From positions 1 through 64,000 of the IMG/VR virus record IMGVR_UViG_3300012147_000001: DNA of 64,000 nucleotides; one strand, written 5' to 3'. This stretch comes from a virus. The position numbers were made by a program, and so were the translations under genes. Numbering within the stretch: the first letter of the stretch is position 1; the number at the start of each line of letters is the position of its first letter. Under the pieces are notes generated by a model, which ran no database searches, was not told where the DNA came from, and saw only the letters and a list, made by a program, of their open reading frames with translations. Positions 1 through 64,000 of this stretch are shown here, one piece after another.

Positions 1-75
1 AAAGTACGTGCAGATGAAGCTTTAGTTAGAGAATCACAAGCTGCTTTAGGACAACAAAACGCTAATCGTAGATAG
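1..75 (+). CDS. 3' end of the upstream virion protein (position of N4 gp51-like ejection protein), partial
   Basis: Open frame KVRADEAL...NANRR* ends with TAG at 73-75, directly upstream of the vRNAP gene; identity inferred from N4 synteny only. Confidence 0.55.
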   Translation, partial: KVRADEALVRESQAALGQQNANRR

Positions 76-141
76 TCGATGACTATGTAAAATGTAATGT
101 GATATGCTCTACCTAATAATAATTTAGGTAGAGCTTTTTTT

Positions 142-3100
142 ATGGCATTAAGTGATGACAAACTTCAAAAACTTCAAATACAAGGTGGTTTAGCTACTAA
201 CAGAGTTACTGGTACTACTCGTACTCAACGTATAGAAGAAGAAGCTGCTAGAAAAAGACTTAGACTTGGTGACGGTAAAGCTGCCAATGTTGATGACTAC
301 GTAACATTAAATCCTTTTGCATCTCAAGAAGAAATACAAAATTTTGGTTTAGAGCGTAACTACCTAAACCAGAAACAAGAACTTTTAAAAACTTTAGAAG
401 CTAGACGCTTTGAGCAACACAATCCTTATGATTTTAGTGAATTAGCTGGTGATACTGCTAATTCTATAGCTAAAGGTGTTCTTGCAGCAGGTGAAGTAGC
501 ATATGGTGCTGGAAATTTATTATCAAAATACAACGTTCCTGCATTACTTTACAACAATTTAATAGCTGAAGAAGATGACGAACAAATTTCTTTAGATAAT
601 CTTACAGGTGGATTCTCACAAAACTTTGCAGAAAGTAGAAATATTCTTGACGGAATGTTGCAATCTGAAAACCAAACTGCTGATATGGAACGTATTGAAA
701 GATATGGTGCAGAGTTTACCGCTAAATCTGATGAACAAACAAAAGCTGAAATTGAAGCAGGTAATAGTGAGTGGTTTGCTGAAGCAAAAAACATTGGTCG
801 TAAAGCACTTGATACTGCTGAACGTTATTTAAGAAACCCTGCTGTTGTTGCTCAACAAGTAGTAGAAGAAGTTCCTTCATTAATAACAGCTGGTGCTATT
901 GGTAAAGTAGCAGCCACAGGTGTTGGAAAACAAGCTGCCGCAAAACAAGCAACTAAAAGAGAATTAAATGAAGTTACTGACTTATTAAAAAAACAAGATA
1001 ATAAAGCAGTAGTTGATAGATATTTAAAAAGTAAAGCTGGTAAAGAAAAAGTAGGTAGAGCAGCAGAAGCAGCAGGTGTAACACAAGCCGCTGTTGGTGA
1101 AGCTATGAGTAATGCCATACAAACAAAAGGTGAAATTCTTGGTTTAACAGAACAAGCATTAGCTGAAGGTAGTCCAGCATATAATGAAATGAGAGCCAGT
1201 GGTTTAAGTCACGAACAAGCTCGCATGAGATTATCAGAACAAGCATTTGATATTGTTGTTGGTTTAACATTACCACTAGCTGCTGTTTCATCTAAAGTAT
1301 CTGGTGCTGGTAAGTTAGAAGGTACGTTATTTCTTAAAGGTAGTGAGGTATCTAAACCATTTCTTAAAGTAGCAGGTGCTACTGCTATTGAAGGTTTAGA
1401 AGAAGCATTTCAAGGAGGTACAGGACAAGCAGTACAAAACTTTGCTACTCGTGAAACAGCAGACAGTACTCAATCGTTAACCGAAGGAGTAGGTGAAGCT
1501 ATCGGAGAATCAGCAGTAGTAGGTGCTGGTACTGGTGTAGCAATCACAGGAATAACTACTGCACCTGAAATATTTAGTGCTACTGCAAAAGATGTTAAAA
1601 AATTAGCTAATCAAGCAGATAAAGGAATTAAGCTTGCTGCTAATTCAATTGCGAAAGCAACAGACCCTAAAGTAGTTAAAGATGCTATTAAAAGTGGTAA
1701 TGCTAGTGAAATACTAAACACCGAATCTAAAACATATAATCCAGAAGATGCAATTAAAGTTTTACAAAGTCAGCAATTTTTTCCTGTTAAAGAAGAAAAT
1801 GAAAGTGATACTGATTTTGGTACTCGTTCTCAACGTTATATTGAAGAATTAGTAACACACGGTCAAAAATATGCATTAAGAGTAATGGAAAAAAATAAAG
1901 ATTTAGACCCTACTAGCAAGGAAGCTATTAAAAATATGAGCGACCTTAAAAGAACTACACAAATAGTTAATGGATTAAAAGCTCAAGTAGGTATTAAAGA
2001 TTTTCGTGGTGCTATTGCTGCATTAAAAACTGACCCTGAAAACGCTGCTGCTGTAAAAGAAATTTTGCTTGGTTCAATGCAAAGCGTAACTACTAGTCCA
2101 ATATCAGTAGAACAAGCTCAAGAAATTATTGATTCAGGTGAGTTAACTGAAAATGAAATAAAAAAAGCTAAAATATTTATAAAAAGTAAAAACAATCAAA
2201 GTGAAGTCAGTAATGCAATTAAAAACGGTGATAAAGGTAGAATTGGTTTAAATCAACATACTGAGCTAATCACTAGTACTGTAGACCAAGGTGATAAAAA
2301 AACTGCTAGAACTTTGCTTAATAATTTAAGTAAATTTAATAAATCTCAAAATGATAAAGCAATTAAAACTAGACAGGCTTTTGATAAAGTTAGAAACAGT
2401 GATAACCCAAATATAGCAATAAACATTAGTGGTGATACTTGGAAGTTTAATATTACTAAAAAAACTCCAGAAAGTTTTATAAACAATATTGAAACAGATA
2501 ACCAAGCAGTAACTGAGACTTTTAAAAGCTTAAGAGACTATGCTGTTAGTGTATTTATTGAAGGTAAAAATAATAATGTTCGAGCTGAGAATACAGGAAG
2601 CACAGAAAGCACAACTACTGACAGTACAAGAAGCCAATCAACTGATGGAGTTTCTAATAGAAACGAAACAGAGATACAACCAGACAATAGAGTTTCCAGA
2701 GAATCTGGAGTTTTTGTTGAACAAGATGGAACTGGTACTGTTGAACGAACAGCTAATGACAATGCACTAAGCGAAGGTGAACAAGCACAGACGACTGCAA
2801 CGCAGGAGGATAGTGCGGGTGAGCCTGAAGCTAATACACTAACACCTTTTAATAAAATAATGGGTGAAAGTGGTAATAATGATTCTGTAAACCAATTACA
2901 AAATAGTATTCAAGAGTTTGAAACTTTAGATAATTTTGAAAGCGTTGAAACTCTTGAAGAAGAAGAAGCTCTTGAAGCTCAATATATTACTAATATTGAA
3001 AACGTTATTGAAAGTGTTAAAAACGTAAACACAGATAACTACGGTCAACCTATTAAAGATATGCAAGCAGACATTATTAGTCAGCTAGAATTAGGTATGC

Positions 3101-6100
3101 AAGATGTTGCAACAGATGTTGTAGAAGAAGCTGCAAATTTTGTTCGAGAAATTAGAGATATTGATAACAGTAATTTACCATTAACTCAAAAAGGTAATAG
3201 AAATGCTCAAAATCAACAAAGGAATACAGAAACGCAGACGACTCCAGAACAAACAACGTTGCAAGAGGAAAATCAAGAAAATACTAATAGCGAACCAACG
3301 GGAAGAAGAATTAATCCAGACAACTTAAGAACTAATTCAGTAGGTGAAACTATTGAAATTGAAGGAGACCCTGTTAATTCTAGTTATTTAACTAACAAAA
3401 TAATGAACAGTCGTATTGGTAAATGGTTTAGAGCCAAAAAGAAAGTATCTGCCTTTAACAAAGTAGACAACTTTTTTGATAAATACGACACAATAGAAGG
3501 TCTTAATGATGAAGACAGAGTTAATCTTGCACGAGTAAAAGTATTTGTGCAAAAGTTTGCTGACACTGTAGATAGTGTCGTAGGTATGAAACCTGAAGCA
3601 GGTTTACAAACTCACTTGGCTCAATTGTTAATGAACGAAGGTAGTACAACGTATAAAGACGGACTAGACCCTAATGTTATGAATGCTATCGCATTAGGTG
3701 CATTTAATTGGATTGGTTCTCGTGGTAGACAGTCACTTACAAGAACTGAAAATGATATTAGAGAAACAGTTGGTGTAGATGACACAGTAACTATTCCACA
3801 AGATGTTGCTAATTTTTATATAGATAAAGGTATTCCATCGTTTTTAGTAGAAGCTGAAATGGGTAAATACATTGCTGATGTACTTGGATTATCAATTGAC
3901 CCAAATTCAGAAGCTCCTGTAGAAGCCAGAGAGAAGCTAGAATTATCATTAGGTGGAATGGCATACCTAACATTAGAAAAAATGGGTATGATTGAAACCA
4001 GAGATGATAAAGGTAAATATCTATACACTACTGCACCTAAACAAGATGCTATAGATGGTTTTTACCAAGAAAAAACTTCAAAAGGTGCTTTAACAGATTT
4101 TAGACATACTAAACTAGTTGAAAATAATCGAACAGCAAGTCTTGAAAACTTGTTTACTGCATTAGCAGAGCCATTTGAAAAAATGCTTGAAATTGATTAT
4201 CAATTTAAACAACCTTCTTTTGAGCCAAAAACAAAACCTCCTACCATGAATAATAGAGGTAATACTAAACTCAGTAATTCACAAAAAGAAGGTATAGATA
4301 AATACAACAAACGTAAATGGAAAATGAATCCATTGTTTGTTGAGATGGTAGAAATTCTTGGTGATGATGTATTACGTGATGTTATGGGTTATGACTTTTC
4401 ATTAATAAAAAATACAAAAACAGGAAAAGTATCAAGTAACAAAACACATGCTGTAAACCTAGCTGGTGCAGAAGGTAAAAACAACGGTATTGATAGAAGT
4501 TTAAATAATCTTAAAAACTTTGTTAATCACCTTACTGAAAAAGGTTTAGGTTACGTAAATCAAACTTTTCATTTTAATACAGTAGTTGATAGTACGGGTC
4601 GTAACCGTATGGATAACAAACTTATTAATCCACAAACAGATAAGCTTCATCGTAATTCTATGATTATGGAAGGATGGGATTACAGTGTTAATAATATAGA
4701 AAGTAGAAACTTTTTTAAATTAGCAGTAGCTCAAGCATTTGGTGTGTCTATTGATAAATTATCAATGGAAGAGTCTTTAAAACAGGTAAATAATTTATTT
4801 GATTCTAATACTGTTGAAGGTAGATTAGTTCAAAATGCTGTACAAGCTATTAGAAAATTACGCAGTACTGAAGCCAAAACTGAAGATGAAATAGCTAAAT
4901 ATCGTAAAGCAATTCAAACTGTCGTTAATCCTAAAAAATATGGATACCATAGTGCAGACGTAGGTGGAGAAGGAGCACATACTTTAGCTGGTTTAATGGC
5001 TATGGTTGATTATTCAGCAACAAAACCTTTTAATGCTAATTTATCGTTAGAGATTGATGGTTTAACTAATGGAACTGCATTAGCACTTTTAATGTTTGCT
5101 CCAAGTAATCAAGCAGACCAAGATACTTGGTTAGCACGTACTGGTATATTCACCAATGGAATGACTTCTTTTGCTCAATACAAAGAGCAAATACAAGGTG
5201 CTCAAGACAACTACGAAGCATTAGCTAGTAGATTAAGTGATAACTTAACAAAAGGTATTGAAGGACAATTATTTGATAATTTTGGTAAGCAATTACTTAA
5301 TCAAGATTTAATAAAAGTAATAAGACCTATTGGTAACATATTAGCTAAACTAAATAATAAAAATATGGTTAAGTTTGGTTTAGTACGTTCTGTTGCTAAA
5401 AACCCAGTAATGATAGGTAATTACGGAGCAGGTGTTACTAAAGTAGTGCAAGAATTTAGTCAGGAAGTTATTAACAATTTTTACGACACAATAGAAACTG
5501 CTGTTGCTGATAATGATTTTGCAAAGTTAGTACAACTTAATGATGAATTAAGTAGAGTAGTTTTGGGTGATAACTACAAAGGAAATGGTGTTGGTTTAAT
5601 TTACATTGATGGTAATGGAAATCCTCGTGGTAAAAATTGGAAACAAGCTGCATTAAATTTTACATTAAATTCTGAAGACAGTAATAAATTTAGACTACAA
5701 GTGACAAGCACTTTTGGTGCAATTATGCGTTTGTCTATGGAACAAGAATTTGGTGAAATAAGAGAAGAACGTAGTAAGTTTAATACTTTAATAAATGCAC
5801 ATAATGCTTTATTTAGAGCTGCTTACGACACTGAAGTTGAAAAAGCGATAGCTGAAAATTCTGAAAGTATTTTAACGTTTAAAAAGAAACAAGAAATACT
5901 TAAAAAAATTGCTAAATTTAAACCTGAAATTAAACATGTTCAATCAGAAGATATGTTTGACCAAATGCCAGTAACAACTGAAATTAGAGTTGATAGTAGA
6001 AATGCTGCTCAAGCAGTAGAAGTTCCAAAAGTTAGCGATAGTTTGCCTAATTCTCCTATTGGAAATAACTTAAGAACTTATGCACAAACACAAACTTTTA

Positions 6101-9100
6101 CAAGCAATGGAGCTAAAGGAACTGTTTACGCAGTGCAGTCAACTGAGTCTGGAATAGTAATTGAAGTACTTAAACAAGATGCACCAGTTTTACAAGTTTA
6201 TGATGGTTTATTGGTTAATCCAAATAACGCAATTGAAGTAGCTCAAATAGCTAACAAAGCAACAATAGATTTAAGTAAAAAAGGTAACTTATATAAAGAT
6301 TTAGCTAACAGTGTGCAACGTGCTATTAGAGGTTTACCTAATGAATATTTAGAACTAGCTAATATTTATCTTAAAGATGAAATTAATCATGATTCTAAAA
6401 AAGAAACTCCAATGGATGTTGTTAAAAATGCTTTAATTAATACTGTAGCTATACAACAATCTAGAGCAGATTTATACGGAAGAATAAAAGCTGTTAATCA
6501 ATATGCATTTCCTAGTGGTGAACATAGTTTATTAAATGAAACTGAAGAAACTAATCAAAGTTTAGTAAATGATTTTGTTTTAAATATTAAAAACAAAAAT
6601 GGTGTATTAAATTCATCACCAGAAGGTGAAACACCTAATGGCATTGAAAAATTAAATACTAAACTAAATCTTAATAATATTGTTGGTTTACTTAATAGTG
6701 CAAGAAGCTCTAGTACTACTAAATCAAGTAATGGTCATTTTGCTTATTTGCAGGAGCTTCTAGGAGACACATACAACGGTTTTATTACTGAGCTTAAGCT
6801 TAAGGTATCTGAATCAAATGCACCTAACAGCGGTGTATACGATTTCACTGCTAAAGAAATTAGAACCAACGTAAACACTGGTCATAAACAAAGCCCTACT
6901 GAAATGGGTCAAGATGAAATCTTAGCTCACGAAGTTGTACATAGTATTACTAAAAATGCTTTAGAAACTAATAATATATTAGCAAACGAAATACGTAAGC
7001 TAATGAAACAAGCTAAAGCTAAAATTACCCCAAAAGATTTTGAAGTAAATGGTTTAAGTTCAGAAGAAGCTTTAATAGCTTATAACTACATATTTGAAAA
7101 CCCGAATAAAACTATTAAAGGTTACTCTGTTGGTGTACACGAGTTTGTTGCTTATGGTTTAACAAATGAACACTTTATGAATTTGTTAAGAGATAAAGTA
7201 GATACTAATTACAATCCTAATGGAGTAGAGAGTACTGTTGTTGGTAAGCTAAGAGCATTTTATAGCAAAATGGTTAATATGTTTTCTGACAAATTACGTA
7301 AAACAAATAATTTAACAGCAGATAAAAAATTACTAGAACTTACTAGACAGTTAATGCAAAACGAATTAAATGCTAAACAAAGAATAGTAAATACCAGTTT
7401 AGTAGAGAAATTTGAAGAAGGCACTAAAACAGCATTATTGTCTTATATTCAGCGTCCAATATTAGCATTACTTAATGCTGACGTATTAACTAGAAATACT
7501 GATAATAAGTTATTAACTGTGGCTCAAGGTCTTGCAGCAATAGGTCGTATAACTGCTACAGGTCAAGTTGGGGAATTTAGAAAACAAATAAACAAAGTAA
7601 TGAATAGACTTGGTGCGACTGAAAATAATTTATTAATTGCTTTAATGAATGAAATTCAAGGTAGAACTGACGAAAATAATCGTTTTTACGAGCTTGCAAG
7701 AGAAGCACGTAAGCTTATTGACCAAGCAAGAGCAGATACTAGCGTTAATATAAAACGACACGTTAGAAAGCAATTTGGAAAAGAATTAACCAGCGATGAA
7801 GAAAAATCTTTAACAAGAGTATTACTTAAAACTGATTTGTCATCTCTTACTCAAAAGTATGGTGCTGAGGATATTCATAAATTAATTACAGACACTGATT
7901 TTTTAACAAGAGAAATTAAAAAAACGCATCAAGAATTAAGACAGTTTGGTAATAATACAAGATGGTACATTAGACAAGCTCAGTCACTTGGTCATTTTAT
8001 GGTTAATAATCAATTTACTGAAAGTTTTGGTTTAATGAATGCACATGCTATATCAAGAAAAGTTGGTCTTAATAGTTCAGTACCCACTAATGCAAGCCAA
8101 GCAGAACCAATAATAGATAGATTAGCTACTTTAACTGCATTACGTGTTACTGCTAAAGAATATCCAGCAGACATGAAAAGAGCAGTTACTGTGTTTGAAG
8201 AAGAATTTACACGTAGTAGTGACCCAGAAGAAAATGGAATCATATTTACTTTAATGAATCATGTTGATTATAAAAAACGAGCATCAGAACAATTATTTAA
8301 TAATAATCCAATGCTTGTTGAAAAAGGTTACATAAGAGAGATTTATAATCCTAATAAAAGTTTTAAAGTAGCTCCAACAGCAGACATCGAATTAATGGGT
8401 AAAGATGGTTTTACTGCTGTAGGTACAGTAGGTAAAGATGCATCTGACCCTAATACAACTTCAATGACTATGTATGTGACTGATATGGGTGCATTAGCTC
8501 CTTGGCAAGCTGGAGGTGTTTCTATCGCAGGTATGACTAATAAAGGTACTAAGTATTTTAATACTGTGGCTCAAACTACAATACCTAATTCACATAAAAC
8601 AGCAGTAAATGCTACAAATACTATGAAACAAAATAAATTAAAAGATGCTCAAAATATTTATAATGGAACAGCAAAAACACAAGCTAAAAATTCATTAGTA
8701 CCTTTGCTTGATGACCAAGGTAACGTAAGTGATTATAGATATGTGATGCAAGAAAAAACTAAAGATTTGTTAGATGTTAATATTCAATTAAGTGATGTAT
8801 TAGGTGCTATGGAAGGAAATATGAAATCTAAAGTGGCTGGTACTGAAATTAACAGTAAGTATGTGGAAGCTCTTGTAGAAGACTATAACACCAACTTTAA
8901 AACAGACCCTGAAAGATATGTGTTTGTTGGATTAAATTCTGACAGAGCAGACTTGGAAGAACTGTATAAAATGATGCCATCAGATATGAGAGCACAAATT
9001 AAAGCAGCAACAGGACAAGATGGTATTTTTGTAAAACAAGATATTGTTAAGTTAGTTTTTGGACAACGTAAGTTTAGTATTCCTCATTATTTTAGAGAAA

Positions 9101-10095
9101 AACAACGTTTAAATGATTTAAATGGTAAGTTAGGTAATATGTATTTATCAAAAGTATATAGAACTCTTGGCTCACCTAAAGCAGCTCATATAGAACAAAG
9201 CTGGCAAGAAGTTATTTCATTTGTAAAAGACACTATTGTTGTAAAAAGCATAGTAACTTTATTAGCAAACATTGCTAGTAACAATGTGTTGTTATGGTCT
9301 ATGGGTGTTGGATTTAAAGACATTCTTGTTCAACAAGAAAGAGCTGTTAAATTTGCTGAAAAGTATCAAGAAGATAAAGAAAAAATTGATGAAATTAGTA
9401 GAAACATTGTTGTAAATCAAAACAAAAAAGGTAATAGAACAGCTTTAATAGCAAAGCTTCAAGCAGAAAAAACTAAATTAGAAGATGAATTAATAACTAA
9501 TCCTGTACATGATTTAATTGAAGCAGGTGTTTATCAATCTATTATTGAAGATATAGATATGCTTGATGATGAATTTTCTTACTCAACTAAACTAGAAGAT
9601 TGGTTAGAGCCTGTAACAAGTAAAATACCTAAACAACTTAAAACTGTTGGTAATACTGTATTAATAAATCAAGGTACTCCTCTTTATGAGTTACTAAGAC
9701 GTAGTACACAGTTATCTGATTTTGCAGCTAGGTTTGCATTACATGAACACAACAAAAATAAAGGAATGGATGCTAAAGATTCAATTAACATGGTAGTAGA
9801 TACTTTTATTGATTACGATTTACCAACACATAAAGGTATTGAATATTTAAATAGTATGGGTGGTATTTTCTTTACTAAATTCTTTTTAAGAATACAAAAA
9901 GTAATATTAAATACTTTAGTAAACTCACCAGCAAGGTTTATTGGATTATATGAATTACAAGATTTGTTTGGTGGTTTATCTGACATTACTGATTCTTTTA
10001 TACTTACTAAAGACATTGGTTTTATGTTTAAAGACCCGATTGAAGCTTTAAGTGGATATTTTGATACACACCCATTAATACAATTACTTAAATAA
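142..10095 (+). CDS. Virion-encapsidated RNA polymerase (N4 gp50-like vRNAP)
   Basis: 3317 aa with T7-superfamily motifs DSTGR, EIDGLTNG (A), RSVAKNPVMIGNYG (B) and QVYDG (C). Zincin-like AHEVVH in the C-terminal part. No Cys noticed, as in N4 vRNAP. Confidence 0.96.
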   Translation: MALSDDKLQKLQIQGGLATNRVTGTTRTQRIEEEAARKRLRLGDGKAANVDDYVTLNPFASQEEIQNFGLERNYLNQKQELLKTLEARRFEQHNPYDFSELAGDTANSIAKGVLAAGEVAYGAGNLLSKYNVPALLYNNLIAEEDDEQISLDNLTGGFSQNFAESRNILDGMLQSENQTADMERIERYGAEFTAKSDEQTKAEIEAGNSEWFAEAKNIGRKALDTAERYLRNPAVVAQQVVEEVPSLITAGAIGKVAATGVGKQAAAKQATKRELNEVTDLLKKQDNKAVVDRYLKSKAGKEKVGRAAEAAGVTQAAVGEAMSNAIQTKGEILGLTEQALAEGSPAYNEMRASGLSHEQARMRLSEQAFDIVVGLTLPLAAVSSKVSGAGKLEGTLFLKGSEVSKPFLKVAGATAIEGLEEAFQGGTGQAVQNFATRETADSTQSLTEGVGEAIGESAVVGAGTGVAITGITTAPEIFSATAKDVKKLANQADKGIKLAANSIAKATDPKVVKDAIKSGNASEILNTESKTYNPEDAIKVLQSQQFFPVKEENESDTDFGTRSQRYIEELVTHGQKYALRVMEKNKDLDPTSKEAIKNMSDLKRTTQIVNGLKAQVGIKDFRGAIAALKTDPENAAAVKEILLGSMQSVTTSPISVEQAQEIIDSGELTENEIKKAKIFIKSKNNQSEVSNAIKNGDKGRIGLNQHTELITSTVDQGDKKTARTLLNNLSKFNKSQNDKAIKTRQAFDKVRNSDNPNIAINISGDTWKFNITKKTPESFINNIETDNQAVTETFKSLRDYAVSVFIEGKNNNVRAENTGSTESTTTDSTRSQSTDGVSNRNETEIQPDNRVSRESGVFVEQDGTGTVERTANDNALSEGEQAQTTATQEDSAGEPEANTLTPFNKIMGESGNNDSVNQLQNSIQEFETLDNFESVETLEEEEALEAQYITNIENVIESVKNVNTDNYGQPIKDMQADIISQLELGMQDVATDVVEEAANFVREIRDIDNSNLPLTQKGNRNAQNQQRNTETQTTPEQTTLQEENQENTNSEPTGRRINPDNLRTNSVGETIEIEGDPVNSSYLTNKIMNSRIGKWFRAKKKVSAFNKVDNFFDKYDTIEGLNDEDRVNLARVKVFVQKFADTVDSVVGMKPEAGLQTHLAQLLMNEGSTTYKDGLDPNVMNAIALGAFNWIGSRGRQSLTRTENDIRETVGVDDTVTIPQDVANFYIDKGIPSFLVEAEMGKYIADVLGLSIDPNSEAPVEAREKLELSLGGMAYLTLEKMGMIETRDDKGKYLYTTAPKQDAIDGFYQEKTSKGALTDFRHTKLVENNRTASLENLFTALAEPFEKMLEIDYQFKQPSFEPKTKPPTMNNRGNTKLSNSQKEGIDKYNKRKWKMNPLFVEMVEILGDDVLRDVMGYDFSLIKNTKTGKVSSNKTHAVNLAGAEGKNNGIDRSLNNLKNFVNHLTEKGLGYVNQTFHFNTVVDSTGRNRMDNKLINPQTDKLHRNSMIMEGWDYSVNNIESRNFFKLAVAQAFGVSIDKLSMEESLKQVNNLFDSNTVEGRLVQNAVQAIRKLRSTEAKTEDEIAKYRKAIQTVVNPKKYGYHSADVGGEGAHTLAGLMAMVDYSATKPFNANLSLEIDGLTNGTALALLMFAPSNQADQDTWLARTGIFTNGMTSFAQYKEQIQGAQDNYEALASRLSDNLTKGIEGQLFDNFGKQLLNQDLIKVIRPIGNILAKLNNKNMVKFGLVRSVAKNPVMIGNYGAGVTKVVQEFSQEVINNFYDTIETAVADNDFAKLVQLNDELSRVVLGDNYKGNGVGLIYIDGNGNPRGKNWKQAALNFTLNSEDSNKFRLQVTSTFGAIMRLSMEQEFGEIREERSKFNTLINAHNALFRAAYDTEVEKAIAENSESILTFKKKQEILKKIAKFKPEIKHVQSEDMFDQMPVTTEIRVDSRNAAQAVEVPKVSDSLPNSPIGNNLRTYAQTQTFTSNGAKGTVYAVQSTESGIVIEVLKQDAPVLQVYDGLLVNPNNAIEVAQIANKATIDLSKKGNLYKDLANSVQRAIRGLPNEYLELANIYLKDEINHDSKKETPMDVVKNALINTVAIQQSRADLYGRIKAVNQYAFPSGEHSLLNETEETNQSLVNDFVLNIKNKNGVLNSSPEGETPNGIEKLNTKLNLNNIVGLLNSARSSSTTKSSNGHFAYLQELLGDTYNGFITELKLKVSESNAPNSGVYDFTAKEIRTNVNTGHKQSPTEMGQDEILAHEVVHSITKNALETNNILANEIRKLMKQAKAKITPKDFEVNGLSSEEALIAYNYIFENPNKTIKGYSVGVHEFVAYGLTNEHFMNLLRDKVDTNYNPNGVESTVVGKLRAFYSKMVNMFSDKLRKTNNLTADKKLLELTRQLMQNELNAKQRIVNTSLVEKFEEGTKTALLSYIQRPILALLNADVLTRNTDNKLLTVAQGLAAIGRITATGQVGEFRKQINKVMNRLGATENNLLIALMNEIQGRTDENNRFYELAREARKLIDQARADTSVNIKRHVRKQFGKELTSDEEKSLTRVLLKTDLSSLTQKYGAEDIHKLITDTDFLTREIKKTHQELRQFGNNTRWYIRQAQSLGHFMVNNQFTESFGLMNAHAISRKVGLNSSVPTNASQAEPIIDRLATLTALRVTAKEYPADMKRAVTVFEEEFTRSSDPEENGIIFTLMNHVDYKKRASEQLFNNNPMLVEKGYIREIYNPNKSFKVAPTADIELMGKDGFTAVGTVGKDASDPNTTSMTMYVTDMGALAPWQAGGVSIAGMTNKGTKYFNTVAQTTIPNSHKTAVNATNTMKQNKLKDAQNIYNGTAKTQAKNSLVPLLDDQGNVSDYRYVMQEKTKDLLDVNIQLSDVLGAMEGNMKSKVAGTEINSKYVEALVEDYNTNFKTDPERYVFVGLNSDRADLEELYKMMPSDMRAQIKAATGQDGIFVKQDIVKLVFGQRKFSIPHYFREKQRLNDLNGKLGNMYLSKVYRTLGSPKAAHIEQSWQEVISFVKDTIVVKSIVTLLANIASNNVLLWSMGVGFKDILVQQERAVKFAEKYQEDKEKIDEISRNIVVNQNKKGNRTALIAKLQAEKTKLEDELITNPVHDLIEAGVYQSIIEDIDMLDDEFSYSTKLEDWLEPVTSKIPKQLKTVGNTVLINQGTPLYELLRRSTQLSDFAARFALHEHNKNKGMDAKDSINMVVDTFIDYDLPTHKGIEYLNSMGGIFFTKFFLRIQKVILNTLVNSPARFIGLYELQDLFGGLSDITDSFILTKDIGFMFKDPIEALSGYFDTHPLIQLLK
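2576..2770 (+). CDS. Putative nested gene (64 aa, helical) in the +1 frame inside vRNAP
   Basis: GAAGGT at 2560-2565 then ATG 2576; MFELRIQEAQKAQLLTVQEANQLMEFL...MTMH*; overlaps a low-complexity vRNAP linker with atypical codons. Confidence 0.5.
   Translation: MFELRIQEAQKAQLLTVQEANQLMEFLIETKQRYNQTIEFPENLEFLLNKMELVLLNEQLMTMH
3203..3328 (+). CDS. Putative nested basic peptide (41 aa) in the +1 frame inside vRNAP
   Basis: AAGGT at 3191-3195, ATG 3203; MLKINKGIQKRRRLQNKQRCKRKIKKILIANQREEELIQTT* (14 K/R). Confidence 0.4.
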   Translation: MLKINKGIQKRRRLQNKQRCKRKIKKILIANQREEELIQTT

Positions 10096-10136
10096 AAAAA
10101 CACCCCCAAGCCGAAGCAAGGGGGTGTATATTTTTA
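10094..10136. terminator. Bidirectional intrinsic terminator between the convergent late and middle blocks
   Basis: A-tract, then CACCCCC-AA-GC-CGAA-GC-AA-GGGGGTG, then T-rich; TTCG loop on the minus strand. Confidence 0.8.
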
Positions 10137-10137
10137 G

Positions 10138-10371
10138 TTAAAGTTTTTGGTTTAGTTTTTCAGCTTCTTGAAGCTTTTCACGTAACCGCCAGACGTATTG
10201 CATAGCATCACCAAGTTCATCAATAAGATGACTACACCATTCAACAGAATTAAGGTCTTCTCTGTCCATTGTGACACCATATTTATTAAATCCAAGGTGA
10301 CTGCGACTATCAAAGTAATTTTTGATTTCGCTAGTTACCCGAACTTCTGGACATGTATTATTTTGGTTCAC
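10138..10371 (-). CDS. Conserved small phage protein, possibly all-alpha NTP pyrophosphohydrolase-like
   Basis: Motif R..LG..KYG.T..R.DL...W..H..DE..D...Y. Confidence 0.45.
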   Translation of the reverse strand: MNQNNTCPEVRVTSEIKNYFDSRSHLGFNKYGVTMDREDLNSVEWCSHLIDELGDAMQYVWRLREKLQEAEKLNQKL

Positions 10372-10552
10372 TTATAATTTCCCTTAGTTTTAATTCATTG
10401 TAATAAACAAAAAAACCAGCATTATACATAGCTAATCCATGTGAACCATCTTGACAAGATTCCCAGTGCTCACATCGTTTACTAATAAGGTCACATTTAT
10501 CTTGAAGTTCTTGGTTTGACATTGCAATTGCTTCATTTTCTCTATTTGTCAT
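10358..10552 (-). CDS. Hypothetical protein
   Basis: 64-aa ORF overlapping its neighbours in an operon. Confidence 0.55.
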   Translation of the reverse strand: MTNRENEAIAMSNQELQDKCDLISKRCEHWESCQDGSHGLAMYNAGFFVYYNELKLREIISEPK

Positions 10553-10772
10553 GTTCTGTTCCTACTCTTTTTTTATATTCTGTCATAAACTGTGTATCAG
10601 CTCTTTGAGCTAATTCTATAGTTTGACCTCGACCTGTCATTATATTGGAACGACAAGCTACATAACCACCTTCAGGGTGTTTTTCAAAATGAATTGTTTG
10701 TCTGAATGTCCAATCAAATTGTTGATAGGGAGATAATTGATTCCATACGTTTACATGTATTGGATTAATCAT
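10542..10772 (-). CDS. Hypothetical protein
   Basis: 76-aa ORF with AAAGGT RBS. Confidence 0.6.
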   Translation of the reverse strand: MINPIHVNVWNQLSPYQQFDWTFRQTIHFEKHPEGGYVACRSNIMTGRGQTIELAQRADTQFMTEYKKRVGTEHDK

Positions 10773-10910
10773 AAAAATACCTTTAATAAAAACTCCTTAC
10801 AGTTGACACTGTAAAGAGATAACTTCGGAGAAAGTTATTAAAAAATGCTTTTATTTAATACTGTAGGGAATCACCACAAAACCTACAAAATAAAAGCATT
10901 TATTGATAAC

Positions 10911-11198
10911 TTACTTTATTTTATTCCATTCAGTCCAGTTAACAGCACCAAGACGTTGTGTACGATACAATGATTCAATAATTTCAATTCCATCAGATTC
11001 TTCAATAGTAGCAAGTTTTACCATACATTCAGCATGATACATGTGCATTCCTTGTGTAAACCAATAAAATGCTAAACAATTACAAGCAGCAACATCCATA
11101 GGAATGTTTTTATGTTTACAACTATCTAAATGTTCTGGTGGATTCTCTTGAAAAGCTATTTTAACAACTTTGTTAAATAATTCTTGAGTAATAGTCAT
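10911..11198 (-). CDS. Hypothetical protein
   Basis: 95-aa ORF with AAGGA RBS. Confidence 0.6.
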   Translation of the reverse strand: MTITQELFNKVVKIAFQENPPEHLDSCKHKNIPMDVAACNCLAFYWFTQGMHMYHAECMVKLATIEESDGIEIIESLYRTQRLGAVNWTEWNKIK

Positions 11199-11223
11199 AA
11201 TATTCCTTAAATTAAAAAGCCCA

Positions 11224-11415
11224 TTACTGAGCTTTTTGTTTTTGTTCTTTAGACCAAGCTAAATATTGTTGAGTTATAATAGCAGCAAATAAAATAACAC
11301 CAACAACAACAGCTATAATGGCAATGATTGGCATAATTAAGGTTAGCGATATAGCTAATACCCCAATTACACAAATCATACTAAAGATACCAAGACCTTT
11401 AAACCAGTTTAACAT
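11224..11415 (-). CDS. Small membrane protein
   Basis: 63 aa with a long hydrophobic stretch (about 2 TM); TAATG coupling to the upstream gene. Confidence 0.65.
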   Translation of the reverse strand: MLNWFKGLGIFSMICVIGVLAISLTLIMPIIAIIAVVVGVILFAAIITQQYLAWSKEQKQKAQ

Positions 11416-11861
11416 TAATCAAAAATACCATTTTTTTCTGGCACTGGTACTAGTTCTGGTTCTGGTTCAAAAGATAATGCTGCTGCATTGTTTAAATTTA
11501 CAGAATCGTCTTCTTCTTCTTCCAAATCAGGTTCAGATTCAATTTGTCCTAAATCGGATTCAGGAGTTTGTACTGGCATACAAACTTCTTCTTCATTAAA
11601 ATCTTCTTCTGATTCACTAGTTTCTGGTAAATCATTAGACGATTGAACTGAACCTGACACCGTTGAATTAGCAATAATGCTAGGCTTTTCTTGAATATTA
11701 ATTGTAGCTGTTACTTCTGGTACTGGTTTGTCAGCAGACTTACGCCCAACAATAACAGTTACATCAATTTCTCTGCCACCAACACACATGTTTAAATCAG
11801 TAGCAAGATATTGAATTAACGCTTTTTTAATAGCGTTAGTATTTAATGTCATAGTAATCAT
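11415..11861 (-). CDS. Conserved N4-like hypothetical protein with acidic C-terminus (gp47-like position)
   Basis: Start moved to MITMTL (AAAGGA RBS); follows RuvC as in N4. Confidence 0.6.
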   Translation of the reverse strand: MITMTLNTNAIKKALIQYLATDLNMCVGGREIDVTVIVGRKSADKPVPEVTATINIQEKPSIIANSTVSGSVQSSNDLPETSESEEDFNEEEVCMPVQTPESDLGQIESEPDLEEEEDDSVNLNNAAALSFEPEPELVPVPEKNGIFD

Positions 11862-11871
11862 GGTTTTTCCT

Positions 11872-12444
11872 TTATATAAATAACATTGATTTTTTAAAAG
11901 TTTCAGATTTAACACCAGCAACAATAGCTGCAAGTGCGTCTGCACAGTGTTCGTTTTTATTTAACATTTTACCTCCACGCTTTAACCAATCAGCTTCAGG
12001 TAACATTTTAGTAGCCCAATCAAGCATTTCTGCTTTAGTGGCTGTCTTAGTTTTACATGCTGCCATTTTAAGTTCAGTTGGAGATAGAATAAAAATAGGA
12101 ACTTCGACCCAAGCAAATAATCCAACACAAATACCATAAGAAGCCATAGCTCTAGCAGTTTGAGAACCAACTGGCATTTCAACAAACACAAAATCAACGT
12201 CTTTTAACATACGCTTAAGAAAGTTTTTATGTAGTTTGGCTCTAGCCAAATCTTCTTCGTTTTTTCTTGATATTTTTGATTTGTTTGGAACAGTTTCTGA
12301 TAGTTCCATGCTTAGATATTTGAAAGCTTCTACTCTACAACTATCACTTAAATTAAGTGTCAGTTGCATTTTAATAGCTCCAAAGTTAGATAATGAAGGG
12401 TCTAATCCCAAAACGGTGTAATGCTTAATTTTGGCTTTTTGCAT
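11872..12444 (-). CDS. RuvC-like Holliday junction resolvase (N4 gp46-like)
   Basis: Acidic motifs LGLDPSLSNFG, VFVEMP and EHCADALAAI. Confidence 0.85.
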   Translation of the reverse strand: MQKAKIKHYTVLGLDPSLSNFGAIKMQLTLNLSDSCRVEAFKYLSMELSETVPNKSKISRKNEEDLARAKLHKNFLKRMLKDVDFVFVEMPVGSQTARAMASYGICVGLFAWVEVPIFILSPTELKMAACKTKTATKAEMLDWATKMLPEADWLKRGGKMLNKNEHCADALAAIVAGVKSETFKKSMLFI

Positions 12445-12509
12445 ATTACTCTAATAAAAATGGGAACATTAAGTTCCCATATTAGTTAATATAATTGACC
12501 AAATCAAGC

Positions 12510-13298
12510 TTAATGGTTAGGTTCGTTGTCTTTACTACCAAATAAACTTTCAGTTGGTTGATGACCTTGACCGCCAGCAGATTTAGCTTCACCAGCAAAA
12601 GGACTAGCACCAGTTTTAGGAGCGTTAGGAAGTTCTTTATAGTTGTCTTGAACTTGACCTTGGTTTTTATTAATCCATTTTTTAATAAAAGCAGCTTCAC
12701 TTGGAGAATCAGCAGTATGTGCTTTAATTTCTGTTTTGGTTTTTGAAGTTTCAAAATCAAAATATTTATTAACTTCATTAAAAACACGTTCTTCATTAGT
12801 TTTAACGTAATTAGAACCTTGTTTAACAGTTTTGTTTTCACGAATTTTAAGCAAACCAACTTTAACTTGCTTGCCACGAAGCTCAGGATAAACTGTAACA
12901 GATGTTGGTACTTCTTTTTGAAGTATTCCATCATACAATTTAATAGTAGCTTCTTGTGAGTCTAATTGAGTAAGACTCTTGTTTAATAACAGGTCAACCA
13001 TAAAGTCTACATGCGAAAATCCAGGTAATGGGAATTTTTTACCCTCTTTTTCGTAGTATGGTTTATTACCTTTAGTATCACCTGATGTAATGTACTGTCG
13101 GTCAGTGTGCTTACGACCGTCTTTATCTACCAATACTGTCATAAAACCAAGAGCACCACTTTTTGATTTAAGTGTATAAGCAAGTTCTATACGATAATCG
13201 TAAACATTACTGTCTACAGCACCTGTACCACCAAGAACATCTCTTTCTTCAGTAGTTTCTGTTCCAGCCATTTCTTGTTGTAAATTTGATAAGGACAT
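12510..13298 (-). CDS. Single-stranded DNA-binding protein (N4 gp45-like; late transcription activator in N4)
   Basis: E.RD.LGG, SKSGA, YYEKEGKKFPLPGF and NEVNKYF motifs; synteny after the Sak4 gene. Confidence 0.85.
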   Translation of the reverse strand: MSLSNLQQEMAGTETTEERDVLGGTGAVDSNVYDYRIELAYTLKSKSGALGFMTVLVDKDGRKHTDRQYITSGDTKGNKPYYEKEGKKFPLPGFSHVDFMVDLLLNKSLTQLDSQEATIKLYDGILQKEVPTSVTVYPELRGKQVKVGLLKIRENKTVKQGSNYVKTNEERVFNEVNKYFDFETSKTKTEIKAHTADSPSEAAFIKKWINKNQGQVQDNYKELPNAPKTGASPFAGEAKSAGGQGHQPTESLFGSKDNEPNH

Positions 13299-13330
13299 TT
13301 TATGTCTCCGTTGTTTTTAATTTTTAATTC

Positions 13331-13356
13331 AAATAAACCCTACGAAGTAGGGTATT
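13331..13356 (-). terminator. Hairpin/terminator after the Sak4 gene
   Basis: Minus strand ACCCTAC-TTCG-TAGGGT followed by TTATTT. Confidence 0.5.
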
Positions 13357-14083
13357 AAGGTTTGTAGTATTCTTCTAATCTGTCAAACACTAACTGCAAG
13401 TCATTATCTACGTAGATTTGGTTTCTATTCCACATAGCTAAAGGTGCTCTCATACGCTCATTTACAGTTTCTTTAGTTAAACGAGTTTGAAAGCAGTGCT
13501 TAAATCCTTCTAATTGGTCGTCTTCAGTAATATTTAATTGAGGACTTTTTTGACTAAGTGATTCAAGTTTAGATACATTAACTCGTTTAGTACTAATAAC
13601 ATTTGAAAAGTAAGATTCAATACCTTGAGCCATAAGAGAACCTTTAACTTTAACTAAAGTTTCAGTTACCATTTCACCTTCATTAAAAATGTCAGCAGTG
13701 TGAGCTAATATAGCAATTTTTTTATTAGTCTTAGCAACATACTGTTGCATAAGTCTTTTCCAAAATTGAGCATAATCACCCCAAGCAGAACGACCATCGG
13801 TAGCAGTAATAACATAAGTTGATTCATACATGTCCATTAAAAAAGTAGCAGTATCAATAATAATACCGTCAAACTTATCTGCATTTTGGTTCATGTAGTC
13901 AAACGCTTCGTATACTTGCAATGGGTCAGTAATATTGAAAGATTTAAATGTGTTTTTAAATGGCAAAGCTTTGTTGTTTTCGCAATTAAGATACATCCAA
14001 CGTTCTTGGTTTTTTAAATTACGGAGACACATGCTTTTGCCAGTGCCAGTTTTACCTGACACCAAGACAAAATTATTATTCAA
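13355..14083 (-). CDS. Sak4-like AAA ATPase / ssDNA-annealing protein (N4 gp44-like)
   Basis: Walker A GKTGTGKS, Walker B IIIDT, and ILAH motif. Confidence 0.85.
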   Translation of the reverse strand: MNNNFVLVSGKTGTGKSMCLRNLKNQERWMYLNCENNKALPFKNTFKSFNITDPLQVYEAFDYMNQNADKFDGIIIDTATFLMDMYESTYVITATDGRSAWGDYAQFWKRLMQQYVAKTNKKIAILAHTADIFNEGEMVTETLVKVKGSLMAQGIESYFSNVISTKRVNVSKLESLSQKSPQLNITEDDQLEGFKHCFQTRLTKETVNERMRAPLAMWNRNQIYVDNDLQLVFDRLEEYYKP

Positions 14084-16254
14084 GTTATATTTCCTCTTTT
14101 TAAAATAGCTTTAGTTGCTGATGAAAGAATAGTAGATGCTAATTCACTTTCAGTTAAACCATTAGGTAGTTTAGAGTTAAGTTGTTTAACAGCACTTTGT
14201 ACTTCATCATAAGACTTATTAGCGTCTACAAGCATTAAAGCATATTTGATTAATTGATTACTTCGATTACCTTCACCAGTGTTATGAACAAACCAACGTT
14301 CTACATTTGAAAGATTTTGTAAATCTGTCATTTGAGCTTTAAGTTGTTCACTTTTGCTTGTTTTAGGAATAAACAACAAAGCATTTAACATCTCACCATT
14401 GAGATTTTTATAAATGTTTTTATCGTTAGTTAACCATTTACGAGATGGTTGAAAAGTTGTTTCATCAGTTGTTATTGGCAACCAAGAAGATACATTTAAC
14501 ATAAATTGTCTATATTCTTCTTTAGTAAGCTTTAACGTATGACTAAGAGGTAATATTATTCTAAAACGGTCTTCGCCATTTTTTTCACCTTCAACTAAAC
14601 CATGACTTTTAGTGGTATATAAATAATACTTAAAGTCAGATAAAAACACTTTAGTTTCATCTAACGTAGCAGTACCGTCTACATCTAACACAACAAGATT
14701 AAAACCTTGGATTACAGATTCATCATTGCGATAGTTTTTATGCATGTGATGATTAACCCAATTATATGCTGGCATGTTAAACAACATATCTAGTTTATTA
14801 AAAGCAGCAAACTCTGGTTTATAGTTTTCTGCAAAATCCTGACTGTGAGCTAATATCATTTTAGTTAAGTCAGTGACTTGAAGCTTTTCACCTTTAAAAA
14901 ATTCAATACCATCGTTAAATTGACGCTTAATGATTATATTGTTTTTGTAACCCCATGCTGTAGCTAAAGTAACAATCTCTTGTTTTTGGCTTATTGAGCC
15001 ACGATAAAAGGGTAAATCTTCTACAAGGTCAACATTTGTAACTTCATGAGTAACATTTGAAATATACTTAGCAAGTTTTACGTAATTGCGGTCACGAGTA
15101 AGTATTTTAGCAAATTCAACACCTGATTCTTCTGCTCGTTTAAGTGCAGGTAATAAGTGCTTCATAAGAATTTGATAAGAACCGTCAGCAAAAGCATAAC
15201 CACCTGCTAATTTCATAGCTTTAAAATATCGGTGACTAATTTCTGCTTTAAGTATTTCATCATGTTCAGAAAGCTTGTCAGCTTTTTGTTCACACATCAT
15301 GCGATACTTAATCCACTCAAGAGCAACATCTTTATCCATGACTAACTCAGCGTTAAAGTGAGTAATATCAGCCATACGCTCAAAAGAAGCAGCAAGCTTG
15401 TGTAAACCTGTAGCTGAAACTGCATTAGTGGCAGCAATGTAAGCTTCTTCTGGTGTCATATCTACACGCTTATTAGTGCGAGCAGTATACGAAAATAAAC
15501 ATCTACGAGCATAACCAGTTTCAAACATAGACATTAATTCTTCTTCAACTTTACTACCATTTAGTAATTTAGTTGGAGTACCTAAAAGCATAAGATTGGT
15601 GGGAGTTTTACCTTCTATTTCTTCACCACGAATATTTTCATTAGTGTTTTTTGTAAGTTTTGGTTTAATTTTACCTACATCAAACAACTCTAGAAAAGCT
15701 GCTAAAACTTCTTGGTTACTTAATAAATTAGAACCAATTTCATCAATTTCCATGCTTACAGCACCAGCACCACACATCAATAGTTTTTGACGCATTTGTT
15801 TTACTGCTGGAGTAGTAGCACTATCAAAATTAAATACAAACGTACCTAAACGTTCAAACTCAGCGTTAATTAACTTAAGTTCATCATCTGGGTCACGACC
15901 TTTTTTCTTAGCACGAATTGCTGCTAGTTTTGCCAAGTTTACTTCTGCAATTTCTGGTAAAACATCTTCAATAAACCTTGTTCTAAATCCTTTCATAACG
16001 GATTCTTCTATGATGTTTGTTGAGTGACCTTTACCAGTTCCTGACGGTGCAAGTGCTATTGCATACATGTTGACAGGTATAAGACCTCTATCATGCGTTT
16101 TGATATTTATACGCATAACAGAAGCCATTTTACACAGGTTATAATCAACTAATGTACGAAAGAATGATGCACTTGTACTTTGGGTTTTTTCACAAAGAAA
16201 TGTAACTAAATCCTCTGCTTGCTTGAAGTATGGCTCTTTGTTTAAATCAGCCAT
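14080..16254 (-). CDS. DNA primase (N4 gp43/dns-like; P-loop domain plus AEP/PriCT-type C-terminus)
   Basis: APSGTGKG, EIDEIG, VVLDVDG, YTTKSH, RFRIILP and GEGNRSNQL motifs. Confidence 0.85.
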   Translation of the reverse strand: MADLNKEPYFKQAEDLVTFLCEKTQSTSASFFRTLVDYNLCKMASVMRINIKTHDRGLIPVNMYAIALAPSGTGKGHSTNIIEESVMKGFRTRFIEDVLPEIAEVNLAKLAAIRAKKKGRDPDDELKLINAEFERLGTFVFNFDSATTPAVKQMRQKLLMCGAGAVSMEIDEIGSNLLSNQEVLAAFLELFDVGKIKPKLTKNTNENIRGEEIEGKTPTNLMLLGTPTKLLNGSKVEEELMSMFETGYARRCLFSYTARTNKRVDMTPEEAYIAATNAVSATGLHKLAASFERMADITHFNAELVMDKDVALEWIKYRMMCEQKADKLSEHDEILKAEISHRYFKAMKLAGGYAFADGSYQILMKHLLPALKRAEESGVEFAKILTRDRNYVKLAKYISNVTHEVTNVDLVEDLPFYRGSISQKQEIVTLATAWGYKNNIIIKRQFNDGIEFFKGEKLQVTDLTKMILAHSQDFAENYKPEFAAFNKLDMLFNMPAYNWVNHHMHKNYRNDESVIQGFNLVVLDVDGTATLDETKVFLSDFKYYLYTTKSHGLVEGEKNGEDRFRIILPLSHTLKLTKEEYRQFMLNVSSWLPITTDETTFQPSRKWLTNDKNIYKNLNGEMLNALLFIPKTSKSEQLKAQMTDLQNLSNVERWFVHNTGEGNRSNQLIKYALMLVDANKSYDEVQSAVKQLNSKLPNGLTESELASTILSSATKAILKRGNIT

Positions 16255-16311
16255 AGCTGTCCTCTTTTGATTGGTGGAACTTATTAATATAACTTTTTAA
16301 ATGGGGTTTAG

Positions 16312-16770
16312 CTATTTTTTATTAAAACTTTCAGCAGTTCTTTTATAGCTAGTAAGACTTTTGTTTAAATTAAAAATAGCATTTAAAATATTGGGAATAT
16401 CTGCTTGTTTATTAACTGAAAAGCGAATAGTTTCACCAACATGATTAGAAATTAATAAAGGTACATCTACGTCTTTATTAGTGGAATTACTCTTAAAATC
16501 ATTATACTGTCTAAAAAAGTCTTGTATTATCTTAGACTGAGAATGAGTAAACTTTGTTAAGTCTCTTCCACGAGAATCTATTACTTTTAATTCAGTTGGA
16601 GTAATTAAAGAATTTGCAAACTCTCTTTCAGATATATTTCTACGCAACTCGTTTGAAATTTTAGATACTTTAAGAATTTTTAATCTTTCACGTTCGTCAT
16701 ATTGACGAAATAAAACAATAAACATTATTATTAAAGCAATAAAACCAACAACCATTAAAATTTTTTCCAT
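16312..16770 (-). CDS. Membrane-anchored hypothetical protein
   Basis: Start MEKILM after AAGGAG; N-terminal TM helix. Confidence 0.6.
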   Translation of the reverse strand: MEKILMVVGFIALIIMFIVLFRQYDERERLKILKVSKISNELRRNISEREFANSLITPTELKVIDSRGRDLTKFTHSQSKIIQDFFRQYNDFKSNSTNKDVDVPLLISNHVGETIRFSVNKQADIPNILNAIFNLNKSLTSYKRTAESFNKK

Positions 16771-16780
16771 GACTTTCTCC

Positions 16781-17779
16781 TTATAACTCAAGTTGTCCAC
16801 TTAAAATTAAGCGGTCTTTTTGTTTACACAAAGGTGCAGCTTTACAATACTTACAAGCTTTCACTTTGCCAAGTACTGTTTTAACTATTCCTTTGTTTCC
16901 GTCTTTTGCTAACCGAAGGTTAGCTTCAGTGATGTTATCAAAGTTTTTTGTAGCACGAGCTGTTTTAGCTGGGTTTGCGTAATATTTCCACACATCAGCA
17001 TCTTTCCATAATTCTTCTGAAGTACATTCAGGAAGTTGGTGTTCAGGTGCTTTACGATACAATTCTATTTCATTAAAACGGTTATCAATAAATTGCTTAG
17101 TTTTAAATTCACTCATTAATGGAAAAAATTTACTATCAATAGCGGTAGCAGGATAATCAGTACCTACTCTAGAAGCCATCCAATCACCAAACAAAAAAGA
17201 TATTCTAGTAGTATCTTCTAGTATTTGGTCAGGAAATAAAAATCTATAACAACTACCTTGTTTAATGTAGTAATCGTCATTAACTCCTGATGTTATTGCA
17301 TAAGTTTTAGTAAATTTAAAATCTTCTAATTGACCATCAAAATTAAAATCATATTGTCCTGTAAGACTGTACTTATTATTAATTTTTACTGTTCGTCTTT
17401 GTTCCATATAAAGTTTAAAAGTATCATTTAAAACTTCTTCTGGAGCTGGGTTAATTTGTATTTCTTTACCCACTTTAAGAGGAATACCAATATTCACTAA
17501 TAACTCAGGTAAAGCATTCGAGTTCCAAGCATCTTCAATAGCTTGGTGAACAGATTGACCTACTCTTGCATTAAACAAGCTAATAATATCAGGTTGAGTT
17601 TGTTGGTTTGGAGGAAGAAGCATAGCTCTTCTACCTAAAATAATCTGTCTTACTGGTTTAATTATTTCAGTAACAGAAAAAGTATAAGGGTCAGATACAG
17701 CAGAGTGGTTATAACCATCATGCAAAAGCCAAGCAGCAAGTGAAAGTGGTAAATTAAAGTTGTTAGTGTATTTATTCAT
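16781..17779 (-). CDS. PD-(D/E)XK / Cas4-like exonuclease (N4 gp42-like)
   Basis: GQSVHQAIE, GQYD...LEDFK and a C-terminal Cys cluster (CKYC...C). Confidence 0.8.
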   Translation of the reverse strand: MNKYTNNFNLPLSLAAWLLHDGYNHSAVSDPYTFSVTEIIKPVRQIILGRRAMLLPPNQQTQPDIISLFNARVGQSVHQAIEDAWNSNALPELLVNIGIPLKVGKEIQINPAPEEVLNDTFKLYMEQRRTVKINNKYSLTGQYDFNFDGQLEDFKFTKTYAITSGVNDDYYIKQGSCYRFLFPDQILEDTTRISFLFGDWMASRVGTDYPATAIDSKFFPLMSEFKTKQFIDNRFNEIELYRKAPEHQLPECTSEELWKDADVWKYYANPAKTARATKNFDNITEANLRLAKDGNKGIVKTVLGKVKACKYCKAAPLCKQKDRLILSGQLEL

Positions 17780-17987
17780 TTGGTTTTCCTAGAATTACAA
17801 TAGGTTTTTGTGGTTTACGAAGTGTAACTAGTCTTAAACAAATTATTGCAATCCAAAATGCAATAATATCTGCAAAACCAATCATTAAAGACAATTCAAA
17901 CATTTCATCTATACAAATAATGAATGCTATTGGTATACAAATTATTGCAATACAAATAACAAGTATTCTAGATAAAATATCTAGCAT
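17772..17987 (-). CDS. Small two-TM membrane protein
   Basis: Two Ile-rich hydrophobic segments; GGAG RBS. Confidence 0.6.
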   Translation of the reverse strand: MLDILSRILVICIAIICIPIAFIICIDEMFELSLMIGFADIIAFWIAIICLRLVTLRKPQKPIVILGKPNE

Positions 17988-18005
17988 AAAATTTTACTCC
18001 AAAGT

Positions 18006-18347
18006 TTAACTCATAGGTTTAGCTAAATAACCATCGTTATCAGTGTAACCACCAGTATACTCAACAAAGTTTTTAGCATCACGTAAAAGAGGAGGTGTTC
18101 CAGTTTCTTTGATTATTTCTTCTCTATACAACTTTATTGCTGCAATTTTTCTTAAGCCAAAAAATCTATCATGCCAATTTGATGTTTTAGCACCCTCTTT
18201 AAGCATTTCAACAAACATGCGAGGATGGAGAGCAGCAAGAGCTTTACCAGCAGCTTTGTAATCAAGCTTTTCTCCAACAATATCTATCATCATTTTGATA
18301 GTTTCTTCATCGTAAAGAACTTTTTTAGTTGGTAATGGCATTAGCAT
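18006..18347 (-). CDS. Protein with a ribosomal L7/L12 C-terminal-like motif
   Basis: KIAAIKLYRE...LRDAKNFVE resembles the bL12 CTD signature KI..IK..RE..G..LKEAK..VE. Confidence 0.55.
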   Translation of the reverse strand: MLMPLPTKKVLYDEETIKMMIDIVGEKLDYKAAGKALAALHPRMFVEMLKEGAKTSNWHDRFFGLRKIAAIKLYREEIIKETGTPPLLRDAKNFVEYTGGYTDNDGYLAKPMS

Positions 18348-18648
18348 TTTTTCTCATACGTTTGTTACGTAGTTTGCAATTGTGTTTAGGGGTAACTGGT
18401 GTAAGGTGCTCAGGGTTACAACAAGCACGATTACAACATTCGTGGTCTAACTCTTTCTTTTCGATATTTCCACCGACAAGAACAAGGTAAACAATTCTGT
18501 GAGTAACAGAGCGAATACCTTTAAAGTAAGCACGTTGGTAGCCATTAGATGTTGGGTCTTTACCCATGTAGTTCCAGCAACCAGTTTCTTCACATGGCTC
18601 AATACGTTTAGCTATATGATTTGGAAGTTTATTAATTAAATGAATCAT
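18325..18648 (-). CDS. Free-standing HNH endonuclease (HNH_3 / His-Cys type)
   Basis: CWNY.G...NGY, THRIVY and LDHECCNRACCNPEHL..VT...N. Confidence 0.9.
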   Translation of the reverse strand: MIHLINKLPNHIAKRIEPCEETGCWNYMGKDPTSNGYQRAYFKGIRSVTHRIVYLVLVGGNIEKKELDHECCNRACCNPEHLTPVTPKHNCKLRNKRMRKNANAITN

Positions 18649-18659
18649 TGGGAGATTTC

Positions 18660-18846
18660 CTTAATAAGATTTGAATAAGCCTTGCACTTAATCGAGTGAC
18701 ACTACATTCACTTCTGCGATTATCACTTGTCTGCGTCAACTTTTTGTTGAATAAATGGGCTTCGCACCCAATTGTCTAGCAAATTTTCCCACCTACACCC
18801 GTAAGTTTGGCCTTGTAGTCTCTATCAAACACAAAGGGAGCTGGCT
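18660..18846 (-). ncRNA. Candidate structured RNA/leader upstream of the HNH gene
   Basis: GC-richer ~200-nt gap with several stems: CTACA/TGTAG, TGGGT/GCCCA, TCAAC/GTTGA, AGTGA/TCACT, outer GAGCC/GGCTT. Confidence 0.35.
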
Positions 18847-21480
18847 CTAGATAGCTGCGATTTCTTTATCAAGTTGCTTTTGTCTTGCGACTATAGCAAA
18901 CTCGGTAAGTTCTTTCGGGTTGAACATTCCGTTAGGAATGACAATTTCATTTTTCCAAGAAGGATAGAAGATACTTAAATCACCACCTAATTTAACAGTG
19001 TCATGTTGTATTTCAGGTAGTTCTTGCCATTGAACACACTCTACTAAATTCTTGTTCATCCAAGCTACTAGCTTTGGGTTATCATCAATAATAAAGTATT
19101 GTGCATCGTGAATATGAGCAATAGGCCAGATTGCTAGTTTCCATTTAGAAGCAAGCACTCTTTTCTTAAACTCAATAGCAGCACGATTGTTTAACATACC
19201 GTAACCTTGACCTAACGCATTACCTGCGGTTCGACCTTCAGCTATAGCTTCGTATGGAGTGAATCTACTATTCCATAAACATTTACCAATGATAGGAGTT
19301 CGTACCTTCAAACCAAAAGCGGTTTCAACATATCCAGTTTGCGATGCAAGTTCTAGTTTAGCTTGAATATACTCAATTGAAACTTTGTATAAATCCAAGA
19401 AACTATTCTCAATAGACTTGGCTGTTTTTTCATCGAAGCCACAGTTAGTCATTAGAGTCTTGTATGTACCTTGATAAGTTAATGCAAAAGTTGGTGCTTT
19501 ACTGTCTTGTCTTACATCTTCATAACGTTTTTTTATAGAATTAATACTTTCTATTGTGTTAACAATATCAGGTAGTCTTTCTGGAAAATATTTAAAAGCT
19601 CTTAAACAATGACCATCATAACCATCACTGTAAACTTTTAGTTTTTCAGGGTCTTTAGTTGTTAATGCAGATATATAATCTTCAAGAGAATTAAAATCTA
19701 ATCCAACCATAAGTTTATGTTTAGGAGCTATAAAACAATCTTTAATAAGTTTTGCATAAGTAGAACCAGAAGGTATTTGCTGCAAGTTAGGATTGCTACA
19801 CGACAAACGACCAGATACCGTACCACCTACATTAAAGTTACCCATAAGATAATAGGTAGCTGAAACTTTGCAGTAGTAAGCATCTTCAAACGCTGGAATA
19901 AACGATGTTAATATTTTAACAGCACTACTAAATTCAATAATTGTATCAAGAATATCTTGGATTATTGGATTAGATGTATGATTTTTAAGTTTTTTAAGTG
20001 TTTTAACACCTGCTGCTGGTAAACCTGTATCTGTTTTATCTAACACAGGTAAATCAAGCATTTCGTACAAAAGTTCAACTAATTGATTAGATGAATTTAT
20101 GTTAATTTCAAATTTAAAAGAATCTGAATGAAGAGGTAAACTTTTCTTTTTCCATTTATTATGTAACTCATGATAAAGAGTACATCTTTTAAATTCTGTA
20201 AAACGTTTAACATAAATGTTTTTATTTATTTGTGTGTAACAATTATTAACAATTTCACTTAATACAGATTTAGCATGTTGAACTTTTACCATGTTTATTG
20301 GCATACCATGAAGTTCAGCTTGCATTAGTACATCAACAGATGGTTTTAAGATTGTGTTGTATATCTCTAATTGACCGTCAGCAACCATTTTAGGGTAGTA
20401 AGTGTCATAAACATACCAAGTACTTAAAGTATCAACTAAATTGTACTGTAGTAGCTTTTTAGTGGGTATTTTAGAGATGTCTTTTATATCGTCATCTTCT
20501 AAAGCATAGTTACCTGCAAATGGTAAAGCCAAAGACTTAAGACCAAGTTCGTTACCAGCACATGAGTTAGTAGCCAAGTAAGCTATAAGCTTAGTGTCTT
20601 CAAACCTAAAAGAGTTAGTAAACATCTCAAGACCTAACAACAGTGCTTCTTTCTTTGAATGGTCAGACTCCATAAGCAATTCCCAAATGAGAATTTTTGC
20701 ATCATAACTAATATTATGCCAAATAAACTTTTTCTTATCCTTTATAAGAAATTTGTAAAAGAACTTTTTTAACAATTTATAAATGCCATAATGTTTAGTA
20801 TTACAATGTCTGCTAACTAAAAAAGCACCACCGTTATGCTTATCCCATGCAAATGAAATAGAGCCTATGCCAGCTTTGTAGTGTTTAAGAGAATATGCTT
20901 CTATATCACAAGAAAGCACATTGTACTGGTGAAGTGAATCTAAAAATGATTCAATTTCTATTTCATCATTTGGATAACAAGCTGAATGAACAATGTCATC
21001 AAAAAGTACTGAACCATCAAAATAACCAGCTACTGCTTTATTAGACAGTGCTATCTTGTCTTGATTTTTAGTGTCATAGAATACAGTTCTGTAGTTAAGA
21101 CTAAGAACTGCTTTAATCTTTTCAAAACCTTTAAAGGTACAGTCACTTACAGTACCGTATGCATGTCCTGTTTTCTTTGCATTAGTCAGTACTTTGTAAT
21201 AAGACGAATCAGTAACAACCAGTAACTCACACTTAATAGTTTCACTTAAGAATGTAAGCCAAGGCTTAATAGTGTCATTTACTTTTGCTTTACCATTAAC
21301 AAAGTCAAGGTTAAGCGCAATAAAATCATCTAATGTAAGTTTTGGATTATTTTTAATGATTGGATTAATGTAATACTTAATAAGCTCGTCTTTATTTAAT
21401 GACTCTTCTTTAGAAAGTATTACTACTTTATAACTTTCTTGCATTAAACCAAATTGAACAAATTTGAGCTTACTAAGCAT
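18847..21480 (-). CDS. Family A DNA polymerase (N4 gp39-like) with 3'-5' exonuclease
   Basis: Exo motifs CDIEAY, HNISYD and YNLVD; TVSGRLSCSNPNLQQIP; motifs A DFNSLE, B RQDSKAPTFALTYQG and C HIHDA. Confidence 0.96.
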   Translation of the reverse strand: MLSKLKFVQFGLMQESYKVVILSKEESLNKDELIKYYINPIIKNNPKLTLDDFIALNLDFVNGKAKVNDTIKPWLTFLSETIKCELLVVTDSSYYKVLTNAKKTGHAYGTVSDCTFKGFEKIKAVLSLNYRTVFYDTKNQDKIALSNKAVAGYFDGSVLFDDIVHSACYPNDEIEIESFLDSLHQYNVLSCDIEAYSLKHYKAGIGSISFAWDKHNGGAFLVSRHCNTKHYGIYKLLKKFFYKFLIKDKKKFIWHNISYDAKILIWELLMESDHSKKEALLLGLEMFTNSFRFEDTKLIAYLATNSCAGNELGLKSLALPFAGNYALEDDDIKDISKIPTKKLLQYNLVDTLSTWYVYDTYYPKMVADGQLEIYNTILKPSVDVLMQAELHGMPINMVKVQHAKSVLSEIVNNCYTQINKNIYVKRFTEFKRCTLYHELHNKWKKKSLPLHSDSFKFEININSSNQLVELLYEMLDLPVLDKTDTGLPAAGVKTLKKLKNHTSNPIIQDILDTIIEFSSAVKILTSFIPAFEDAYYCKVSATYYLMGNFNVGGTVSGRLSCSNPNLQQIPSGSTYAKLIKDCFIAPKHKLMVGLDFNSLEDYISALTTKDPEKLKVYSDGYDGHCLRAFKYFPERLPDIVNTIESINSIKKRYEDVRQDSKAPTFALTYQGTYKTLMTNCGFDEKTAKSIENSFLDLYKVSIEYIQAKLELASQTGYVETAFGLKVRTPIIGKCLWNSRFTPYEAIAEGRTAGNALGQGYGMLNNRAAIEFKKRVLASKWKLAIWPIAHIHDAQYFIIDDNPKLVAWMNKNLVECVQWQELPEIQHDTVKLGGDLSIFYPSWKNEIVIPNGMFNPKELTEFAIVARQKQLDKEIAAI

Positions 21481-21481
21481 A

Positions 21482-22042
21482 TTAAATACCTACTATTTCA
21501 GTTAAAAATCTATAACGGTCATATTGAGTTTTAAACGTTAATTTAAATTCATTAGCATAATCTAAATCATAGTTAGAAATAGTATGCTTTTTTGAAGATT
21601 TTGTTGAAAGATTAGAATTAAACTTAACATCAAAAATAATAATTAATTGTCTAAACATATCATCAAAAATTTCTTGAAAATCTTCAACAGTTTTACAAAC
21701 ACTAAGCATACCGTTTATTAAACCAGTAAACCGCATTTTATCCATGTCTATTTTATTAATTGATGCTAATAACTCTAAACTATCAGCAACAATATCAGGA
21801 TGTGGAGCACTTAAATTCATCCGTAATATGTGTTGTTTTTCAAAAGTTGAAAGGTCACTAACTGAATGAATAAAATTGTAATCATTAAGTACATAACCAC
21901 CTGAATTAGAGTTAATTAAAATACCATTACGAACAACAAGTTCGTCTGTTCTTTGTTGAATCCCTTTAAATAATTCAGTAAAAATATTATCAACAAGGAA
22001 CATTGAAAAATTATTTTTTATATATGAGTTAAATACTGCCAT
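21482..22042 (-). CDS. Conserved hypothetical protein (N4 gp38-like position)
   Basis: 186 aa between helicase and polymerase. Confidence 0.55.
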   Translation of the reverse strand: MAVFNSYIKNNFSMFLVDNIFTELFKGIQQRTDELVVRNGILINSNSGGYVLNDYNFIHSVSDLSTFEKQHILRMNLSAPHPDIVADSLELLASINKIDMDKMRFTGLINGMLSVCKTVEDFQEIFDDMFRQLIIIFDVKFNSNLSTKSSKKHTISNYDLDYANEFKLTFKTQYDRYRFLTEIVGI

Positions 22043-22044
22043 TT

Positions 22045-23340
22045 TTAATCCTTACAAATAAAAACTTTATATCTTGGTCTAGTAGTAGCTACATTTAAAA
22101 GACGATAAAACAACTGTGGATTAGTAATACCTAACATGTCAGTAAAATCTACTATTGCATAATCATAAGTACTACCTTGTGCTTTATGCACTGTGGAAGC
22201 CCACGAATGTCTAATGTCTAAAATAGTTTCACTTAAGTTATAATACTCATTCCAGTTTTTAGCATCTTTATACTTTTTTAAAATTGCATAAAATTGATGA
22301 AAGTCAGAAGGTACTGAAAATTGTGCGTTTCCTGTTTCCTGAAATAAAACATTTCTAAGCTTTAACCCACTATCAGTTACGTATTCATCACCTAATTTAC
22401 GAACAGTAAGTTTTTGTTCGTTACGGATAACACATTGACCAAAAGTATAAAATTTATTGGAAGTTACTTGCTGTCCTACATGGAAAAAAGTATCACCATA
22501 TTTGGCTTTACAAATTTGGTTATTGTAATCAACAACAACTTTATTTTTATAAGCTAAAATTTTAGTATCAAAATCGTTATCAACTAAATGGTGTTTAATT
22601 AATTCATCTAAATCAGCACGTTTTACAATTTCAAAAGTGTTATCAAATAACAATTGCTCAACGTTACCAGTGTCTATAGCTCTCTCAAAAGCCATAGAAT
22701 TTAAATGTATAGCTGAACCATTAGGATAACGAAAACGTTCTGTAAGCTCGTATACAGGAATATCTGGAGCAAATATTGGAGATGTACTCGAACCAACAGG
22801 CGTAGCCTGATAAAAATCAGCAATAAAAATAACGTTTAAATCTTTATCAAGTAATTGGTCTTTAATGTGTGACCACAAAATCCCATCAGTGTAACTGGCT
22901 TCATCAATAATAATTAATGAGTTTTTAGGAAAAGCCATACAACTTTGTCTTAGATTGCGACTAACTTTAGTTTGTCCTGTGTTGTAATCAGTAAAAACTT
23001 TAAGAGTAAGTAAACTGTAAATAGTTTTACAAGTAAGCAAACCAAATTCATTTTCTAAATTTTTAGCAACTAAATCAGATATTACTGCTAATGCTTTATT
23101 AGTAGTAGCACACAAAAAAACATTACTAGAAGACATTTTTTTAGTTTCTGAATCAATAAGACGTTGTATTTCATTAAACTTAAGAAAATGGCGTACTATC
23201 ATTTCAATTACAGTAGTTTTACCAGTTCCTGCTGGCCCTTGTATGCGAAGAGTTTGTTGTTTTGGGTTAGAAAACATTTGAGACAAAACAGGAGTTAAAT
23301 TAAGTTTGTCTTGAGATAATTTATTTAAGTCAAAAGTCAT
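22045..23340 (-). CDS. SF1B Dda/RecD-like DNA helicase
   Basis: GPAGTGKT, ATTNKA, IIDEAS and TVHKAQGSTYD motifs. Confidence 0.92.
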   Translation of the reverse strand: MTFDLNKLSQDKLNLTPVLSQMFSNPKQQTLRIQGPAGTGKTTVIEMIVRHFLKFNEIQRLIDSETKKMSSSNVFLCATTNKALAVISDLVAKNLENEFGLLTCKTIYSLLTLKVFTDYNTGQTKVSRNLRQSCMAFPKNSLIIIDEASYTDGILWSHIKDQLLDKDLNVIFIADFYQATPVGSSTSPIFAPDIPVYELTERFRYPNGSAIHLNSMAFERAIDTGNVEQLLFDNTFEIVKRADLDELIKHHLVDNDFDTKILAYKNKVVVDYNNQICKAKYGDTFFHVGQQVTSNKFYTFGQCVIRNEQKLTVRKLGDEYVTDSGLKLRNVLFQETGNAQFSVPSDFHQFYAILKKYKDAKNWNEYYNLSETILDIRHSWASTVHKAQGSTYDYAIVDFTDMLGITNPQLFYRLLNVATTRPRYKVFICKD

Positions 23341-23717
23341 TAGAAAGGTCTATCCTCTTCGCCATCCAATAAAGTATTCATTGCTCTTAAATCTATATTT
23401 AAATGATGAGCAATTTTAATTCTTCTAAATTTAACAACATTAAGAGTTTTAATGGTTATTTCATTAAAAGAATGTACTTTAGGGATGGTCATTTCATTGT
23501 TATAACTTACATCTAATTCTTCACTTTTATGAAAAAGTTTCATAAAAGCTACTGCATCAGCGTATTCCATAACAATAGATTTGCTTGAGTGGGGTGATAA
23601 CGTAATAATAGCTAAATCGTTTTTTTCTTTTTCAAAAAAAGAAGACAACTCAGTACTTTTAATAAAGTCATCAAGTTTATTTTTAATTAATTCATTATCA
23701 GTTATTAATTCAGACAT
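23340..23717 (-). CDS. Hypothetical protein
   Basis: ORF in operon; start taken at MSELIT. Confidence 0.55.
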   Translation of the reverse strand: MSELITDNELIKNKLDDFIKSTELSSFFEKEKNDLAIITLSPHSSKSIVMEYADAVAFMKLFHKSEELDVSYNNEMTIPKVHSFNEITIKTLNVVKFRRIKIAHHLNIDLRAMNTLLDGEEDRPF

Positions 23718-23718
23718 G

Positions 23719-23919
23719 TTATATCTCAAATTTTAAATGAGTTTCAAAAGCTTGAATCCAAGCTTTATGAATTTCGTTAATGTTCATATTAGAATGACCT
23801 TCTAATGCATATTTATAGCTTAATTCAGCTACTGCATCTATACGGTTTTCAGTGTTTTGAGTACGTTCTAATAAAGCATCGTTTTCTTTAATTAATTGTT
23901 CAATTAATTTCTGGGTCAT
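23719..23919 (-). CDS. Hypothetical protein
   Basis: 66-aa coiled-coil-like ORF. Confidence 0.5.
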   Translation of the reverse strand: MTQKLIEQLIKENDALLERTQNTENRIDAVAELSYKYALEGHSNMNINEIHKAWIQAFETHLKFEI

Positions 23920-25129
23920 ATAGAATTACACTACCAAAGTCAGGTTTAAATCGGTCATTATCGTAAATAACCCAAATTACAGGAAAGTTAATTTTTTCTG
24001 GTTTATCATAAGGTCTGAAATAACCATCTGTAAATATAACAGCAACAACAGGAGGATTTTGTATCCAATGTTCTAATAAGGGATAAACATTAGTTCCACC
24101 AGTATCTTTAAATTCAATACCATCTAATGATTGATAACGGTCTACTTCTTTAATGTCTGAAATTTCATGATGCCATTGAATAATTTCAGTAACTTCAGGA
24201 CTAAGAACAGATTTAATTTGTTCAATTTCAGATTTAAAACAATTAAATTGTTGGTCACAAACAGAACCAGAAATATCAATACCACATGCAAGCCTTCCCA
24301 TACCTAAAGAGTATAAACTAGGAATAATTAAATCTGGCATATAACGTTTGTTTGGACGTTTGTATGAATAATCATCACGCACTAAATCAAACATATAATT
24401 ACGTAGTAAAGTAGCCCAATCAACTCTTGGATTCACTAATTCTTCAATACGTTCTGCAACGCTACTAGGTACATCTTCAGTTGAACCATCAGCATCAGGA
24501 TTCATTTTAGAAGCAACAGATGCTTTAACTAAAAGTTCATCTATTTTTTGCTGTATTTGTTCTTTGCTTAACGCACCTTTAGGAGCTGTAGCACCTTTAC
24601 CAACTGAAGGAGTGAAATCAGGTTGAAAGTTGGGATTTTGTGTATTGTTTTTCATTAAATCATTATAGATTTGCTCAGTAGTCATATTGCTATATTTAAC
24701 GTTACAACAAGCATTTTGAGGAATAGAATACCCTTTTTCTTTAAGCATAAGATTAATAGCATGGTCAGCAGCTTCGTTAAATGTTTTAAAACATGCACTA
24801 TTTAGTTTTGGGTCTTCATCATATCCTGCTAAATCGGTATAACGTGTAATATGTTCAAATGCTACATGCCATGTTTCATGAGCTAATAAAAAAACTCTTT
24901 GTGGTGCAGTAAAATCTAAAAAGAAAGTTGGATTAATACGTAAAGTAACGCCATCTACATTTGCTGTTGGTACAGAAGCATCCCATTTTAGTTTTAAGCT
25001 AAAGAGCATAGTAGTAGTAAACACACTTTTTTTAATAGAAATAAGCTGTAATTTTGCTTTATCTAAAGCAGCATTAGCTTGTTTTAATACTTCAGGTGCA
25101 ATTTGCACTTCTTGCTCTTTGTCAGACAT
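23900..25129 (-). CDS. Metallopeptidase-like plus vWA domain protein (N4 gp25-like)
   Basis: HExxH (AHETWH), MIDAS-type IDISGS, GGT and FTDG. Confidence 0.88.
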   Translation of the reverse strand: MSDKEQEVQIAPEVLKQANAALDKAKLQLISIKKSVFTTTMLFSLKLKWDASVPTANVDGVTLRINPTFFLDFTAPQRVFLLAHETWHVAFEHITRYTDLAGYDEDPKLNSACFKTFNEAADHAINLMLKEKGYSIPQNACCNVKYSNMTTEQIYNDLMKNNTQNPNFQPDFTPSVGKGATAPKGALSKEQIQQKIDELLVKASVASKMNPDADGSTEDVPSSVAERIEELVNPRVDWATLLRNYMFDLVRDDYSYKRPNKRYMPDLIIPSLYSLGMGRLACGIDISGSVCDQQFNCFKSEIEQIKSVLSPEVTEIIQWHHEISDIKEVDRYQSLDGIEFKDTGGTNVYPLLEHWIQNPPVVAVIFTDGYFRPYDKPEKINFPVIWVIYDNDRFKPDFGSVILYDPEIN

Positions 25130-25130
25130 A

Positions 25131-25346
25131 TTAATTCCTTAATAATTTTGTTCTATGATGGGGATAAGCAAAAGGTATTTCATACATCATTATGTTGTTA
25201 ATTTTACATCTAAATGTTGTTACGTTTTGCTTATATAAATAATCGTCAATGATTTCAGTAGATTTAATCGAAACTGGTACATACAAATCTGAGCACCAGT
25301 TTGATAAATCTAAATCAGCATCTTTTAATTTTTGATAAACATTCAT
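25131..25346 (-). CDS. Hypothetical protein
   Basis: 71-aa ORF with a SDLYV...EIPFAY motif. Confidence 0.6.
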   Translation of the reverse strand: MNVYQKLKDADLDLSNWCSDLYVPVSIKSTEIIDDYLYKQNVTTFRCKINNIMMYEIPFAYPHHRTKLLRN

Positions 25347-26392
25347 TAAAAAAGTTTTTTAGCGTTAACATCCAACCATTCAATAAAAGCTAGATTGCTT
25401 TTAAGTTCTGGCTTGTTAGCACCAATCTTTTTAATTGCTGAAACTTGATGTTCTACAGGTAAACGTTCTACATATTTCATAACATCTCTAATGTTAGTAG
25501 AAGTTGTTCTGTCACCAATAACACCAGCAACAGCAAACATTGCACTTGGTTCTTCAGGAATTGGTGCAGTAGTAGGATTTAATTCAATTTGTTCAAACTT
25601 AACTAAATCTTTATAAATTTCTAAAAATGCACGAAACTCAGTACCAACACCTTTGCCAACAGTACCTGCATAAAGTGGCATCCATTCATAATCATGAGCA
25701 TTAGCACCTTTAGGTAGCTTGCGAATTACTTTACTTAAAAATTCTATTGTACGAGAACAAGCAAATGTTTTATCTGAATGAGAAGGGTCAAAAGAATTTA
25801 ACACACTTGGTTTGTGCTCAACATAAGCAATAACACGAGAATCGTATTTAGCATTAATAGCAAATTCAATCCATTCTTGTGCATTGGCTTCCATTTCAAA
25901 ATGAACCATACGAGATTGCAGTGCAGTAGACATTCTAGATGCAACAGCATTATCTTTAATACCGTTACCAGCAGCCATTATAATGACTTTTGAATGTAAC
26001 TTATGCTCACCTACCATTCTATCTAAAATAAGCTTATATGCAGCCGCTTGAATAGCAGGAGGTGCAGCAGTGATTTCATCTAAGAACAACAACCAACCTG
26101 CTTTACCTTCAGGTAATTCATCTAAACCTTCCAATGGAAAAATTGAAGGTGGAAGATAATCAGCTCTTTTTGTTTGTAAATTTGGAGCAATAAAACCTGT
26201 TAAATCAGTTGGGTCAACAGTACTTAATCTAAGGTCAATCATTTGTAAGTTAAAATCATTACAAATTTCAGCACCTATTGCTGATTTACCAATTCCCGGA
26301 CTTGAAGTAAGCATTGGACATAATCCAGACATTAAAACAGGTAAAATTGCACGTTTTGCGCTTTTAGGTGTAATAGAATATTTGATAGCCAT
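25346..26392 (-). CDS. MoxR-like AAA+ ATPase (N4 gp24-like)
   Basis: SSPGIGKS, IDLRLS, LFLDE and AAGN; paired with the vWA gene. Confidence 0.9.
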   Translation of the reverse strand: MAIKYSITPKSAKRAILPVLMSGLCPMLTSSPGIGKSAIGAEICNDFNLQMIDLRLSTVDPTDLTGFIAPNLQTKRADYLPPSIFPLEGLDELPEGKAGWLLFLDEITAAPPAIQAAAYKLILDRMVGEHKLHSKVIIMAAGNGIKDNAVASRMSTALQSRMVHFEMEANAQEWIEFAINAKYDSRVIAYVEHKPSVLNSFDPSHSDKTFACSRTIEFLSKVIRKLPKGANAHDYEWMPLYAGTVGKGVGTEFRAFLEIYKDLVKFEQIELNPTTAPIPEEPSAMFAVAGVIGDRTTSTNIRDVMKYVERLPVEHQVSAIKKIGANKPELKSNLAFIEWLDVNAKKLF

Positions 26393-26452
26393 GTGGTAAT
26401 TTCCTTTATAAAATAAAAATAGCTACTACACATTAATGCAGTAGCATTGAGA

Positions 26453-27532
26453 TTAATCTTCTGCTAAACCAATAACTTTATAACTACAAGTACGAGCTTT
26501 TGTGAATTGATAGTCTGGTGGGATAGCAACAAAGTCTTGAGGACGTACTACGACCTTAACAATAATACCACTGCTACCATAACCACTTGATTGTAAATAC
26601 TGCTTGGCACAAACATGTAATCCATGAGAACAAGTTTGCTTATAATCAGCATTAACTTCACTTCTACGCATTGTCACAGTGTCACCAATATTATTTGGTA
26701 TTTTGCCACTGTAGCAATCAGTGAAATCAAGATTAACACGCTTATAGCATTCAACATTACCTTCAGGGGTAATAGTAACGCCAGCATGTTTAATTAGCTT
26801 CCACAAGTGAGTAAATATGTGGTGAGATGGTGTCATCATAAGGTTTTCATAGAAACGCAACATGTGTTCTATTGGTTCATCACGATTAAACATGTCAACA
26901 ACGTCTTCAACGATGTCATTTTTAACAACAGAACCATTAAAAATTAAACCATGCTCACTAACAACAAAACCACCAAGACAAAGACTTTTCATTTTATGCT
27001 TTAGCGACATTTTTTCTAAAGCAGCATCATAGTCAGCCACCGCAAGGTGGTGTATTATTTCATCATAGTTTTCGTGAGAGTGTTGTACAGAAATGGTTTC
27101 ACCATCATCCAGTAACACGCTAATGAAACGTTTTTTGTCTACTGTCCAAGATATTATTTGAGCAGCTTCAACGACAACACCAGTAGTTTTTACTGGCTCT
27201 TTGGTAGGTGTCATTTCAGTGTCTGAGTTAGACAACTCACGAGTTTCAACTTCAGTTTCAACAGTAATATTGGACTGAACTTTTTGTTTTTCAACATTAG
27301 CAGTTTCAACTACTTCTGGTTCAGGTGTTAACTTGGTTTTAGTAGAAGCTGGCACATGTTTAGCTTGTTTTAAGCCAACATCGTCTAAAACGCGATTAAG
27401 AGTACGTAAACTAGTGTCAAATTCTTCTGCAAACTTAGTTTTGTTTACAGGAGCTTTCAACAAGCGTTTTTCATACTCAGCAATCATTTTTTTATTACGT
27501 ATTTCTATTTCAAGTTCTTTAGTTGTTTTCAT
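26453..27532 (-). CDS. rIIB: rIIB-like protein
   Basis: YKRV..DFTDCYSGK, CSHGLH and V.P.DFVAIP.DY...KAR.C.Y. Confidence 0.9.
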   Translation of the reverse strand: MKTTKELEIEIRNKKMIAEYEKRLLKAPVNKTKFAEEFDTSLRTLNRVLDDVGLKQAKHVPASTKTKLTPEPEVVETANVEKQKVQSNITVETEVETRELSNSDTEMTPTKEPVKTTGVVVEAAQIISWTVDKKRFISVLLDDGETISVQHSHENYDEIIHHLAVADYDAALEKMSLKHKMKSLCLGGFVVSEHGLIFNGSVVKNDIVEDVVDMFNRDEPIEHMLRFYENLMMTPSHHIFTHLWKLIKHAGVTITPEGNVECYKRVNLDFTDCYSGKIPNNIGDTVTMRRSEVNADYKQTCSHGLHVCAKQYLQSSGYGSSGIIVKVVVRPQDFVAIPPDYQFTKARTCSYKVIGLAED

Positions 27533-29864
27533 CAGTTACGATTCCTTTAAAGTTAAATTTTAATAATTGAATAACGATATTTTTATCAGTTACCCCATCA
27601 ACAAGTGTCAGAGTTGGTTTATTTTGTTTAATAATATCAACTCTTTTTGTGACACGTTTAGCAAGAGACTTACCTTCAGTTATAGCAATTCTCAAACTTT
27701 CTTTTGTAATAAACCTACTTGATAAGTATTTATGGTCTACTTCTGACGGAATAACATCAGGTAAAAACTTAAAGAAATGTTTGTGAACAATTGGATAAAT
27801 ATCACTTCTAGTTAAAACGCTTGCTAAACCTCTGTAAGAAACATTACTTTTGTATTCTTCGTATTTTCTGTACGTTAAATATTGAGCAGATAATTCGCTT
27901 CTTTGAGATTCAGTGATTTGAGTAGTAAGATTTTTAGTTAGTGTGTCGAAGACACAAAACTCTAGTCCATCTTTTTCAACTAGCTTTGTAGCGTAGCTTT
28001 GAGGTACTTTAAATACAGCAACGTTAACATCTAAATAAACACATAATGCTTTCATTAAATTATGGTCAGCCATACGATAATTATTATCGTAAATAGCAAC
28101 AAAGTAAGTTGGTTTAAAAACACCTTCTAGATATTTATTTTTGATTATATTGGCAGTTTTAAAAGAGTAAGTGCCACTAAAATCAATGTCTTTACATCTA
28201 CCATTACCTGAGTATGCAACTGTAGGAATTACTTTAGTTGGTTGATAAGTGCTTCCGCTAGACTGACGCGCTATACGTTCAGCTTTAGGAATATCTTCCA
28301 AATCAATTATTTCTACATTTTCATAATACTTTTCAAACACTGGTTTAAAAGTATCTATTTGAGCATCACTTAAACAAAGGTACTTATCAAAAGCTGCTTC
28401 ATGTTTTGTATAAACACTAAGTACTTCTTTTTCACGATTATAATAATGATTGTAATGCTGTTTAGCTCTGTACAAACCAGATTCAGGTAATTCTCCTTGT
28501 TCTGACCAATAACTTATTTTTTTAATATAGCTTGGACATTTTCTAACAATAGCAATGCTTTTGGATTCGCCAAATCTAAATCCAGTATCAGAATTACCCA
28601 TTTTTTTAGCTTTTTCACCTTCAGTAACAACAAAATCTATGTAGATGTCATCAACTTTTGCAGCTTCTTTTAAATCTCGTCTGAGATTATTATTAAAAAC
28701 TTTGTCGATTTCTGTAAGCAAAATAGGATTTTTTGAAAATGGAGTTTTAGACTTAATTTTTCTAGCTAAATAAGTCAACATACCTTCGTTAGGTGAGTTT
28801 TCCACAATAAAATTACACTTTTGAACAAAGGGTAAGTGTCTTGCTTTAAACGCAACAGTAACTGCTTTTCTTCTGTAGTGAGCAAACATACGAGACATTA
28901 ATGCGTTAAGCACATCATTAGTACGTTCTGTGTAATCTAAATCTTCTCTAGAAGGTTTTATGTCTACACTGTCAACTGGTAAGTCTAAAAGTAAAGAATT
29001 AACACCTGATACATCTTCAATCTTGTTTAGTGTTTCAGAGTAGTCACTATAAAACTCTGATGTAACGTTAATAGGATATACAACACATCCCATACGAACA
29101 GCAAGTGCATCATTAATGCATGACTCATAAACATTAACAGTAGTTTTTTTATCAACAAGATTACCTTCATCATCTGGTATACAGATAGTTGCAGTTACTG
29201 GAAAAGACCTAGCTGTTTCAAGGTCAAACCTGTACTCAAAATCTATTAAGTAATCTCTGTTCAAGATTGTTGGCTTAACATCAAATGCAGCAAGTTGTGT
29301 TTTAGCAGCATTATTGAAACGATAAAAGTCTTCTTCTTTAACAGGCACTTTAACTTCTACACCGTCAGGGTTGTCAGTAATATCTTCTAATAGAAGCTCT
29401 AATGGCGTAGTGTTCTGTAATGAAGAACTTTGGTAAATACGTCTAATACCGTCTTTGTAAGTGGTAATGAAAAACGTATCTGTATATGCAGCAGGTGATT
29501 TACCACCAACACCCCAACCACCAATAGAATTACTGGTTGAGTTTTTAGTTGATTCACCTAAGATACCATACACATTAAAAACTGTTTTGTTATCCATACT
29601 GCAACCAAAATCTCTAACTATAAAGTTTGGATTCATTTTTGAAGGTAGGGTAACGTGAAATGGTACTTCTGGTTTGCCAGCAGCAATGTGACCGTCTAAA
29701 GCATTAGTAGAGATTTCTCTTACAATAGCTTCGATTGGACGAATATAAAGACCTTTAGTAACAATTCTAAAAATAGTATTGTTTATTGTGGTTTTATGTA
29801 CATTAGATTCTATTGGTTTAGAACCACCTCTAATAGTTTGTTCTTTTGATATATTAAGTCTCAT
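27519..29864 (-). CDS. rIIA: rIIA-like protein (GHKL ATPase N-terminus)
   Basis: LY..PIEAIVREISTNALD, VRDFG and STK...IGGWGVGGKSP. Confidence 0.9.
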   Translation of the reverse strand: MRLNISKEQTIRGGSKPIESNVHKTTINNTIFRIVTKGLYIRPIEAIVREISTNALDGHIAAGKPEVPFHVTLPSKMNPNFIVRDFGCSMDNKTVFNVYGILGESTKNSTSNSIGGWGVGGKSPAAYTDTFFITTYKDGIRRIYQSSSLQNTTPLELLLEDITDNPDGVEVKVPVKEEDFYRFNNAAKTQLAAFDVKPTILNRDYLIDFEYRFDLETARSFPVTATICIPDDEGNLVDKKTTVNVYESCINDALAVRMGCVVYPINVTSEFYSDYSETLNKIEDVSGVNSLLLDLPVDSVDIKPSREDLDYTERTNDVLNALMSRMFAHYRRKAVTVAFKARHLPFVQKCNFIVENSPNEGMLTYLARKIKSKTPFSKNPILLTEIDKVFNNNLRRDLKEAAKVDDIYIDFVVTEGEKAKKMGNSDTGFRFGESKSIAIVRKCPSYIKKISYWSEQGELPESGLYRAKQHYNHYYNREKEVLSVYTKHEAAFDKYLCLSDAQIDTFKPVFEKYYENVEIIDLEDIPKAERIARQSSGSTYQPTKVIPTVAYSGNGRCKDIDFSGTYSFKTANIIKNKYLEGVFKPTYFVAIYDNNYRMADHNLMKALCVYLDVNVAVFKVPQSYATKLVEKDGLEFCVFDTLTKNLTTQITESQRSELSAQYLTYRKYEEYKSNVSYRGLASVLTRSDIYPIVHKHFFKFLPDVIPSEVDHKYLSSRFITKESLRIAITEGKSLAKRVTKRVDIIKQNKPTLTLVDGVTDKNIVIQLLKFNFKGIVTDENN

Positions 29865-29870
29865 TTGGAA

Positions 29871-30314
29871 TTATTCCTTTCTAAATAGTGATTTTTTTGG
29901 TTGCCATTTGTTGTATTCAGCAACACGTTTAATATCTATTTTAATTTCATCCCATTGTTCTTGTAGGATAGCTAAAGCTTGATGACATTGAACTTCATCA
30001 AACATAGCTACATGACATTTTTGGCGTTTTATTTTTAACGAATAAGCAAACCATTCATAAGCAACTTTTCGAGATTTAAAATGTTTATCTTTCCATAAAG
30101 GGTCAAACATCTTATGAACTCTGCTTCTTAATTCTCTAGTTGCAGCATCAGCTAAATTACCTAATGCATCTTTACTATCTGGATGGCATCCAACATAGCT
30201 GTTATGCTTTTTACACAAATAAAAGTATTTATTTGATAAGTCTGGTCTGTGTGGATATATAACATCACCAGTGACTAGTTTGCTTGGTTTATTGCAGGTA
30301 GGACATTTTGGCAT
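29871..30314 (-). CDS. Zinc-finger protein (DUF3268-like)
   Basis: CPTC, YVGCHP, LGNLADA, FDPLWK and CHVAMF. Confidence 0.8.
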   Translation of the reverse strand: MPKCPTCNKPSKLVTGDVIYPHRPDLSNKYFYLCKKHNSYVGCHPDSKDALGNLADAATRELRSRVHKMFDPLWKDKHFKSRKVAYEWFAYSLKIKRQKCHVAMFDEVQCHQALAILQEQWDEIKIDIKRVAEYNKWQPKKSLFRKE

Positions 30315-30610
30315 TATGTAATTCCTATCTTAAGCATAAAATAACTTCTAGACATTTCTTTAGCTTTATCGTCTAAATGCTTGGCTTGCTTGTACGCTTT
30401 AGAAGCAGCTCTATTCATTTTTTTATCGTAAAATGGTTTTTGTGTTTTAAGGTAAGTGTAAACTTTATTTCCATGTATAAACCTGCCACCATACGAAGCA
30501 AAACCACACACAGGACAATCATTTCTATAAGACAACCGTATATCATATATATATTCACAAGACGAACAGCAACGTATTAAAGCACGTTTTTGAGAAGATT
30601 TTTTAATCAC
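30314..30610 (-). CDS. Zinc-ribbon hypothetical protein
   Basis: CSSC...CPVCG; GTG start with AAAGGA RBS. Confidence 0.65.
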   Translation of the reverse strand: MIKKSSQKRALIRCCSSCEYIYDIRLSYRNDCPVCGFASYGGRFIHGNKVYTYLKTQKPFYDKKMNRAASKAYKQAKHLDDKAKEMSRSYFMLKIGIT

Positions 30611-30629
30611 AATTTATTCCTTTAGACGC

Positions 30630-30652
30630 AAAAAAGCCACCCGAAGGTGGCT
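30630..30652 (-). terminator. Intrinsic terminator
   Basis: Minus strand AGCCACC-TTCG-GGTGGCT-TTTTT. Confidence 0.85.
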
Positions 30653-30724
30653 ATAACTTGGCAGAAGTTTTAAACAGTTGGAAAGGAATTAACCAACAAC
30701 TCAATCATAATCGCTGAAAGCGAT

Positions 30725-31543
30725 TTAATCAAGTGGAGGTTCAATTCCTTTTTCTACATAAAAACGATATTGTCGCCAAAAACTACCTGTAAAATTACCA
30801 GAACCACCTTTTTTAGTAACACGAGCAACATGTTCAAACGGACTTGCATGGATAACATCAGCATTAATTAATAAACCAAAAACTCTATTTACTTTATCAA
30901 TACTAGTATCTAGTACTCTGTAACTAACTTGAGCACAAGCAGTTACTGACATTTTAACTAAAGTTTTAATTGGATATTTTTCTTTATCATTTTCACTAAC
31001 GTAAGGTAAATGCCATTGACCCCAATCAAGTAATTCAGGTTTATTATTAAGCATGGCACGATTCATTTGATTAGCTAATTCTCTAATTTCTGGTTGTGCA
31101 TCTTTGTGAGCACGTAATGTATTCCAGTTATCCATTTTAGTAGTCGTCATTACTACTTTAATGTGTGTCCAAGGTTCAAGCATTCTGTTAGCTACTTGCT
31201 TATGTACACCAACACTTTTAAGCAATAAAGTAAGAACACTAACCATATAGCCAGTAAATTTCCAAATTGCTTTAGCAAAGAATTTACGTACTGAACCAAG
31301 TTCAACATCAGCTTGCATACCAGCTTGTTTTTTACCCCAATGAATTGGTACAGCCATGTTTGACCAAACTAATTTAATAGCTTTCATTATAGGTATGGCT
31401 CTACTACTTGCAGCATTACGAGAAAAATCTCTATGAGTCATAAACTCAGCATGAATAAATCTATGGTATTCAAGTTCAAAAGTAGTAATACGTTCACCTT
31501 TTGGATTAATACTATCTGCTATTATTCTTGCTCTTATTGTCAT
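30725..31543 (-). CDS. thyX: Flavin-dependent thymidylate synthase
   Basis: EFMTHRDFSRNAASSRAIP, HKQVANRMLEPW, AQPEI and HASPFEH. Confidence 0.93.
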   Translation of the reverse strand: MTIRARIIADSINPKGERITTFELEYHRFIHAEFMTHRDFSRNAASSRAIPIMKAIKLVWSNMAVPIHWGKKQAGMQADVELGSVRKFFAKAIWKFTGYMVSVLTLLLKSVGVHKQVANRMLEPWTHIKVVMTTTKMDNWNTLRAHKDAQPEIRELANQMNRAMLNNKPELLDWGQWHLPYVSENDKEKYPIKTLVKMSVTACAQVSYRVLDTSIDKVNRVFGLLINADVIHASPFEHVARVTKKGGSGNFTGSFWRQYRFYVEKGIEPPLD

Positions 31544-31998
31544 TACGTTTCCTTATCAAATTTATGTACGCGAACACCTGTAAATACGAGATGGTCAATA
31601 CCTTTTTTGTTTTTATATTCATTTAAATAATGAACATCGGTTATACCTACAGAAGCAATGGATTTTGCACACTCAATACAAGGTGCTGTTGTCACAAAAA
31701 GAACTGCTTCTTCTGGTGAAACACCTTCTCTTGTAAGCTTGTCTAATGCATTACGTTCTGCATGTATTACTTCAGGTTTGGTTGTTAAAGTACAAGTACT
31801 GTTACTCCAACTTTCGCTTTGACATTCATTATCAAAACCTGTTGGCATACCATTCCAACCAAGACCAATCATACCACTTGGCAATACAATTACCGCACCA
31901 ACTTTACGTTTTCTGTCTACAGACTCTAATGCAGCTTTCTCAGCTATGCTCATGTAAAAGCCGTCAAACTTTGGGTTAAAAGGATTGAATTTTTTCAT
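31543..31998 (-). CDS. dCMP deaminase
   Basis: KVGAVI, GWNG, HAERNA and PCIEC. Confidence 0.92.
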   Translation of the reverse strand: MKKFNPFNPKFDGFYMSIAEKAALESVDRKRKVGAVIVLPSGMIGLGWNGMPTGFDNECQSESWSNSTCTLTTKPEVIHAERNALDKLTREGVSPEEAVLFVTTAPCIECAKSIASVGITDVHYLNEYKNKKGIDHLVFTGVRVHKFDKET

Positions 31999-32378
31999 TT
32001 GGTTTCTTCCAGAATTTTATTAATCCTTTCAGCAATGTCTTGCAGTACAGTAGATGGTACTGTTTGGTCATATGCAGCCCAAATGTTTATTCCTTTATCT
32101 GGGTCAATATTGCCATATGCGTCCATAACAGTACCTTCAAGTATTGTTTTAAGACAATGTTTTAATTTCATGTTTTCTTGTTCAATTATTACAATGCGCT
32201 TAGATTGTTGAAGTGCTTCTTTTTGAAGTCTATCAGCACGTTCACTAACTACTTCAAAAGAACCTTTATAATTACCTGCTTCTAGCTCAAGCTGTGCATT
32301 GCGTTTTTTTAAAGTTTCAATTTCACTCCAAGCTTTACGTTTTGCGTCAAACTCTTGTCCCCACGCTGTTTTAGACAT
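31995..32378 (-). CDS. Coiled-coil hypothetical protein
   Basis: Start at MSKTAW (AAGGA RBS). Confidence 0.55.
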   Translation of the reverse strand: MSKTAWGQEFDAKRKAWSEIETLKKRNAQLELEAGNYKGSFEVVSERADRLQKEALQQSKRIVIIEQENMKLKHCLKTILEGTVMDAYGNIDPDKGINIWAAYDQTVPSTVLQDIAERINKILEETK

Positions 32379-32409
32379 GATTTTTTCCTTTTTCATTTTG
32401 TTTACTCAC

Positions 32410-32434
32410 AAAAAAAAAAGACCCCGAAGGGTCT
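32410..32434 (-). terminator. Intrinsic terminator
   Basis: Minus strand AGACCC-TTCG-GGGTCT followed by a T-run. Confidence 0.88.
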
Positions 32435-32448
32435 AAAGTGGGAGAAAT

Positions 32449-33102
32449 TTATTGTTTAATAGAAGCGTATGCAGCACCTAATTGATTATGTATAATTTCA
32501 TCAATGTTGGGGTCTTCCATATCAACATTGTTCATTATATCAACTAACCATTCGTTATCTTCACGACCATTCCATATTTTAATGTAACTGCCGTCTTTAT
32601 AACCATTTTGCTGTCTAAAAAAGTTTAATACATTTTTAGCAAGATACTGTTTATAAAGTTCATTAACAGGTAATAAAGCTTGTTCACATATAAAATAAAA
32701 CAAACAAGGACTAAACAAGTTAGCAGCAGCTAATCCAGCCATAAGTTGAAGATTGTTTAATAAAGTCATATTAGAGTAATCATATATGATTCCATCAAAT
32801 TCAATAAAAATGTCTTTATTTTGTAAAAATTGAGCACAATCTATTATTGAATTTTGGTCTTTTAAAACAAGTGTATGTGATAAACCAAAATGCCAAATAT
32901 CCACAAGCTCCATTTGTACTTGAGCCATGTCTGGTTTTTGTTTTTTCCACCATTTCCATCCATGATGGTCAATAGCTTCAACAGATTCAGCTAATATTGC
33001 TGTACACCAATTATTATTGGCATTAATCCAATTTGGATTAACTTTACAATTAATTTCATTTTGTAGTTGAATCATTTTATCTAGTTGTAGTTTAGTTAAC
33101 AT
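32449..33102 (-). CDS. Dimeric (all-alpha) dUTPase
   Basis: WKWWK, ELVDIWHF, KN.LN.FRQ.NGYK.GSY.KIW.GREDN; start at MLTKLQ. Confidence 0.9.
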   Translation of the reverse strand: MLTKLQLDKMIQLQNEINCKVNPNWINANNNWCTAILAESVEAIDHHGWKWWKKQKPDMAQVQMELVDIWHFGLSHTLVLKDQNSIIDCAQFLQNKDIFIEFDGIIYDYSNMTLLNNLQLMAGLAAANLFSPCLFYFICEQALLPVNELYKQYLAKNVLNFFRQQNGYKDGSYIKIWNGREDNEWLVDIMNNVDMEDPNIDEIIHNQLGAAYASIKQ

Positions 33103-33442
33103 TTGATTTCCTTTTAAAAATTGACCAAAAAGATTTGGTACGTTTAAGTTCAGCAAGTTCTTTTTTAAGTGTTATTATTTCTTTTTTATTATTAAATATA
33201 GTTTTTTCATAGACGCAATTTACCATTTCTATTCTTTTAAACAAACTTGCATTTATTGGGTCAACAATTTCTTTAAAATCACTTAACTCAACAAATTTTT
33301 TTGTATCTTTTTTATAAGAGACACCCACAATACGTACTTTAAATGCTTCATTAGCTAAAGCTTTACGATACATTTCACTTTTATTCGTTAGTTCTATGTA
33401 TTCTGAAGTACTAATAGTTACTGTATTAAGGTTTTGAGACAT
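33092..33442 (-). CDS. Hypothetical protein
   Basis: Start at MSQNLN (GAGG RBS). Confidence 0.55.
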   Translation of the reverse strand: MSQNLNTVTISTSEYIELTNKSEMYRKALANEAFKVRIVGVSYKKDTKKFVELSDFKEIVDPINASLFKRIEMVNCVYEKTIFNNKKEIITLKKELAELKRTKSFWSIFKRKSNVN

Positions 33443-33644
33443 GAGATATTTCCTCATTTAAAGTTTTTTTAACTAATTCCATTCCCTGATGATAAAGAGC
33501 AAGACTTTTTCGAGAAATTAAATTATTTGAATTTTCTAATCCAAAAAATATAGTTAATGCACTGCTTTCAGCAGCACTGTAAGTAATTTTCTTTTTAACA
33601 GAAGCATCCATAAACTGTTTATGTAAAATACCTTTAGTTGCCAT
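33426..33644 (-). CDS. Hypothetical protein
   Basis: 72-aa ORF with AGGA RBS. Confidence 0.55.
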   Translation of the reverse strand: MATKGILHKQFMDASVKKKITYSAAESSALTIFFGLENSNNLISRKSLALYHQGMELVKKTLNEEISHVSKP

Positions 33645-33652
33645 AAATAGTC

Positions 33653-34249
33653 CTATGGTTTATCCAGTTTAGATTTATTTAATACTGGTTTATGTTGAAT
33701 TAAATTGACAGTTTCTTGTCGGCTTTTAATTTTTGATTGAACTTCTGTTTCCCATTTAGTTTTGTAATTCCATACATTATGTTTATCAGCAATTTTGCAA
33801 ATAGCTTCTTCTGATAATTCACAGTTGTATGGAAAAGCAAGCCAACCTGTATTAGCAACATGAAGTGAGTTTACATTTTCTTTCATAAAGTCAATGTGTG
33901 CAGTATTAAGAGCTGCTGCAAGGTCAGCTTGTTTAAGTCTACGTTTAGATAGCGGAATACCATTTTCACTGGCTAACTCTGGTTCACCTGTAACAATATA
34001 TTCTTGCTTTTTTTGGTCTCGACAAAAAACAATTAAAGTGTAATTCCAGAAATGAGGATAGTCAGTAATAAAAGATGCAGTAACACTGTTGGGTATAAAC
34101 AATGTTTGTTTTGGTATAGATAATACTTCTGCATTTTTCATATTACATGTAAACCAAACAGCTAATTTATTTCTTCTTAAGTAATTATCAGCTAGAACTG
34201 GTGCAGTTTTGTTTGGGTTATATTTTTTTGTTTTACGTTTTTTTGGCAT
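33653..34249 (-). CDS. Hypothetical protein with basic N-terminus
   Basis: Start at MPKKRKTKKY (AGGA RBS). Confidence 0.6.
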   Translation of the reverse strand: MPKKRKTKKYNPNKTAPVLADNYLRRNKLAVWFTCNMKNAEVLSIPKQTLFIPNSVTASFITDYPHFWNYTLIVFCRDQKKQEYIVTGEPELASENGIPLSKRRLKQADLAAALNTAHIDFMKENVNSLHVANTGWLAFPYNCELSEEAICKIADKHNVWNYKTKWETEVQSKIKSRQETVNLIQHKPVLNKSKLDKP

Positions 34250-34375
34250 ATTTATTCCTACAATATTGAAGACTATCTGAGTCAACAGTGTTTAGGTACT
34301 CTTAGCCAAAATTAGCTATTTAGTACTTGTTAGTTACTAGGTTTAGTTTTATGAGTAAAAAAATAAATATACTCT

Positions 34376-34408
34376 CCAAACCCACACTCCGAAGGAGTGG
34401 GATTTAGG
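34376..34408 (-). terminator. GC-rich hairpin downstream of RNAP II subunit 2
   Basis: Minus strand CCCACTCC-TTCG-GAGTGTGGG. Confidence 0.55.
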
Positions 34409-34422
34409 TAGTATATAGGTTT

Positions 34423-35430
34423 TTATGACAAAGAATAGTTAGATTCACGAATTGATTGAGCCAAGTCTTGTGAGTACTTGTTAAATACTCCGTTAGTTCC
34501 TGCAATCTGATTTAATATATTCTGAATTACATTTGATTCAGCTAATTTAGCTAACTCATCTGCATATCCAATACGAATATCTTCTATATGGTTTGGTGAA
34601 GCCCAAAACGAATCATGAATAGTAGTCATTTCATATCCGCGAACATGTGCTCTACGATACAACTGACGCACAATATAAGCATCTAAACTGTGAACTACAT
34701 TAGCTGGTAAAGATAAATCAAACTCTTTAGCCATTTGCTCAGATGTTCTGAAAGTGAATGTAGCTTTATTTAATTCAGCTATTTCAACTTTTTTATCTAC
34801 CTTTCCCATTACTGGTACATACGCTGTATGACCATCAGGAAGCGTCCAAGTATAATCAAGAGCTTCTGAGTCCTGTAAGGTTTGAATATCCAACAACAGC
34901 CTGTAAGCACCTTTTAAACCAACTTGAAGACATTTATTAAATGCTTCTAATTCGGAAGTACCTTTACCAAACAACAATTCAGGTTGTTTAGTACTGTTGT
35001 AAAAAGCTGTCATTATTGGTTTCTTAAGCATGTCACGAGTTGTATTACAGCCATGAATTACATTCATATCATTGGAAATATCAAAGTAAATGTCGTTACG
35101 TTTGTTGTTATCAATGAGATTCACTTTAATAGCTGAGTCTTTACATCCAGTAACTGCTGACATTATTTGTATTCCAGAAGCTGTTGCATCTAAATTACAC
35201 ATAAAACCGACATTATTACCTTTTAATATTTCGTTATGTGCATTAATAGCTTTGGCTAAAAGCACAGATTCATCTGTACATTCCTCTTTAGCAAAAGCTA
35301 ACTGGTCTTTAAAAGACAATTTAACAAAGTTATCAGACCACGATAAACGTTCATCCCATGTTAATTTGTCCATTCCATTGGCGTTAGCCATACTAATCAA
35401 TAAATATTCATAAGGTGTAAACTTCTGCAT
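34423..35430 (-). CDS. RNA polymerase II catalytic subunit (N4 gp16-like)
   Basis: LDATASGIQ (A), R..LKKPIMTAFY (B), WTLPDG, ANVVHSLDA and TIHDSF (C). Confidence 0.93.
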   Translation of the reverse strand: MQKFTPYEYLLISMANANGMDKLTWDERLSWSDNFVKLSFKDQLAFAKEECTDESVLLAKAINAHNEILKGNNVGFMCNLDATASGIQIMSAVTGCKDSAIKVNLIDNNKRNDIYFDISNDMNVIHGCNTTRDMLKKPIMTAFYNSTKQPELLFGKGTSELEAFNKCLQVGLKGAYRLLLDIQTLQDSEALDYTWTLPDGHTAYVPVMGKVDKKVEIAELNKATFTFRTSEQMAKEFDLSLPANVVHSLDAYIVRQLYRRAHVRGYEMTTIHDSFWASPNHIEDIRIGYADELAKLAESNVIQNILNQIAGTNGVFNKYSQDLAQSIRESNYSLS

Positions 35431-35440
35431 AGTAAATTCC

Positions 35441-35917
35441 TTAACTAAAGTCGATAGCTTTTAATAATGCTTTTCTGCTATCAAGGTATTTAGTCCACTG
35501 AACAAAGACAAAAAATGCTTTATCAGTGTCTAATTCATGGGTAATTTTTAACGAATTAATTGCTTGTTTCCAATCAAATAAATCTCCTTGTCTTACATGT
35601 ATTTCTGTTAAAAATGGAAATAATTTATCACATTCTTCTTTTGAAACAACATCAGATATTTCACGTTCGTCCATAATATAACTTTTTAACACATTAGCTA
35701 ATTTGTCAGGTTCTTTTGTTTTCATAATAGTTTTCCAGTAAGTAACACTATGATTTAAAACATCAATAACATATCTTGCACAAGCAAAAACAAGTTCACT
35801 TTCTACGTAATGCTCATTCATTTTTTTCATACGTTTGATTGCTGTTTTCTTGTAATGTCTTTTGAGTTCAGCACGTTTGTTCTTACGCTCTCTGTTTTGT
35901 TGACTTTTATTAGCCAT
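35441..35917 (-). CDS. Hypothetical protein between the RNAP II subunit genes
   Basis: 158-aa ORF with basic N-terminus. Confidence 0.6.
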   Translation of the reverse strand: MANKSQQNRERKNKRAELKRHYKKTAIKRMKKMNEHYVESELVFACARYVIDVLNHSVTYWKTIMKTKEPDKLANVLKSYIMDEREISDVVSKEECDKLFPFLTEIHVRQGDLFDWKQAINSLKITHELDTDKAFFVFVQWTKYLDSRKALLKAIDFS

Positions 35918-36135
35918 TATAAATCCACCATTTTAGCAAGAAGTGCTCTGTTAGTAAGAAACTCACCATTCTTATCTATATAAGCTTGAATAAAATGAGT
36001 AGCGTAACCTTGTTCTTCTAAATAATCCCAAACTTGAAATAAACCAGCTTCTGGGTCTGTTTCATTTGGGTCATCTAATACAGCAATCATTGTATGATTT
36101 ACAAACAAGGTTTGTACTTCAGTTAATTTAACCAT
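35917..36135 (-). CDS. Hypothetical protein between the RNAP II subunit genes
   Basis: 72 aa; AAGGT RBS; TAATG coupling. Confidence 0.6.
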   Translation of the reverse strand: MVKLTEVQTLFVNHTMIAVLDDPNETDPEAGLFQVWDYLEEQGYATHFIQAYIDKNGEFLTNRALLAKMVDL

Positions 36136-36144
36136 CTAAATACC

Positions 36145-37077
36145 TTAACTACGTTCTATAGCAATATGTTCTTTATTTGCTAAATTAATTAATGCTTTTT
36201 TATACTCAGTTGATTGAATGTTGACATGATAACCTTGGCTGTACATACGACCACGTTTATCAAATCTCCAAGAAAACCAAAACTCATTACCTTGTTGTAT
36301 CAACAGCTCATAAACCTTTTTACTGCTGTTTTTCAACAGTTGAAAGTTCTTAACTTTTTCTACAGTATCCAACTCTTTTGTTGGGGTTTCTTCGTAGTTA
36401 TTAAGTATAAAAGTATCTAATTCAAATTTAACAGAATTAGCTATATTTAAAGCATCTAAACCTAGTGGCATATTGTGATGGTTATGAGACTTTAGTACTA
36501 CTGATTCAGCTATTGGATTGATATATCCAGAGCTAGTATTACTTTCTATCTTGTTAGGTGGACAAATCATTGGTGGTAAATACATAGTATCTGTAATGTA
36601 TTGTTCTGTATCTAAGTCCAACTTCCACCTGCTTTTAATCATTAAAGAACCAGTTTCACTAGTCTTAGCAGATATAATGTCATACAAATCACTATAAGCA
36701 CCTAAAGCTATTAACTCACTTGCAGTACGCACAGCATCCATGTGGTTAGAATATCCCTCAAGTCTACGTGCTACATACTCTACCATTCCATGAATAGGTA
36801 CAGGATTACCTTGGCTTGTTTTCATAGCACCAACAGATATATAAGTCATAACATCTTCAGTATTGTTAAATTCACCTAACGTAAAACACCTCACAGCTTT
36901 ACTGTACCAATAGTTTCTGTACTTGGCTTTGTAGTCTAGCACTTGAGCTTTTAATAGCTTTAAAGTTGGTGCTAGGTCTTCACATTTACTTAAATCTTTC
37001 CAAATACGAGTATTAATTTCACGTTTAGCGTACTTATCCTCGTTTACTATTTGGCTCAATACTTTAATTTGATTCAT
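36145..37077 (-). CDS. RNA polymerase II subunit 1 (N4 gp15-like)
   Basis: YLPPMICPP and FDKRGRMYSQGYHVN.Q. Confidence 0.93.
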   Translation of the reverse strand: MNQIKVLSQIVNEDKYAKREINTRIWKDLSKCEDLAPTLKLLKAQVLDYKAKYRNYWYSKAVRCFTLGEFNNTEDVMTYISVGAMKTSQGNPVPIHGMVEYVARRLEGYSNHMDAVRTASELIALGAYSDLYDIISAKTSETGSLMIKSRWKLDLDTEQYITDTMYLPPMICPPNKIESNTSSGYINPIAESVVLKSHNHHNMPLGLDALNIANSVKFELDTFILNNYEETPTKELDTVEKVKNFQLLKNSSKKVYELLIQQGNEFWFSWRFDKRGRMYSQGYHVNIQSTEYKKALINLANKEHIAIERS

Positions 37078-37106
37078 ACTGTCTTACCTCCATTAATATA
37101 ATCAAA

Positions 37107-37134
37107 CAAAAAATAAAGCTCCCGAAGGAGCTTA
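37107..37134 (-). terminator. Intrinsic terminator after the gp2-like gene
   Basis: Minus strand AAGCTCC-TTCG-GGAGCTT-TATTTTTT. Confidence 0.85.
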
Positions 37135-37137
37135 AAT

Positions 37138-37410
37138 TTAGAAAGAGATGTCTGAACCATCGTCTTTTGTAGCAACACGAATAGTGATTTTACCTTTAAC
37201 TTCAATTTCACCATTTTTAGATGCTTTTGCCTTGTTAACAAGACTACGTTGAAGCTTACTACCTTCTTCATACAAAGGATTGAATGCTTGATAACGATGT
37301 GCAACACCATTACTATCAACAAAATCAATGTTTACATAAGCATCACATTGCTTTTTGTTAGGTTTAGCCGAATAACCACCATTATTTGCATTTTCAACTT
37401 GTTGAGCCAT
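37138..37410 (-). CDS. Probable ssDNA-binding RNAP II activator (N4 gp2/Drc-like)
   Basis: AYVNI...PL...I.IR and C-terminal F resemble gp2; has its own hairpin promoter; lies upstream of RNAP II. Confidence 0.6.
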   Translation of the reverse strand: MAQQVENANNGGYSAKPNKKQCDAYVNIDFVDSNGVAHRYQAFNPLYEEGSKLQRSLVNKAKASKNGEIEVKGKITIRVATKDDGSDISF

Positions 37411-37460
37411 TTTTTGAATCCTCCAAGGATATTAAGACACGAGCAAAATTGCTCTAATAT

Positions 37461-37481
37461 GTCATTAAGGCGTGAAACGCC
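37461..37481 (-). promoter_or_regulatory. vRNAP hairpin promoter
   Basis: Template (+) strand GTCATTAA-GGCG-T-GAA-A-CGCC. Confidence 0.8.
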
Positions 37482-37579
37482 AAGAACTTGGAATGTTACG
37501 CAGATATATAATTCGAAGAGAGAATGTGTTTGTGTAAGAGTTTTAAGAACCGATAAAGGTTCTTAAAACATTAACGTAA

Positions 37580-38071
37580 CTAGTAATTCAGACTATTCAA
37601 TTTAGCAATTGATTCCCTAATACTTTGCTCACTTTCATGAGTAAACATAATTACTCCACTGTAATCATATACAAGTACAGGTTTATCCTTTTTAATCATT
37701 GCCACTATCATGTTTTTAGTTCCACTACTTCCATTCCATACAGCAATTAATTTATCAGCAATATCAGACATTAATCTATTACGATTAAAACCTGCTAGTT
37801 TGTTATATGGTTTACCATTACGTATTGCCATTTTTACTGGATTATCCGCGGTACTACAAATGTCATCCCACTTAGCTGGAAACTCATCCACACCTACTTC
37901 AAAAGAAATTAAAACATTACTAAAAGTAGTATCAGCACCTATAGCTCTACCACTAATTCCAGTCAACTCATGAGCTGGTGGAAGAAAGTGATTACTGTAT
38001 GCATTATGAATAATTCCTTCAGCTATTTCTTTATTATAAAAATCTCTACCACCTGCAAATATTACTTTCAT
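37580..38071 (-). CDS. SLOG/YspA-like nucleotide-binding protein (DUF2493-like)
   Basis: VIFAGGRDF, ISGRAIGAD, FPAKWD, AGFNRNRLM and WNGSSGTKNMI. Confidence 0.82.
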   Translation of the reverse strand: MKVIFAGGRDFYNKEIAEGIIHNAYSNHFLPPAHELTGISGRAIGADTTFSNVLISFEVGVDEFPAKWDDICSTADNPVKMAIRNGKPYNKLAGFNRNRLMSDIADKLIAVWNGSSGTKNMIVAMIKKDKPVLVYDYSGVIMFTHESEQSIRESIAKLNSLNY

Positions 38072-38074
38072 AAA

Positions 38075-38464
38075 TTACTCCAATTGTTCTATTTCAGTAT
38101 AAATACCTGTTGTTTTAGCTAAACCAGTAACACTTTCAATTGAATGTTTTAAGTCCTGTAAATCAGGCCATTCATTGCAATCAATTCTATGGTAAGTAAT
38201 TGGTATCCAGCATTTCTTGTGCCAATCACAATGAAAAGGTAATAGCTTGATACCATTTACATCAGAGTACCAAAGCCCATCATTATTTATGTAAACAAAG
38301 AATGTTTTATTGACAGGTTTAGGTACACTAATTTCACCAACAACAAGTAAATGTTTATTATGCTGTGAATCAATATAATCAAAGTTCTTAATAGCAGATA
38401 TGTAACTAGAGTTAATCATAACGTTTGGAAGTTCAAGCACCTCCTGTATGTATTCTTGAATCAC
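38075..38464 (-). CDS. Early hypothetical protein
   Basis: 129-aa ORF with GGAG RBS. Confidence 0.6.
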   Translation of the reverse strand: MIQEYIQEVLELPNVMINSSYISAIKNFDYIDSQHNKHLLVVGEISVPKPVNKTFFVYINNDGLWYSDVNGIKLLPFHCDWHKKCWIPITYHRIDCNEWPDLQDLKHSIESVTGLAKTTGIYTEIEQLE

Positions 38465-38849
38465 CGTACTCCACCTTATTTTCTAAATACAATCCAGTTG
38501 TATGAATTAAATCAAGCATGTTTAAAAGCTTGTTTCTAAGCATACTTAATTCAACATCTCTTTTAGCTTCATGAACACTACAACATGTAAATGCAAGACG
38601 AGATTGTAAATGGTTTCTACTATTCCAAGGAACAAACATTACATCGTTACCATTTGGATAGTAAAAACCTCTTGTATTGCAAACACCGTATTTTGTTGGA
38701 TGTCTCATTAATTTACCAAGATGTAAAACACCATTTTTAGCTTCTGCCATAAAACGACTGTTGTAATCAAACTCATAAAACTTTACAACGAAAACATTTG
38801 GACATTTATTAAGATTACCAACATATTGACTTATTAATGAACCTAACAT
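38433..38849 (-). CDS. Early hypothetical protein
   Basis: 138-aa ORF with GAGG RBS. Confidence 0.6.
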   Translation of the reverse strand: MLGSLISQYVGNLNKCPNVFVVKFYEFDYNSRFMAEAKNGVLHLGKLMRHPTKYGVCNTRGFYYPNGNDVMFVPWNSRNHLQSRLAFTCCSVHEAKRDVELSMLRNKLLNMLDLIHTTGLYLENKVEYGDSRIHTGGA

Positions 38850-38858
38850 TTTTACCTC

Positions 38859-39059
38859 TCAATCTATTAACGAACACTCGCCATTACTGGTTTGTATTCT
38901 GTTTCTTTCAACGCCATTATTAACATACTCAGTTACACATTCAGACTCTGCTTTATACAACTCAAAGTCATTTATAGCTGTAACAACAAATAAAACAAAC
39001 ACCATAAAAAACATGGCACACAACGCAAATGCTACTGTATTTCTAAATGAACGTTCCAT
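38859..39059 (-). CDS. Small membrane protein
   Basis: N-terminal TM helix; C...GVER..I....G.C tail. Confidence 0.65.
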   Translation of the reverse strand: MERSFRNTVAFALCAMFFMVFVLFVVTAINDFELYKAESECVTEYVNNGVERNRIQTSNGECSLID

Positions 39060-39095
39060 AAATACTCTCCAACAGATAGCGAAGCTATCAATAAT

Positions 39096-39117
39096 AAAAA
39101 AGGGCTAAAAAGCCCTT
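39096..39117 (-). terminator. Intrinsic terminator
   Basis: Minus strand AAGGGCT-loop-AGCCCTT-TTTT. Confidence 0.65.
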
Positions 39118-39271
39118 AGAAATAACCTGATACTTGATGTGCATAAACACCTCTGTTAAATGCACTCTCAAATAACTGTCTTTGTACCAATGTATCTCTT
39201 AAACCATACTCTTTAAGAAACTCTTGATACTCTTTTTCTAGTATTTCATTTGGATGAAAGCTATCGCTCAT
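39116..39271 (-). CDS. Small early protein (51 aa, not in the ORF track)
   Basis: MSDSFHPNEILEKEYQEFLKEYGLRDTLVQRQLFESAFNRGVYAHQVSGYF*; GAGG RBS. Confidence 0.6.
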   Translation of the reverse strand: MSDSFHPNEILEKEYQEFLKEYGLRDTLVQRQLFESAFNRGVYAHQVSGYF

Positions 39272-39752
39272 AATTTAACCTCAGTTTATAAACATAAAGT
39301 GAAATTGTTGGAGGTAACATTTCAAACAATTCCAACATAACATTCCAATCACCACCAGCCAATCCACAACACATGAACTCAGGTACTGCAATTTTAGTAG
39401 GTCTCATTCGTCCACTGTTTACAACAGACTTCATCAAAGCTATTTGCATGAATGCTTTAGCTATTGCACCATAATGAACATTTCTATTAGCACCACCAAT
39501 ACTACTTTGACCAATGATATTTAACACACCATCATGTTCAATAACATTACCTAACGAACTTGCATTAAAGTTCCATAACTTACAGAACTTATAATACTTT
39601 TCGTATGCTTCAGGAAACTCATGCTTAACTTGCTTGGCAATGCCAGCTCCCATCAATCCTTTTGTATTACAGCAATGCATCAAGAAATCAACATTACCGT
39701 TTTTTAATGCTTTAACAGCATCACCTTCTACATAAGTAATATTTACCATCAC
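39261..39752 (-). CDS. Macrodomain protein (ADP-ribose processing)
   Basis: VEGDA, HCCN...MGAGIAKQVK..FP and CGLAGGDW. Confidence 0.88.
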   Translation of the reverse strand: MMVNITYVEGDAVKALKNGNVDFLMHCCNTKGLMGAGIAKQVKHEFPEAYEKYYKFCKLWNFNASSLGNVIEHDGVLNIIGQSSIGGANRNVHYGAIAKAFMQIALMKSVVNSGRMRPTKIAVPEFMCCGLAGGDWNVMLELFEMLPPTISLYVYKLRLNYER

Positions 39753-39952
39753 AATATCTCCAATATCTCAATTTCACCATCCATAAAATACAGACCTTCT
39801 GGAGTATTTTTAGTAAACACATCAACACCAAAATCATCTTTAATAGTGGCTTCAACAATATCACCCACTGCTATCTTTTCATTAAAATAACCACCAGAAG
39901 TTAACAACTTAACTCTGGCTTTTTTACCTGCATTCTTTCTCAATCTAAACAT
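39749..39952 (-). CDS. Early hypothetical protein
   Basis: 67-aa beta-rich ORF with GAGG RBS. Confidence 0.6.
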   Translation of the reverse strand: MFRLRKNAGKKARVKLLTSGGYFNEKIAVGDIVEATIKDDFGVDVFTKNTPEGLYFMDGEIEILEIL

Positions 39953-39990
39953 AAAAAATCCTCAACTCCCTATTACAGGGAGTATTTAAT

Positions 39991-40116
39991 TTAATCTTCT
40001 AATAACTTAGCTCTATGAGCTAGTATTTCATTGTATTTCTTTTCAAGACGCTCACGCTCAACATCACTAATAGTCGAGCTATAAAGCTGACGTTCAATTA
40101 TTTCTAACATATCCAT
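39991..40116 (-). CDS. Small early protein (41 aa, not in the ORF track)
   Basis: MDMLEIIERQLYSSTISDVERERLEKKYNEILAHRAKLLED*; GGAG RBS; directly after a hairpin promoter. Confidence 0.65.
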   Translation of the reverse strand: MDMLEIIERQLYSSTISDVERERLEKKYNEILAHRAKLLED

Positions 40117-40137
40117 AGCTAACTCCAGTATTAATTA

Positions 40138-40157
40138 TCATTAAGCGGTGAAACCGC
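40138..40157 (-). promoter_or_regulatory. vRNAP hairpin promoter
   Basis: Template strand TCATTAA-GCGG-T-GAA-A-CCGC. Confidence 0.8.
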
Positions 40158-40167
40158 ATTGTGTTAA

Positions 40168-40190
40168 ATAAAAAGAGAGCCGAAGCTCTC
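40168..40190 (-). terminator. Intrinsic terminator
   Basis: Minus strand GAGAGC-TTCG-GCTCTC-TTTTT. Confidence 0.88.
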
Positions 40191-40194
40191 ATGT

Positions 40195-40431
40195 TTATAC
40201 TTTACAAAACCATCCATCTCTTTCAGGAACACAATAAATATGTATCATGTCTCCATCAGAGCAAATATGAAGGTTCATATTACCTTTGTCATCTTCATTA
40301 GAAGACACATATTCACCAGATTCTTGCTTGATTTTAATCAACCAACGAAAGAATCTATGCTTTGTTAATGAGTGCTTACACATGAAAGCATCACACCAAG
40401 TACTAACCTCTTCTGTTCTACTATTTCGCAT
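40195..40431 (-). CDS. Early hypothetical protein
   Basis: 78-aa ORF with GGGAG RBS. Confidence 0.6.
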   Translation of the reverse strand: MRNSRTEEVSTWCDAFMCKHSLTKHRFFRWLIKIKQESGEYVSSNEDDKGNMNLHICSDGDMIHIYCVPERDGWFCKV

Positions 40432-40570
40432 GTTTAATCTCCCACAACATACTTCTAAACACTAAATAAAAGTATTTAACTTTATTATTCATTATCCAAG
40501 ATTCAAAACTACTACCGTCACTACACTGACGATTAATAAATCTAATTATTACTGGCTTTTTATTAGACAT
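40421..40570 (-). CDS. Small early protein (49 aa, not in the ORF track)
   Basis: MSNKKPVIIRFINRQCSDGSSFESWIMNNKVKYFYLVFRSMLWEIKHAK*; GAGAG RBS; overlaps the next start. Confidence 0.5.
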   Translation of the reverse strand: MSNKKPVIIRFINRQCSDGSSFESWIMNNKVKYFYLVFRSMLWEIKHAK

Positions 40571-40589
40571 AATGACTCTCATTATTAAT

Positions 40590-40765
40590 TAAAAGACTAA
40601 AGGAATTTGGGTGCAATTGAGTAAGGGAGCACGAAGACCTTTTAGAGTTTTAACTAGACTCTTAACTAGCTTCTTTGAATTTGGTAGAAGCACCAAGCAT
40701 ACGTCTATACAACAGCTTAAACATATTGTTCGTCAACAACATGAGTACAGTGAATCACCACTGCC
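40590..40765 (-). ncRNA. Candidate structured early RNA / long leader
   Basis: Begins at the predicted +1 of a hairpin promoter; successive stems CAGTG/CACTG, CATGTTGTT-GACG-AACAATATG, GCTTCT/AGAAGC and AGAGT/ACTCT. Confidence 0.4.
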
Positions 40766-40783
40766 ATTAAGCCCTGAAAGGGC
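40763..40783 (-). promoter_or_regulatory. vRNAP hairpin promoter
   Basis: Template strand GCCATTAA-GCCC-T-GAA-A-GGGC. Confidence 0.82.
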
Positions 40784-40898
40784 ATAGTACTGATTAGTAC
40801 AGTATAGTAACAAGTAAGCTCCATAATAAAGATTACTAAGGTTATAGGTCTCTTATAACTCTCTATCTTGAGGTGTTTGTGTTAAATGTGTTGAATTT

Positions 40899-40923
40899 AA
40901 AACCTACCGTTTAGGGTAGGTTT
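40899..40923 (-). terminator. Terminator after the first early gene
   Basis: AAACCTACC-loop-GGTAGGTTT inverted repeat. Confidence 0.65.
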
Positions 40924-40927
40924 AGTG

Positions 40928-41140
40928 CTAAGACTTCTTAGCTTGAGGTTTAACAGTGAGGGATTCCATTAGAGCTACAGCTTCTAATCTCTGCTCCTCA
41001 CGTAGAATGTCGATGGCGTCTTCTGCCATCTCAACAGTCTTACGAGTTGTACGTGCAGCAACTACAACAACGTTTAAGGTTTCATCAATAGCTACTGATG
41101 ACTTGTCTAATACGTTACCTATAAATGAGAATATGTTCAT
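40928..41140 (-). CDS. First early gene (N4 gp1-like position)
   Basis: 70-aa amphipathic helical ORF, GGAG RBS, first gene behind the outermost hairpin promoter. Confidence 0.6.
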   Translation of the reverse strand: MNIFSFIGNVLDKSSVAIDETLNVVVVAARTTRKTVEMAEDAIDILREEQRLEAVALMESLTVKPQAKKS

Positions 41141-41172
41141 GATTAACTCCGAAGTTAGAACAAGGCAAGATT

Positions 41173-41194
41173 GCCACTAAGGGCTGAAAGCCCT
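41173..41194 (-). promoter_or_regulatory. vRNAP hairpin promoter (outermost)
   Basis: Template strand GCCACTAA-GGGC-T-GAA-A-GCCC(T). Confidence 0.82.
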
Positions 41195-41199
41195 GTGTA

Positions 41200-41780
41200 T
41201 GTTGAAGGGGTGGCAGTACCAGTAGTAGGTAGGTAGTGCATAGGGGGGGTGTGTTTTTGTTTTTGGGTTTAAAACAGTAAGTATTGCATTCATACTCAAA
41301 AATGAAATTCCATCTAATAACTTAATTTTTCGTTATAAAACAATGACTTATGTTAGTAAGTAATAAATGTTAAAAAAATTATTATATATTAAGCTCTTAA
41401 TGGCTCTGTGTGAGGTTTTAATTGTTAAGTAGGGTGAATGTGTGAGTGTAAGGTAGATAATGGCTCTGTGTGTTGGTTTAGTTGGTTTAATGTTATTTAG
41501 TAAAGCTTGCGGTAGCCCTTTCCTGTAACGAAGTGAGTATAGGAGTAAAAACAAGCTGTGGTTGTTTTTCTCCACTGCACGAGTGGAGGGAAAGCAAGTG
41601 AGAAGCGGATTGACTAATGACGCTTTGAACGGTCTTCTAGGAATAGGAGCGGAGCGACTATGTCCGTGGTTTTCCCAGTCTTAACTAGCTAGTCATTTGA
41701 GCAGGTGTCCGAGCCATGCTAATATGGCGACTTGTATACAACTAGACAAAAGAGTATGACTCAGTTTAAATAATGCTATA
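41200..41780. other. Non-coding divergence region; probable genome end / terminal-repeat junction
   Basis: Separates early (minus) from late (plus) genes; G7 tract at 41243-41249; strong G/T skew; N4-like genomes end at this position. Confidence 0.55.
41398..41472 (+). repeat. 15-bp direct repeat TAATGGCTCTGTGTG, two copies 60 bp apart
   Basis: Exact copies at 41398-41412 and 41458-41472. Confidence 0.8.
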
Positions 41781-41786
41781 TAGTGG

Positions 41787-41815
41787 TTGACAATCATACT
41801 TACTAAATGTGTAAT
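41787..41815 (+). promoter_or_regulatory. Sigma70-like late promoter
   Basis: TTGACA-17 bp-TGTAAT. Confidence 0.7.
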
Positions 41816-41839
41816 TATTATCAATACAGGTATCCATTA

Positions 41840-42178
41840 ATGCTAATTATGTCACTTACAGTGAACCAAAGATTTACTAAGATAGATAACAATGTAATAC
41901 ATGATAATAGGTTATCATCTAATGCAAAGACCATGTATTGCATAATGCAAAGCTTCCCTACAGGTAAACATGCGAGTAATGTTTATTTTATGAAAGCAAT
42001 GAAATTAAGCGAGCGTACTGTTACCAGAACACGTATGGAATTGATTAGAGCTGGTTATTTGGAAATAGAGAAAGTTAGTAAAAGAGAATATAAAGCGTTT
42101 CTTGGTACTAGCACAATTAGCGGATTAGAAGTTAAAAATAGGTACTATAAAGATGAACTACATTCTAAGAAAAGTTGA
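41840..42178 (+). CDS. Winged helix-turn-helix protein (replication-initiator N-terminus-like)
   Basis: FTKIDN.VIHD.RLS..AK..Y and LSERTVTR...ELIRAGYL; start placed downstream of the promoter. Confidence 0.75.
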   Translation: MLIMSLTVNQRFTKIDNNVIHDNRLSSNAKTMYCIMQSFPTGKHASNVYFMKAMKLSERTVTRTRMELIRAGYLEIEKVSKREYKAFLGTSTISGLEVKNRYYKDELHSKKS

Positions 42179-42500
42179 TATGGGTAGTGATGCCTTAAAC
42201 AGAGTAATGACTGAAGCTAAGATTAGTAACGGTGCTAAAGTACTTTACACTTTTCTTTTTGGATTGCGTTCTGGCGAGATTATTAATAATGAAAAGCTTA
42301 TTAAAGATAATGTTGCTGTTAGTAGAGCTATGGTAAATAACTATAAACGAGAGCTTAAAGCACTTGGCTTACTGCACGAAAATAAAGATGGTGAATCTAA
42401 TATACGATTTATGTATCTTGGCTCGCTAGGTGTTAATGCTTTAGTTTATGCTAAAGATTGGAAACGTGTTGAAATAAACAATGATTTTGAAGATGAATAA
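42153..42500 (+). CDS. Second, paralogous winged-helix protein
   Basis: ISNGAKVLY, VSRAMVNNYKRELKALGLL and YLGS align with the upstream ORF. Confidence 0.7.
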   Translation: MNYILRKVDMGSDALNRVMTEAKISNGAKVLYTFLFGLRSGEIINNEKLIKDNVAVSRAMVNNYKRELKALGLLHENKDGESNIRFMYLGSLGVNALVYAKDWKRVEINNDFEDE

Positions 42501-42519
42501 ATTAAAGGAGTTTTAAATA

Positions 42520-42729
42520 ATGTTTAGATACCAATGCCATAAAATTGTAGATGCCAAACCAATGAGTAGAGGACAGTATAATGTCTATCGTGGTTGGAAA
42601 ATACCTGATAACGAAAACCCAAAAGATGAAGGTTTTCTTGTTGTGTATAACCAAGGTACTGAAGACCATTATGAGTCATGGAGTCCTAAAAAAATATTTG
42701 AAGAAGGTTACACAAGGATTTATAAGTAA
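42520..42729 (+). CDS. Small phage domain often fused to nucleotide-sponge domains; candidate anti-defence protein
   Basis: K.V.AKPM.RG.YN.YRGW.IP..E.P.DEG.LV.Y...Y.SWSPK..FE..Y motif. Confidence 0.65.
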   Translation: MFRYQCHKIVDAKPMSRGQYNVYRGWKIPDNENPKDEGFLVVYNQGTEDHYESWSPKKIFEEGYTRIYK

Positions 42730-43133
42730 TGGCTGATATTACAATAAATACCGTTGTATTAGATGACTGTACAATTGGTGCGTTACAGTGCGGTAAGTTT
42801 AGGTGTTTTACTCTTGAATTACCTTGGATTAATAACGCAAATAGTATTAGTTGTATTCCAAGCGGTACGTATGATTACGTAGTACATCAAAGCCCAAGTT
42901 TAGGTAAAGTAATACACATTCTTGATGTTGAAAAACGAAAATGGATTTATATACATAAAGGTAATTTTAAACGACAAATTAAAGGCTGTATTTTAGTTGG
43001 TACAATGCTTAAAGATATTGATGGTGATGGTTCACCTGATGTTGGTAGTAGTGGTACAGCATTTAATAATTTAATGAATGCTATTAGTTTAAATGGCGGA
43101 ACAATAACAATTAACGGAAAAGGAAGAACATAA
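42729..43133 (+). CDS. DUF5675-family protein (candidate cell-wall enzyme)
   Basis: TIG.L, TLELPW..N....SCIP.GTY and I.IH.GN......GCILVG. Confidence 0.75.
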   Translation: MADITINTVVLDDCTIGALQCGKFRCFTLELPWINNANSISCIPSGTYDYVVHQSPSLGKVIHILDVEKRKWIYIHKGNFKRQIKGCILVGTMLKDIDGDGSPDVGSSGTAFNNLMNAISLNGGTITINGKGRT

Positions 43134-43134
43134 C

Positions 43135-43332
43135 ATGTCAGACCACGTAAAAAGAATGGAAATAGAGTTTAATGAATTAAATACAAAAATTAATGCATTA
43201 AGTAAGTTTATTCATCTAAAGAATGTATTTCAAACTTTAGATTATTTAGAACAAATTAGAATGATAAAGCAACTAGGTTTTATGCAATCCTATGCTGACG
43301 TTCTTAATACAAGATTAGAGGAAGCAGAATAA
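43135..43332 (+). CDS. crAss001_48 / Sequestin-like helical protein (candidate immune-signal sponge)
   Basis: RM..E..EL..KINALSKF...Q...M.SY..VL..R motif. Confidence 0.65.
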   Translation: MSDHVKRMEIEFNELNTKINALSKFIHLKNVFQTLDYLEQIRMIKQLGFMQSYADVLNTRLEEAE

Positions 43333-43709
43333 TGAAAAAGTTACCTGACGCATGTTTAGTTGAAGAAGATGTTGCAGACACTACAATGAGTAATGATTTT
43401 GTAAAGTCTGGTTCAGTTTTTCCTAAAGTTAATCCTGAAAGTATTGCTGATTTAATGAGAAAAGTTGAATACGAAACTCACAGAGTTGGTACAACTAGTA
43501 CTATTGTTGCAACAGCAGTGCTAAATTATAAAGGCAGTACATTTACTTTGGCTCACGAATCTACTGCATGTGCTGACCCTCGTAATTTTAATCAAGAAAA
43601 AGGTGAATTTTATGCAATTAAAAAAGCATCTTTAGCTGCAAGAGATAAATTATGGGAACTAGAAGGCTATACTTTGTTTAAAGCACTAGCAGATAGCGTA
43701 AGTAAGTAG
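43332..43709 (+). CDS. Phage gp49/gp66 family protein (Acb4-like sponge candidate)
   Basis: ESTACADPRNFNQEKG...A.....RDKLWELEGY.L motif. Confidence 0.75.
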   Translation: MKKLPDACLVEEDVADTTMSNDFVKSGSVFPKVNPESIADLMRKVEYETHRVGTTSTIVATAVLNYKGSTFTLAHESTACADPRNFNQEKGEFYAIKKASLAARDKLWELEGYTLFKALADSVSK

Positions 43710-43750
43710 TACTATCGTTTAGTAAGTAAAAACAAATAGGAGAACTTACA

Positions 43751-44149
43751 ATGTTAAAAAGAGATTTATACGCAGTACTACACCTAGTATTAGCTACCAT
43801 TTTAACTACAGTGCATAAAGATATAACTAAAAATAGTACCAGCTATAAAAAGTTTTTAGAAACTCTCAATGCAAGGGTATTTGCTGCTGAAAGTGAAAAA
43901 GAAATTCGTATAGCTATAAACGAAATTAAGTTTTATCAAACGCCTATAGATAATGCTGTATTAGCTAATTTAATGTGGAAAGCGCGTAAATCATTTTATG
44001 AAAAAAACGTTGTAAGTGATGATGATGCTTCTGATGATGAAGGTGAAACAGAAGCTGATAGTGAAGGGGAAATAGATAATTCGGATTCAAATTCCGAAAT
44101 ACCAAAACCCCTAGCAAAGCCAAAACGAAAACCAAAATCTAAGGATTAA
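43751..44149 (+). CDS. Hypothetical protein with acidic linker and basic tail
   Basis: 132 aa; AGGAG RBS. Confidence 0.65.
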   Translation: MLKRDLYAVLHLVLATILTTVHKDITKNSTSYKKFLETLNARVFAAESEKEIRIAINEIKFYQTPIDNAVLANLMWKARKSFYEKNVVSDDDASDDEGETEADSEGEIDNSDSNSEIPKPLAKPKRKPKSKD

Positions 44150-44157
44150 TTATTGTG

Positions 44158-44247
44158 ATGAATGGTAAGAAAAAAGAACCAATGAAACGAAAACCTGTTA
44201 CTAGTAAAAAACCAAGTAACAAAAAACCTAAAAAAGAAAAGTACTAA
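44158..44247 (+). CDS. Putative 29-aa Lys/Pro-rich peptide (not in the ORF track)
   Basis: MNGKKKEPMKRKPVTSKKPSNKKPKKEKY*; AAGGA upstream; followed by a terminator. Confidence 0.5.
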   Translation: MNGKKKEPMKRKPVTSKKPSNKKPKKEKY

Positions 44248-44250
44248 ACT

Positions 44251-44285
44251 AAAGCCAGAGAACTTAAAACATTTTCTGGCTTTTT
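44251..44285 (+). terminator. Intrinsic terminator
   Basis: AAAGCCAGAG...TTCTGGCTTTTT. Confidence 0.7.
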
Positions 44286-44353
44286 AACGAGTAAGCTACG
44301 AGTACAAAGGGTTTGCGTAGCAATACCCTGCCAGTACGGAGTAGCGTAACGAG

Positions 44354-44382
44354 TTGACAAAATACGATTAAACCTATATAAA
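44354..44382 (+). promoter_or_regulatory. Sigma70-like late promoter for the packaging genes
   Basis: TTGACA-17 bp-TATAAA. Confidence 0.75.
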
Positions 44383-44412
44383 ACCTAAATTGAATTAATA
44401 TAGAGCACTGCA

Positions 44413-45114
44413 ATGAAATTAGGTATAGAAACAGTTAAAGCAGCGTGTCCACGCACATTAAAAAACAATGTTACACAAGACCTTGTAGACAAAATTAATA
44501 ACATACATACCGACCCTTTAATACGTGAATCAATGCAAGAAAAAGCATTAGGATTTATTAACATATTAACTGAAGGAAGGTTTCGTATTGATGACTATTT
44601 GAATGCAGTAAAGTATGTTACATATAAAATATCAGATAGTACTAACCAAGAAGCTTACGCAAAAGCATTTCCACATCGCTATCAAAAATTTCTTACAGAT
44701 GGTTTAGATGCTAAAGCTATATCAGCCTATGTTGCTATGTACGCGAAGGGTAAGCTGGTTACTATGCTTCTTGAACGTGCAATGATTCCAAGTTACTTGG
44801 TTAATGCTGATAATTTCCAAAAAGCCATCAACACACAAGTTGAAATAATGCTTACTGCAAAAAGTGAGATGGTACGTATGCAAGCTGCTAACTCAGTAAT
44901 GACGCATACTAAAGCACCTGAAACAGCTAAGATTGACCTTAAAATAACAGACGAAACACAAAGTTCAGTTCTTGATGAATTACGTAAAGCAACACAAGAG
45001 CTATCACGTAACCAACGTTTAGCAATTGAATCTGGTCAAATGACAGCTAAAGATATTGCACATTCAAGAGTAATAAAAGGTGAAGCTGTAGAGGTTGTGG
45101 ATGATAGAAACTAG
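44413..45114 (+). CDS. N4 gp69-like protein (probable terminase small subunit)
   Basis: DYLNAVKYVTYK, YAKGKLV and SEMVRMQAANS; immediately upstream of TerL. Confidence 0.8.
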   Translation: MKLGIETVKAACPRTLKNNVTQDLVDKINNIHTDPLIRESMQEKALGFINILTEGRFRIDDYLNAVKYVTYKISDSTNQEAYAKAFPHRYQKFLTDGLDAKAISAYVAMYAKGKLVTMLLERAMIPSYLVNADNFQKAINTQVEIMLTAKSEMVRMQAANSVMTHTKAPETAKIDLKITDETQSSVLDELRKATQELSRNQRLAIESGQMTAKDIAHSRVIKGEAVEVVDDRN

Positions 45115-46708
45115 TGACTACGCTCCAGTAAAGAAAAAAACAGTAGAAGATTATCTTAATGCAATTAATTATTCAGATATTGAAAATTATATTCCATCAG
45201 CGTTTGCATTAGAGTTTGTTAACTTTATTAAGTTAGTAAATGAAGGAAGCACAGAAAACCTTACTCCTGTTGTACACTATCGAATGATAGATAACTTTAT
45301 TGATGATAACGATTTAGACACAATTAATATGTGTCATCGTGGTATAGCAAAGTCTACTCTTAAAGAATACCTCATATTGTACATTGGTGTTTATGGTGGC
45401 TTACCTGAGTTTGGTAGAATACCTTACGGATTGTACGTATCAGATAGTATAGACAACGGTGTTAAGAAAATGCGTAAAGCATTAGAGTTTAGATGGAATA
45501 ACTCTAAATTTTTACAAGATTACATTCCTACTATTAAATTTACTGACATACGTTGGGAATTTATTAACATTGAGAATGTTTCTAGCGTGTTTTCAGCGCA
45601 TGGAGCTAAGACTGGTGTTCGTGGTACTCGTGAAAACAACTCGCGTCCTGTGTTAGCTTTACTGGATGATTTAATAGATGATGCTGATGCGCGTTCACCT
45701 ACTGTAATATCTCAGGTAGAAGATACTGTATACAAAGCAATTGATTATGCACTTCACCCAACTAAAAGAAAAATTGTATGGTCAGGTACACCATTTAACG
45801 CTAAAGACCCTCTTTACAAAGCTGTAGAATCAGGTGCTTGGAATGTAAATATTTATCCTGTTTGTGAGAAGTTTCCATGTACTAAAGATGAATTTAGAGG
45901 TTCATGGGAAGACCGTTTCCCTTATGAATTTGTGCTTAAGATGTACACTAAAGCTAAATTATCTGGCAAAGTAGCAGACTTTAATCAAGAAATGATGTTA
46001 AGAATTATGTCAGCAGAAGATAGATTAATCGAACCACATGAAATGAAATGGTACAACAGAGATAAATTATTATCCCTTAAACCATTATTTAATTTTTACA
46101 TTACTACCGATTTTGCCACTAGCGAAAAAACAGGAGCGGATTTTAGTGTTATATCTGTATGGGCTTTAAATTCTAACGGTGATTGGTATTGGGTTGATGG
46201 TATTTGTGAAAAACAACGTATGGATAAAAACATTGAAGACTTGTTTAGATTAGTACAAGAGTATAATCCAGAGTCTGTAGGAATAGAGATTAGTGGACAA
46301 CAAGGTGGATTTATACCTTGGATTCAAGAGCAAATGATGGTTAAAAACTGTTTCTTTAATTTAGCATCTGATAAAGCTACCAATCAAGCAGGATTACGCC
46401 CCACAACAAATAAGTTTCAAAGATTTAATGTTGTTTTACCTTGGTTCAAACAAAACAAAATGCACTTTCCTCAAGAAATGAGAGAAGGTAAATGTATGCG
46501 TGAATGTGAAGACGAATTAATGTTAACAACAGTAGATGGTTTTAAATCTAAAAATGATGATTTTATAGATACAATAAGCCAACTAGCTCAGTTAAAAACT
46601 TATAGACCTTCAAAAAATAATCAAGGAGTTGGTGCAGCAGATGATAATGGTTTATGGGAAGATGATACAGAATATGAATCAATATCCATAAGTTCTTATA
46701 TTGAATAA
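45101..46708 (+). CDS. terL: Terminase large subunit (N4 gp68-like)
   Basis: HRGIAKST, GAKTGVRG, LLDDL, GTPFN, TDFATS and DDFIDTISQL. Confidence 0.93.
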   Translation: MIETSDYAPVKKKTVEDYLNAINYSDIENYIPSAFALEFVNFIKLVNEGSTENLTPVVHYRMIDNFIDDNDLDTINMCHRGIAKSTLKEYLILYIGVYGGLPEFGRIPYGLYVSDSIDNGVKKMRKALEFRWNNSKFLQDYIPTIKFTDIRWEFINIENVSSVFSAHGAKTGVRGTRENNSRPVLALLDDLIDDADARSPTVISQVEDTVYKAIDYALHPTKRKIVWSGTPFNAKDPLYKAVESGAWNVNIYPVCEKFPCTKDEFRGSWEDRFPYEFVLKMYTKAKLSGKVADFNQEMMLRIMSAEDRLIEPHEMKWYNRDKLLSLKPLFNFYITTDFATSEKTGADFSVISVWALNSNGDWYWVDGICEKQRMDKNIEDLFRLVQEYNPESVGIEISGQQGGFIPWIQEQMMVKNCFFNLASDKATNQAGLRPTTNKFQRFNVVLPWFKQNKMHFPQEMREGKCMRECEDELMLTTVDGFKSKNDDFIDTISQLAQLKTYRPSKNNQGVGAADDNGLWEDDTEYESISISSYIE

Positions 46709-46758
46709 AATAGAGTAGACGCATATACTGGGTCTTATTACATTTAAGGCTCTTTAAT

Positions 46759-47472
46759 ATGAAACTAACAGAAGTATTCGACCAATTACGATATGGTACT
46801 CTTAAAGGTCAAGCAGTATCTCGTGAAGGTGCTCAAATTGAAGAAGGAGATTACCCTCGTGTAATTGTATGTATTAACTCTGCAATGAACATACTTTATG
46901 GAAGATTTAAATTAAAGTATAGTGAAGTTCTTATTAGGTTAATTGCTAAAAAGTATACATATGAGTTGCATTCTGATTTTGCAGAAGCTAACACAACTTC
47001 AACACAATTTACTCGTTGGATTGTTGATAGTGAAGAAATTCCTTTTTTAGATGACATAGTAAGAATACATGGTGTTACTGCTGACGATGGTACTCAATTA
47101 CCAATTAACGATAGCAGTGATTGTATGAGTGCAATGACACCTAGCTATAACTCAATTCAATTACCTCCTGAAATAACTGACGTACTCCAAAGCGTTAGTA
47201 TTACTTACGAAGCAAGTCCTAAAGCTATTCCAGCAAACTCTACAACTGCACCAGAAGTTACTGAAGTACGTATTCCAGATACTATGTTAGAGTGCTTATG
47301 TTACTATGCAGCAGCTAAATTTATGGAACAATCAACTGCTCAAGACAAAGTTGCAAAAGCTCAAGAATTTTTAGCTAAATATGAGTTGAAAGCTAGTGAG
47401 TTAGAACAGTATGGTATGGTAAATGTTGACTACACTAGTAAACTTAACGTGGGGAATGACGAATGGCCTTAA
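46759..47472 (+). CDS. Head-tail adaptor (N4 gp67-like)
   Basis: MKL.EVF.QL.YG.L, LYGRF.LK..EV and C-terminal W; synteny after TerL. Confidence 0.8.
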   Translation: MKLTEVFDQLRYGTLKGQAVSREGAQIEEGDYPRVIVCINSAMNILYGRFKLKYSEVLIRLIAKKYTYELHSDFAEANTTSTQFTRWIVDSEEIPFLDDIVRIHGVTADDGTQLPINDSSDCMSAMTPSYNSIQLPPEITDVLQSVSITYEASPKAIPANSTTAPEVTEVRIPDTMLECLCYYAAAKFMEQSTAQDKVAKAQEFLAKYELKASELEQYGMVNVDYTSKLNVGNDEWP

Positions 47473-47846
47473 TTAACAGTGCTTTTAAACGAATAAATAA
47501 AGAACCCTGCAATGATTCAGTAACTAAACTTAAAAGCTTTGAATTACCTGACCCAAGAGAGTTTGATTTATTTGTTGTTAAAGACGTTCCCCAACAATAC
47601 TTAATTGACCAAGATGATAGTAATAAATACTTAGTATTTAATGTTGCTGGAAACGGTATTTTACGTATACCAGACAACATGTATCGTGGTACTGCACTAA
47701 TATTTACTAATATTGGGGTAGGTGGTATAGAAATAGTATTTGATGGTTTAGAAACAGCTAGAGGAACGCTTCTTATACAAGATGTTGATGGTTTTATGAC
47801 ATTAGTAAAAATTACTGAAACCATTTGGCAATGTAGTGAGCGATAA
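47463..47846 (+). CDS. Hypothetical virion protein
   Basis: 127 aa in the structural operon. Confidence 0.55.
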   Translation: MALINSAFKRINKEPCNDSVTKLKSFELPDPREFDLFVVKDVPQQYLIDQDDSNKYLVFNVAGNGILRIPDNMYRGTALIFTNIGVGGIEIVFDGLETARGTLLIQDVDGFMTLVKITETIWQCSER

Positions 47847-47848
47847 TA

Positions 47849-48964
47849 ATGCACAGTGTACTGTTTCACATATCACCACCTACTAGACTTTATGAGTTAG
47901 TTGATTTAAGGGTTACTGATATTTTATCAATATGTAATCCACTAGTACAACTAGACATTAGCTATAGTTTAATAGCATTAACATCTAAAACACCTACAGA
48001 AGACGATGTTAGCTTTTTTTGGGAACAAATAAGTGGTACTCCTGTATTAGAGTTAGTTAGTGAAACTTCACCAAGACCTGCTGTATTACTAAGTTCTGAT
48101 ATATTAGATGATGTCGTGTTTAAGCTTTATATTGATAAAGACACTGAATATGAGCAATCAATAACTACAACAATATTTAGAACACCCACAACTACAGCAA
48201 CACCTTTACCACTAAATAATGAATTTACTTTATTACCTTATGAGAGTAAAAGCTTACAAGTTAATGCTCCTAAGTATGTTGGATTACCTTTATTAAATGA
48301 TTTAAGAAAAATAAATATTAATGTAGTACCAGAATTAGGTAACTTAAAAACAACTCAAATTACTGATGCACAAAACATTGAAGAATTTACAGTAATAATA
48401 AATAATCCATTAAATTTAAAAACTAATAAACATAAAGTTAATAAAATAGAAGCACGTAATCCACTTAACGGTCAATTATTAGCTGCTAGTAATTTTAAAG
48501 AAAATTTAATTAATATTCCAAAAAATACTGTAAATTTTTATCTTTCATTTGAAGTTATTTTAAATTTTTATAATGATTTAATACCTAATAAAACAATATT
48601 TTTTAATGATAATCAGGTAAGAAATTCGTACTTTAGTCAATACACACAAGAATTAAAATACAAAACAATATATGTTACTGAATCTATGTTTATAACTAAT
48701 AAACAAGATAAAAATAATATAAATAGTACAAATGAACTTTTAACTTCGTTACCACAAACACTTTTAAATATTACAAATTTAAGAACAATACAGTTAAATA
48801 TTCCAGCAATAAATAATGTTAATATTGTTAAACAAGTATTTAAACCAATATTTTTATTAGTACTTACAGGAAACTTAAAAACAATTAAATTAACTAACCA
48901 AACAAATAATTTACCTATAAGCTTAAATATTACAAGACTTTCAGGAATCACAATCGGTGGATAA
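47849..48964 (+). CDS. Putative tail-associated protein
   Basis: 371 aa with a WEQISGTPV (PKD/Ig-like) motif; very AT-rich 3' half. Confidence 0.55.
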   Translation: MHSVLFHISPPTRLYELVDLRVTDILSICNPLVQLDISYSLIALTSKTPTEDDVSFFWEQISGTPVLELVSETSPRPAVLLSSDILDDVVFKLYIDKDTEYEQSITTTIFRTPTTTATPLPLNNEFTLLPYESKSLQVNAPKYVGLPLLNDLRKININVVPELGNLKTTQITDAQNIEEFTVIINNPLNLKTNKHKVNKIEARNPLNGQLLAASNFKENLINIPKNTVNFYLSFEVILNFYNDLIPNKTIFFNDNQVRNSYFSQYTQELKYKTIYVTESMFITNKQDKNNINSTNELLTSLPQTLLNITNLRTIQLNIPAINNVNIVKQVFKPIFLLVLTGNLKTIKLTNQTNNLPISLNITRLSGITIGG

Positions 48965-48965
48965 A

Positions 48966-51900
48966 ATGAAAAAAAACTTTTATACAATTGAAAAATTCAA
49001 ACAAACTTTTGATTCTGAAGGTAAAGAAATATTAACTAAAATAAATGCAAACAGTACAGAAGAAAATATTGAAGTAAATAATGAAATTAATGAATTTATT
49101 ATGCACCATTTTTATTCATCTTATTCAGTACTAGAACTTATTTCAAATACTGATATTCTTAAAGGAAGAATTGCAGTAACTGCTTTTAAATTAGGTGCTC
49201 AAGGACATAGAAGAAACAGAACTCTTAGTATGTGGAATTATAATCCAACAAGTAATTTTGACACTGCCCAATCTATGGTAGTTGGTGGATTAATTAATAA
49301 TAGTGAAAATGCAGAAGAATCTGGAACAGATGTAGTAGTACAAACTTTTAAAAACGTATTTTCACCTCCAATCAGTGAAGCTAGAACAATTAATAGTTTA
49401 ATTCTTTCTAAATTTATTTTTACTAATAGCTCAGATAATACTGTTTTTAGTACAGCTATTTTAGATACACCTTGTATTCAAGAAACAGATGAAGTTCTAA
49501 TAATAACGTATCGTTATGTTTATGATAAATTGGCTATGGCTCAAACTAATCAATGGTATGACAAAAACCCAGATTATTGTTTAAAAATGGCTGATGATAT
49601 TGGAAGACTTTTATTAATTCCAGACGGAAATAAACATTGTGTATATGGAAAAGTTAGTTCAGTAATTTTTAATAGTATTAGTGCTGTTAAAGAAAATAAT
49701 CATATTTTAGCTACTACATCTTTAGCTAATACTTCTTACGATATTCTAACAGACACAAAATTAAATTATAGAGGAGAGTTTTGCGAAGTTATTAGTTTTA
49801 ATATTGCAATTAATAGTTTTGTTGGAAAAGTATTACATTCAAGTATATTAAATTCAATTGTAAATTTTGATAGAAGTATAAACACATTTAGTTTTGATAG
49901 TTTTCATTTTCCAACATCTGAAATGTTATTTAGAAGACCTTTAGATACTGTTGTTCAAAACAGTTTTAATAAATCTTTAAACTTAACTGATGATTTTTCT
50001 GCATCAGTAACTCCCTTTTTTGATGTAAACAACCAAGCTAGTTCTATTGGATTAATTCAATTGTCAGAAGACTTTACCAGTGGTGATACAAGTTACATTA
50101 AAAAACCTGCATTAGCTGAATTAATTAGAGTGCATGTAACTTCTGCGGGTTCAGCATCAACTGCTGAATATCGAGTATCAAAAAGATTAACAGCAGGTTA
50201 TCAAAGGTCTTCAAATTGGGATGGAGACAAAAGTAGTATAGTTTTAACAGGAAATTATAATGCTGATTTTGGTATGAGTGAAGGAGTTACTCACTTAGAT
50301 TTTAGTAATAAAACAGATGGTTTTATTCACACATTGTCTCAAATGAGATTGGGATTAATTTTTGGTTTAAGTATTGGAGAAACTATGACTTTTTTAAGGT
50401 CACTATCTCTAAGACATGATGGAATACATATTCACTCACTTAATATGAAAGATAACAGATTTCCTATTAAAATAGACTCAACAACTTTACCTACTTTTTT
50501 AGCAACTGATTTAAGAGGTGTTTGTGCAGCAGAAGATGGAACTATATTTGCTGCATGTAATAACACTGGTTTATGGAAATTAACTAGAAATCTTGGAGAC
50601 ATGGCTGCTGATATGATAGCTACCCGCATAACTAATACAGGAGCTACTGACGATACTTCGTGTCGTGCAGTTAACTTTGGTCGTTATGGAAATAGATTTA
50701 ATTCTGATGCTCGTATGGTAGCGTTATTTGGAAATGAGTTATGTGTTTCTGAGAATGGTGGAAGTAGTTGGACAATGTATAACGCTAGTTCAACACCAGC
50801 TTTTAATCCTTCATTTGGTATATATAATGAAATAACAGGAATTGTTATTCATCCACAACAACTTGAAGTAATTATAACAGGAAGACAAAGCACCACTTTA
50901 AATGTATTAAATGTTCGTGTAGTTACTACAAGTATAAGTTTAAATACGCCACATAGAAATTTTTTATGGAACGGTACAACAGGAACAATTACAACTAAAA
51001 ATGAAACATTTTTAAGTGACCCAATTGCTGAAATGTATGGTAGTGGGAATAATATATTTATCCCATTAAGTAATGGAACAAATGAAAAATGGTGTGAACG
51101 TTTAATACAAGGTACTAACGAACAGTTAAAAGTATTTAATAATTTTAGTTCTTTTATTAATCTTGATGGTTCTGGTTTTAAGAAAACATGTGTTGCTTTT
51201 GTTTATGACGAAATAGCAGATGAATCAATGATGTTTTATGGTGATTCGGATAATTTTATTTATGATTTAAGTTTTAATTCTGTTAATTATTGGAAAACAA
51301 ATACAACAAGTGCTAATACCCGTTTTATGAGTTTTTCTCCTAATGATAATGCTGCAATATGTTTTATATATAGGGGAATATTAATAGCTTCAGGGTCAAT
51401 GAATAGTGTTAGAGGTACAAATTTAGGTGATAACACTACAACCAATGACGAAATATTAGAATCATATATGTGTTTAATTACCGCATCTTTTGGTAACAAT
51501 GATTATTATAAAAATAACAGATTAAATTATTGGTATAATTATGGTTGGGATGGTAATAATTGGGTATTAGATGATATTACCAGTAAAACTGCTTCATCAA
51601 ATACAACAGAACTTATAGAAGGTTTAAGTATTACATTTGAAGATGACAGTGCCGCAGCAGGTAGTGTATTAAATTTTGTAGAAAATGATGCGTCAGATAC
51701 TCATGTATTTGATGGAATTGTAAAAGACGATTTTACTAACTTTAATTATTCACAAATAGCTTTTCATGCTCCTACTGTTGTAGGAAACACTTTTACGCCT
51801 TCAATTATTCCTGCAAATGGCGCAGGTAACAGAAAAGTACCAATATCAATTAATTTTTCTAAGTTAAATAGTAGAGGTGTAGTAAACACTGAAGACCAAT

Positions 51901-52847
51901 ATACTACATTTAGTTATGATTATATTTTTTCTGGTTTAAATGGATTTAGAAGGTCTTTTGCTCCTGTGGGTACTGGCTTTTCAAGAATAGGTGAAATATT
52001 ACCTAAAAATGTAGATTTTTTGTATGAATTTAAATTAGGGATAGTGTTAAACGAAGGGCCGAATTTTAATAATACAAATTTTACAGATGAAGAAACTATA
52101 CCTATGTTATGTTTAACACAAAAAGGTAATACAACAGATTCAATAATTTACGCATCAGAATCAGACGTAGGTTTACCTTTTTTTGGTATACGCCCTAATT
52201 TTAAATTTGATGACCCAGATGCTATTTTAATTCATGTTTATTACAATGGTTTAACTTCAGTAAGTCAAATGGAAACAATTGTAATAGAAAATTATAACCC
52301 TAAAAATGATGTTTTTGGTTTTAGAAATTCTGGAGGTATATTTACTTTTGAAAGAAATGGTGTAGTTATAGATACTCCGAACAATCGTATTGCTAATAAT
52401 GTTACATCTTTAACAAATTTAAACGTTTCTTTAATTCATTATGCAACAGGATTTATTAGCGGGTTTTTAGGTAATTATGCTGGGAATAATATAGGTAATT
52501 CAATAGAATTAAGAGATATGTTTATTACTTATAATGACCAAAAATTAATAAGCAAAATAGGTACACCGTTTCAAGCAGAAAATGGGGGTAATCCTGAAAT
52601 ACCTGCTACGGGTAGTTTTGCTAGTGATTTTGGTAAAGTTTTAGGTATTGAATATACCCTTAACGCATCTAAAATAATGATAGATGGTGTAGAAGCTGTT
52701 ATTATTAAAGACTACCTAACAACAGTACCATTACAAGGTCAAATATTACTTTGTGAAGGTACTGGTGAAATAACGTTTAGTCCCGATGATGCGGGTAAAA
52801 CAATTACAGGTGATTGGCGTTATATCCCTAGATTAAACCAAAGATAA
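48966..52847 (+). CDS. Large tail / receptor-binding protein (probable beta-propeller)
   Basis: About 1293 aa, beta-rich, with Asp-box-like VSENGGSSWT. Confidence 0.65.
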   Translation: MKKNFYTIEKFKQTFDSEGKEILTKINANSTEENIEVNNEINEFIMHHFYSSYSVLELISNTDILKGRIAVTAFKLGAQGHRRNRTLSMWNYNPTSNFDTAQSMVVGGLINNSENAEESGTDVVVQTFKNVFSPPISEARTINSLILSKFIFTNSSDNTVFSTAILDTPCIQETDEVLIITYRYVYDKLAMAQTNQWYDKNPDYCLKMADDIGRLLLIPDGNKHCVYGKVSSVIFNSISAVKENNHILATTSLANTSYDILTDTKLNYRGEFCEVISFNIAINSFVGKVLHSSILNSIVNFDRSINTFSFDSFHFPTSEMLFRRPLDTVVQNSFNKSLNLTDDFSASVTPFFDVNNQASSIGLIQLSEDFTSGDTSYIKKPALAELIRVHVTSAGSASTAEYRVSKRLTAGYQRSSNWDGDKSSIVLTGNYNADFGMSEGVTHLDFSNKTDGFIHTLSQMRLGLIFGLSIGETMTFLRSLSLRHDGIHIHSLNMKDNRFPIKIDSTTLPTFLATDLRGVCAAEDGTIFAACNNTGLWKLTRNLGDMAADMIATRITNTGATDDTSCRAVNFGRYGNRFNSDARMVALFGNELCVSENGGSSWTMYNASSTPAFNPSFGIYNEITGIVIHPQQLEVIITGRQSTTLNVLNVRVVTTSISLNTPHRNFLWNGTTGTITTKNETFLSDPIAEMYGSGNNIFIPLSNGTNEKWCERLIQGTNEQLKVFNNFSSFINLDGSGFKKTCVAFVYDEIADESMMFYGDSDNFIYDLSFNSVNYWKTNTTSANTRFMSFSPNDNAAICFIYRGILIASGSMNSVRGTNLGDNTTTNDEILESYMCLITASFGNNDYYKNNRLNYWYNYGWDGNNWVLDDITSKTASSNTTELIEGLSITFEDDSAAAGSVLNFVENDASDTHVFDGIVKDDFTNFNYSQIAFHAPTVVGNTFTPSIIPANGAGNRKVPISINFSKLNSRGVVNTEDQYTTFSYDYIFSGLNGFRRSFAPVGTGFSRIGEILPKNVDFLYEFKLGIVLNEGPNFNNTNFTDEETIPMLCLTQKGNTTDSIIYASESDVGLPFFGIRPNFKFDDPDAILIHVYYNGLTSVSQMETIVIENYNPKNDVFGFRNSGGIFTFERNGVVIDTPNNRIANNVTSLTNLNVSLIHYATGFISGFLGNYAGNNIGNSIELRDMFITYNDQKLISKIGTPFQAENGGNPEIPATGSFASDFGKVLGIEYTLNASKIMIDGVEAVIIKDYLTTVPLQGQILLCEGTGEITFSPDDAGKTITGDWRYIPRLNQR

Positions 52848-52858
52848 GGTAAATTAAT

Positions 52859-53515
52859 ATGTCACTTAACTTAGCTCCTTGGGTAAAAGAATCCTGTTCT
52901 ACTATTGGAACAGGGAGTTTATTACTTACAGGTAATACAACATCGTTTATTTCTTTTGCTACGGCAATGAGTAATGGTGATAAAGTTTACTATTCTATAT
53001 TAGATACTAATGGAAATAGAGAAGCAGGTATTGGAACTTTTGATGGTGTTAATACCATTACCAGAACTACAGTAACTGCTACTCTAGTTTTAGGCAGCTA
53101 CGATGAAACTAATCCTACTCCTTTACCTTTAAGTGGTAACTCAGTTGTAATATGTTCATTAAACGCAACTGCTTTTGAACAAGTATTTAATAATCTAAAT
53201 TTTGATTATGGTGGTATAAGTTCAGGTGAGGTTGTTGCTTCTGGTTTTTATATTTCAGAAACTGAAGCACAATTTTATTTACCATTTACTCATGTTACTC
53301 GACCTGTAAGTATTACAACAAATGTAGCCAATGGATTTGATATATTTACATTTACTGGTTCAGATGAAGCTAATGTTACTCCTGTTTTTAATGGAGTTTT
53401 ATCATCTAATAAAATAGCAGTACTAGACATTGCTGGACTTACAGGTAAAACAGTAGGTGCATCTATAAGTTTAAGAACTAACAACGCAAATTCAAAAATT
53501 ACTGTAAACTTTTAA
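52859..53515 (+). CDS. Putative fibre/appendage protein
   Basis: N-terminal VKE..ST.GTG.L.L.G....F..F...GD.VYY.I motif typical of phage fibre proteins. Confidence 0.55.
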   Translation: MSLNLAPWVKESCSTIGTGSLLLTGNTTSFISFATAMSNGDKVYYSILDTNGNREAGIGTFDGVNTITRTTVTATLVLGSYDETNPTPLPLSGNSVVICSLNATAFEQVFNNLNFDYGGISSGEVVASGFYISETEAQFYLPFTHVTRPVSITTNVANGFDIFTFTGSDEANVTPVFNGVLSSNKIAVLDIAGLTGKTVGASISLRTNNANSKITVNF

Positions 53516-53580
53516 TATTATAAAATTCAATATCATAGGTATACTTTAAAATTTAATGAATTAAACTACGGTAAATAAAA

Positions 53581-53988
53581 ATGTTTAATGGAATGCAAAT
53601 GCTTACTACGGAAATATTAGGAATGCTATTTGGAGCTGGTGTAGCAGGTGCATGGTTCTGGTACGACAAAAAGAAAACTGATAAAGAAATTGAAGACCTT
53701 AAAATTAAAAATGAAAAAGGAGTAGAAAAGTTACAAACAGAGTTAAAGGAAATTAATATGACAATAGTTAAACATACTAGTATTCACGTAACTGAAGAAA
53801 AATCTAGACAGATAGCTGAAGAAATATGTGGTCGTATTGAAAAAGATGTTACTGAAACTAAAACTATGGTGCAATCTATGATGCATCAAGTTACTAATTT
53901 AGCTTCAACTTTACAAACACACACAGCAGTACAGAGAGCACTACAAGAGCAAAATTTAATAAGTAAACCAGAACCAAACAAAAAATAA
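53581..53988 (+). CDS. Single-TM coiled-coil protein (holin/antiholin candidate)
   Basis: N-terminal TM (LGMLFGAGVAGAWFWY) at the head of the lysis cassette. Confidence 0.5.
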   Translation: MFNGMQMLTTEILGMLFGAGVAGAWFWYDKKKTDKEIEDLKIKNEKGVEKLQTELKEINMTIVKHTSIHVTEEKSRQIAEEICGRIEKDVTETKTMVQSMMHQVTNLASTLQTHTAVQRALQEQNLISKPEPNKK

Positions 53989-53998
53989 TGGAATTATT

Positions 53999-54442
53999 AT
54001 GATAGGAACAGTACTAGGATTTATAAAAAACTATAAAGGCATTACAAGTGTTTTTGGTATTTTAGTTGCTGTTGGTTCTTTGTATGGTGTATATGTTAGT
54101 GTTAAAGCTGATTGGTATGAACAAGGTGTTACTGATACTGTAAGACAATATGAACTAAAAGTTATTGGTTTACAGCAAGCGTACAATAGTCAGTTAGAAA
54201 CAGAATTAAAAAATTATCGTAGTTCAATGAATAAAAATTTTGCTAACGAACTCAATAGAATTAAAACAGAAAAAATTGTTGAAACTGAAATCCAAAAGGT
54301 AATTGAATATGTTGACCGAGAAATTGAAATACCTGTTGCTTGTGACACTGTCCCTGTTAACTTTAGTCGGTTGCTCAACGAGTCCATCACCACAATCAAC
54401 AATAATGCAATCACTAGCAGCGTCAACAATTCCTCAAATTAA
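53999..54442 (+). CDS. Inner-membrane spanin (Rz-like)
   Basis: N-terminal TM, coiled coil, IEYV...C motif; overlapped by a lipoprotein ORF. Confidence 0.75.
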   Translation: MIGTVLGFIKNYKGITSVFGILVAVGSLYGVYVSVKADWYEQGVTDTVRQYELKVIGLQQAYNSQLETELKNYRSSMNKNFANELNRIKTEKIVETEIQKVIEYVDREIEIPVACDTVPVNFSRLLNESITTINNNAITSSVNNSSN

Positions 54443-54665
54443 TCAAGAGTTACTTGTAATACCTATTAGTAAAAGTCTATTAACTTCTTGTAGTGTTTTA
54501 TACCCTTTACAACAGTTTAATGAACAAGATTCTCTTAACATCTTATATCAAAACTTTTTATATAATTTAGGTCAAGTTCGTAAATGCTACAGAAAAGACG
54601 AAGCACTAATTAAAGAAGTTATTAACCAAGAAGAGAGCTTCCTTGAAAAAACTAGAAACCCTTAA
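54309..54665 (+). CDS. Outer-membrane spanin lipoprotein (Rz1-like)
   Basis: Signal peptide with lipobox LVGC; starts inside Rz in the +1 frame; AAAGGT RBS. Confidence 0.78.
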   Translation: MLTEKLKYLLLVTLSLLTLVGCSTSPSPQSTIMQSLAASTIPQINQELLVIPISKSLLTSCSVLYPLQQFNEQDSLNILYQNFLYNLGQVRKCYRKDEALIKEVINQEESFLEKTRNP

Positions 54666-54915
54666 AAGCTTTTTTTCACATACTTCCCTCAGAGAAATAG
54701 CACACACTCTTAACTGTTTTAATATAATTGAAATAGCCGTCATTGCTTGGTTTACTTACGAAATTCATCTTATGCTTACGTGGTACAAAACTATCATGAC
54801 TGTTGAGCATTTTAACGGTGTAGCTTATTGGGGTGCAGTAGCTGGGATTATTACTGTAATAATAGGTGCATTTAAGTTTATAAACGACACTCTTAAAGAA
54901 CATAGAAAAAGTTAA
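54643..54915 (+). CDS. Two-TM holin candidate
   Basis: Two hydrophobic helices and a basic C-terminus, next to the spanins. Confidence 0.6.
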   Translation: MKKLETLKSFFSHTSLREIAHTLNCFNIIEIAVIAWFTYEIHLMLTWYKTIMTVEHFNGVAYWGAVAGIITVIIGAFKFINDTLKEHRKS

Positions 54916-54961
54916 ACTAATAGCCTATACTGCAACACACAGCATTGTTTAGGAGCATAAA

Positions 54962-55399
54962 ATGAGTTTTAGTGAGTTTGGATTTGGAGAAACTACTTTT
55001 TCAAATGACCTTTCATCAGGTGCTACTTCACCAGTGTCCAACCAGTTTGTCTTGGCTCATGGTATTGTTGGTTCACTAACAAGAAACTTTACTTTAAACA
55101 ATGCAATAATTAACGGTGTTGAAAAAGATTTAATACTTAATAATGTTCTTAACGGTATTGCAGTAAGAGACTTTATTTTACTTAATTCTTTAGAACAAGG
55201 TATATCTAAAACATTAGTACTTAATAATAGTATTGTAGGTGGTTTAGTTAAAAACCTCACATTAGACTATGAAACCACAGATAGAATTTTTACAGATTTT
55301 GAGTTGCAATGGACAGTTACACCTAGAATTGACCCTATTGTGATTTACAACAAAATTAGTGTTAAAAAAAGTGCTAAATTACTTAAAATAAGAGGTTAA
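54962..55399 (+). CDS. Putative structural protein with ~15-aa repeats
   Basis: MSFSEFGFGETTFS N-terminus; repeated (K/R)(N/D/T)xxLxNxxxxG units. Confidence 0.55.
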   Translation: MSFSEFGFGETTFSNDLSSGATSPVSNQFVLAHGIVGSLTRNFTLNNAIINGVEKDLILNNVLNGIAVRDFILLNSLEQGISKTLVLNNSIVGGLVKNLTLDYETTDRIFTDFELQWTVTPRIDPIVIYNKISVKKSAKLLKIRG

Positions 55400-55404
55400 T
55401 TAAA

Positions 55405-55896
55405 ATGTCAGTATTATCAACAGATATTAAATTATTTAAATCAGCTAGTGGTGCTGCATTAAGTTTAGGTGGAGCAATAACAGCTACTGAAATTGTTTCA
55501 AGCACCTTAAACAACTTATTTGATATTGTTTCTTCAACTGAATCTAGAGATGGTGATATTGAGTATCGTTGTTTTTATGTAAGAAACACAAACACATCTT
55601 TTACTTTACAAGCTGCTGCTATTCAAATTGTTTCTGATACAGCAAGTTTAACTACACGTATTGCAATTGGTTTGGGTAGTTCTTTTGTTGGTGGTGTTGA
55701 ACAATCTGTAGCAGATGAAGAAACTGCACCTATTGGAGTAACTTTTACAAACGTAGAAGGAAATGTTTTAAATATTGGAAATATTCCACCAAATTCTTTT
55801 AAAGCTGTTTGGGTAAGAAGAACAGTGAATGCTGGTACTGCTGCTGCAACAAGTGATGCAAGTACTTTAAGAATTACTGGCGAAACTACCGCTTAA
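55405..55896 (+). CDS. Putative virion structural protein
   Basis: SLGGAITATEI, LNNLFD.VS..E...GD.EYRCFYVRN and AVWVRRTV motifs. Confidence 0.6.
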   Translation: MSVLSTDIKLFKSASGAALSLGGAITATEIVSSTLNNLFDIVSSTESRDGDIEYRCFYVRNTNTSFTLQAAAIQIVSDTASLTTRIAIGLGSSFVGGVEQSVADEETAPIGVTFTNVEGNVLNIGNIPPNSFKAVWVRRTVNAGTAAATSDASTLRITGETTA

Positions 55897-55908
55897 GTGG
55901 AGTAAAAA

Positions 55909-57693
55909 ATGGCATTTTCATTAAGCGGTTCAACAATTACACAGACAGGAACAGACACCTCTCTCGATGGTATTGAATTATTATCGGGCGTTACTCGCAT
56001 AACAGCTAGTGGTCTTAGTTTTTACATTTTAAATACTCGAACTATTCGTGTAGAAGGAACTTTAAGTATTGACCCTGAAATAGAGTCAATGATATTTATA
56101 AATTACGGAAATGGTATTACATTTGATGTAAGAAGTGGAGGTGTTTGTAATTTTGGACGAGAAATAGATATTGGTGCATCAGTAAACCGATTTAGTTCAG
56201 GCACTATAGCGTTGTTTACAAGAAACAGCGATAGCGAATTTGATGAAAATCGTTCAGACCTTTACGTTAGAGGTGGTGGTACGCTAAATTGGTATGGTGG
56301 TACTGTAATATCTAAACGTATTTTTGCAATTTACGGAACACTTAATACTTTTTCTCAAAACTGTGAATACATAAATCAACATACAGGAGAAACACAAATA
56401 CGACAACGTTCAAACACTACTAACGTACAAGGTCTAGTTACTAGGGGATGTTTTTTAACACTTATTAATAACCCTGTCGCTTGGAATGGGTGGAAACCGT
56501 TTGATACTCTTAACCAAGCAATATCATCTTCAAATTCTACACCAGATAGGGTTTGGTTAACACTAGCAGGGTTTGACCCATCAGGTGTAGCAGGACAACA
56601 AATTGCTTTTTGGTCTGACGTGTGGATTAGATTAATAAATAACGCAATAGGTATGTCATTAGTTGCAGGTGGTAATAATGACGGTGGTGCAAATAGTGGT
56701 ATTTATGAAATACGTCAAAAAGTAGCTATAACTACTAAAAATCTTGCAGGTGAAAACTTAAATGCTAAGTATTTTACCAAAGATTTTGATAATGGTAATC
56801 GTGTAGACACCCAAATAAATAACAACCCAACTACAATTCCAGATAGAATTTACTCTGGTATAACAACTGACGGTGTAGCTACAATAGATGATGACGGTGG
56901 AGTTTTAATTGGTGTTATATGGCGCGATATTGGCGGTGGTAGTAGATTTCAAAATGTCGAATACGATTATCGCTGTAGAGCAAATAATGATAGTGACGTA
57001 TTCACCTTTTTATTTTGTGAATATAATTATTTATTACAGCAAGCTGATTATGTAATGAAGAGCACTACACCTATTAACGTAAATAGAGTGTTTTTTATAG
57101 ACAGGTCACTAACAGAAATATCAAAAACAATTGTAGATGTTTACTCTACTATTGATAATGCTAACCAGTTCTATGATAGAGCCAAGTCATTCCTGTTCGA
57201 TAACTTTGCAGGTGAGAGCGAAACAATAGTCAATCGGTCAGGAACATTGATTGATGCTGGTAGTAACAACATTATCATTGATGCCACAACAGGTTCAGCG
57301 TTTGCTTACGATGGTTCAACTATCACAATCAAAGCATCAAACTTTGTGGGTGACTTGCTAACTACAGGCTTAATTACGTTTAGTAATGGCTCAACAATAA
57401 GTGGCACATACACAGATACTAACGGCACAGTAGCGCCTAGCGCACAGCTAACCGTAGCAGTGAATCAAATTGGTTGTGATGTTGTAATACTAGAGTCAGG
57501 AACAGATACAGTGTTAGCAAGTGTAGATGCTCAAGCAGGTAACAGTTTTGTGTGGAATTATTCAGGAGCACAGCTCATAGATGTTGGAATAATTAAACAA
57601 GGATTTGTAGTAAATTATACTTACGGTTTTCAGTTAACTGGTGCAAGTACTACGTTGCCAGTTACATTAATAGTTGATAGAAATTATTCATAA
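55909..57693 (+). CDS. Putative fibre/spike protein
   Basis: 594 aa, G/T/N-rich beta-helix-like; ends in DRNY. Confidence 0.55.
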   Translation: MAFSLSGSTITQTGTDTSLDGIELLSGVTRITASGLSFYILNTRTIRVEGTLSIDPEIESMIFINYGNGITFDVRSGGVCNFGREIDIGASVNRFSSGTIALFTRNSDSEFDENRSDLYVRGGGTLNWYGGTVISKRIFAIYGTLNTFSQNCEYINQHTGETQIRQRSNTTNVQGLVTRGCFLTLINNPVAWNGWKPFDTLNQAISSSNSTPDRVWLTLAGFDPSGVAGQQIAFWSDVWIRLINNAIGMSLVAGGNNDGGANSGIYEIRQKVAITTKNLAGENLNAKYFTKDFDNGNRVDTQINNNPTTIPDRIYSGITTDGVATIDDDGGVLIGVIWRDIGGGSRFQNVEYDYRCRANNDSDVFTFLFCEYNYLLQQADYVMKSTTPINVNRVFFIDRSLTEISKTIVDVYSTIDNANQFYDRAKSFLFDNFAGESETIVNRSGTLIDAGSNNIIIDATTGSAFAYDGSTITIKASNFVGDLLTTGLITFSNGSTISGTYTDTNGTVAPSAQLTVAVNQIGCDVVILESGTDTVLASVDAQAGNSFVWNYSGAQLIDVGIIKQGFVVNYTYGFQLTGASTTLPVTLIVDRNYS

Positions 57694-57704
57694 AGGGTTT
57701 TAAA

Positions 57705-59051
57705 ATGGCTAAAATAACTAGTAGAGCAGGTCTTAACGTAGGTACTGAAATTATAATTAATGAAGCTAATAAAACTTTTTCATTAGTTGAAGCAGGTAAT
57801 CTCAATGCTAAAGATGGTGTAACAATTCAAGCAATTTACAGTAAGTTTGTTGACCTTTGGGCTACAGCAACATACCAAGATTCACCTTTTCCAATGAACG
57901 CACTAGATGCATTATCTGGTCAGTATTTAATAGGTATTGATGCAGGTGGTAATGCAAACGGCTGGAGACCACTTAACGATACTACTCGTCAAATAATGCG
58001 AGATGGTGGTTGGGAAGAGTACGATGAAAATGGAGTACTATTAAGAGTTTATGCTGGTTTAGTTGGATTAGGAAGTGTTAGTGCTGGTGCTCAATTGTAT
58101 TACCAAACAGAGCCAACTAGTGCTCCTGTTAATTTTACTTTTGAAGACCAAGCAAACGAAGGTATACAAGTATTTGGTAACGCTGCTAACGGAAATTTTG
58201 ATAATCGCACATTCTTTAAAACATTTGTTCGAGAGCAAGGTAAAAGTTTTAGTGATTCTGTATTAGCAGACACAGGTAAAACAACTACTGGCGCATTTAT
58301 AGTTAACATGCTTTTAAGTAATTCAGATGATTTAAAAATATCTGATTTAGATAGTGAAATGACTAACGCACCTTATAATAATATTACTGTTGAATATTTT
58401 GCTAGTAATCAGTCTCGTACAATTGGTGGAGTAGCTTACAACTTTGATGTAATTATTGATGGTAATAATGCAACTCTTGAAGAGATTTACACAAAAACAC
58501 AGTTTTTGTTGCGTCAAAGTACTGATATTGATTCTGGTGCTGGTACTGTTATTGGTCAAACAGCAGATTTACTTTGTCAATTTGTAGGAGAGACATTACA
58601 AACTACTAGTGGAGTGTTTATAGATAATATTCAATCTGCTGATAGTAACCGTATTATATTTAATGATGTTACTGGTACTGATAGAATAAATCCTTTTGAA
58701 TCGTCAGGAGTGTTAAACTTTAACGCTATACTTGTTGGTGCTGGTTCTAGTTATAGATTAATGTACACTGCACCCGCAGGTACAGGAAACGATTACGGAG
58801 AAGCTGGAGCTATTACCGTTAATGATGCTAGTGGTAGTCCTATTACTGGAATTATTTCTTCTGGTTCAATTGGATTTACATTTGATTTTGATGGAGATGC
58901 TGTTGGTGGAACTGCTGGCACTGATAAAGTAGTAACATTGATTGGTATTCGTCCTAACAGTTCTAAATTTGCAGTTGCTGAAGGTTTGTTAAATCGTTCT
59001 AAAGGTATAACTTTATCTTTAGTTGCAGAAGCAGATAGAGCTTATTTGTAA
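57705..59051 (+). CDS. Putative virion structural protein
   Basis: 448 aa; GVT.QA.YSKF..LW, FPM and RDGGW.E motifs; ends in DRAY. Confidence 0.6.
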   Translation: MAKITSRAGLNVGTEIIINEANKTFSLVEAGNLNAKDGVTIQAIYSKFVDLWATATYQDSPFPMNALDALSGQYLIGIDAGGNANGWRPLNDTTRQIMRDGGWEEYDENGVLLRVYAGLVGLGSVSAGAQLYYQTEPTSAPVNFTFEDQANEGIQVFGNAANGNFDNRTFFKTFVREQGKSFSDSVLADTGKTTTGAFIVNMLLSNSDDLKISDLDSEMTNAPYNNITVEYFASNQSRTIGGVAYNFDVIIDGNNATLEEIYTKTQFLLRQSTDIDSGAGTVIGQTADLLCQFVGETLQTTSGVFIDNIQSADSNRIIFNDVTGTDRINPFESSGVLNFNAILVGAGSSYRLMYTAPAGTGNDYGEAGAITVNDASGSPITGIISSGSIGFTFDFDGDAVGGTAGTDKVVTLIGIRPNSSKFAVAEGLLNRSKGITLSLVAEADRAYL

Positions 59052-59059
59052 GGTAAAAA

Positions 59060-60964
59060 ATGATTACTTTTGACCCTATTAATAAGATTATTCAATTAGA
59101 CAGACTTAACGTGTCTGAGCGAGAGATATGGACAGCTTATGTAGATTGGGCTGTTCTTAGCGACAATTTAAAATATGGGGTTGGTTTAACTCAATTAGGA
59201 GGAAATGCTCCTGTTGCTTTATATGTTTATTTGGATTTAGGTTGGAAAATTAGACCTATAGAAGCTGATGGTGTAACTAACATTACAGGTAATTTACTTA
59301 CTGAAGATGGTTCTTCACCTGTTACAGCTACTATAGGTAATTTTAATATTTTAGTTAATTTAGTTACACCTGTACAAGCTTCAGCAATAGAAGTTGGTGG
59401 AGGTACTCAACTTAGTCAAGTACTAGCTGCTATTAATGCATTAAACAATTTTAACCCAGTTACTGATGTAGTTAGTAAAGTATCTTTAGTAGATGTAACT
59501 ACTGACCTTACTAATGGTTCTTCAGGCGGCTCTAATGGAGCTACAGCAGCAGAAATAGTTGCAGCAATGCAAGACGTAGCAGATGACTTTAAAGCTGATG
59601 TGAGTAACCTATCAGTTGATTTAACACCAGTTCAAAATGTAGTAAATGCAATATTACAAGACACAGACGAATTACAAAGTAATCAAGGTGATTGGGTTAC
59701 AGGACAAGGAACAAATGATGCTGTTACTTCATTAGAAATTGCTAATTTACGTATTGAGTTATTAGGAGAACATAATGCAACTCAACAAGTATTAAGTAAT
59801 TACGCTATAGACTTAGCTCCTATTCAAACAACAGTTGACGCTATATTAGTAGATACTAATGAATTACAACAAAACCAAGGAAATTGGATAACAGCTACTG
59901 GTTTCTTAACTAACTCATTAATGACTAATCTTTACAACAATCTTGTAAATAAACACAATCAAACACAATTAATGATAGACAACATTAATATACCAGCATC
60001 CTTTACTATTGTTGAATTGCACGATGGATTAAATAGCTATACAAACAAAAATGCATATAAAGCTGATGTAAGTACTTTAAGTAATAATGTAAACGTAGTA
60101 AGAGTTAATGGTGTAACAGTAACTGATATTAATGATTTTAAAGCTGACGTTAGTAGTTTACCAATTAATTTAACTCCTGTTTTAGATGCAATAACAGCTC
60201 TTAATAATTTTGACCCTGCTAACGATACTGTAGCAAGAGTTACATTAGTAGATACTACAACAGTAAATACTGATATGAGAGGTACTGATAACGCTAATAC
60301 TGTAGAACCAGACAATGTTAGTATTGCAAGTATTTTAGAAGACACTAGTGAGCTTCAGTTAAATCAGGATAATTGGTTAACTGCAACAGGGTTTAGCACA
60401 CACAATGAAGATGATGTAGTAACTAGTATGCAAATAGTTGCTGATGATTTTAAAGCTAATGTTAATAATATAACAATAGACACTAGTAGCATTGTTAATC
60501 AATTAAACGGTCAAATACTTGACTCAATTAAAGGTTTAGGAATACAAGCTCCACCACCTGCATATACACAAAATTTTGCGGTTACAGCAGACGGTTCTGT
60601 AATATTAGAAGCACCTAATCCTGAAAGCGTAAGTACTGATACGGAAAATGAAATGAAAAATTATACTTATAGAGATGTTGCTGGTTTACACTGGCCTGAT
60701 GCTAGTGCAGGTGAAGATACTTACTACGCTATTGATTTAACTGGTATTGGATTAGATGAAGGTGACACTGTTACTTCTGTTGATTGGGTTTTACCTAATA
60801 CAATTACTTCTTCTGACAGTTATCTTAATAGTGATGCTAGTGAAGCACATGTTAAACTGGCAACACCCACTTCAGGTACGTACAGAATTTGGGGCGAAAT
60901 TAACAGCACTGATTTAAGTAAAACATCTAAAAATCGTGTACGTATTATATTAAAAGTAGTTTGA
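59060..60964 (+). CDS. Repeat-containing fibre protein with a C-terminal adaptor-like domain
   Basis: Repeats IL.DT.ELQ.NQ..W (x3), (F/Y)KA(D/N)V (x4) and ALNNF.P..D.V..V.LVD (x2). Confidence 0.6.
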   Translation: MITFDPINKIIQLDRLNVSEREIWTAYVDWAVLSDNLKYGVGLTQLGGNAPVALYVYLDLGWKIRPIEADGVTNITGNLLTEDGSSPVTATIGNFNILVNLVTPVQASAIEVGGGTQLSQVLAAINALNNFNPVTDVVSKVSLVDVTTDLTNGSSGGSNGATAAEIVAAMQDVADDFKADVSNLSVDLTPVQNVVNAILQDTDELQSNQGDWVTGQGTNDAVTSLEIANLRIELLGEHNATQQVLSNYAIDLAPIQTTVDAILVDTNELQQNQGNWITATGFLTNSLMTNLYNNLVNKHNQTQLMIDNINIPASFTIVELHDGLNSYTNKNAYKADVSTLSNNVNVVRVNGVTVTDINDFKADVSSLPINLTPVLDAITALNNFDPANDTVARVTLVDTTTVNTDMRGTDNANTVEPDNVSIASILEDTSELQLNQDNWLTATGFSTHNEDDVVTSMQIVADDFKANVNNITIDTSSIVNQLNGQILDSIKGLGIQAPPPAYTQNFAVTADGSVILEAPNPESVSTDTENEMKNYTYRDVAGLHWPDASAGEDTYYAIDLTGIGLDEGDTVTSVDWVLPNTITSSDSYLNSDASEAHVKLATPTSGTYRIWGEINSTDLSKTSKNRVRIILKVV

Positions 60965-60971
60965 GGTAATT

Positions 60972-63152
60972 ATGCAAAACCAATTAGCCAAAGAGACTAA
61001 TCAACAAGAAGTACAAATAGATGCTCTTGGATTAGAAAATAAATTTGAGAATGATTGGGCTAATCCTCCTACTGTTGCTCAACTTAAACAGGAAATGGAA
61101 GATGCTATTCCTACCCACAATTTACAAGTTCAAAAAATTGATGCGTGGATTGATAATTTAGAGTCTAAAAAAAAGAAAGTTGATGCTAACAAAAATAAAA
61201 AAGCAAAAACTAAATCAGAGTACAAGCCAAGACTTATACGCAAACAAGCGGAATGGCGTTATCCATCTCTTACTGAACCTTTTTTAAATACTCCTGATAT
61301 GTTTGAAGTTAGTCCTACAACACACATGGACAAGCCTCGTGCAATTCAAGCAGGACAAATGATTAACTACCAGTTTAATAACAAAATAAACAAGGTAGAT
61401 TTTATTGATGAATTAATTCGTGCATTAGTAGATGAAGGTACTGCAATAGTTCGTACTGGTTGGGATTATCAAACTAGAACTGAAAGTAGAGAAGTTCCTA
61501 AAATAATTTATGAAATTACTGATGACCCTCAGTACATTCAAAGATTGCAGCAATTAATACAAGTTAGTCAACAAAACCCTGAAATACTTGACCAACTTAG
61601 TGAAATGGAAAGAACTGCTTTAGAACTTACTATGGAACAAGGTGAACCAGTAATAGGTATTGCTACTGGTGAAATGATACAAGAAGAATACGAGTTTGTA
61701 GTACGTGATGCACCATCTTTAGAAGTATGTGATTACCGTTCAGTAATTATTGACCCTACTTGCAAAGGTGACATGGAAAAAGCTAACTTTGTAATATATA
61801 AATTTGAAACCTCTAAGAGTGAATTACAGTCTACTGGTTTGTATAAAAACTTAGATTTAATTAGTCTTGATGATTCCAGCATATTAAAAGAATCTGATGA
61901 AATTATTGATGAATTAGAAATTAATAATTTTAATTTTAGAGATGAACCACGTAAACGTATTGTGGCTTATGAGTATTGGGGTTTTTGGGATACTAAAGCT
62001 GATGGTATTGCTAGACCTATTGTTGCTACTTTTGTTGGTAGTGTAATGATTAGACTTGAAGAAAATCCATTTAGTCATGGTAAATTACCATTCGATATTG
62101 CACGTTTAATGCCAAAACGTAGAGAAACTTATGGTGAGCCAGATGGTGAATTAATTGAAGATAATCAAAAAGTTGTTGGCGCATTGTCTAGAGGTATGAT
62201 TGATTTAATGGCTAAATCTTCTAATGGACAAACAGCTTATGCTAAAGGTTTTTTAGACCCACTAAATCGCAGACGAATGATTAATCAAGAAAGTTATGAA
62301 TTTAATCCTCAAGCTCCACCAGACCAAGGAATATTTCAACACAAATACCCAGAAATACCTGCTAGTGCATACAACTTAGTTCAGATGCATCAAAACGAAG
62401 CAGAGAGCTTTACTGGTGTAAAAGCATTCGGACAAGGACTTAACGGGGATTCTCTTGGCTCAAGTGTAGGAGGTATACGTTCTGCTTTAGATGCAGCAGG
62501 TAAACGTGAGATGTCAATTTTAAGAAGAATTGTTGCTTGTATGAATCGTGTAGGTAAAAAGATTCTTGCAATGAATGCACAATTTCTTGATGGCACACAA
62601 TTTGTAAGATTAACAGACGAAAACTTTGTTGAAATTAACCCAGATGATATTACTGGAGAGTTTGATTTAGTATTAGATATTAGTACCGCAGAAGCAGACA
62701 ATGAAAAAGCTTCTGAGTTAGCTTTTATGCTACAAACTATGGGTAACAATGCACCATTTGAAGTTACTAAAATGTTGTTAATGGACATTGCTAGATTACG
62801 TAAACTACCTAATTTAGTTAAAAAATTAGAAGAATGGAGTCCACAGCCTGACCCAATGGCTGAACAGATGAAGCAAATCGAAATGAAAATTAGAATGGCT
62901 GAAGCTGTTGAAATGGAAACTAGAGCTAAGAAAAATCTAGCACAAGCAGAAAGAGATTTAGCAAATGCTCGTAAGATTGGTTCTGATGCTGACATGAAAG
63001 ATTTAGATTTTGTTGAACAAGAATCTGGTACTAAACATGAACGTGATAGAGATTTAATGAGCCAACAATCTGAAGGTAATATTAAACATGCGTTAGTAAA
63101 AAATCAGTTAGAAATGCAACGAGATAAAGAAAAGAGTAGAAATACTGTTTAA
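60972..63152 (+). CDS. Portal protein (N4 gp59-like)
   Basis: PRLIRKQAEWRYPSLTEPFL, VDEGTAIV, YEYWG, EAESFTGVKAF and LAFMLQT. Confidence 0.93.
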   Translation: MQNQLAKETNQQEVQIDALGLENKFENDWANPPTVAQLKQEMEDAIPTHNLQVQKIDAWIDNLESKKKKVDANKNKKAKTKSEYKPRLIRKQAEWRYPSLTEPFLNTPDMFEVSPTTHMDKPRAIQAGQMINYQFNNKINKVDFIDELIRALVDEGTAIVRTGWDYQTRTESREVPKIIYEITDDPQYIQRLQQLIQVSQQNPEILDQLSEMERTALELTMEQGEPVIGIATGEMIQEEYEFVVRDAPSLEVCDYRSVIIDPTCKGDMEKANFVIYKFETSKSELQSTGLYKNLDLISLDDSSILKESDEIIDELEINNFNFRDEPRKRIVAYEYWGFWDTKADGIARPIVATFVGSVMIRLEENPFSHGKLPFDIARLMPKRRETYGEPDGELIEDNQKVVGALSRGMIDLMAKSSNGQTAYAKGFLDPLNRRRMINQESYEFNPQAPPDQGIFQHKYPEIPASAYNLVQMHQNEAESFTGVKAFGQGLNGDSLGSSVGGIRSALDAAGKREMSILRRIVACMNRVGKKILAMNAQFLDGTQFVRLTDENFVEINPDDITGEFDLVLDISTAEADNEKASELAFMLQTMGNNAPFEVTKMLLMDIARLRKLPNLVKKLEEWSPQPDPMAEQMKQIEMKIRMAEAVEMETRAKKNLAQAERDLANARKIGSDADMKDLDFVEQESGTKHERDRDLMSQQSEGNIKHALVKNQLEMQRDKEKSRNTV

Positions 63153-63205
63153 AATGGTTAATATAGTCAATGTGATTACACTATATTAACTAATTAAGGA
63201 ATCAA

Positions 63206-63535
63206 ATGTCTGAACAAACTGAAATAGAAGTTACTGTTGAAGCTCTTAAAAATGATGTGTCTATTAGAGACAGTCTTTATCGTTTACTAAGTAACGAAGA
63301 TTTTAAAGTTTTAGTAATAGAAGGTTATTTAAAAAATGAAGCAGTACGTAATACTAAAATATTAGGTGATGCAAACATTCGTGCTAATCAAAGAGCTTTT
63401 GATTCAACTATTGATGAACTTAAAGCTATTGGTTTACTAGATAACCATTTTCGTACCATTGAGATTGTAGGTAATAAAGCTGAAGAAGATTTAGCTGCTT
63501 ACGAAAAAATGGAACTAGAAGACGATTTGGAGTAA
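63206..63535 (+). CDS. N4 gp58-like protein
   Basis: L.RL..N.DFK.LVIEGY...EA.R motif; follows the portal gene. Confidence 0.75.
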   Translation: MSEQTEIEVTVEALKNDVSIRDSLYRLLSNEDFKVLVIEGYLKNEAVRNTKILGDANIRANQRAFDSTIDELKAIGLLDNHFRTIEIVGNKAEEDLAAYEKMELEDDLE

Positions 63536-63541
63536 TAAAGT

Positions 63542-64000
63542 ATGTCTGAAGACAACAACACAGAAAATACTCAAGAACCAGATTTTCTAAATTTGTCGGA
63601 TGATGAATTTGAAAGATTTGGTTTATATCCTCCTGAATCTCCTGCTTCTGAAGACGTAGAAGAATCTTCTGATAATACCGAACAAGAAGATACTTTAAAC
63701 GAAGAAGAACAAAGTGACGAATCTGAAGTTGAGTCCAACCAAGGCGAAGCCGAAGGTTTGGACGTAAACGAAGGTGAGGAAACTGACCAAGAAGAATTAG
63801 ATACTGAAACTTCTGATAATGAAGAAGAAGACAGCACTGACGATGAACCTGAATCAATAAAAGCTAGTGCTTTTTATAAAGCATTAACAGCACCTATTAA
63901 AGCTAATGGTAAAATGGTGTCAGTAACTAGTCCAGAAGAAGCTATAAAGCTTATTCAAAAAGGATTAGGTTACAATGCTGAAATGGTTAAGTTAAAACCA
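63542..64000 (+). CDS. N4 gp57-like scaffold protein, 5' partial
   Basis: ATG 63542; acidic N-terminus (DFLNLSDDEFE) then APIKANGK...EEAIKLIQKG..Y; open to the window end. Confidence 0.8.
   Translation, partial: MSEDNNTENTQEPDFLNLSDDEFERFGLYPPESPASEDVEESSDNTEQEDTLNEEEQSDESEVESNQGEAEGLDVNEGEETDQEELDTETSDNEEEDSTDDEPESIKASAFYKALTAPIKANGKMVSVTSPEEAIKLIQKGLGYNAEMVKLKP

Follow-up and report, generated by a model that had tools for sequence, protein, structure and literature searches.

A probable small protein-coding gene nested in the +1 frame of an N4-like virion RNA polymerase gene

Genes that lie wholly within another gene on the same strand are a textbook feature of tailed-phage spanins and have otherwise seldom been documented in tailed phages. 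The spanin subunit Rz1, a lipoprotein of the outer membrane, has a signal sequence and a lipobox cysteine. Overprinted genes are found in small viruses, among them B, K and E of phiX174 and L of MS2; of these, phiX174 E and MS2 L encode lysis proteins that act on membranes. In the virion RNA polymerase (vRNAP) of phage N4, the part before the polymerase core forms a separate N-terminal domain. Two papers on lambda describe how Rz1 lies within Rz in the +1 frame and has a start of its own, with both frames functional (PMC6139136; PMC5295617). In work on overprinting, a new frame arises over an older, poorly constrained part of a gene and yields an orphan protein of a narrow clade (PMC8227390, PMC3494269). 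The N4 vRNAP is given a size of 3500 aa (PMC4496689). In some papers on virion RNA polymerases, the wording "overlapping gene" concerns host nfrA/nfrB or the filtering of phiKZ Tn-seq data.

The locus described here resembles lambda Rz/Rz1 in its layout, with a small putative gene wholly inside a larger tailed-phage gene, on the same strand, in the +1 frame and with its own start. It differs from Rz1 in that the predicted small protein has no cysteine, is acidic and soluble-looking and shows no similarity to any PHROG or Pfam family, and in that the host gene encodes a vRNAP and not a lysis protein. Like the overprinted genes of small viruses, it overlaps a poorly constrained part of its host gene and specifies an orphan product of a narrow clade; unlike phiX174 and MS2, whose genomes of a few kb are under strong size pressure, the phage concerned is a 72-kb dsDNA podophage. 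As with N4 gp50, the host gene specifies a giant vRNAP (3317 aa) that matches annotated Schitoviridae vRNAPs, and the nested ORF lies in the part before the polymerase core, the part that forms the N-terminal domain in N4. In the papers found, no nested gene has been reported in N4-like vRNAPs.

The window analysed is a 64,000-nt stretch (positions 1 to 64,000 of IMG/VR record IMGVR_UViG_3300012147_000001) of the genome of an uncultivated phage known from lake metagenomes only. The gene content of the phage is N4-like (primase, DNA polymerase, rIIA, Dda-like helicase, terminase and portal). In tblastn searches, 91 phage records contained annotated virion RNA polymerase genes that matched the predicted product of the host gene, the best match being the RNA polymerase of Alteromonas phage vB_AemP_PT15-A5 (30%). 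The Pfam domain vRNAP_dom_2 was found on residues 1381-1506 with an E-value of 3e-5 and a score of 24.7 bits, which is under the 27-bit cut-off, and the precomputed Pfam entries for the protein are PF21894, PF21624 and PF21867. Together with the size of the polypeptide and the N4-like genome, these matches identify the host gene as an N4-like vRNAP gene. The features discussed below are listed in Table 1.

Table 1. Positions in the window of the host gene, the putative nested gene and the elements around its start.
Feature	Position	Strand	Details	Basis
N4-like vRNAP gene, host of the nested ORF	142..10095	+	frame 0, 3317 codons	ORF list and translation
vRNAP linker, Ser/Thr/Asn/Asp/Gly/Glu-rich	2575..2772	+	codons 812-877	frame-0 translation across the nested gene
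Putative nested +1-frame gene	2576..2770	+	64 codons and TAA; wholly inside 142-10095	translation, homologue in L002, selection tests
TAA closing the +1 frame ahead of the nested ORF	2531..2533	+		sequence, open-run list
Upstream part of the open +1 frame with alternative ATG 2540, MLLVYLLKVKII	2540..2575	+		non-conserved
Shine-Dalgarno-like GAAGGT, AAGG core at 2561-2564	2560..2565	+	10 nt before ATG 2576

The first-pass annotation had proposed that a GAAGGT followed by ATG 2576 opens a hidden 64-aa ORF in the linker, and translation from this ATG yields precisely the peptide that it quoted. In the +1 frame, no stop occurs between 2534 and the TAA at 2768-2770, and the earliest ATG of this open stretch, at 2540, which the annotation had overlooked, would give a product of 76 aa. 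For comparison we used L002, an IMG/VR contig that carries a vRNAP 38-41% identical and is the sole independent relative with DNA. The 12-residue extension from ATG 2540 has no similar counterpart in the +1 translation of L002, which lacks an ATG at that place, and ATG 2576 was therefore taken as the start. The Shine-Dalgarno-like site of the window is weak, with a core of four nucleotides separated from the ATG by an 11-nt spacer. AAGG is the commonest such motif before the long ORFs of this phage (14/51), 32 of the 51 being preceded by some Shine-Dalgarno-like motif against a background of 6%. In L002, an AGGAG at 9950-9954 stands 9 nt before the ATG at 9964, and the +1 frame is closed upstream by a stop at 9931-9933. 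In both phages, the nested ORF thus has its own start codon with a putative ribosome-binding site. Conservation of these elements in homologues had been named as the check to be made, and the only DNA relative retains each of them: Shine-Dalgarno-like site, ATG, open frame and stop.

At the homologous place, the +1 ORF of L002 comprises 65 codons and shares its start and stop with that of the window. In BLASTP, the two products aligned ungapped with 33/65 identities (51%) and 45/65 positives (E 1e-17); both start with MF and finish with MH-stop, and L002 has two consecutive ATGs. The +1 similarity starts at the ATG and stops at the stop codon. As the codon register was taken from the frame-0 protein alignment, it was not fitted to the +1 frame. 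Among 641 ungapped 64-codon windows of this alignment, the nested ORF ranks first by +1 identity (0.52) and also by the difference between +1 and frame-0 identity, the latter being 0.33 (22/66 over vRNAP codons 812-877). Identity at frame-0 third positions is 0.72 against an average of 0.51; by codon position, identities are 0.48/0.57/0.72 in the block compared to 0.56/0.65/0.48 in the rest of the gene, which amounts to a one-base shift of the coding periodicity. Resampling of synonymous vRNAP codons gave 14.1 +/- 2.9 identical +1 residues (maximum 26 in 20000) where 33 are observed, and left both +1 frames open in 0.4% of cases. When the measure was calibrated on 46 windows tiled over the gene (mean z 1.05, sd 1.26), the nested ORF reached 6.3 and the next window 3.3.

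The substitutions between the two phages allow the two frames to be separated. Different codons are used at 22 of the 34 conserved +1 positions (TAA/TAG included) against 4 of 22 in frame 0. The pNN/pNS ratio of the +1 gene is 0.47 (bootstrap 95% 0.31-0.73), while the pNN/pSN ratio of the polymerase frame over the nested ORF is 1.31 (0.88-2.16), a value that speaks for no amino-acid constraint there. Moreover, frame-0 identity is no higher than the +1 constraint alone gives (null 17.7 +/- 2.6, observed 21, p 0.14), and frame 0 was open by chance under the +1 constraint in none of 20000 resamplings. The changes thus fit selection on the +1 frame, the outcome that the proposed substitution test was meant to look for. 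We conclude from these comparisons that the +1 amino-acid sequence is under purifying selection separable from that on the polymerase frame, which over these bases is only kept free of stop codons; what selection maintains at this spot is the small protein and not the polymerase sequence. The 65-column block is gap-free in three vRNAPs inside an indel-rich linker, the three sequences having 100, 0 and 78 gap positions over the next 100 alignment columns.

The third vRNAP is that of P0003, a lineage represented by protein sequence only. Its frame-0 peptide can encode 40/65 of the +1 residues of the nested ORF and 28/34 of the conserved ones, whereas 3115 other segments gave 12.4 +/- 3.1 (maximum 23) and 5000 shuffles of the segment gave at most 27; a true homologue scores 37-38 on the same measure. 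P0003 is thus compatible with the same +1 ORF, which it does not prove. At the position of the conserved Met, its frame-0 Asp-Ile permits ATA or ACA only, so that this lineage would have to start elsewhere; an ATG is possible at an Asn-Glu pair four codons upstream.

Combined, the conservation in L002 and the codon usage bear out the central proposal of a real small protein-coding gene in the vRNAP +1 frame: it is highly probable that the 2576-2770 gene is real and selected, overprinted on a flexible linker of the vRNAP (residues ~812-877). If so, its expression would likely rely on internal initiation, ribosomes starting independently at the AAGG(T)/ATG inside the vRNAP messenger and not by way of frameshifting, and the product would be an acidic, probably three-helix protein of no known family. 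Initiation on the vRNAP messenger would imply that the small protein is made together with vRNAP late in infection. Sigma-70 promoter-like sites numbered 4 in 2000-3100 against 3.5 expected, none of them positioned to drive the nested ORF.

A programmed +1 frameshift before 2576 would also place the +1 frame under selection, and would produce a truncated vRNAP N-terminal domain of ~811 residues with a conserved 64-residue tail in place of a free small protein. The frame-0 GGT AAA AAT in the window would permit a +1 slip of the lysyl-tRNA, a Shine-Dalgarno-like element lies upstream, and the P0003 lineage cannot carry ATG at the conserved Met. Against this, an ATG stands exactly where similarity starts in both DNA lineages, twice in a row in L002, and the spacing of 9-11 nt from the Shine-Dalgarno-like element to the ATG is that of initiation. 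The AAA-A site is absent from L002, no other slippery motif is common to the stretches of 36-45 nt that separate the upstream +1 stop from the ATG (2534-2575 in the window compared to 9934-9963 in L002, a weak test with two DNA sequences), and the +1 translation shows no conservation ahead of the ATG. We consider such a frameshift very unlikely.

The nested frame might instead be a chance product of a Ser/Thr/Asn/Asp/Gly-rich, GC-richer linker that is simply short of stops, with no functional protein. By itself, the length of the nested ORF is within chance: in 2000 synonymous shuffles of the whole vRNAP gene, a +1 run of at least 78 codons was open in 20% and an ATG ORF of at least 76 codons in 8%. 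The GC content of the gene peaks at this linker (0.41). No sign of selection is seen in another +1 run of 78 codons (596-832) or in a 123-codon antisense frame that is open over 2538-2909, and the linker of the Alteromonas phage also holds the longest +1 run of its gene, 46 codons of unrelated sequence. A chance frame, however, leaves unexplained the common start and stop, the 51% identity in the +1 frame compared to 33% in frame 0, the 22 codon changes that are synonymous in +1, the pNN/pNS of 0.47, the shifted periodicity and the indel-free block; the control run at 596-832 reached a z of only 1.6-2.0 compared to 6.3. Codon usage had been put forward as a sign of dual coding, with codons in the vRNAP frame that are uncommon elsewhere in the gene, and the counts agree: CGA accounts for 2/6 in the span against 5/129 outside, GAG for 2/7 against 30/247, AGC for 3/8 against 19/193 and TCC for 1/8 against 0/193. 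Over the nested ORF, frame 0 has the lowest synonymous-codon preference of 50 non-overlapping 65-codon windows of the vRNAP gene; in L002, the corresponding span ranks lowest among 39. An accidental open frame is scarcely plausible.

Least tenable of all is a conserved nucleic-acid element (RNA structure, packaging or regulatory site) with the open frame as its by-product, for which a terminator-like hairpin at 2694-2710 inside the nested ORF and the unusually conserved frame-0 third positions could be cited, since nucleotide identity of the block (115/198, 58%) is not above the gene average of ~56%, conservation has a three-base period in the +1 register with start and stop kept, the amino-acid replacements are conservative ones (45/65 positives), the hairpin is not kept in L002 and folding of the start region is no better than that of shuffled sequences (z -0.5).

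The predicted product of the nested gene is a 7.8-kDa acidic protein (pI 4.6), rich in Leu, Glu, Gln and Met and without cysteine. AlphaFold2, run on two sequences, modelled helices at residues 3-12, 18-34 and 43-63 with a mean pLDDT of 74, and a second structure predictor gave a pLDDT under 50 in at least one run; on these models, the product is probably a small three-helix protein. It had been described as amphipathic, which holds in part: helical hydrophobic moments range from 0.11 to 0.59 over the three predicted helices. For the two homologous products, GRAVY values are -0.26 and -0.24 and net charges -5 to -10. The most hydrophobic helix (residues 42-62) contains four acidic residues and one lysine, and a lysis protein of the phiX174 E or MS2 L type was rejected on the GRAVY values and on the lack of an uncharged stretch long enough to span a membrane. 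An Rz1-like o-spanin was likewise rejected, as there is no cysteine in either homologue, the N-terminus is charged (MFELRIQEAQK) and the host gene is a vRNAP gene.

Searches with the small protein returned no relative from tblastn against 50,697 phage records (E up to 10), nothing below E 0.01 from Pfam and PHROGs, no usable match from the ESM Atlas and no paralogue in the 72-kb genome of the phage. The empty tblastn search indicates that the nested ORF is absent from cultured Schitoviridae. With the AlphaFold2 model, the best hits were at E 7.8 in Foldseek against the PDB, at E 1.1 in BFVD and at Z 5.7 in a wide VIA-align search, which is within the range common for helical bundles. A profile search of 1.84 billion predicted proteins gave a sole match (P0007, E 1e-5), a spurious one to a 155-aa repeat protein matched three times on its KADLLTHQEA repeat. 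The expectation that standard annotation would miss the gene is thus upheld: no such protein is present among the 1.84 billion, which means that gene callers did not call the nested gene. As the small protein has no relatives in the databases searched, no function can be transferred to it.

Tentatively, the small protein, for which the first-pass annotation had suggested a packaging chaperone or a vRNAP inhibitor, may act on or with vRNAP, for example by holding newly made vRNAP packaging-competent or inactive or by travelling with it. This suggestion rests on the presumed co-expression and on analogy, as the products of Rz and Rz1 form one complex. Co-folding of the small protein with vRNAP residues 1-811 scored 0.00 and gave no answer, speaking neither for nor against binding. 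More specific, and improbable, is the idea of a dedicated partner that shares its messenger with vRNAP, is packaged in the capsid and enters the cell alongside the polymerase as infection begins; only late co-expression, acidity and the example of Rz/Rz1 point that way. Once delivered, an acidic helical body could serve as a polymerase cofactor or as a counter-defence of the nucleic-acid-mimic type in the first seconds, and the vRNAP linker would persist in the clade largely as a carrier of the nested gene. If the product does work with vRNAP, it would be a new player in the least understood steps of N4-type infection, namely how a 3300-residue polymerase stays silent, is packaged and is ejected.

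Fully embedded same-strand genes are forbidden by design in gene callers, and protein catalogues of billions of sequences overlook them. The present locus is a clean case, from sequence alone, in which constraint on the amino acids falls on the embedded frame while the giant host gene does no more than read through, and a comparison of two genomes with frame-resolved substitution counts suffices to expose such genes. It shows disordered linkers of very large phage proteins to be sites where new genes can arise and persist.

The nested gene is confined to a sparsely sampled clade, and the DNA comparison covers two independent lineages only, the window phage and L002. The region 1800-3600 had no blastn match in 50,697 phage records. 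Scans of viral contigs with peptide patterns (segments of the window, P0003 and L002, and alignments of vRNAP and of the small protein) found no new relative beyond L002, scans of genome contigs for relatives found none, a degenerate DNA pattern built on the conserved 3' part retrieved the L002 contig only, and none of 1238 candidate shorter vRNAP fragments spanned residues 690-900. The sequencing runs that contain this DNA consist of DNA contigs, with no RNA run among them; of four runs compared, X3-X5 did not cover the nested ORF and X2 covered it with no difference. A metagenome scan for further relatives yielded only L004, a 99.84% twin of L002 in which 0/16 mismatches fall in the ORF.

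The +1 frame of the vRNAP gene, which encodes the N4-like virion RNA polymerase, very probably contains a genuine coding gene that is under selection. The first-pass annotation had described a hidden overlapping gene, and GAAGGT at 2560-2565, the ATG at 2576, the TAA at 2768-2770 and the 64-residue peptide were all recovered as quoted. The codons it had listed as atypical (CGA, GAG, AGC and TCC) are each enriched within this span, which shows the lowest synonymous-codon preference among 50 non-overlapping vRNAP windows. Upstream, the last stop in the +1 frame is the TAA at 2531-2533; starting from a further ATG, at 2540, the ORF would be 76 aa long. The length of the nested ORF by itself is no evidence for a gene. 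When 2000 synonymous shuffles preserving the vRNAP protein and its overall codon usage were analyzed, a +1 open run of at least 78 codons was present in 20% of them and an ATG-started ORF of at least 76 codons in 8%. The local GC of 0.41 is the maximum within vRNAP, and stop codons are thinned because of it; another +1 run of 78 codons is present in vRNAP (596-832), and 123 codons are open in antisense across the nested ORF.

Few vRNAP relatives were found: P0003, a full-length protein 45-46% identical overall to the window vRNAP; L002, a distant IMG/VR contig with a vRNAP of 38-41% identity that runs from 7482 to the contig end; and L004, a metagenome twin 99.84% identical to L002, with none of the 16 differences located within the ORF. 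At the homologous position L002 has a 65-codon +1 ORF (9964-10161), preceded by AGGAG 9 nt upstream of its ATG. A putative ribosome binding site, the start codon and the open +1 frame, whose conservation had been suggested as a check, were thus all present in this relative. The two +1 products aligned by BLASTP over their whole length (33/65 identities, 45/65 positives, no gaps, E 1e-17), and both start with MF and end with MH-stop. Similarity is confined to the segment from ATG through stop: the +1 translations upstream are unrelated (ETMLLVYLLKVKII in the window, LSLIIQEHKLM in L002), and downstream both +1 frames meet stops.

Selection was then assigned to a frame using a codon register taken from the frame-0 protein alignment, and hence not fitted to +1. 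Among 641 ungapped 64-codon windows, the target ranked first by +1 identity (0.52) and also by +1 minus frame-0 identity, with a frame-0 identity of 0.33 and a third-position identity of 0.72 compared to 0.51 on average. Identity by frame-0 codon position was 0.48/0.57/0.72 within the block versus 0.56/0.65/0.48 elsewhere in the gene; the usual periodicity (second > first > third) is shifted by one base within the block. Identities between the window and L002 amounted to 22/66 in frame 0, 34/65 in +1 and 19/65 in +2. Upon synonymous resampling of the vRNAP codons, 14.1 +/- 2.9 identical +1 residues were expected (maximum 26 in 20000 draws) and 33 were observed; both +1 frames were open in 0.4% of resamplings. 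As synonymous sites are perhaps not fully randomised, the same statistic was calibrated on 46 tiled vRNAP windows (mean z 1.05, sd 1.26), where the target reached 6.3 and the next window 3.3. Different codons were used at 22 of the 34 conserved +1 positions (TAA versus TAG counted) and at 4 of the 22 residues conserved in frame 0, where 44/66 residues differ. In an OLGenie-style count, in which uncorrected distances understate the +1 constraint, sites non-synonymous in both frames differed at 0.354, those non-synonymous only for vRNAP at 0.747 and those non-synonymous only for the small ORF at 0.270. The resulting pNN/pNS of the small ORF was 0.47 (bootstrap 95% 0.31-0.73; below 1 in 99.9% of replicates), and pNN/pSN of vRNAP over the block was 1.31 (0.88-2.16). 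Reciprocally, with the +1 peptides fixed, 21 identical frame-0 residues were observed and 17.7 +/- 2.6 expected (p 0.14), and frame 0 stayed open in 0/20000 draws for the window and in 0.03% for L002. Combined, these frame-resolved comparisons indicate that amino-acid constraint at the block sits on the small ORF, the vRNAP frame being selected only for openness.

An SD-like motif lies 5-18 nt before the first ATG in 32/51 long ORFs of the window, compared to 6% of random 14-mers; AAGG is the commonest (14/51). The start of the nested ORF, GAAGGTAAAAATAATA-ATG, is similar to the starts of two other genes (52859 and 59060). A search for promoter-like sites found none positioned to drive the nested ORF separately, and its start region is not structured. 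These three features suggest that it would be translated by internal initiation on the vRNAP messenger, which in N4 is a late transcript. The main rival reading, ribosomal frameshifting out of vRNAP into +1, is disfavoured, as the ATG stands exactly at the onset of conservation in both DNA lineages, the SD-to-ATG spacing fits initiation and no slip site is common to the window and L002. The vRNAP start itself (window 120-141) lacks the scored motifs AAGG, AGGA, GGAG and GAGG within 5-18 nt upstream; weak initiation of vRNAP, if so, would leave ribosomes more room for an internal start. A terminator-like hairpin (2694-2720, + strand; 7-bp stem with 3 GC pairs, then a T-run) lies inside both reading frames and is absent from the corresponding L002 sequence.

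Nucleotide identity of the block between the window and L002 is 58%, which is ordinary for the gene, so that neither recent transfer nor a conserved DNA or RNA element explains the +1 pattern. In the three-way vRNAP alignment no gap was present in the 65 block columns, whereas 7 and 5 gap positions occur immediately upstream and 100, 0 and 78 in the three rows over the 100 columns downstream. Within a linker that is otherwise hypervariable, the block thus stands out as free of indels. Very large indels distinguish the three vRNAPs at residues 877-960, right after the nested stop (roughly 117 extra residues in P0003 and 39 in L002), and are followed by a common short motif, EQ..TTATQEE.AGE.E.N. 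P0003, available as protein sequence only, was assessed for the +1 residues that its frame-0 peptide could encode. These included 40/65 of the window residues, 40/65 of those of L002 and 28/34 of those conserved in both, with a stop codon possible at the same place; the control values were 12.4 +/- 3.1 (maximum 23) with 3115 segments from elsewhere in P0003 and 15.2 +/- 3.1 (maximum 27) with 5000 shuffles, and true homologues score 37-38. An ATG is impossible at the conserved Met because P0003 has Asp-Ile there, compared to Asn/Asp-Val elsewhere. This counts against a simple picture; an ATG could be encoded at an Asn-Glu pair that lies four codons upstream.

The predicted nested product (7.8 kDa) has a pI of 4.6 and a net charge of -5 in the window (4.1 and -10 in L002), is rich in Leu, Glu, Gln and Met and contains no Cys or Trp. 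AlphaFold2, run on a two-sequence alignment, predicted helices at 3-12, 18-34 and 43-63 (mean pLDDT 74). No relatives were found by tblastn against phages, by a profile search of 1.84 billion proteins, or in Pfam, PHROGs or the ESM Atlas; three structure searches with the model and a search for a paralogue in the phage genome were also negative. Two identities were rejected: a spanin, as cysteine and a signal sequence are lacking, and a membrane lysis peptide, as charges are spread along the whole sequence. A one-base shift turns codons of a Ser/Thr/Asn/Asp/Gly linker into those of Leu, Gln, Glu, Met and Lys, which fits a helical protein that arose de novo through overprinting, a concept outlined in PMC8227390 and PMC3494269. 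A role with vRNAP, as chaperone, silencer or co-packaged factor, is a tentative proposal based on two pointers, obligatory co-expression and the precedent of Rz/Rz1, an embedded-gene pair whose products form one complex according to PMC6139136. For vRNAP residues 1-811, co-folding gave no answer and was weighed neither way.

The window comprises the first 64 kb of an IMG/VR virus record (72,003 bp) that has direct terminal repeats and is rated complete, and lake-water metagenome runs contain its DNA. Its first gene is vRNAP (142-10095, + strand; 3317 residues), a segment of which had tblastn matches in 91 phage records to genes with a virion RNA polymerase annotation, with Alteromonas phage vB_AemP_PT15-A5 (Schitoviridae) as best match (30%). 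Residues 1381-1506 matched vRNAP_dom_2 of Pfam (E 3e-5; 24.7 bits, slightly below the 27-bit cut-off), and precomputed Pfam entries are PF21894, PF21624 and PF21867. N4-like gene content is found in the remainder of the window (primase, DNA polymerase, rIIA, Dda-like helicase, large terminase and portal), with four large ORFs beside the portal gene.

Large ORFs beside the portal gene
Feature	Position	Strand	Product
Large ORF near portal	48966-52847	+	1293 aa, no PHROG match at E 1e-5
Large ORF near portal	55909-57693	+	594 aa, no PHROG match at E 1e-5
Large ORF near portal	57705-59051	+	448 aa, no PHROG match at E 1e-5
Large ORF near portal	59060-60964	+	634 aa, no PHROG match at E 1e-5

Same-strand embedded phage genes are of a known kind; what is new is this particular gene, together with its host gene and its protein family, and the literature searched yielded no earlier description of a gene embedded in the vRNAP of an N4-like phage. 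The nested gene is apparently restricted to a freshwater clade with few sampled members, and tblastn of the small protein against phages indicated its absence from cultured Schitoviridae. The linker of the Alteromonas phage vRNAP contains no counterpart, only an unrelated 46-codon +1 run (offset 2785-2923), hydrophobic and basic, which is the longest in the first 2515 codons and lies within an acidic repeat linker before the polymerase core. Such linkers may be generally permissive for alternative frames.

The second +1 run of the window vRNAP, at 596-832, is also open over ~75 codons in L002 (7960-8190); in the window, no ATG lies close to where it begins (GTG 608, ATG 704). Conservation of this run in +1 does not stand out from the rest of the gene (z 1.6-2.0), and the run was used as a negative control, by which a +1 frame open in both phages is insufficient evidence. 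The antisense frame over the nested gene is likewise open in both (window 2538-2909 and L002 9923-10189, - strand), with the 123-codon run in the window and ORFs of 74 and 88 aa; as it has only 18/65 identities, the lowest of the six frames, its openness is a side effect of the two sense frames. Lying outside the six longest +1 open runs of vRNAP (the shortest being 42 codons), the segment at ~5641-5835 was the only other one with raised +1 identity to L002 (25/64, z 3.3, versus 25/64 in frame 0).
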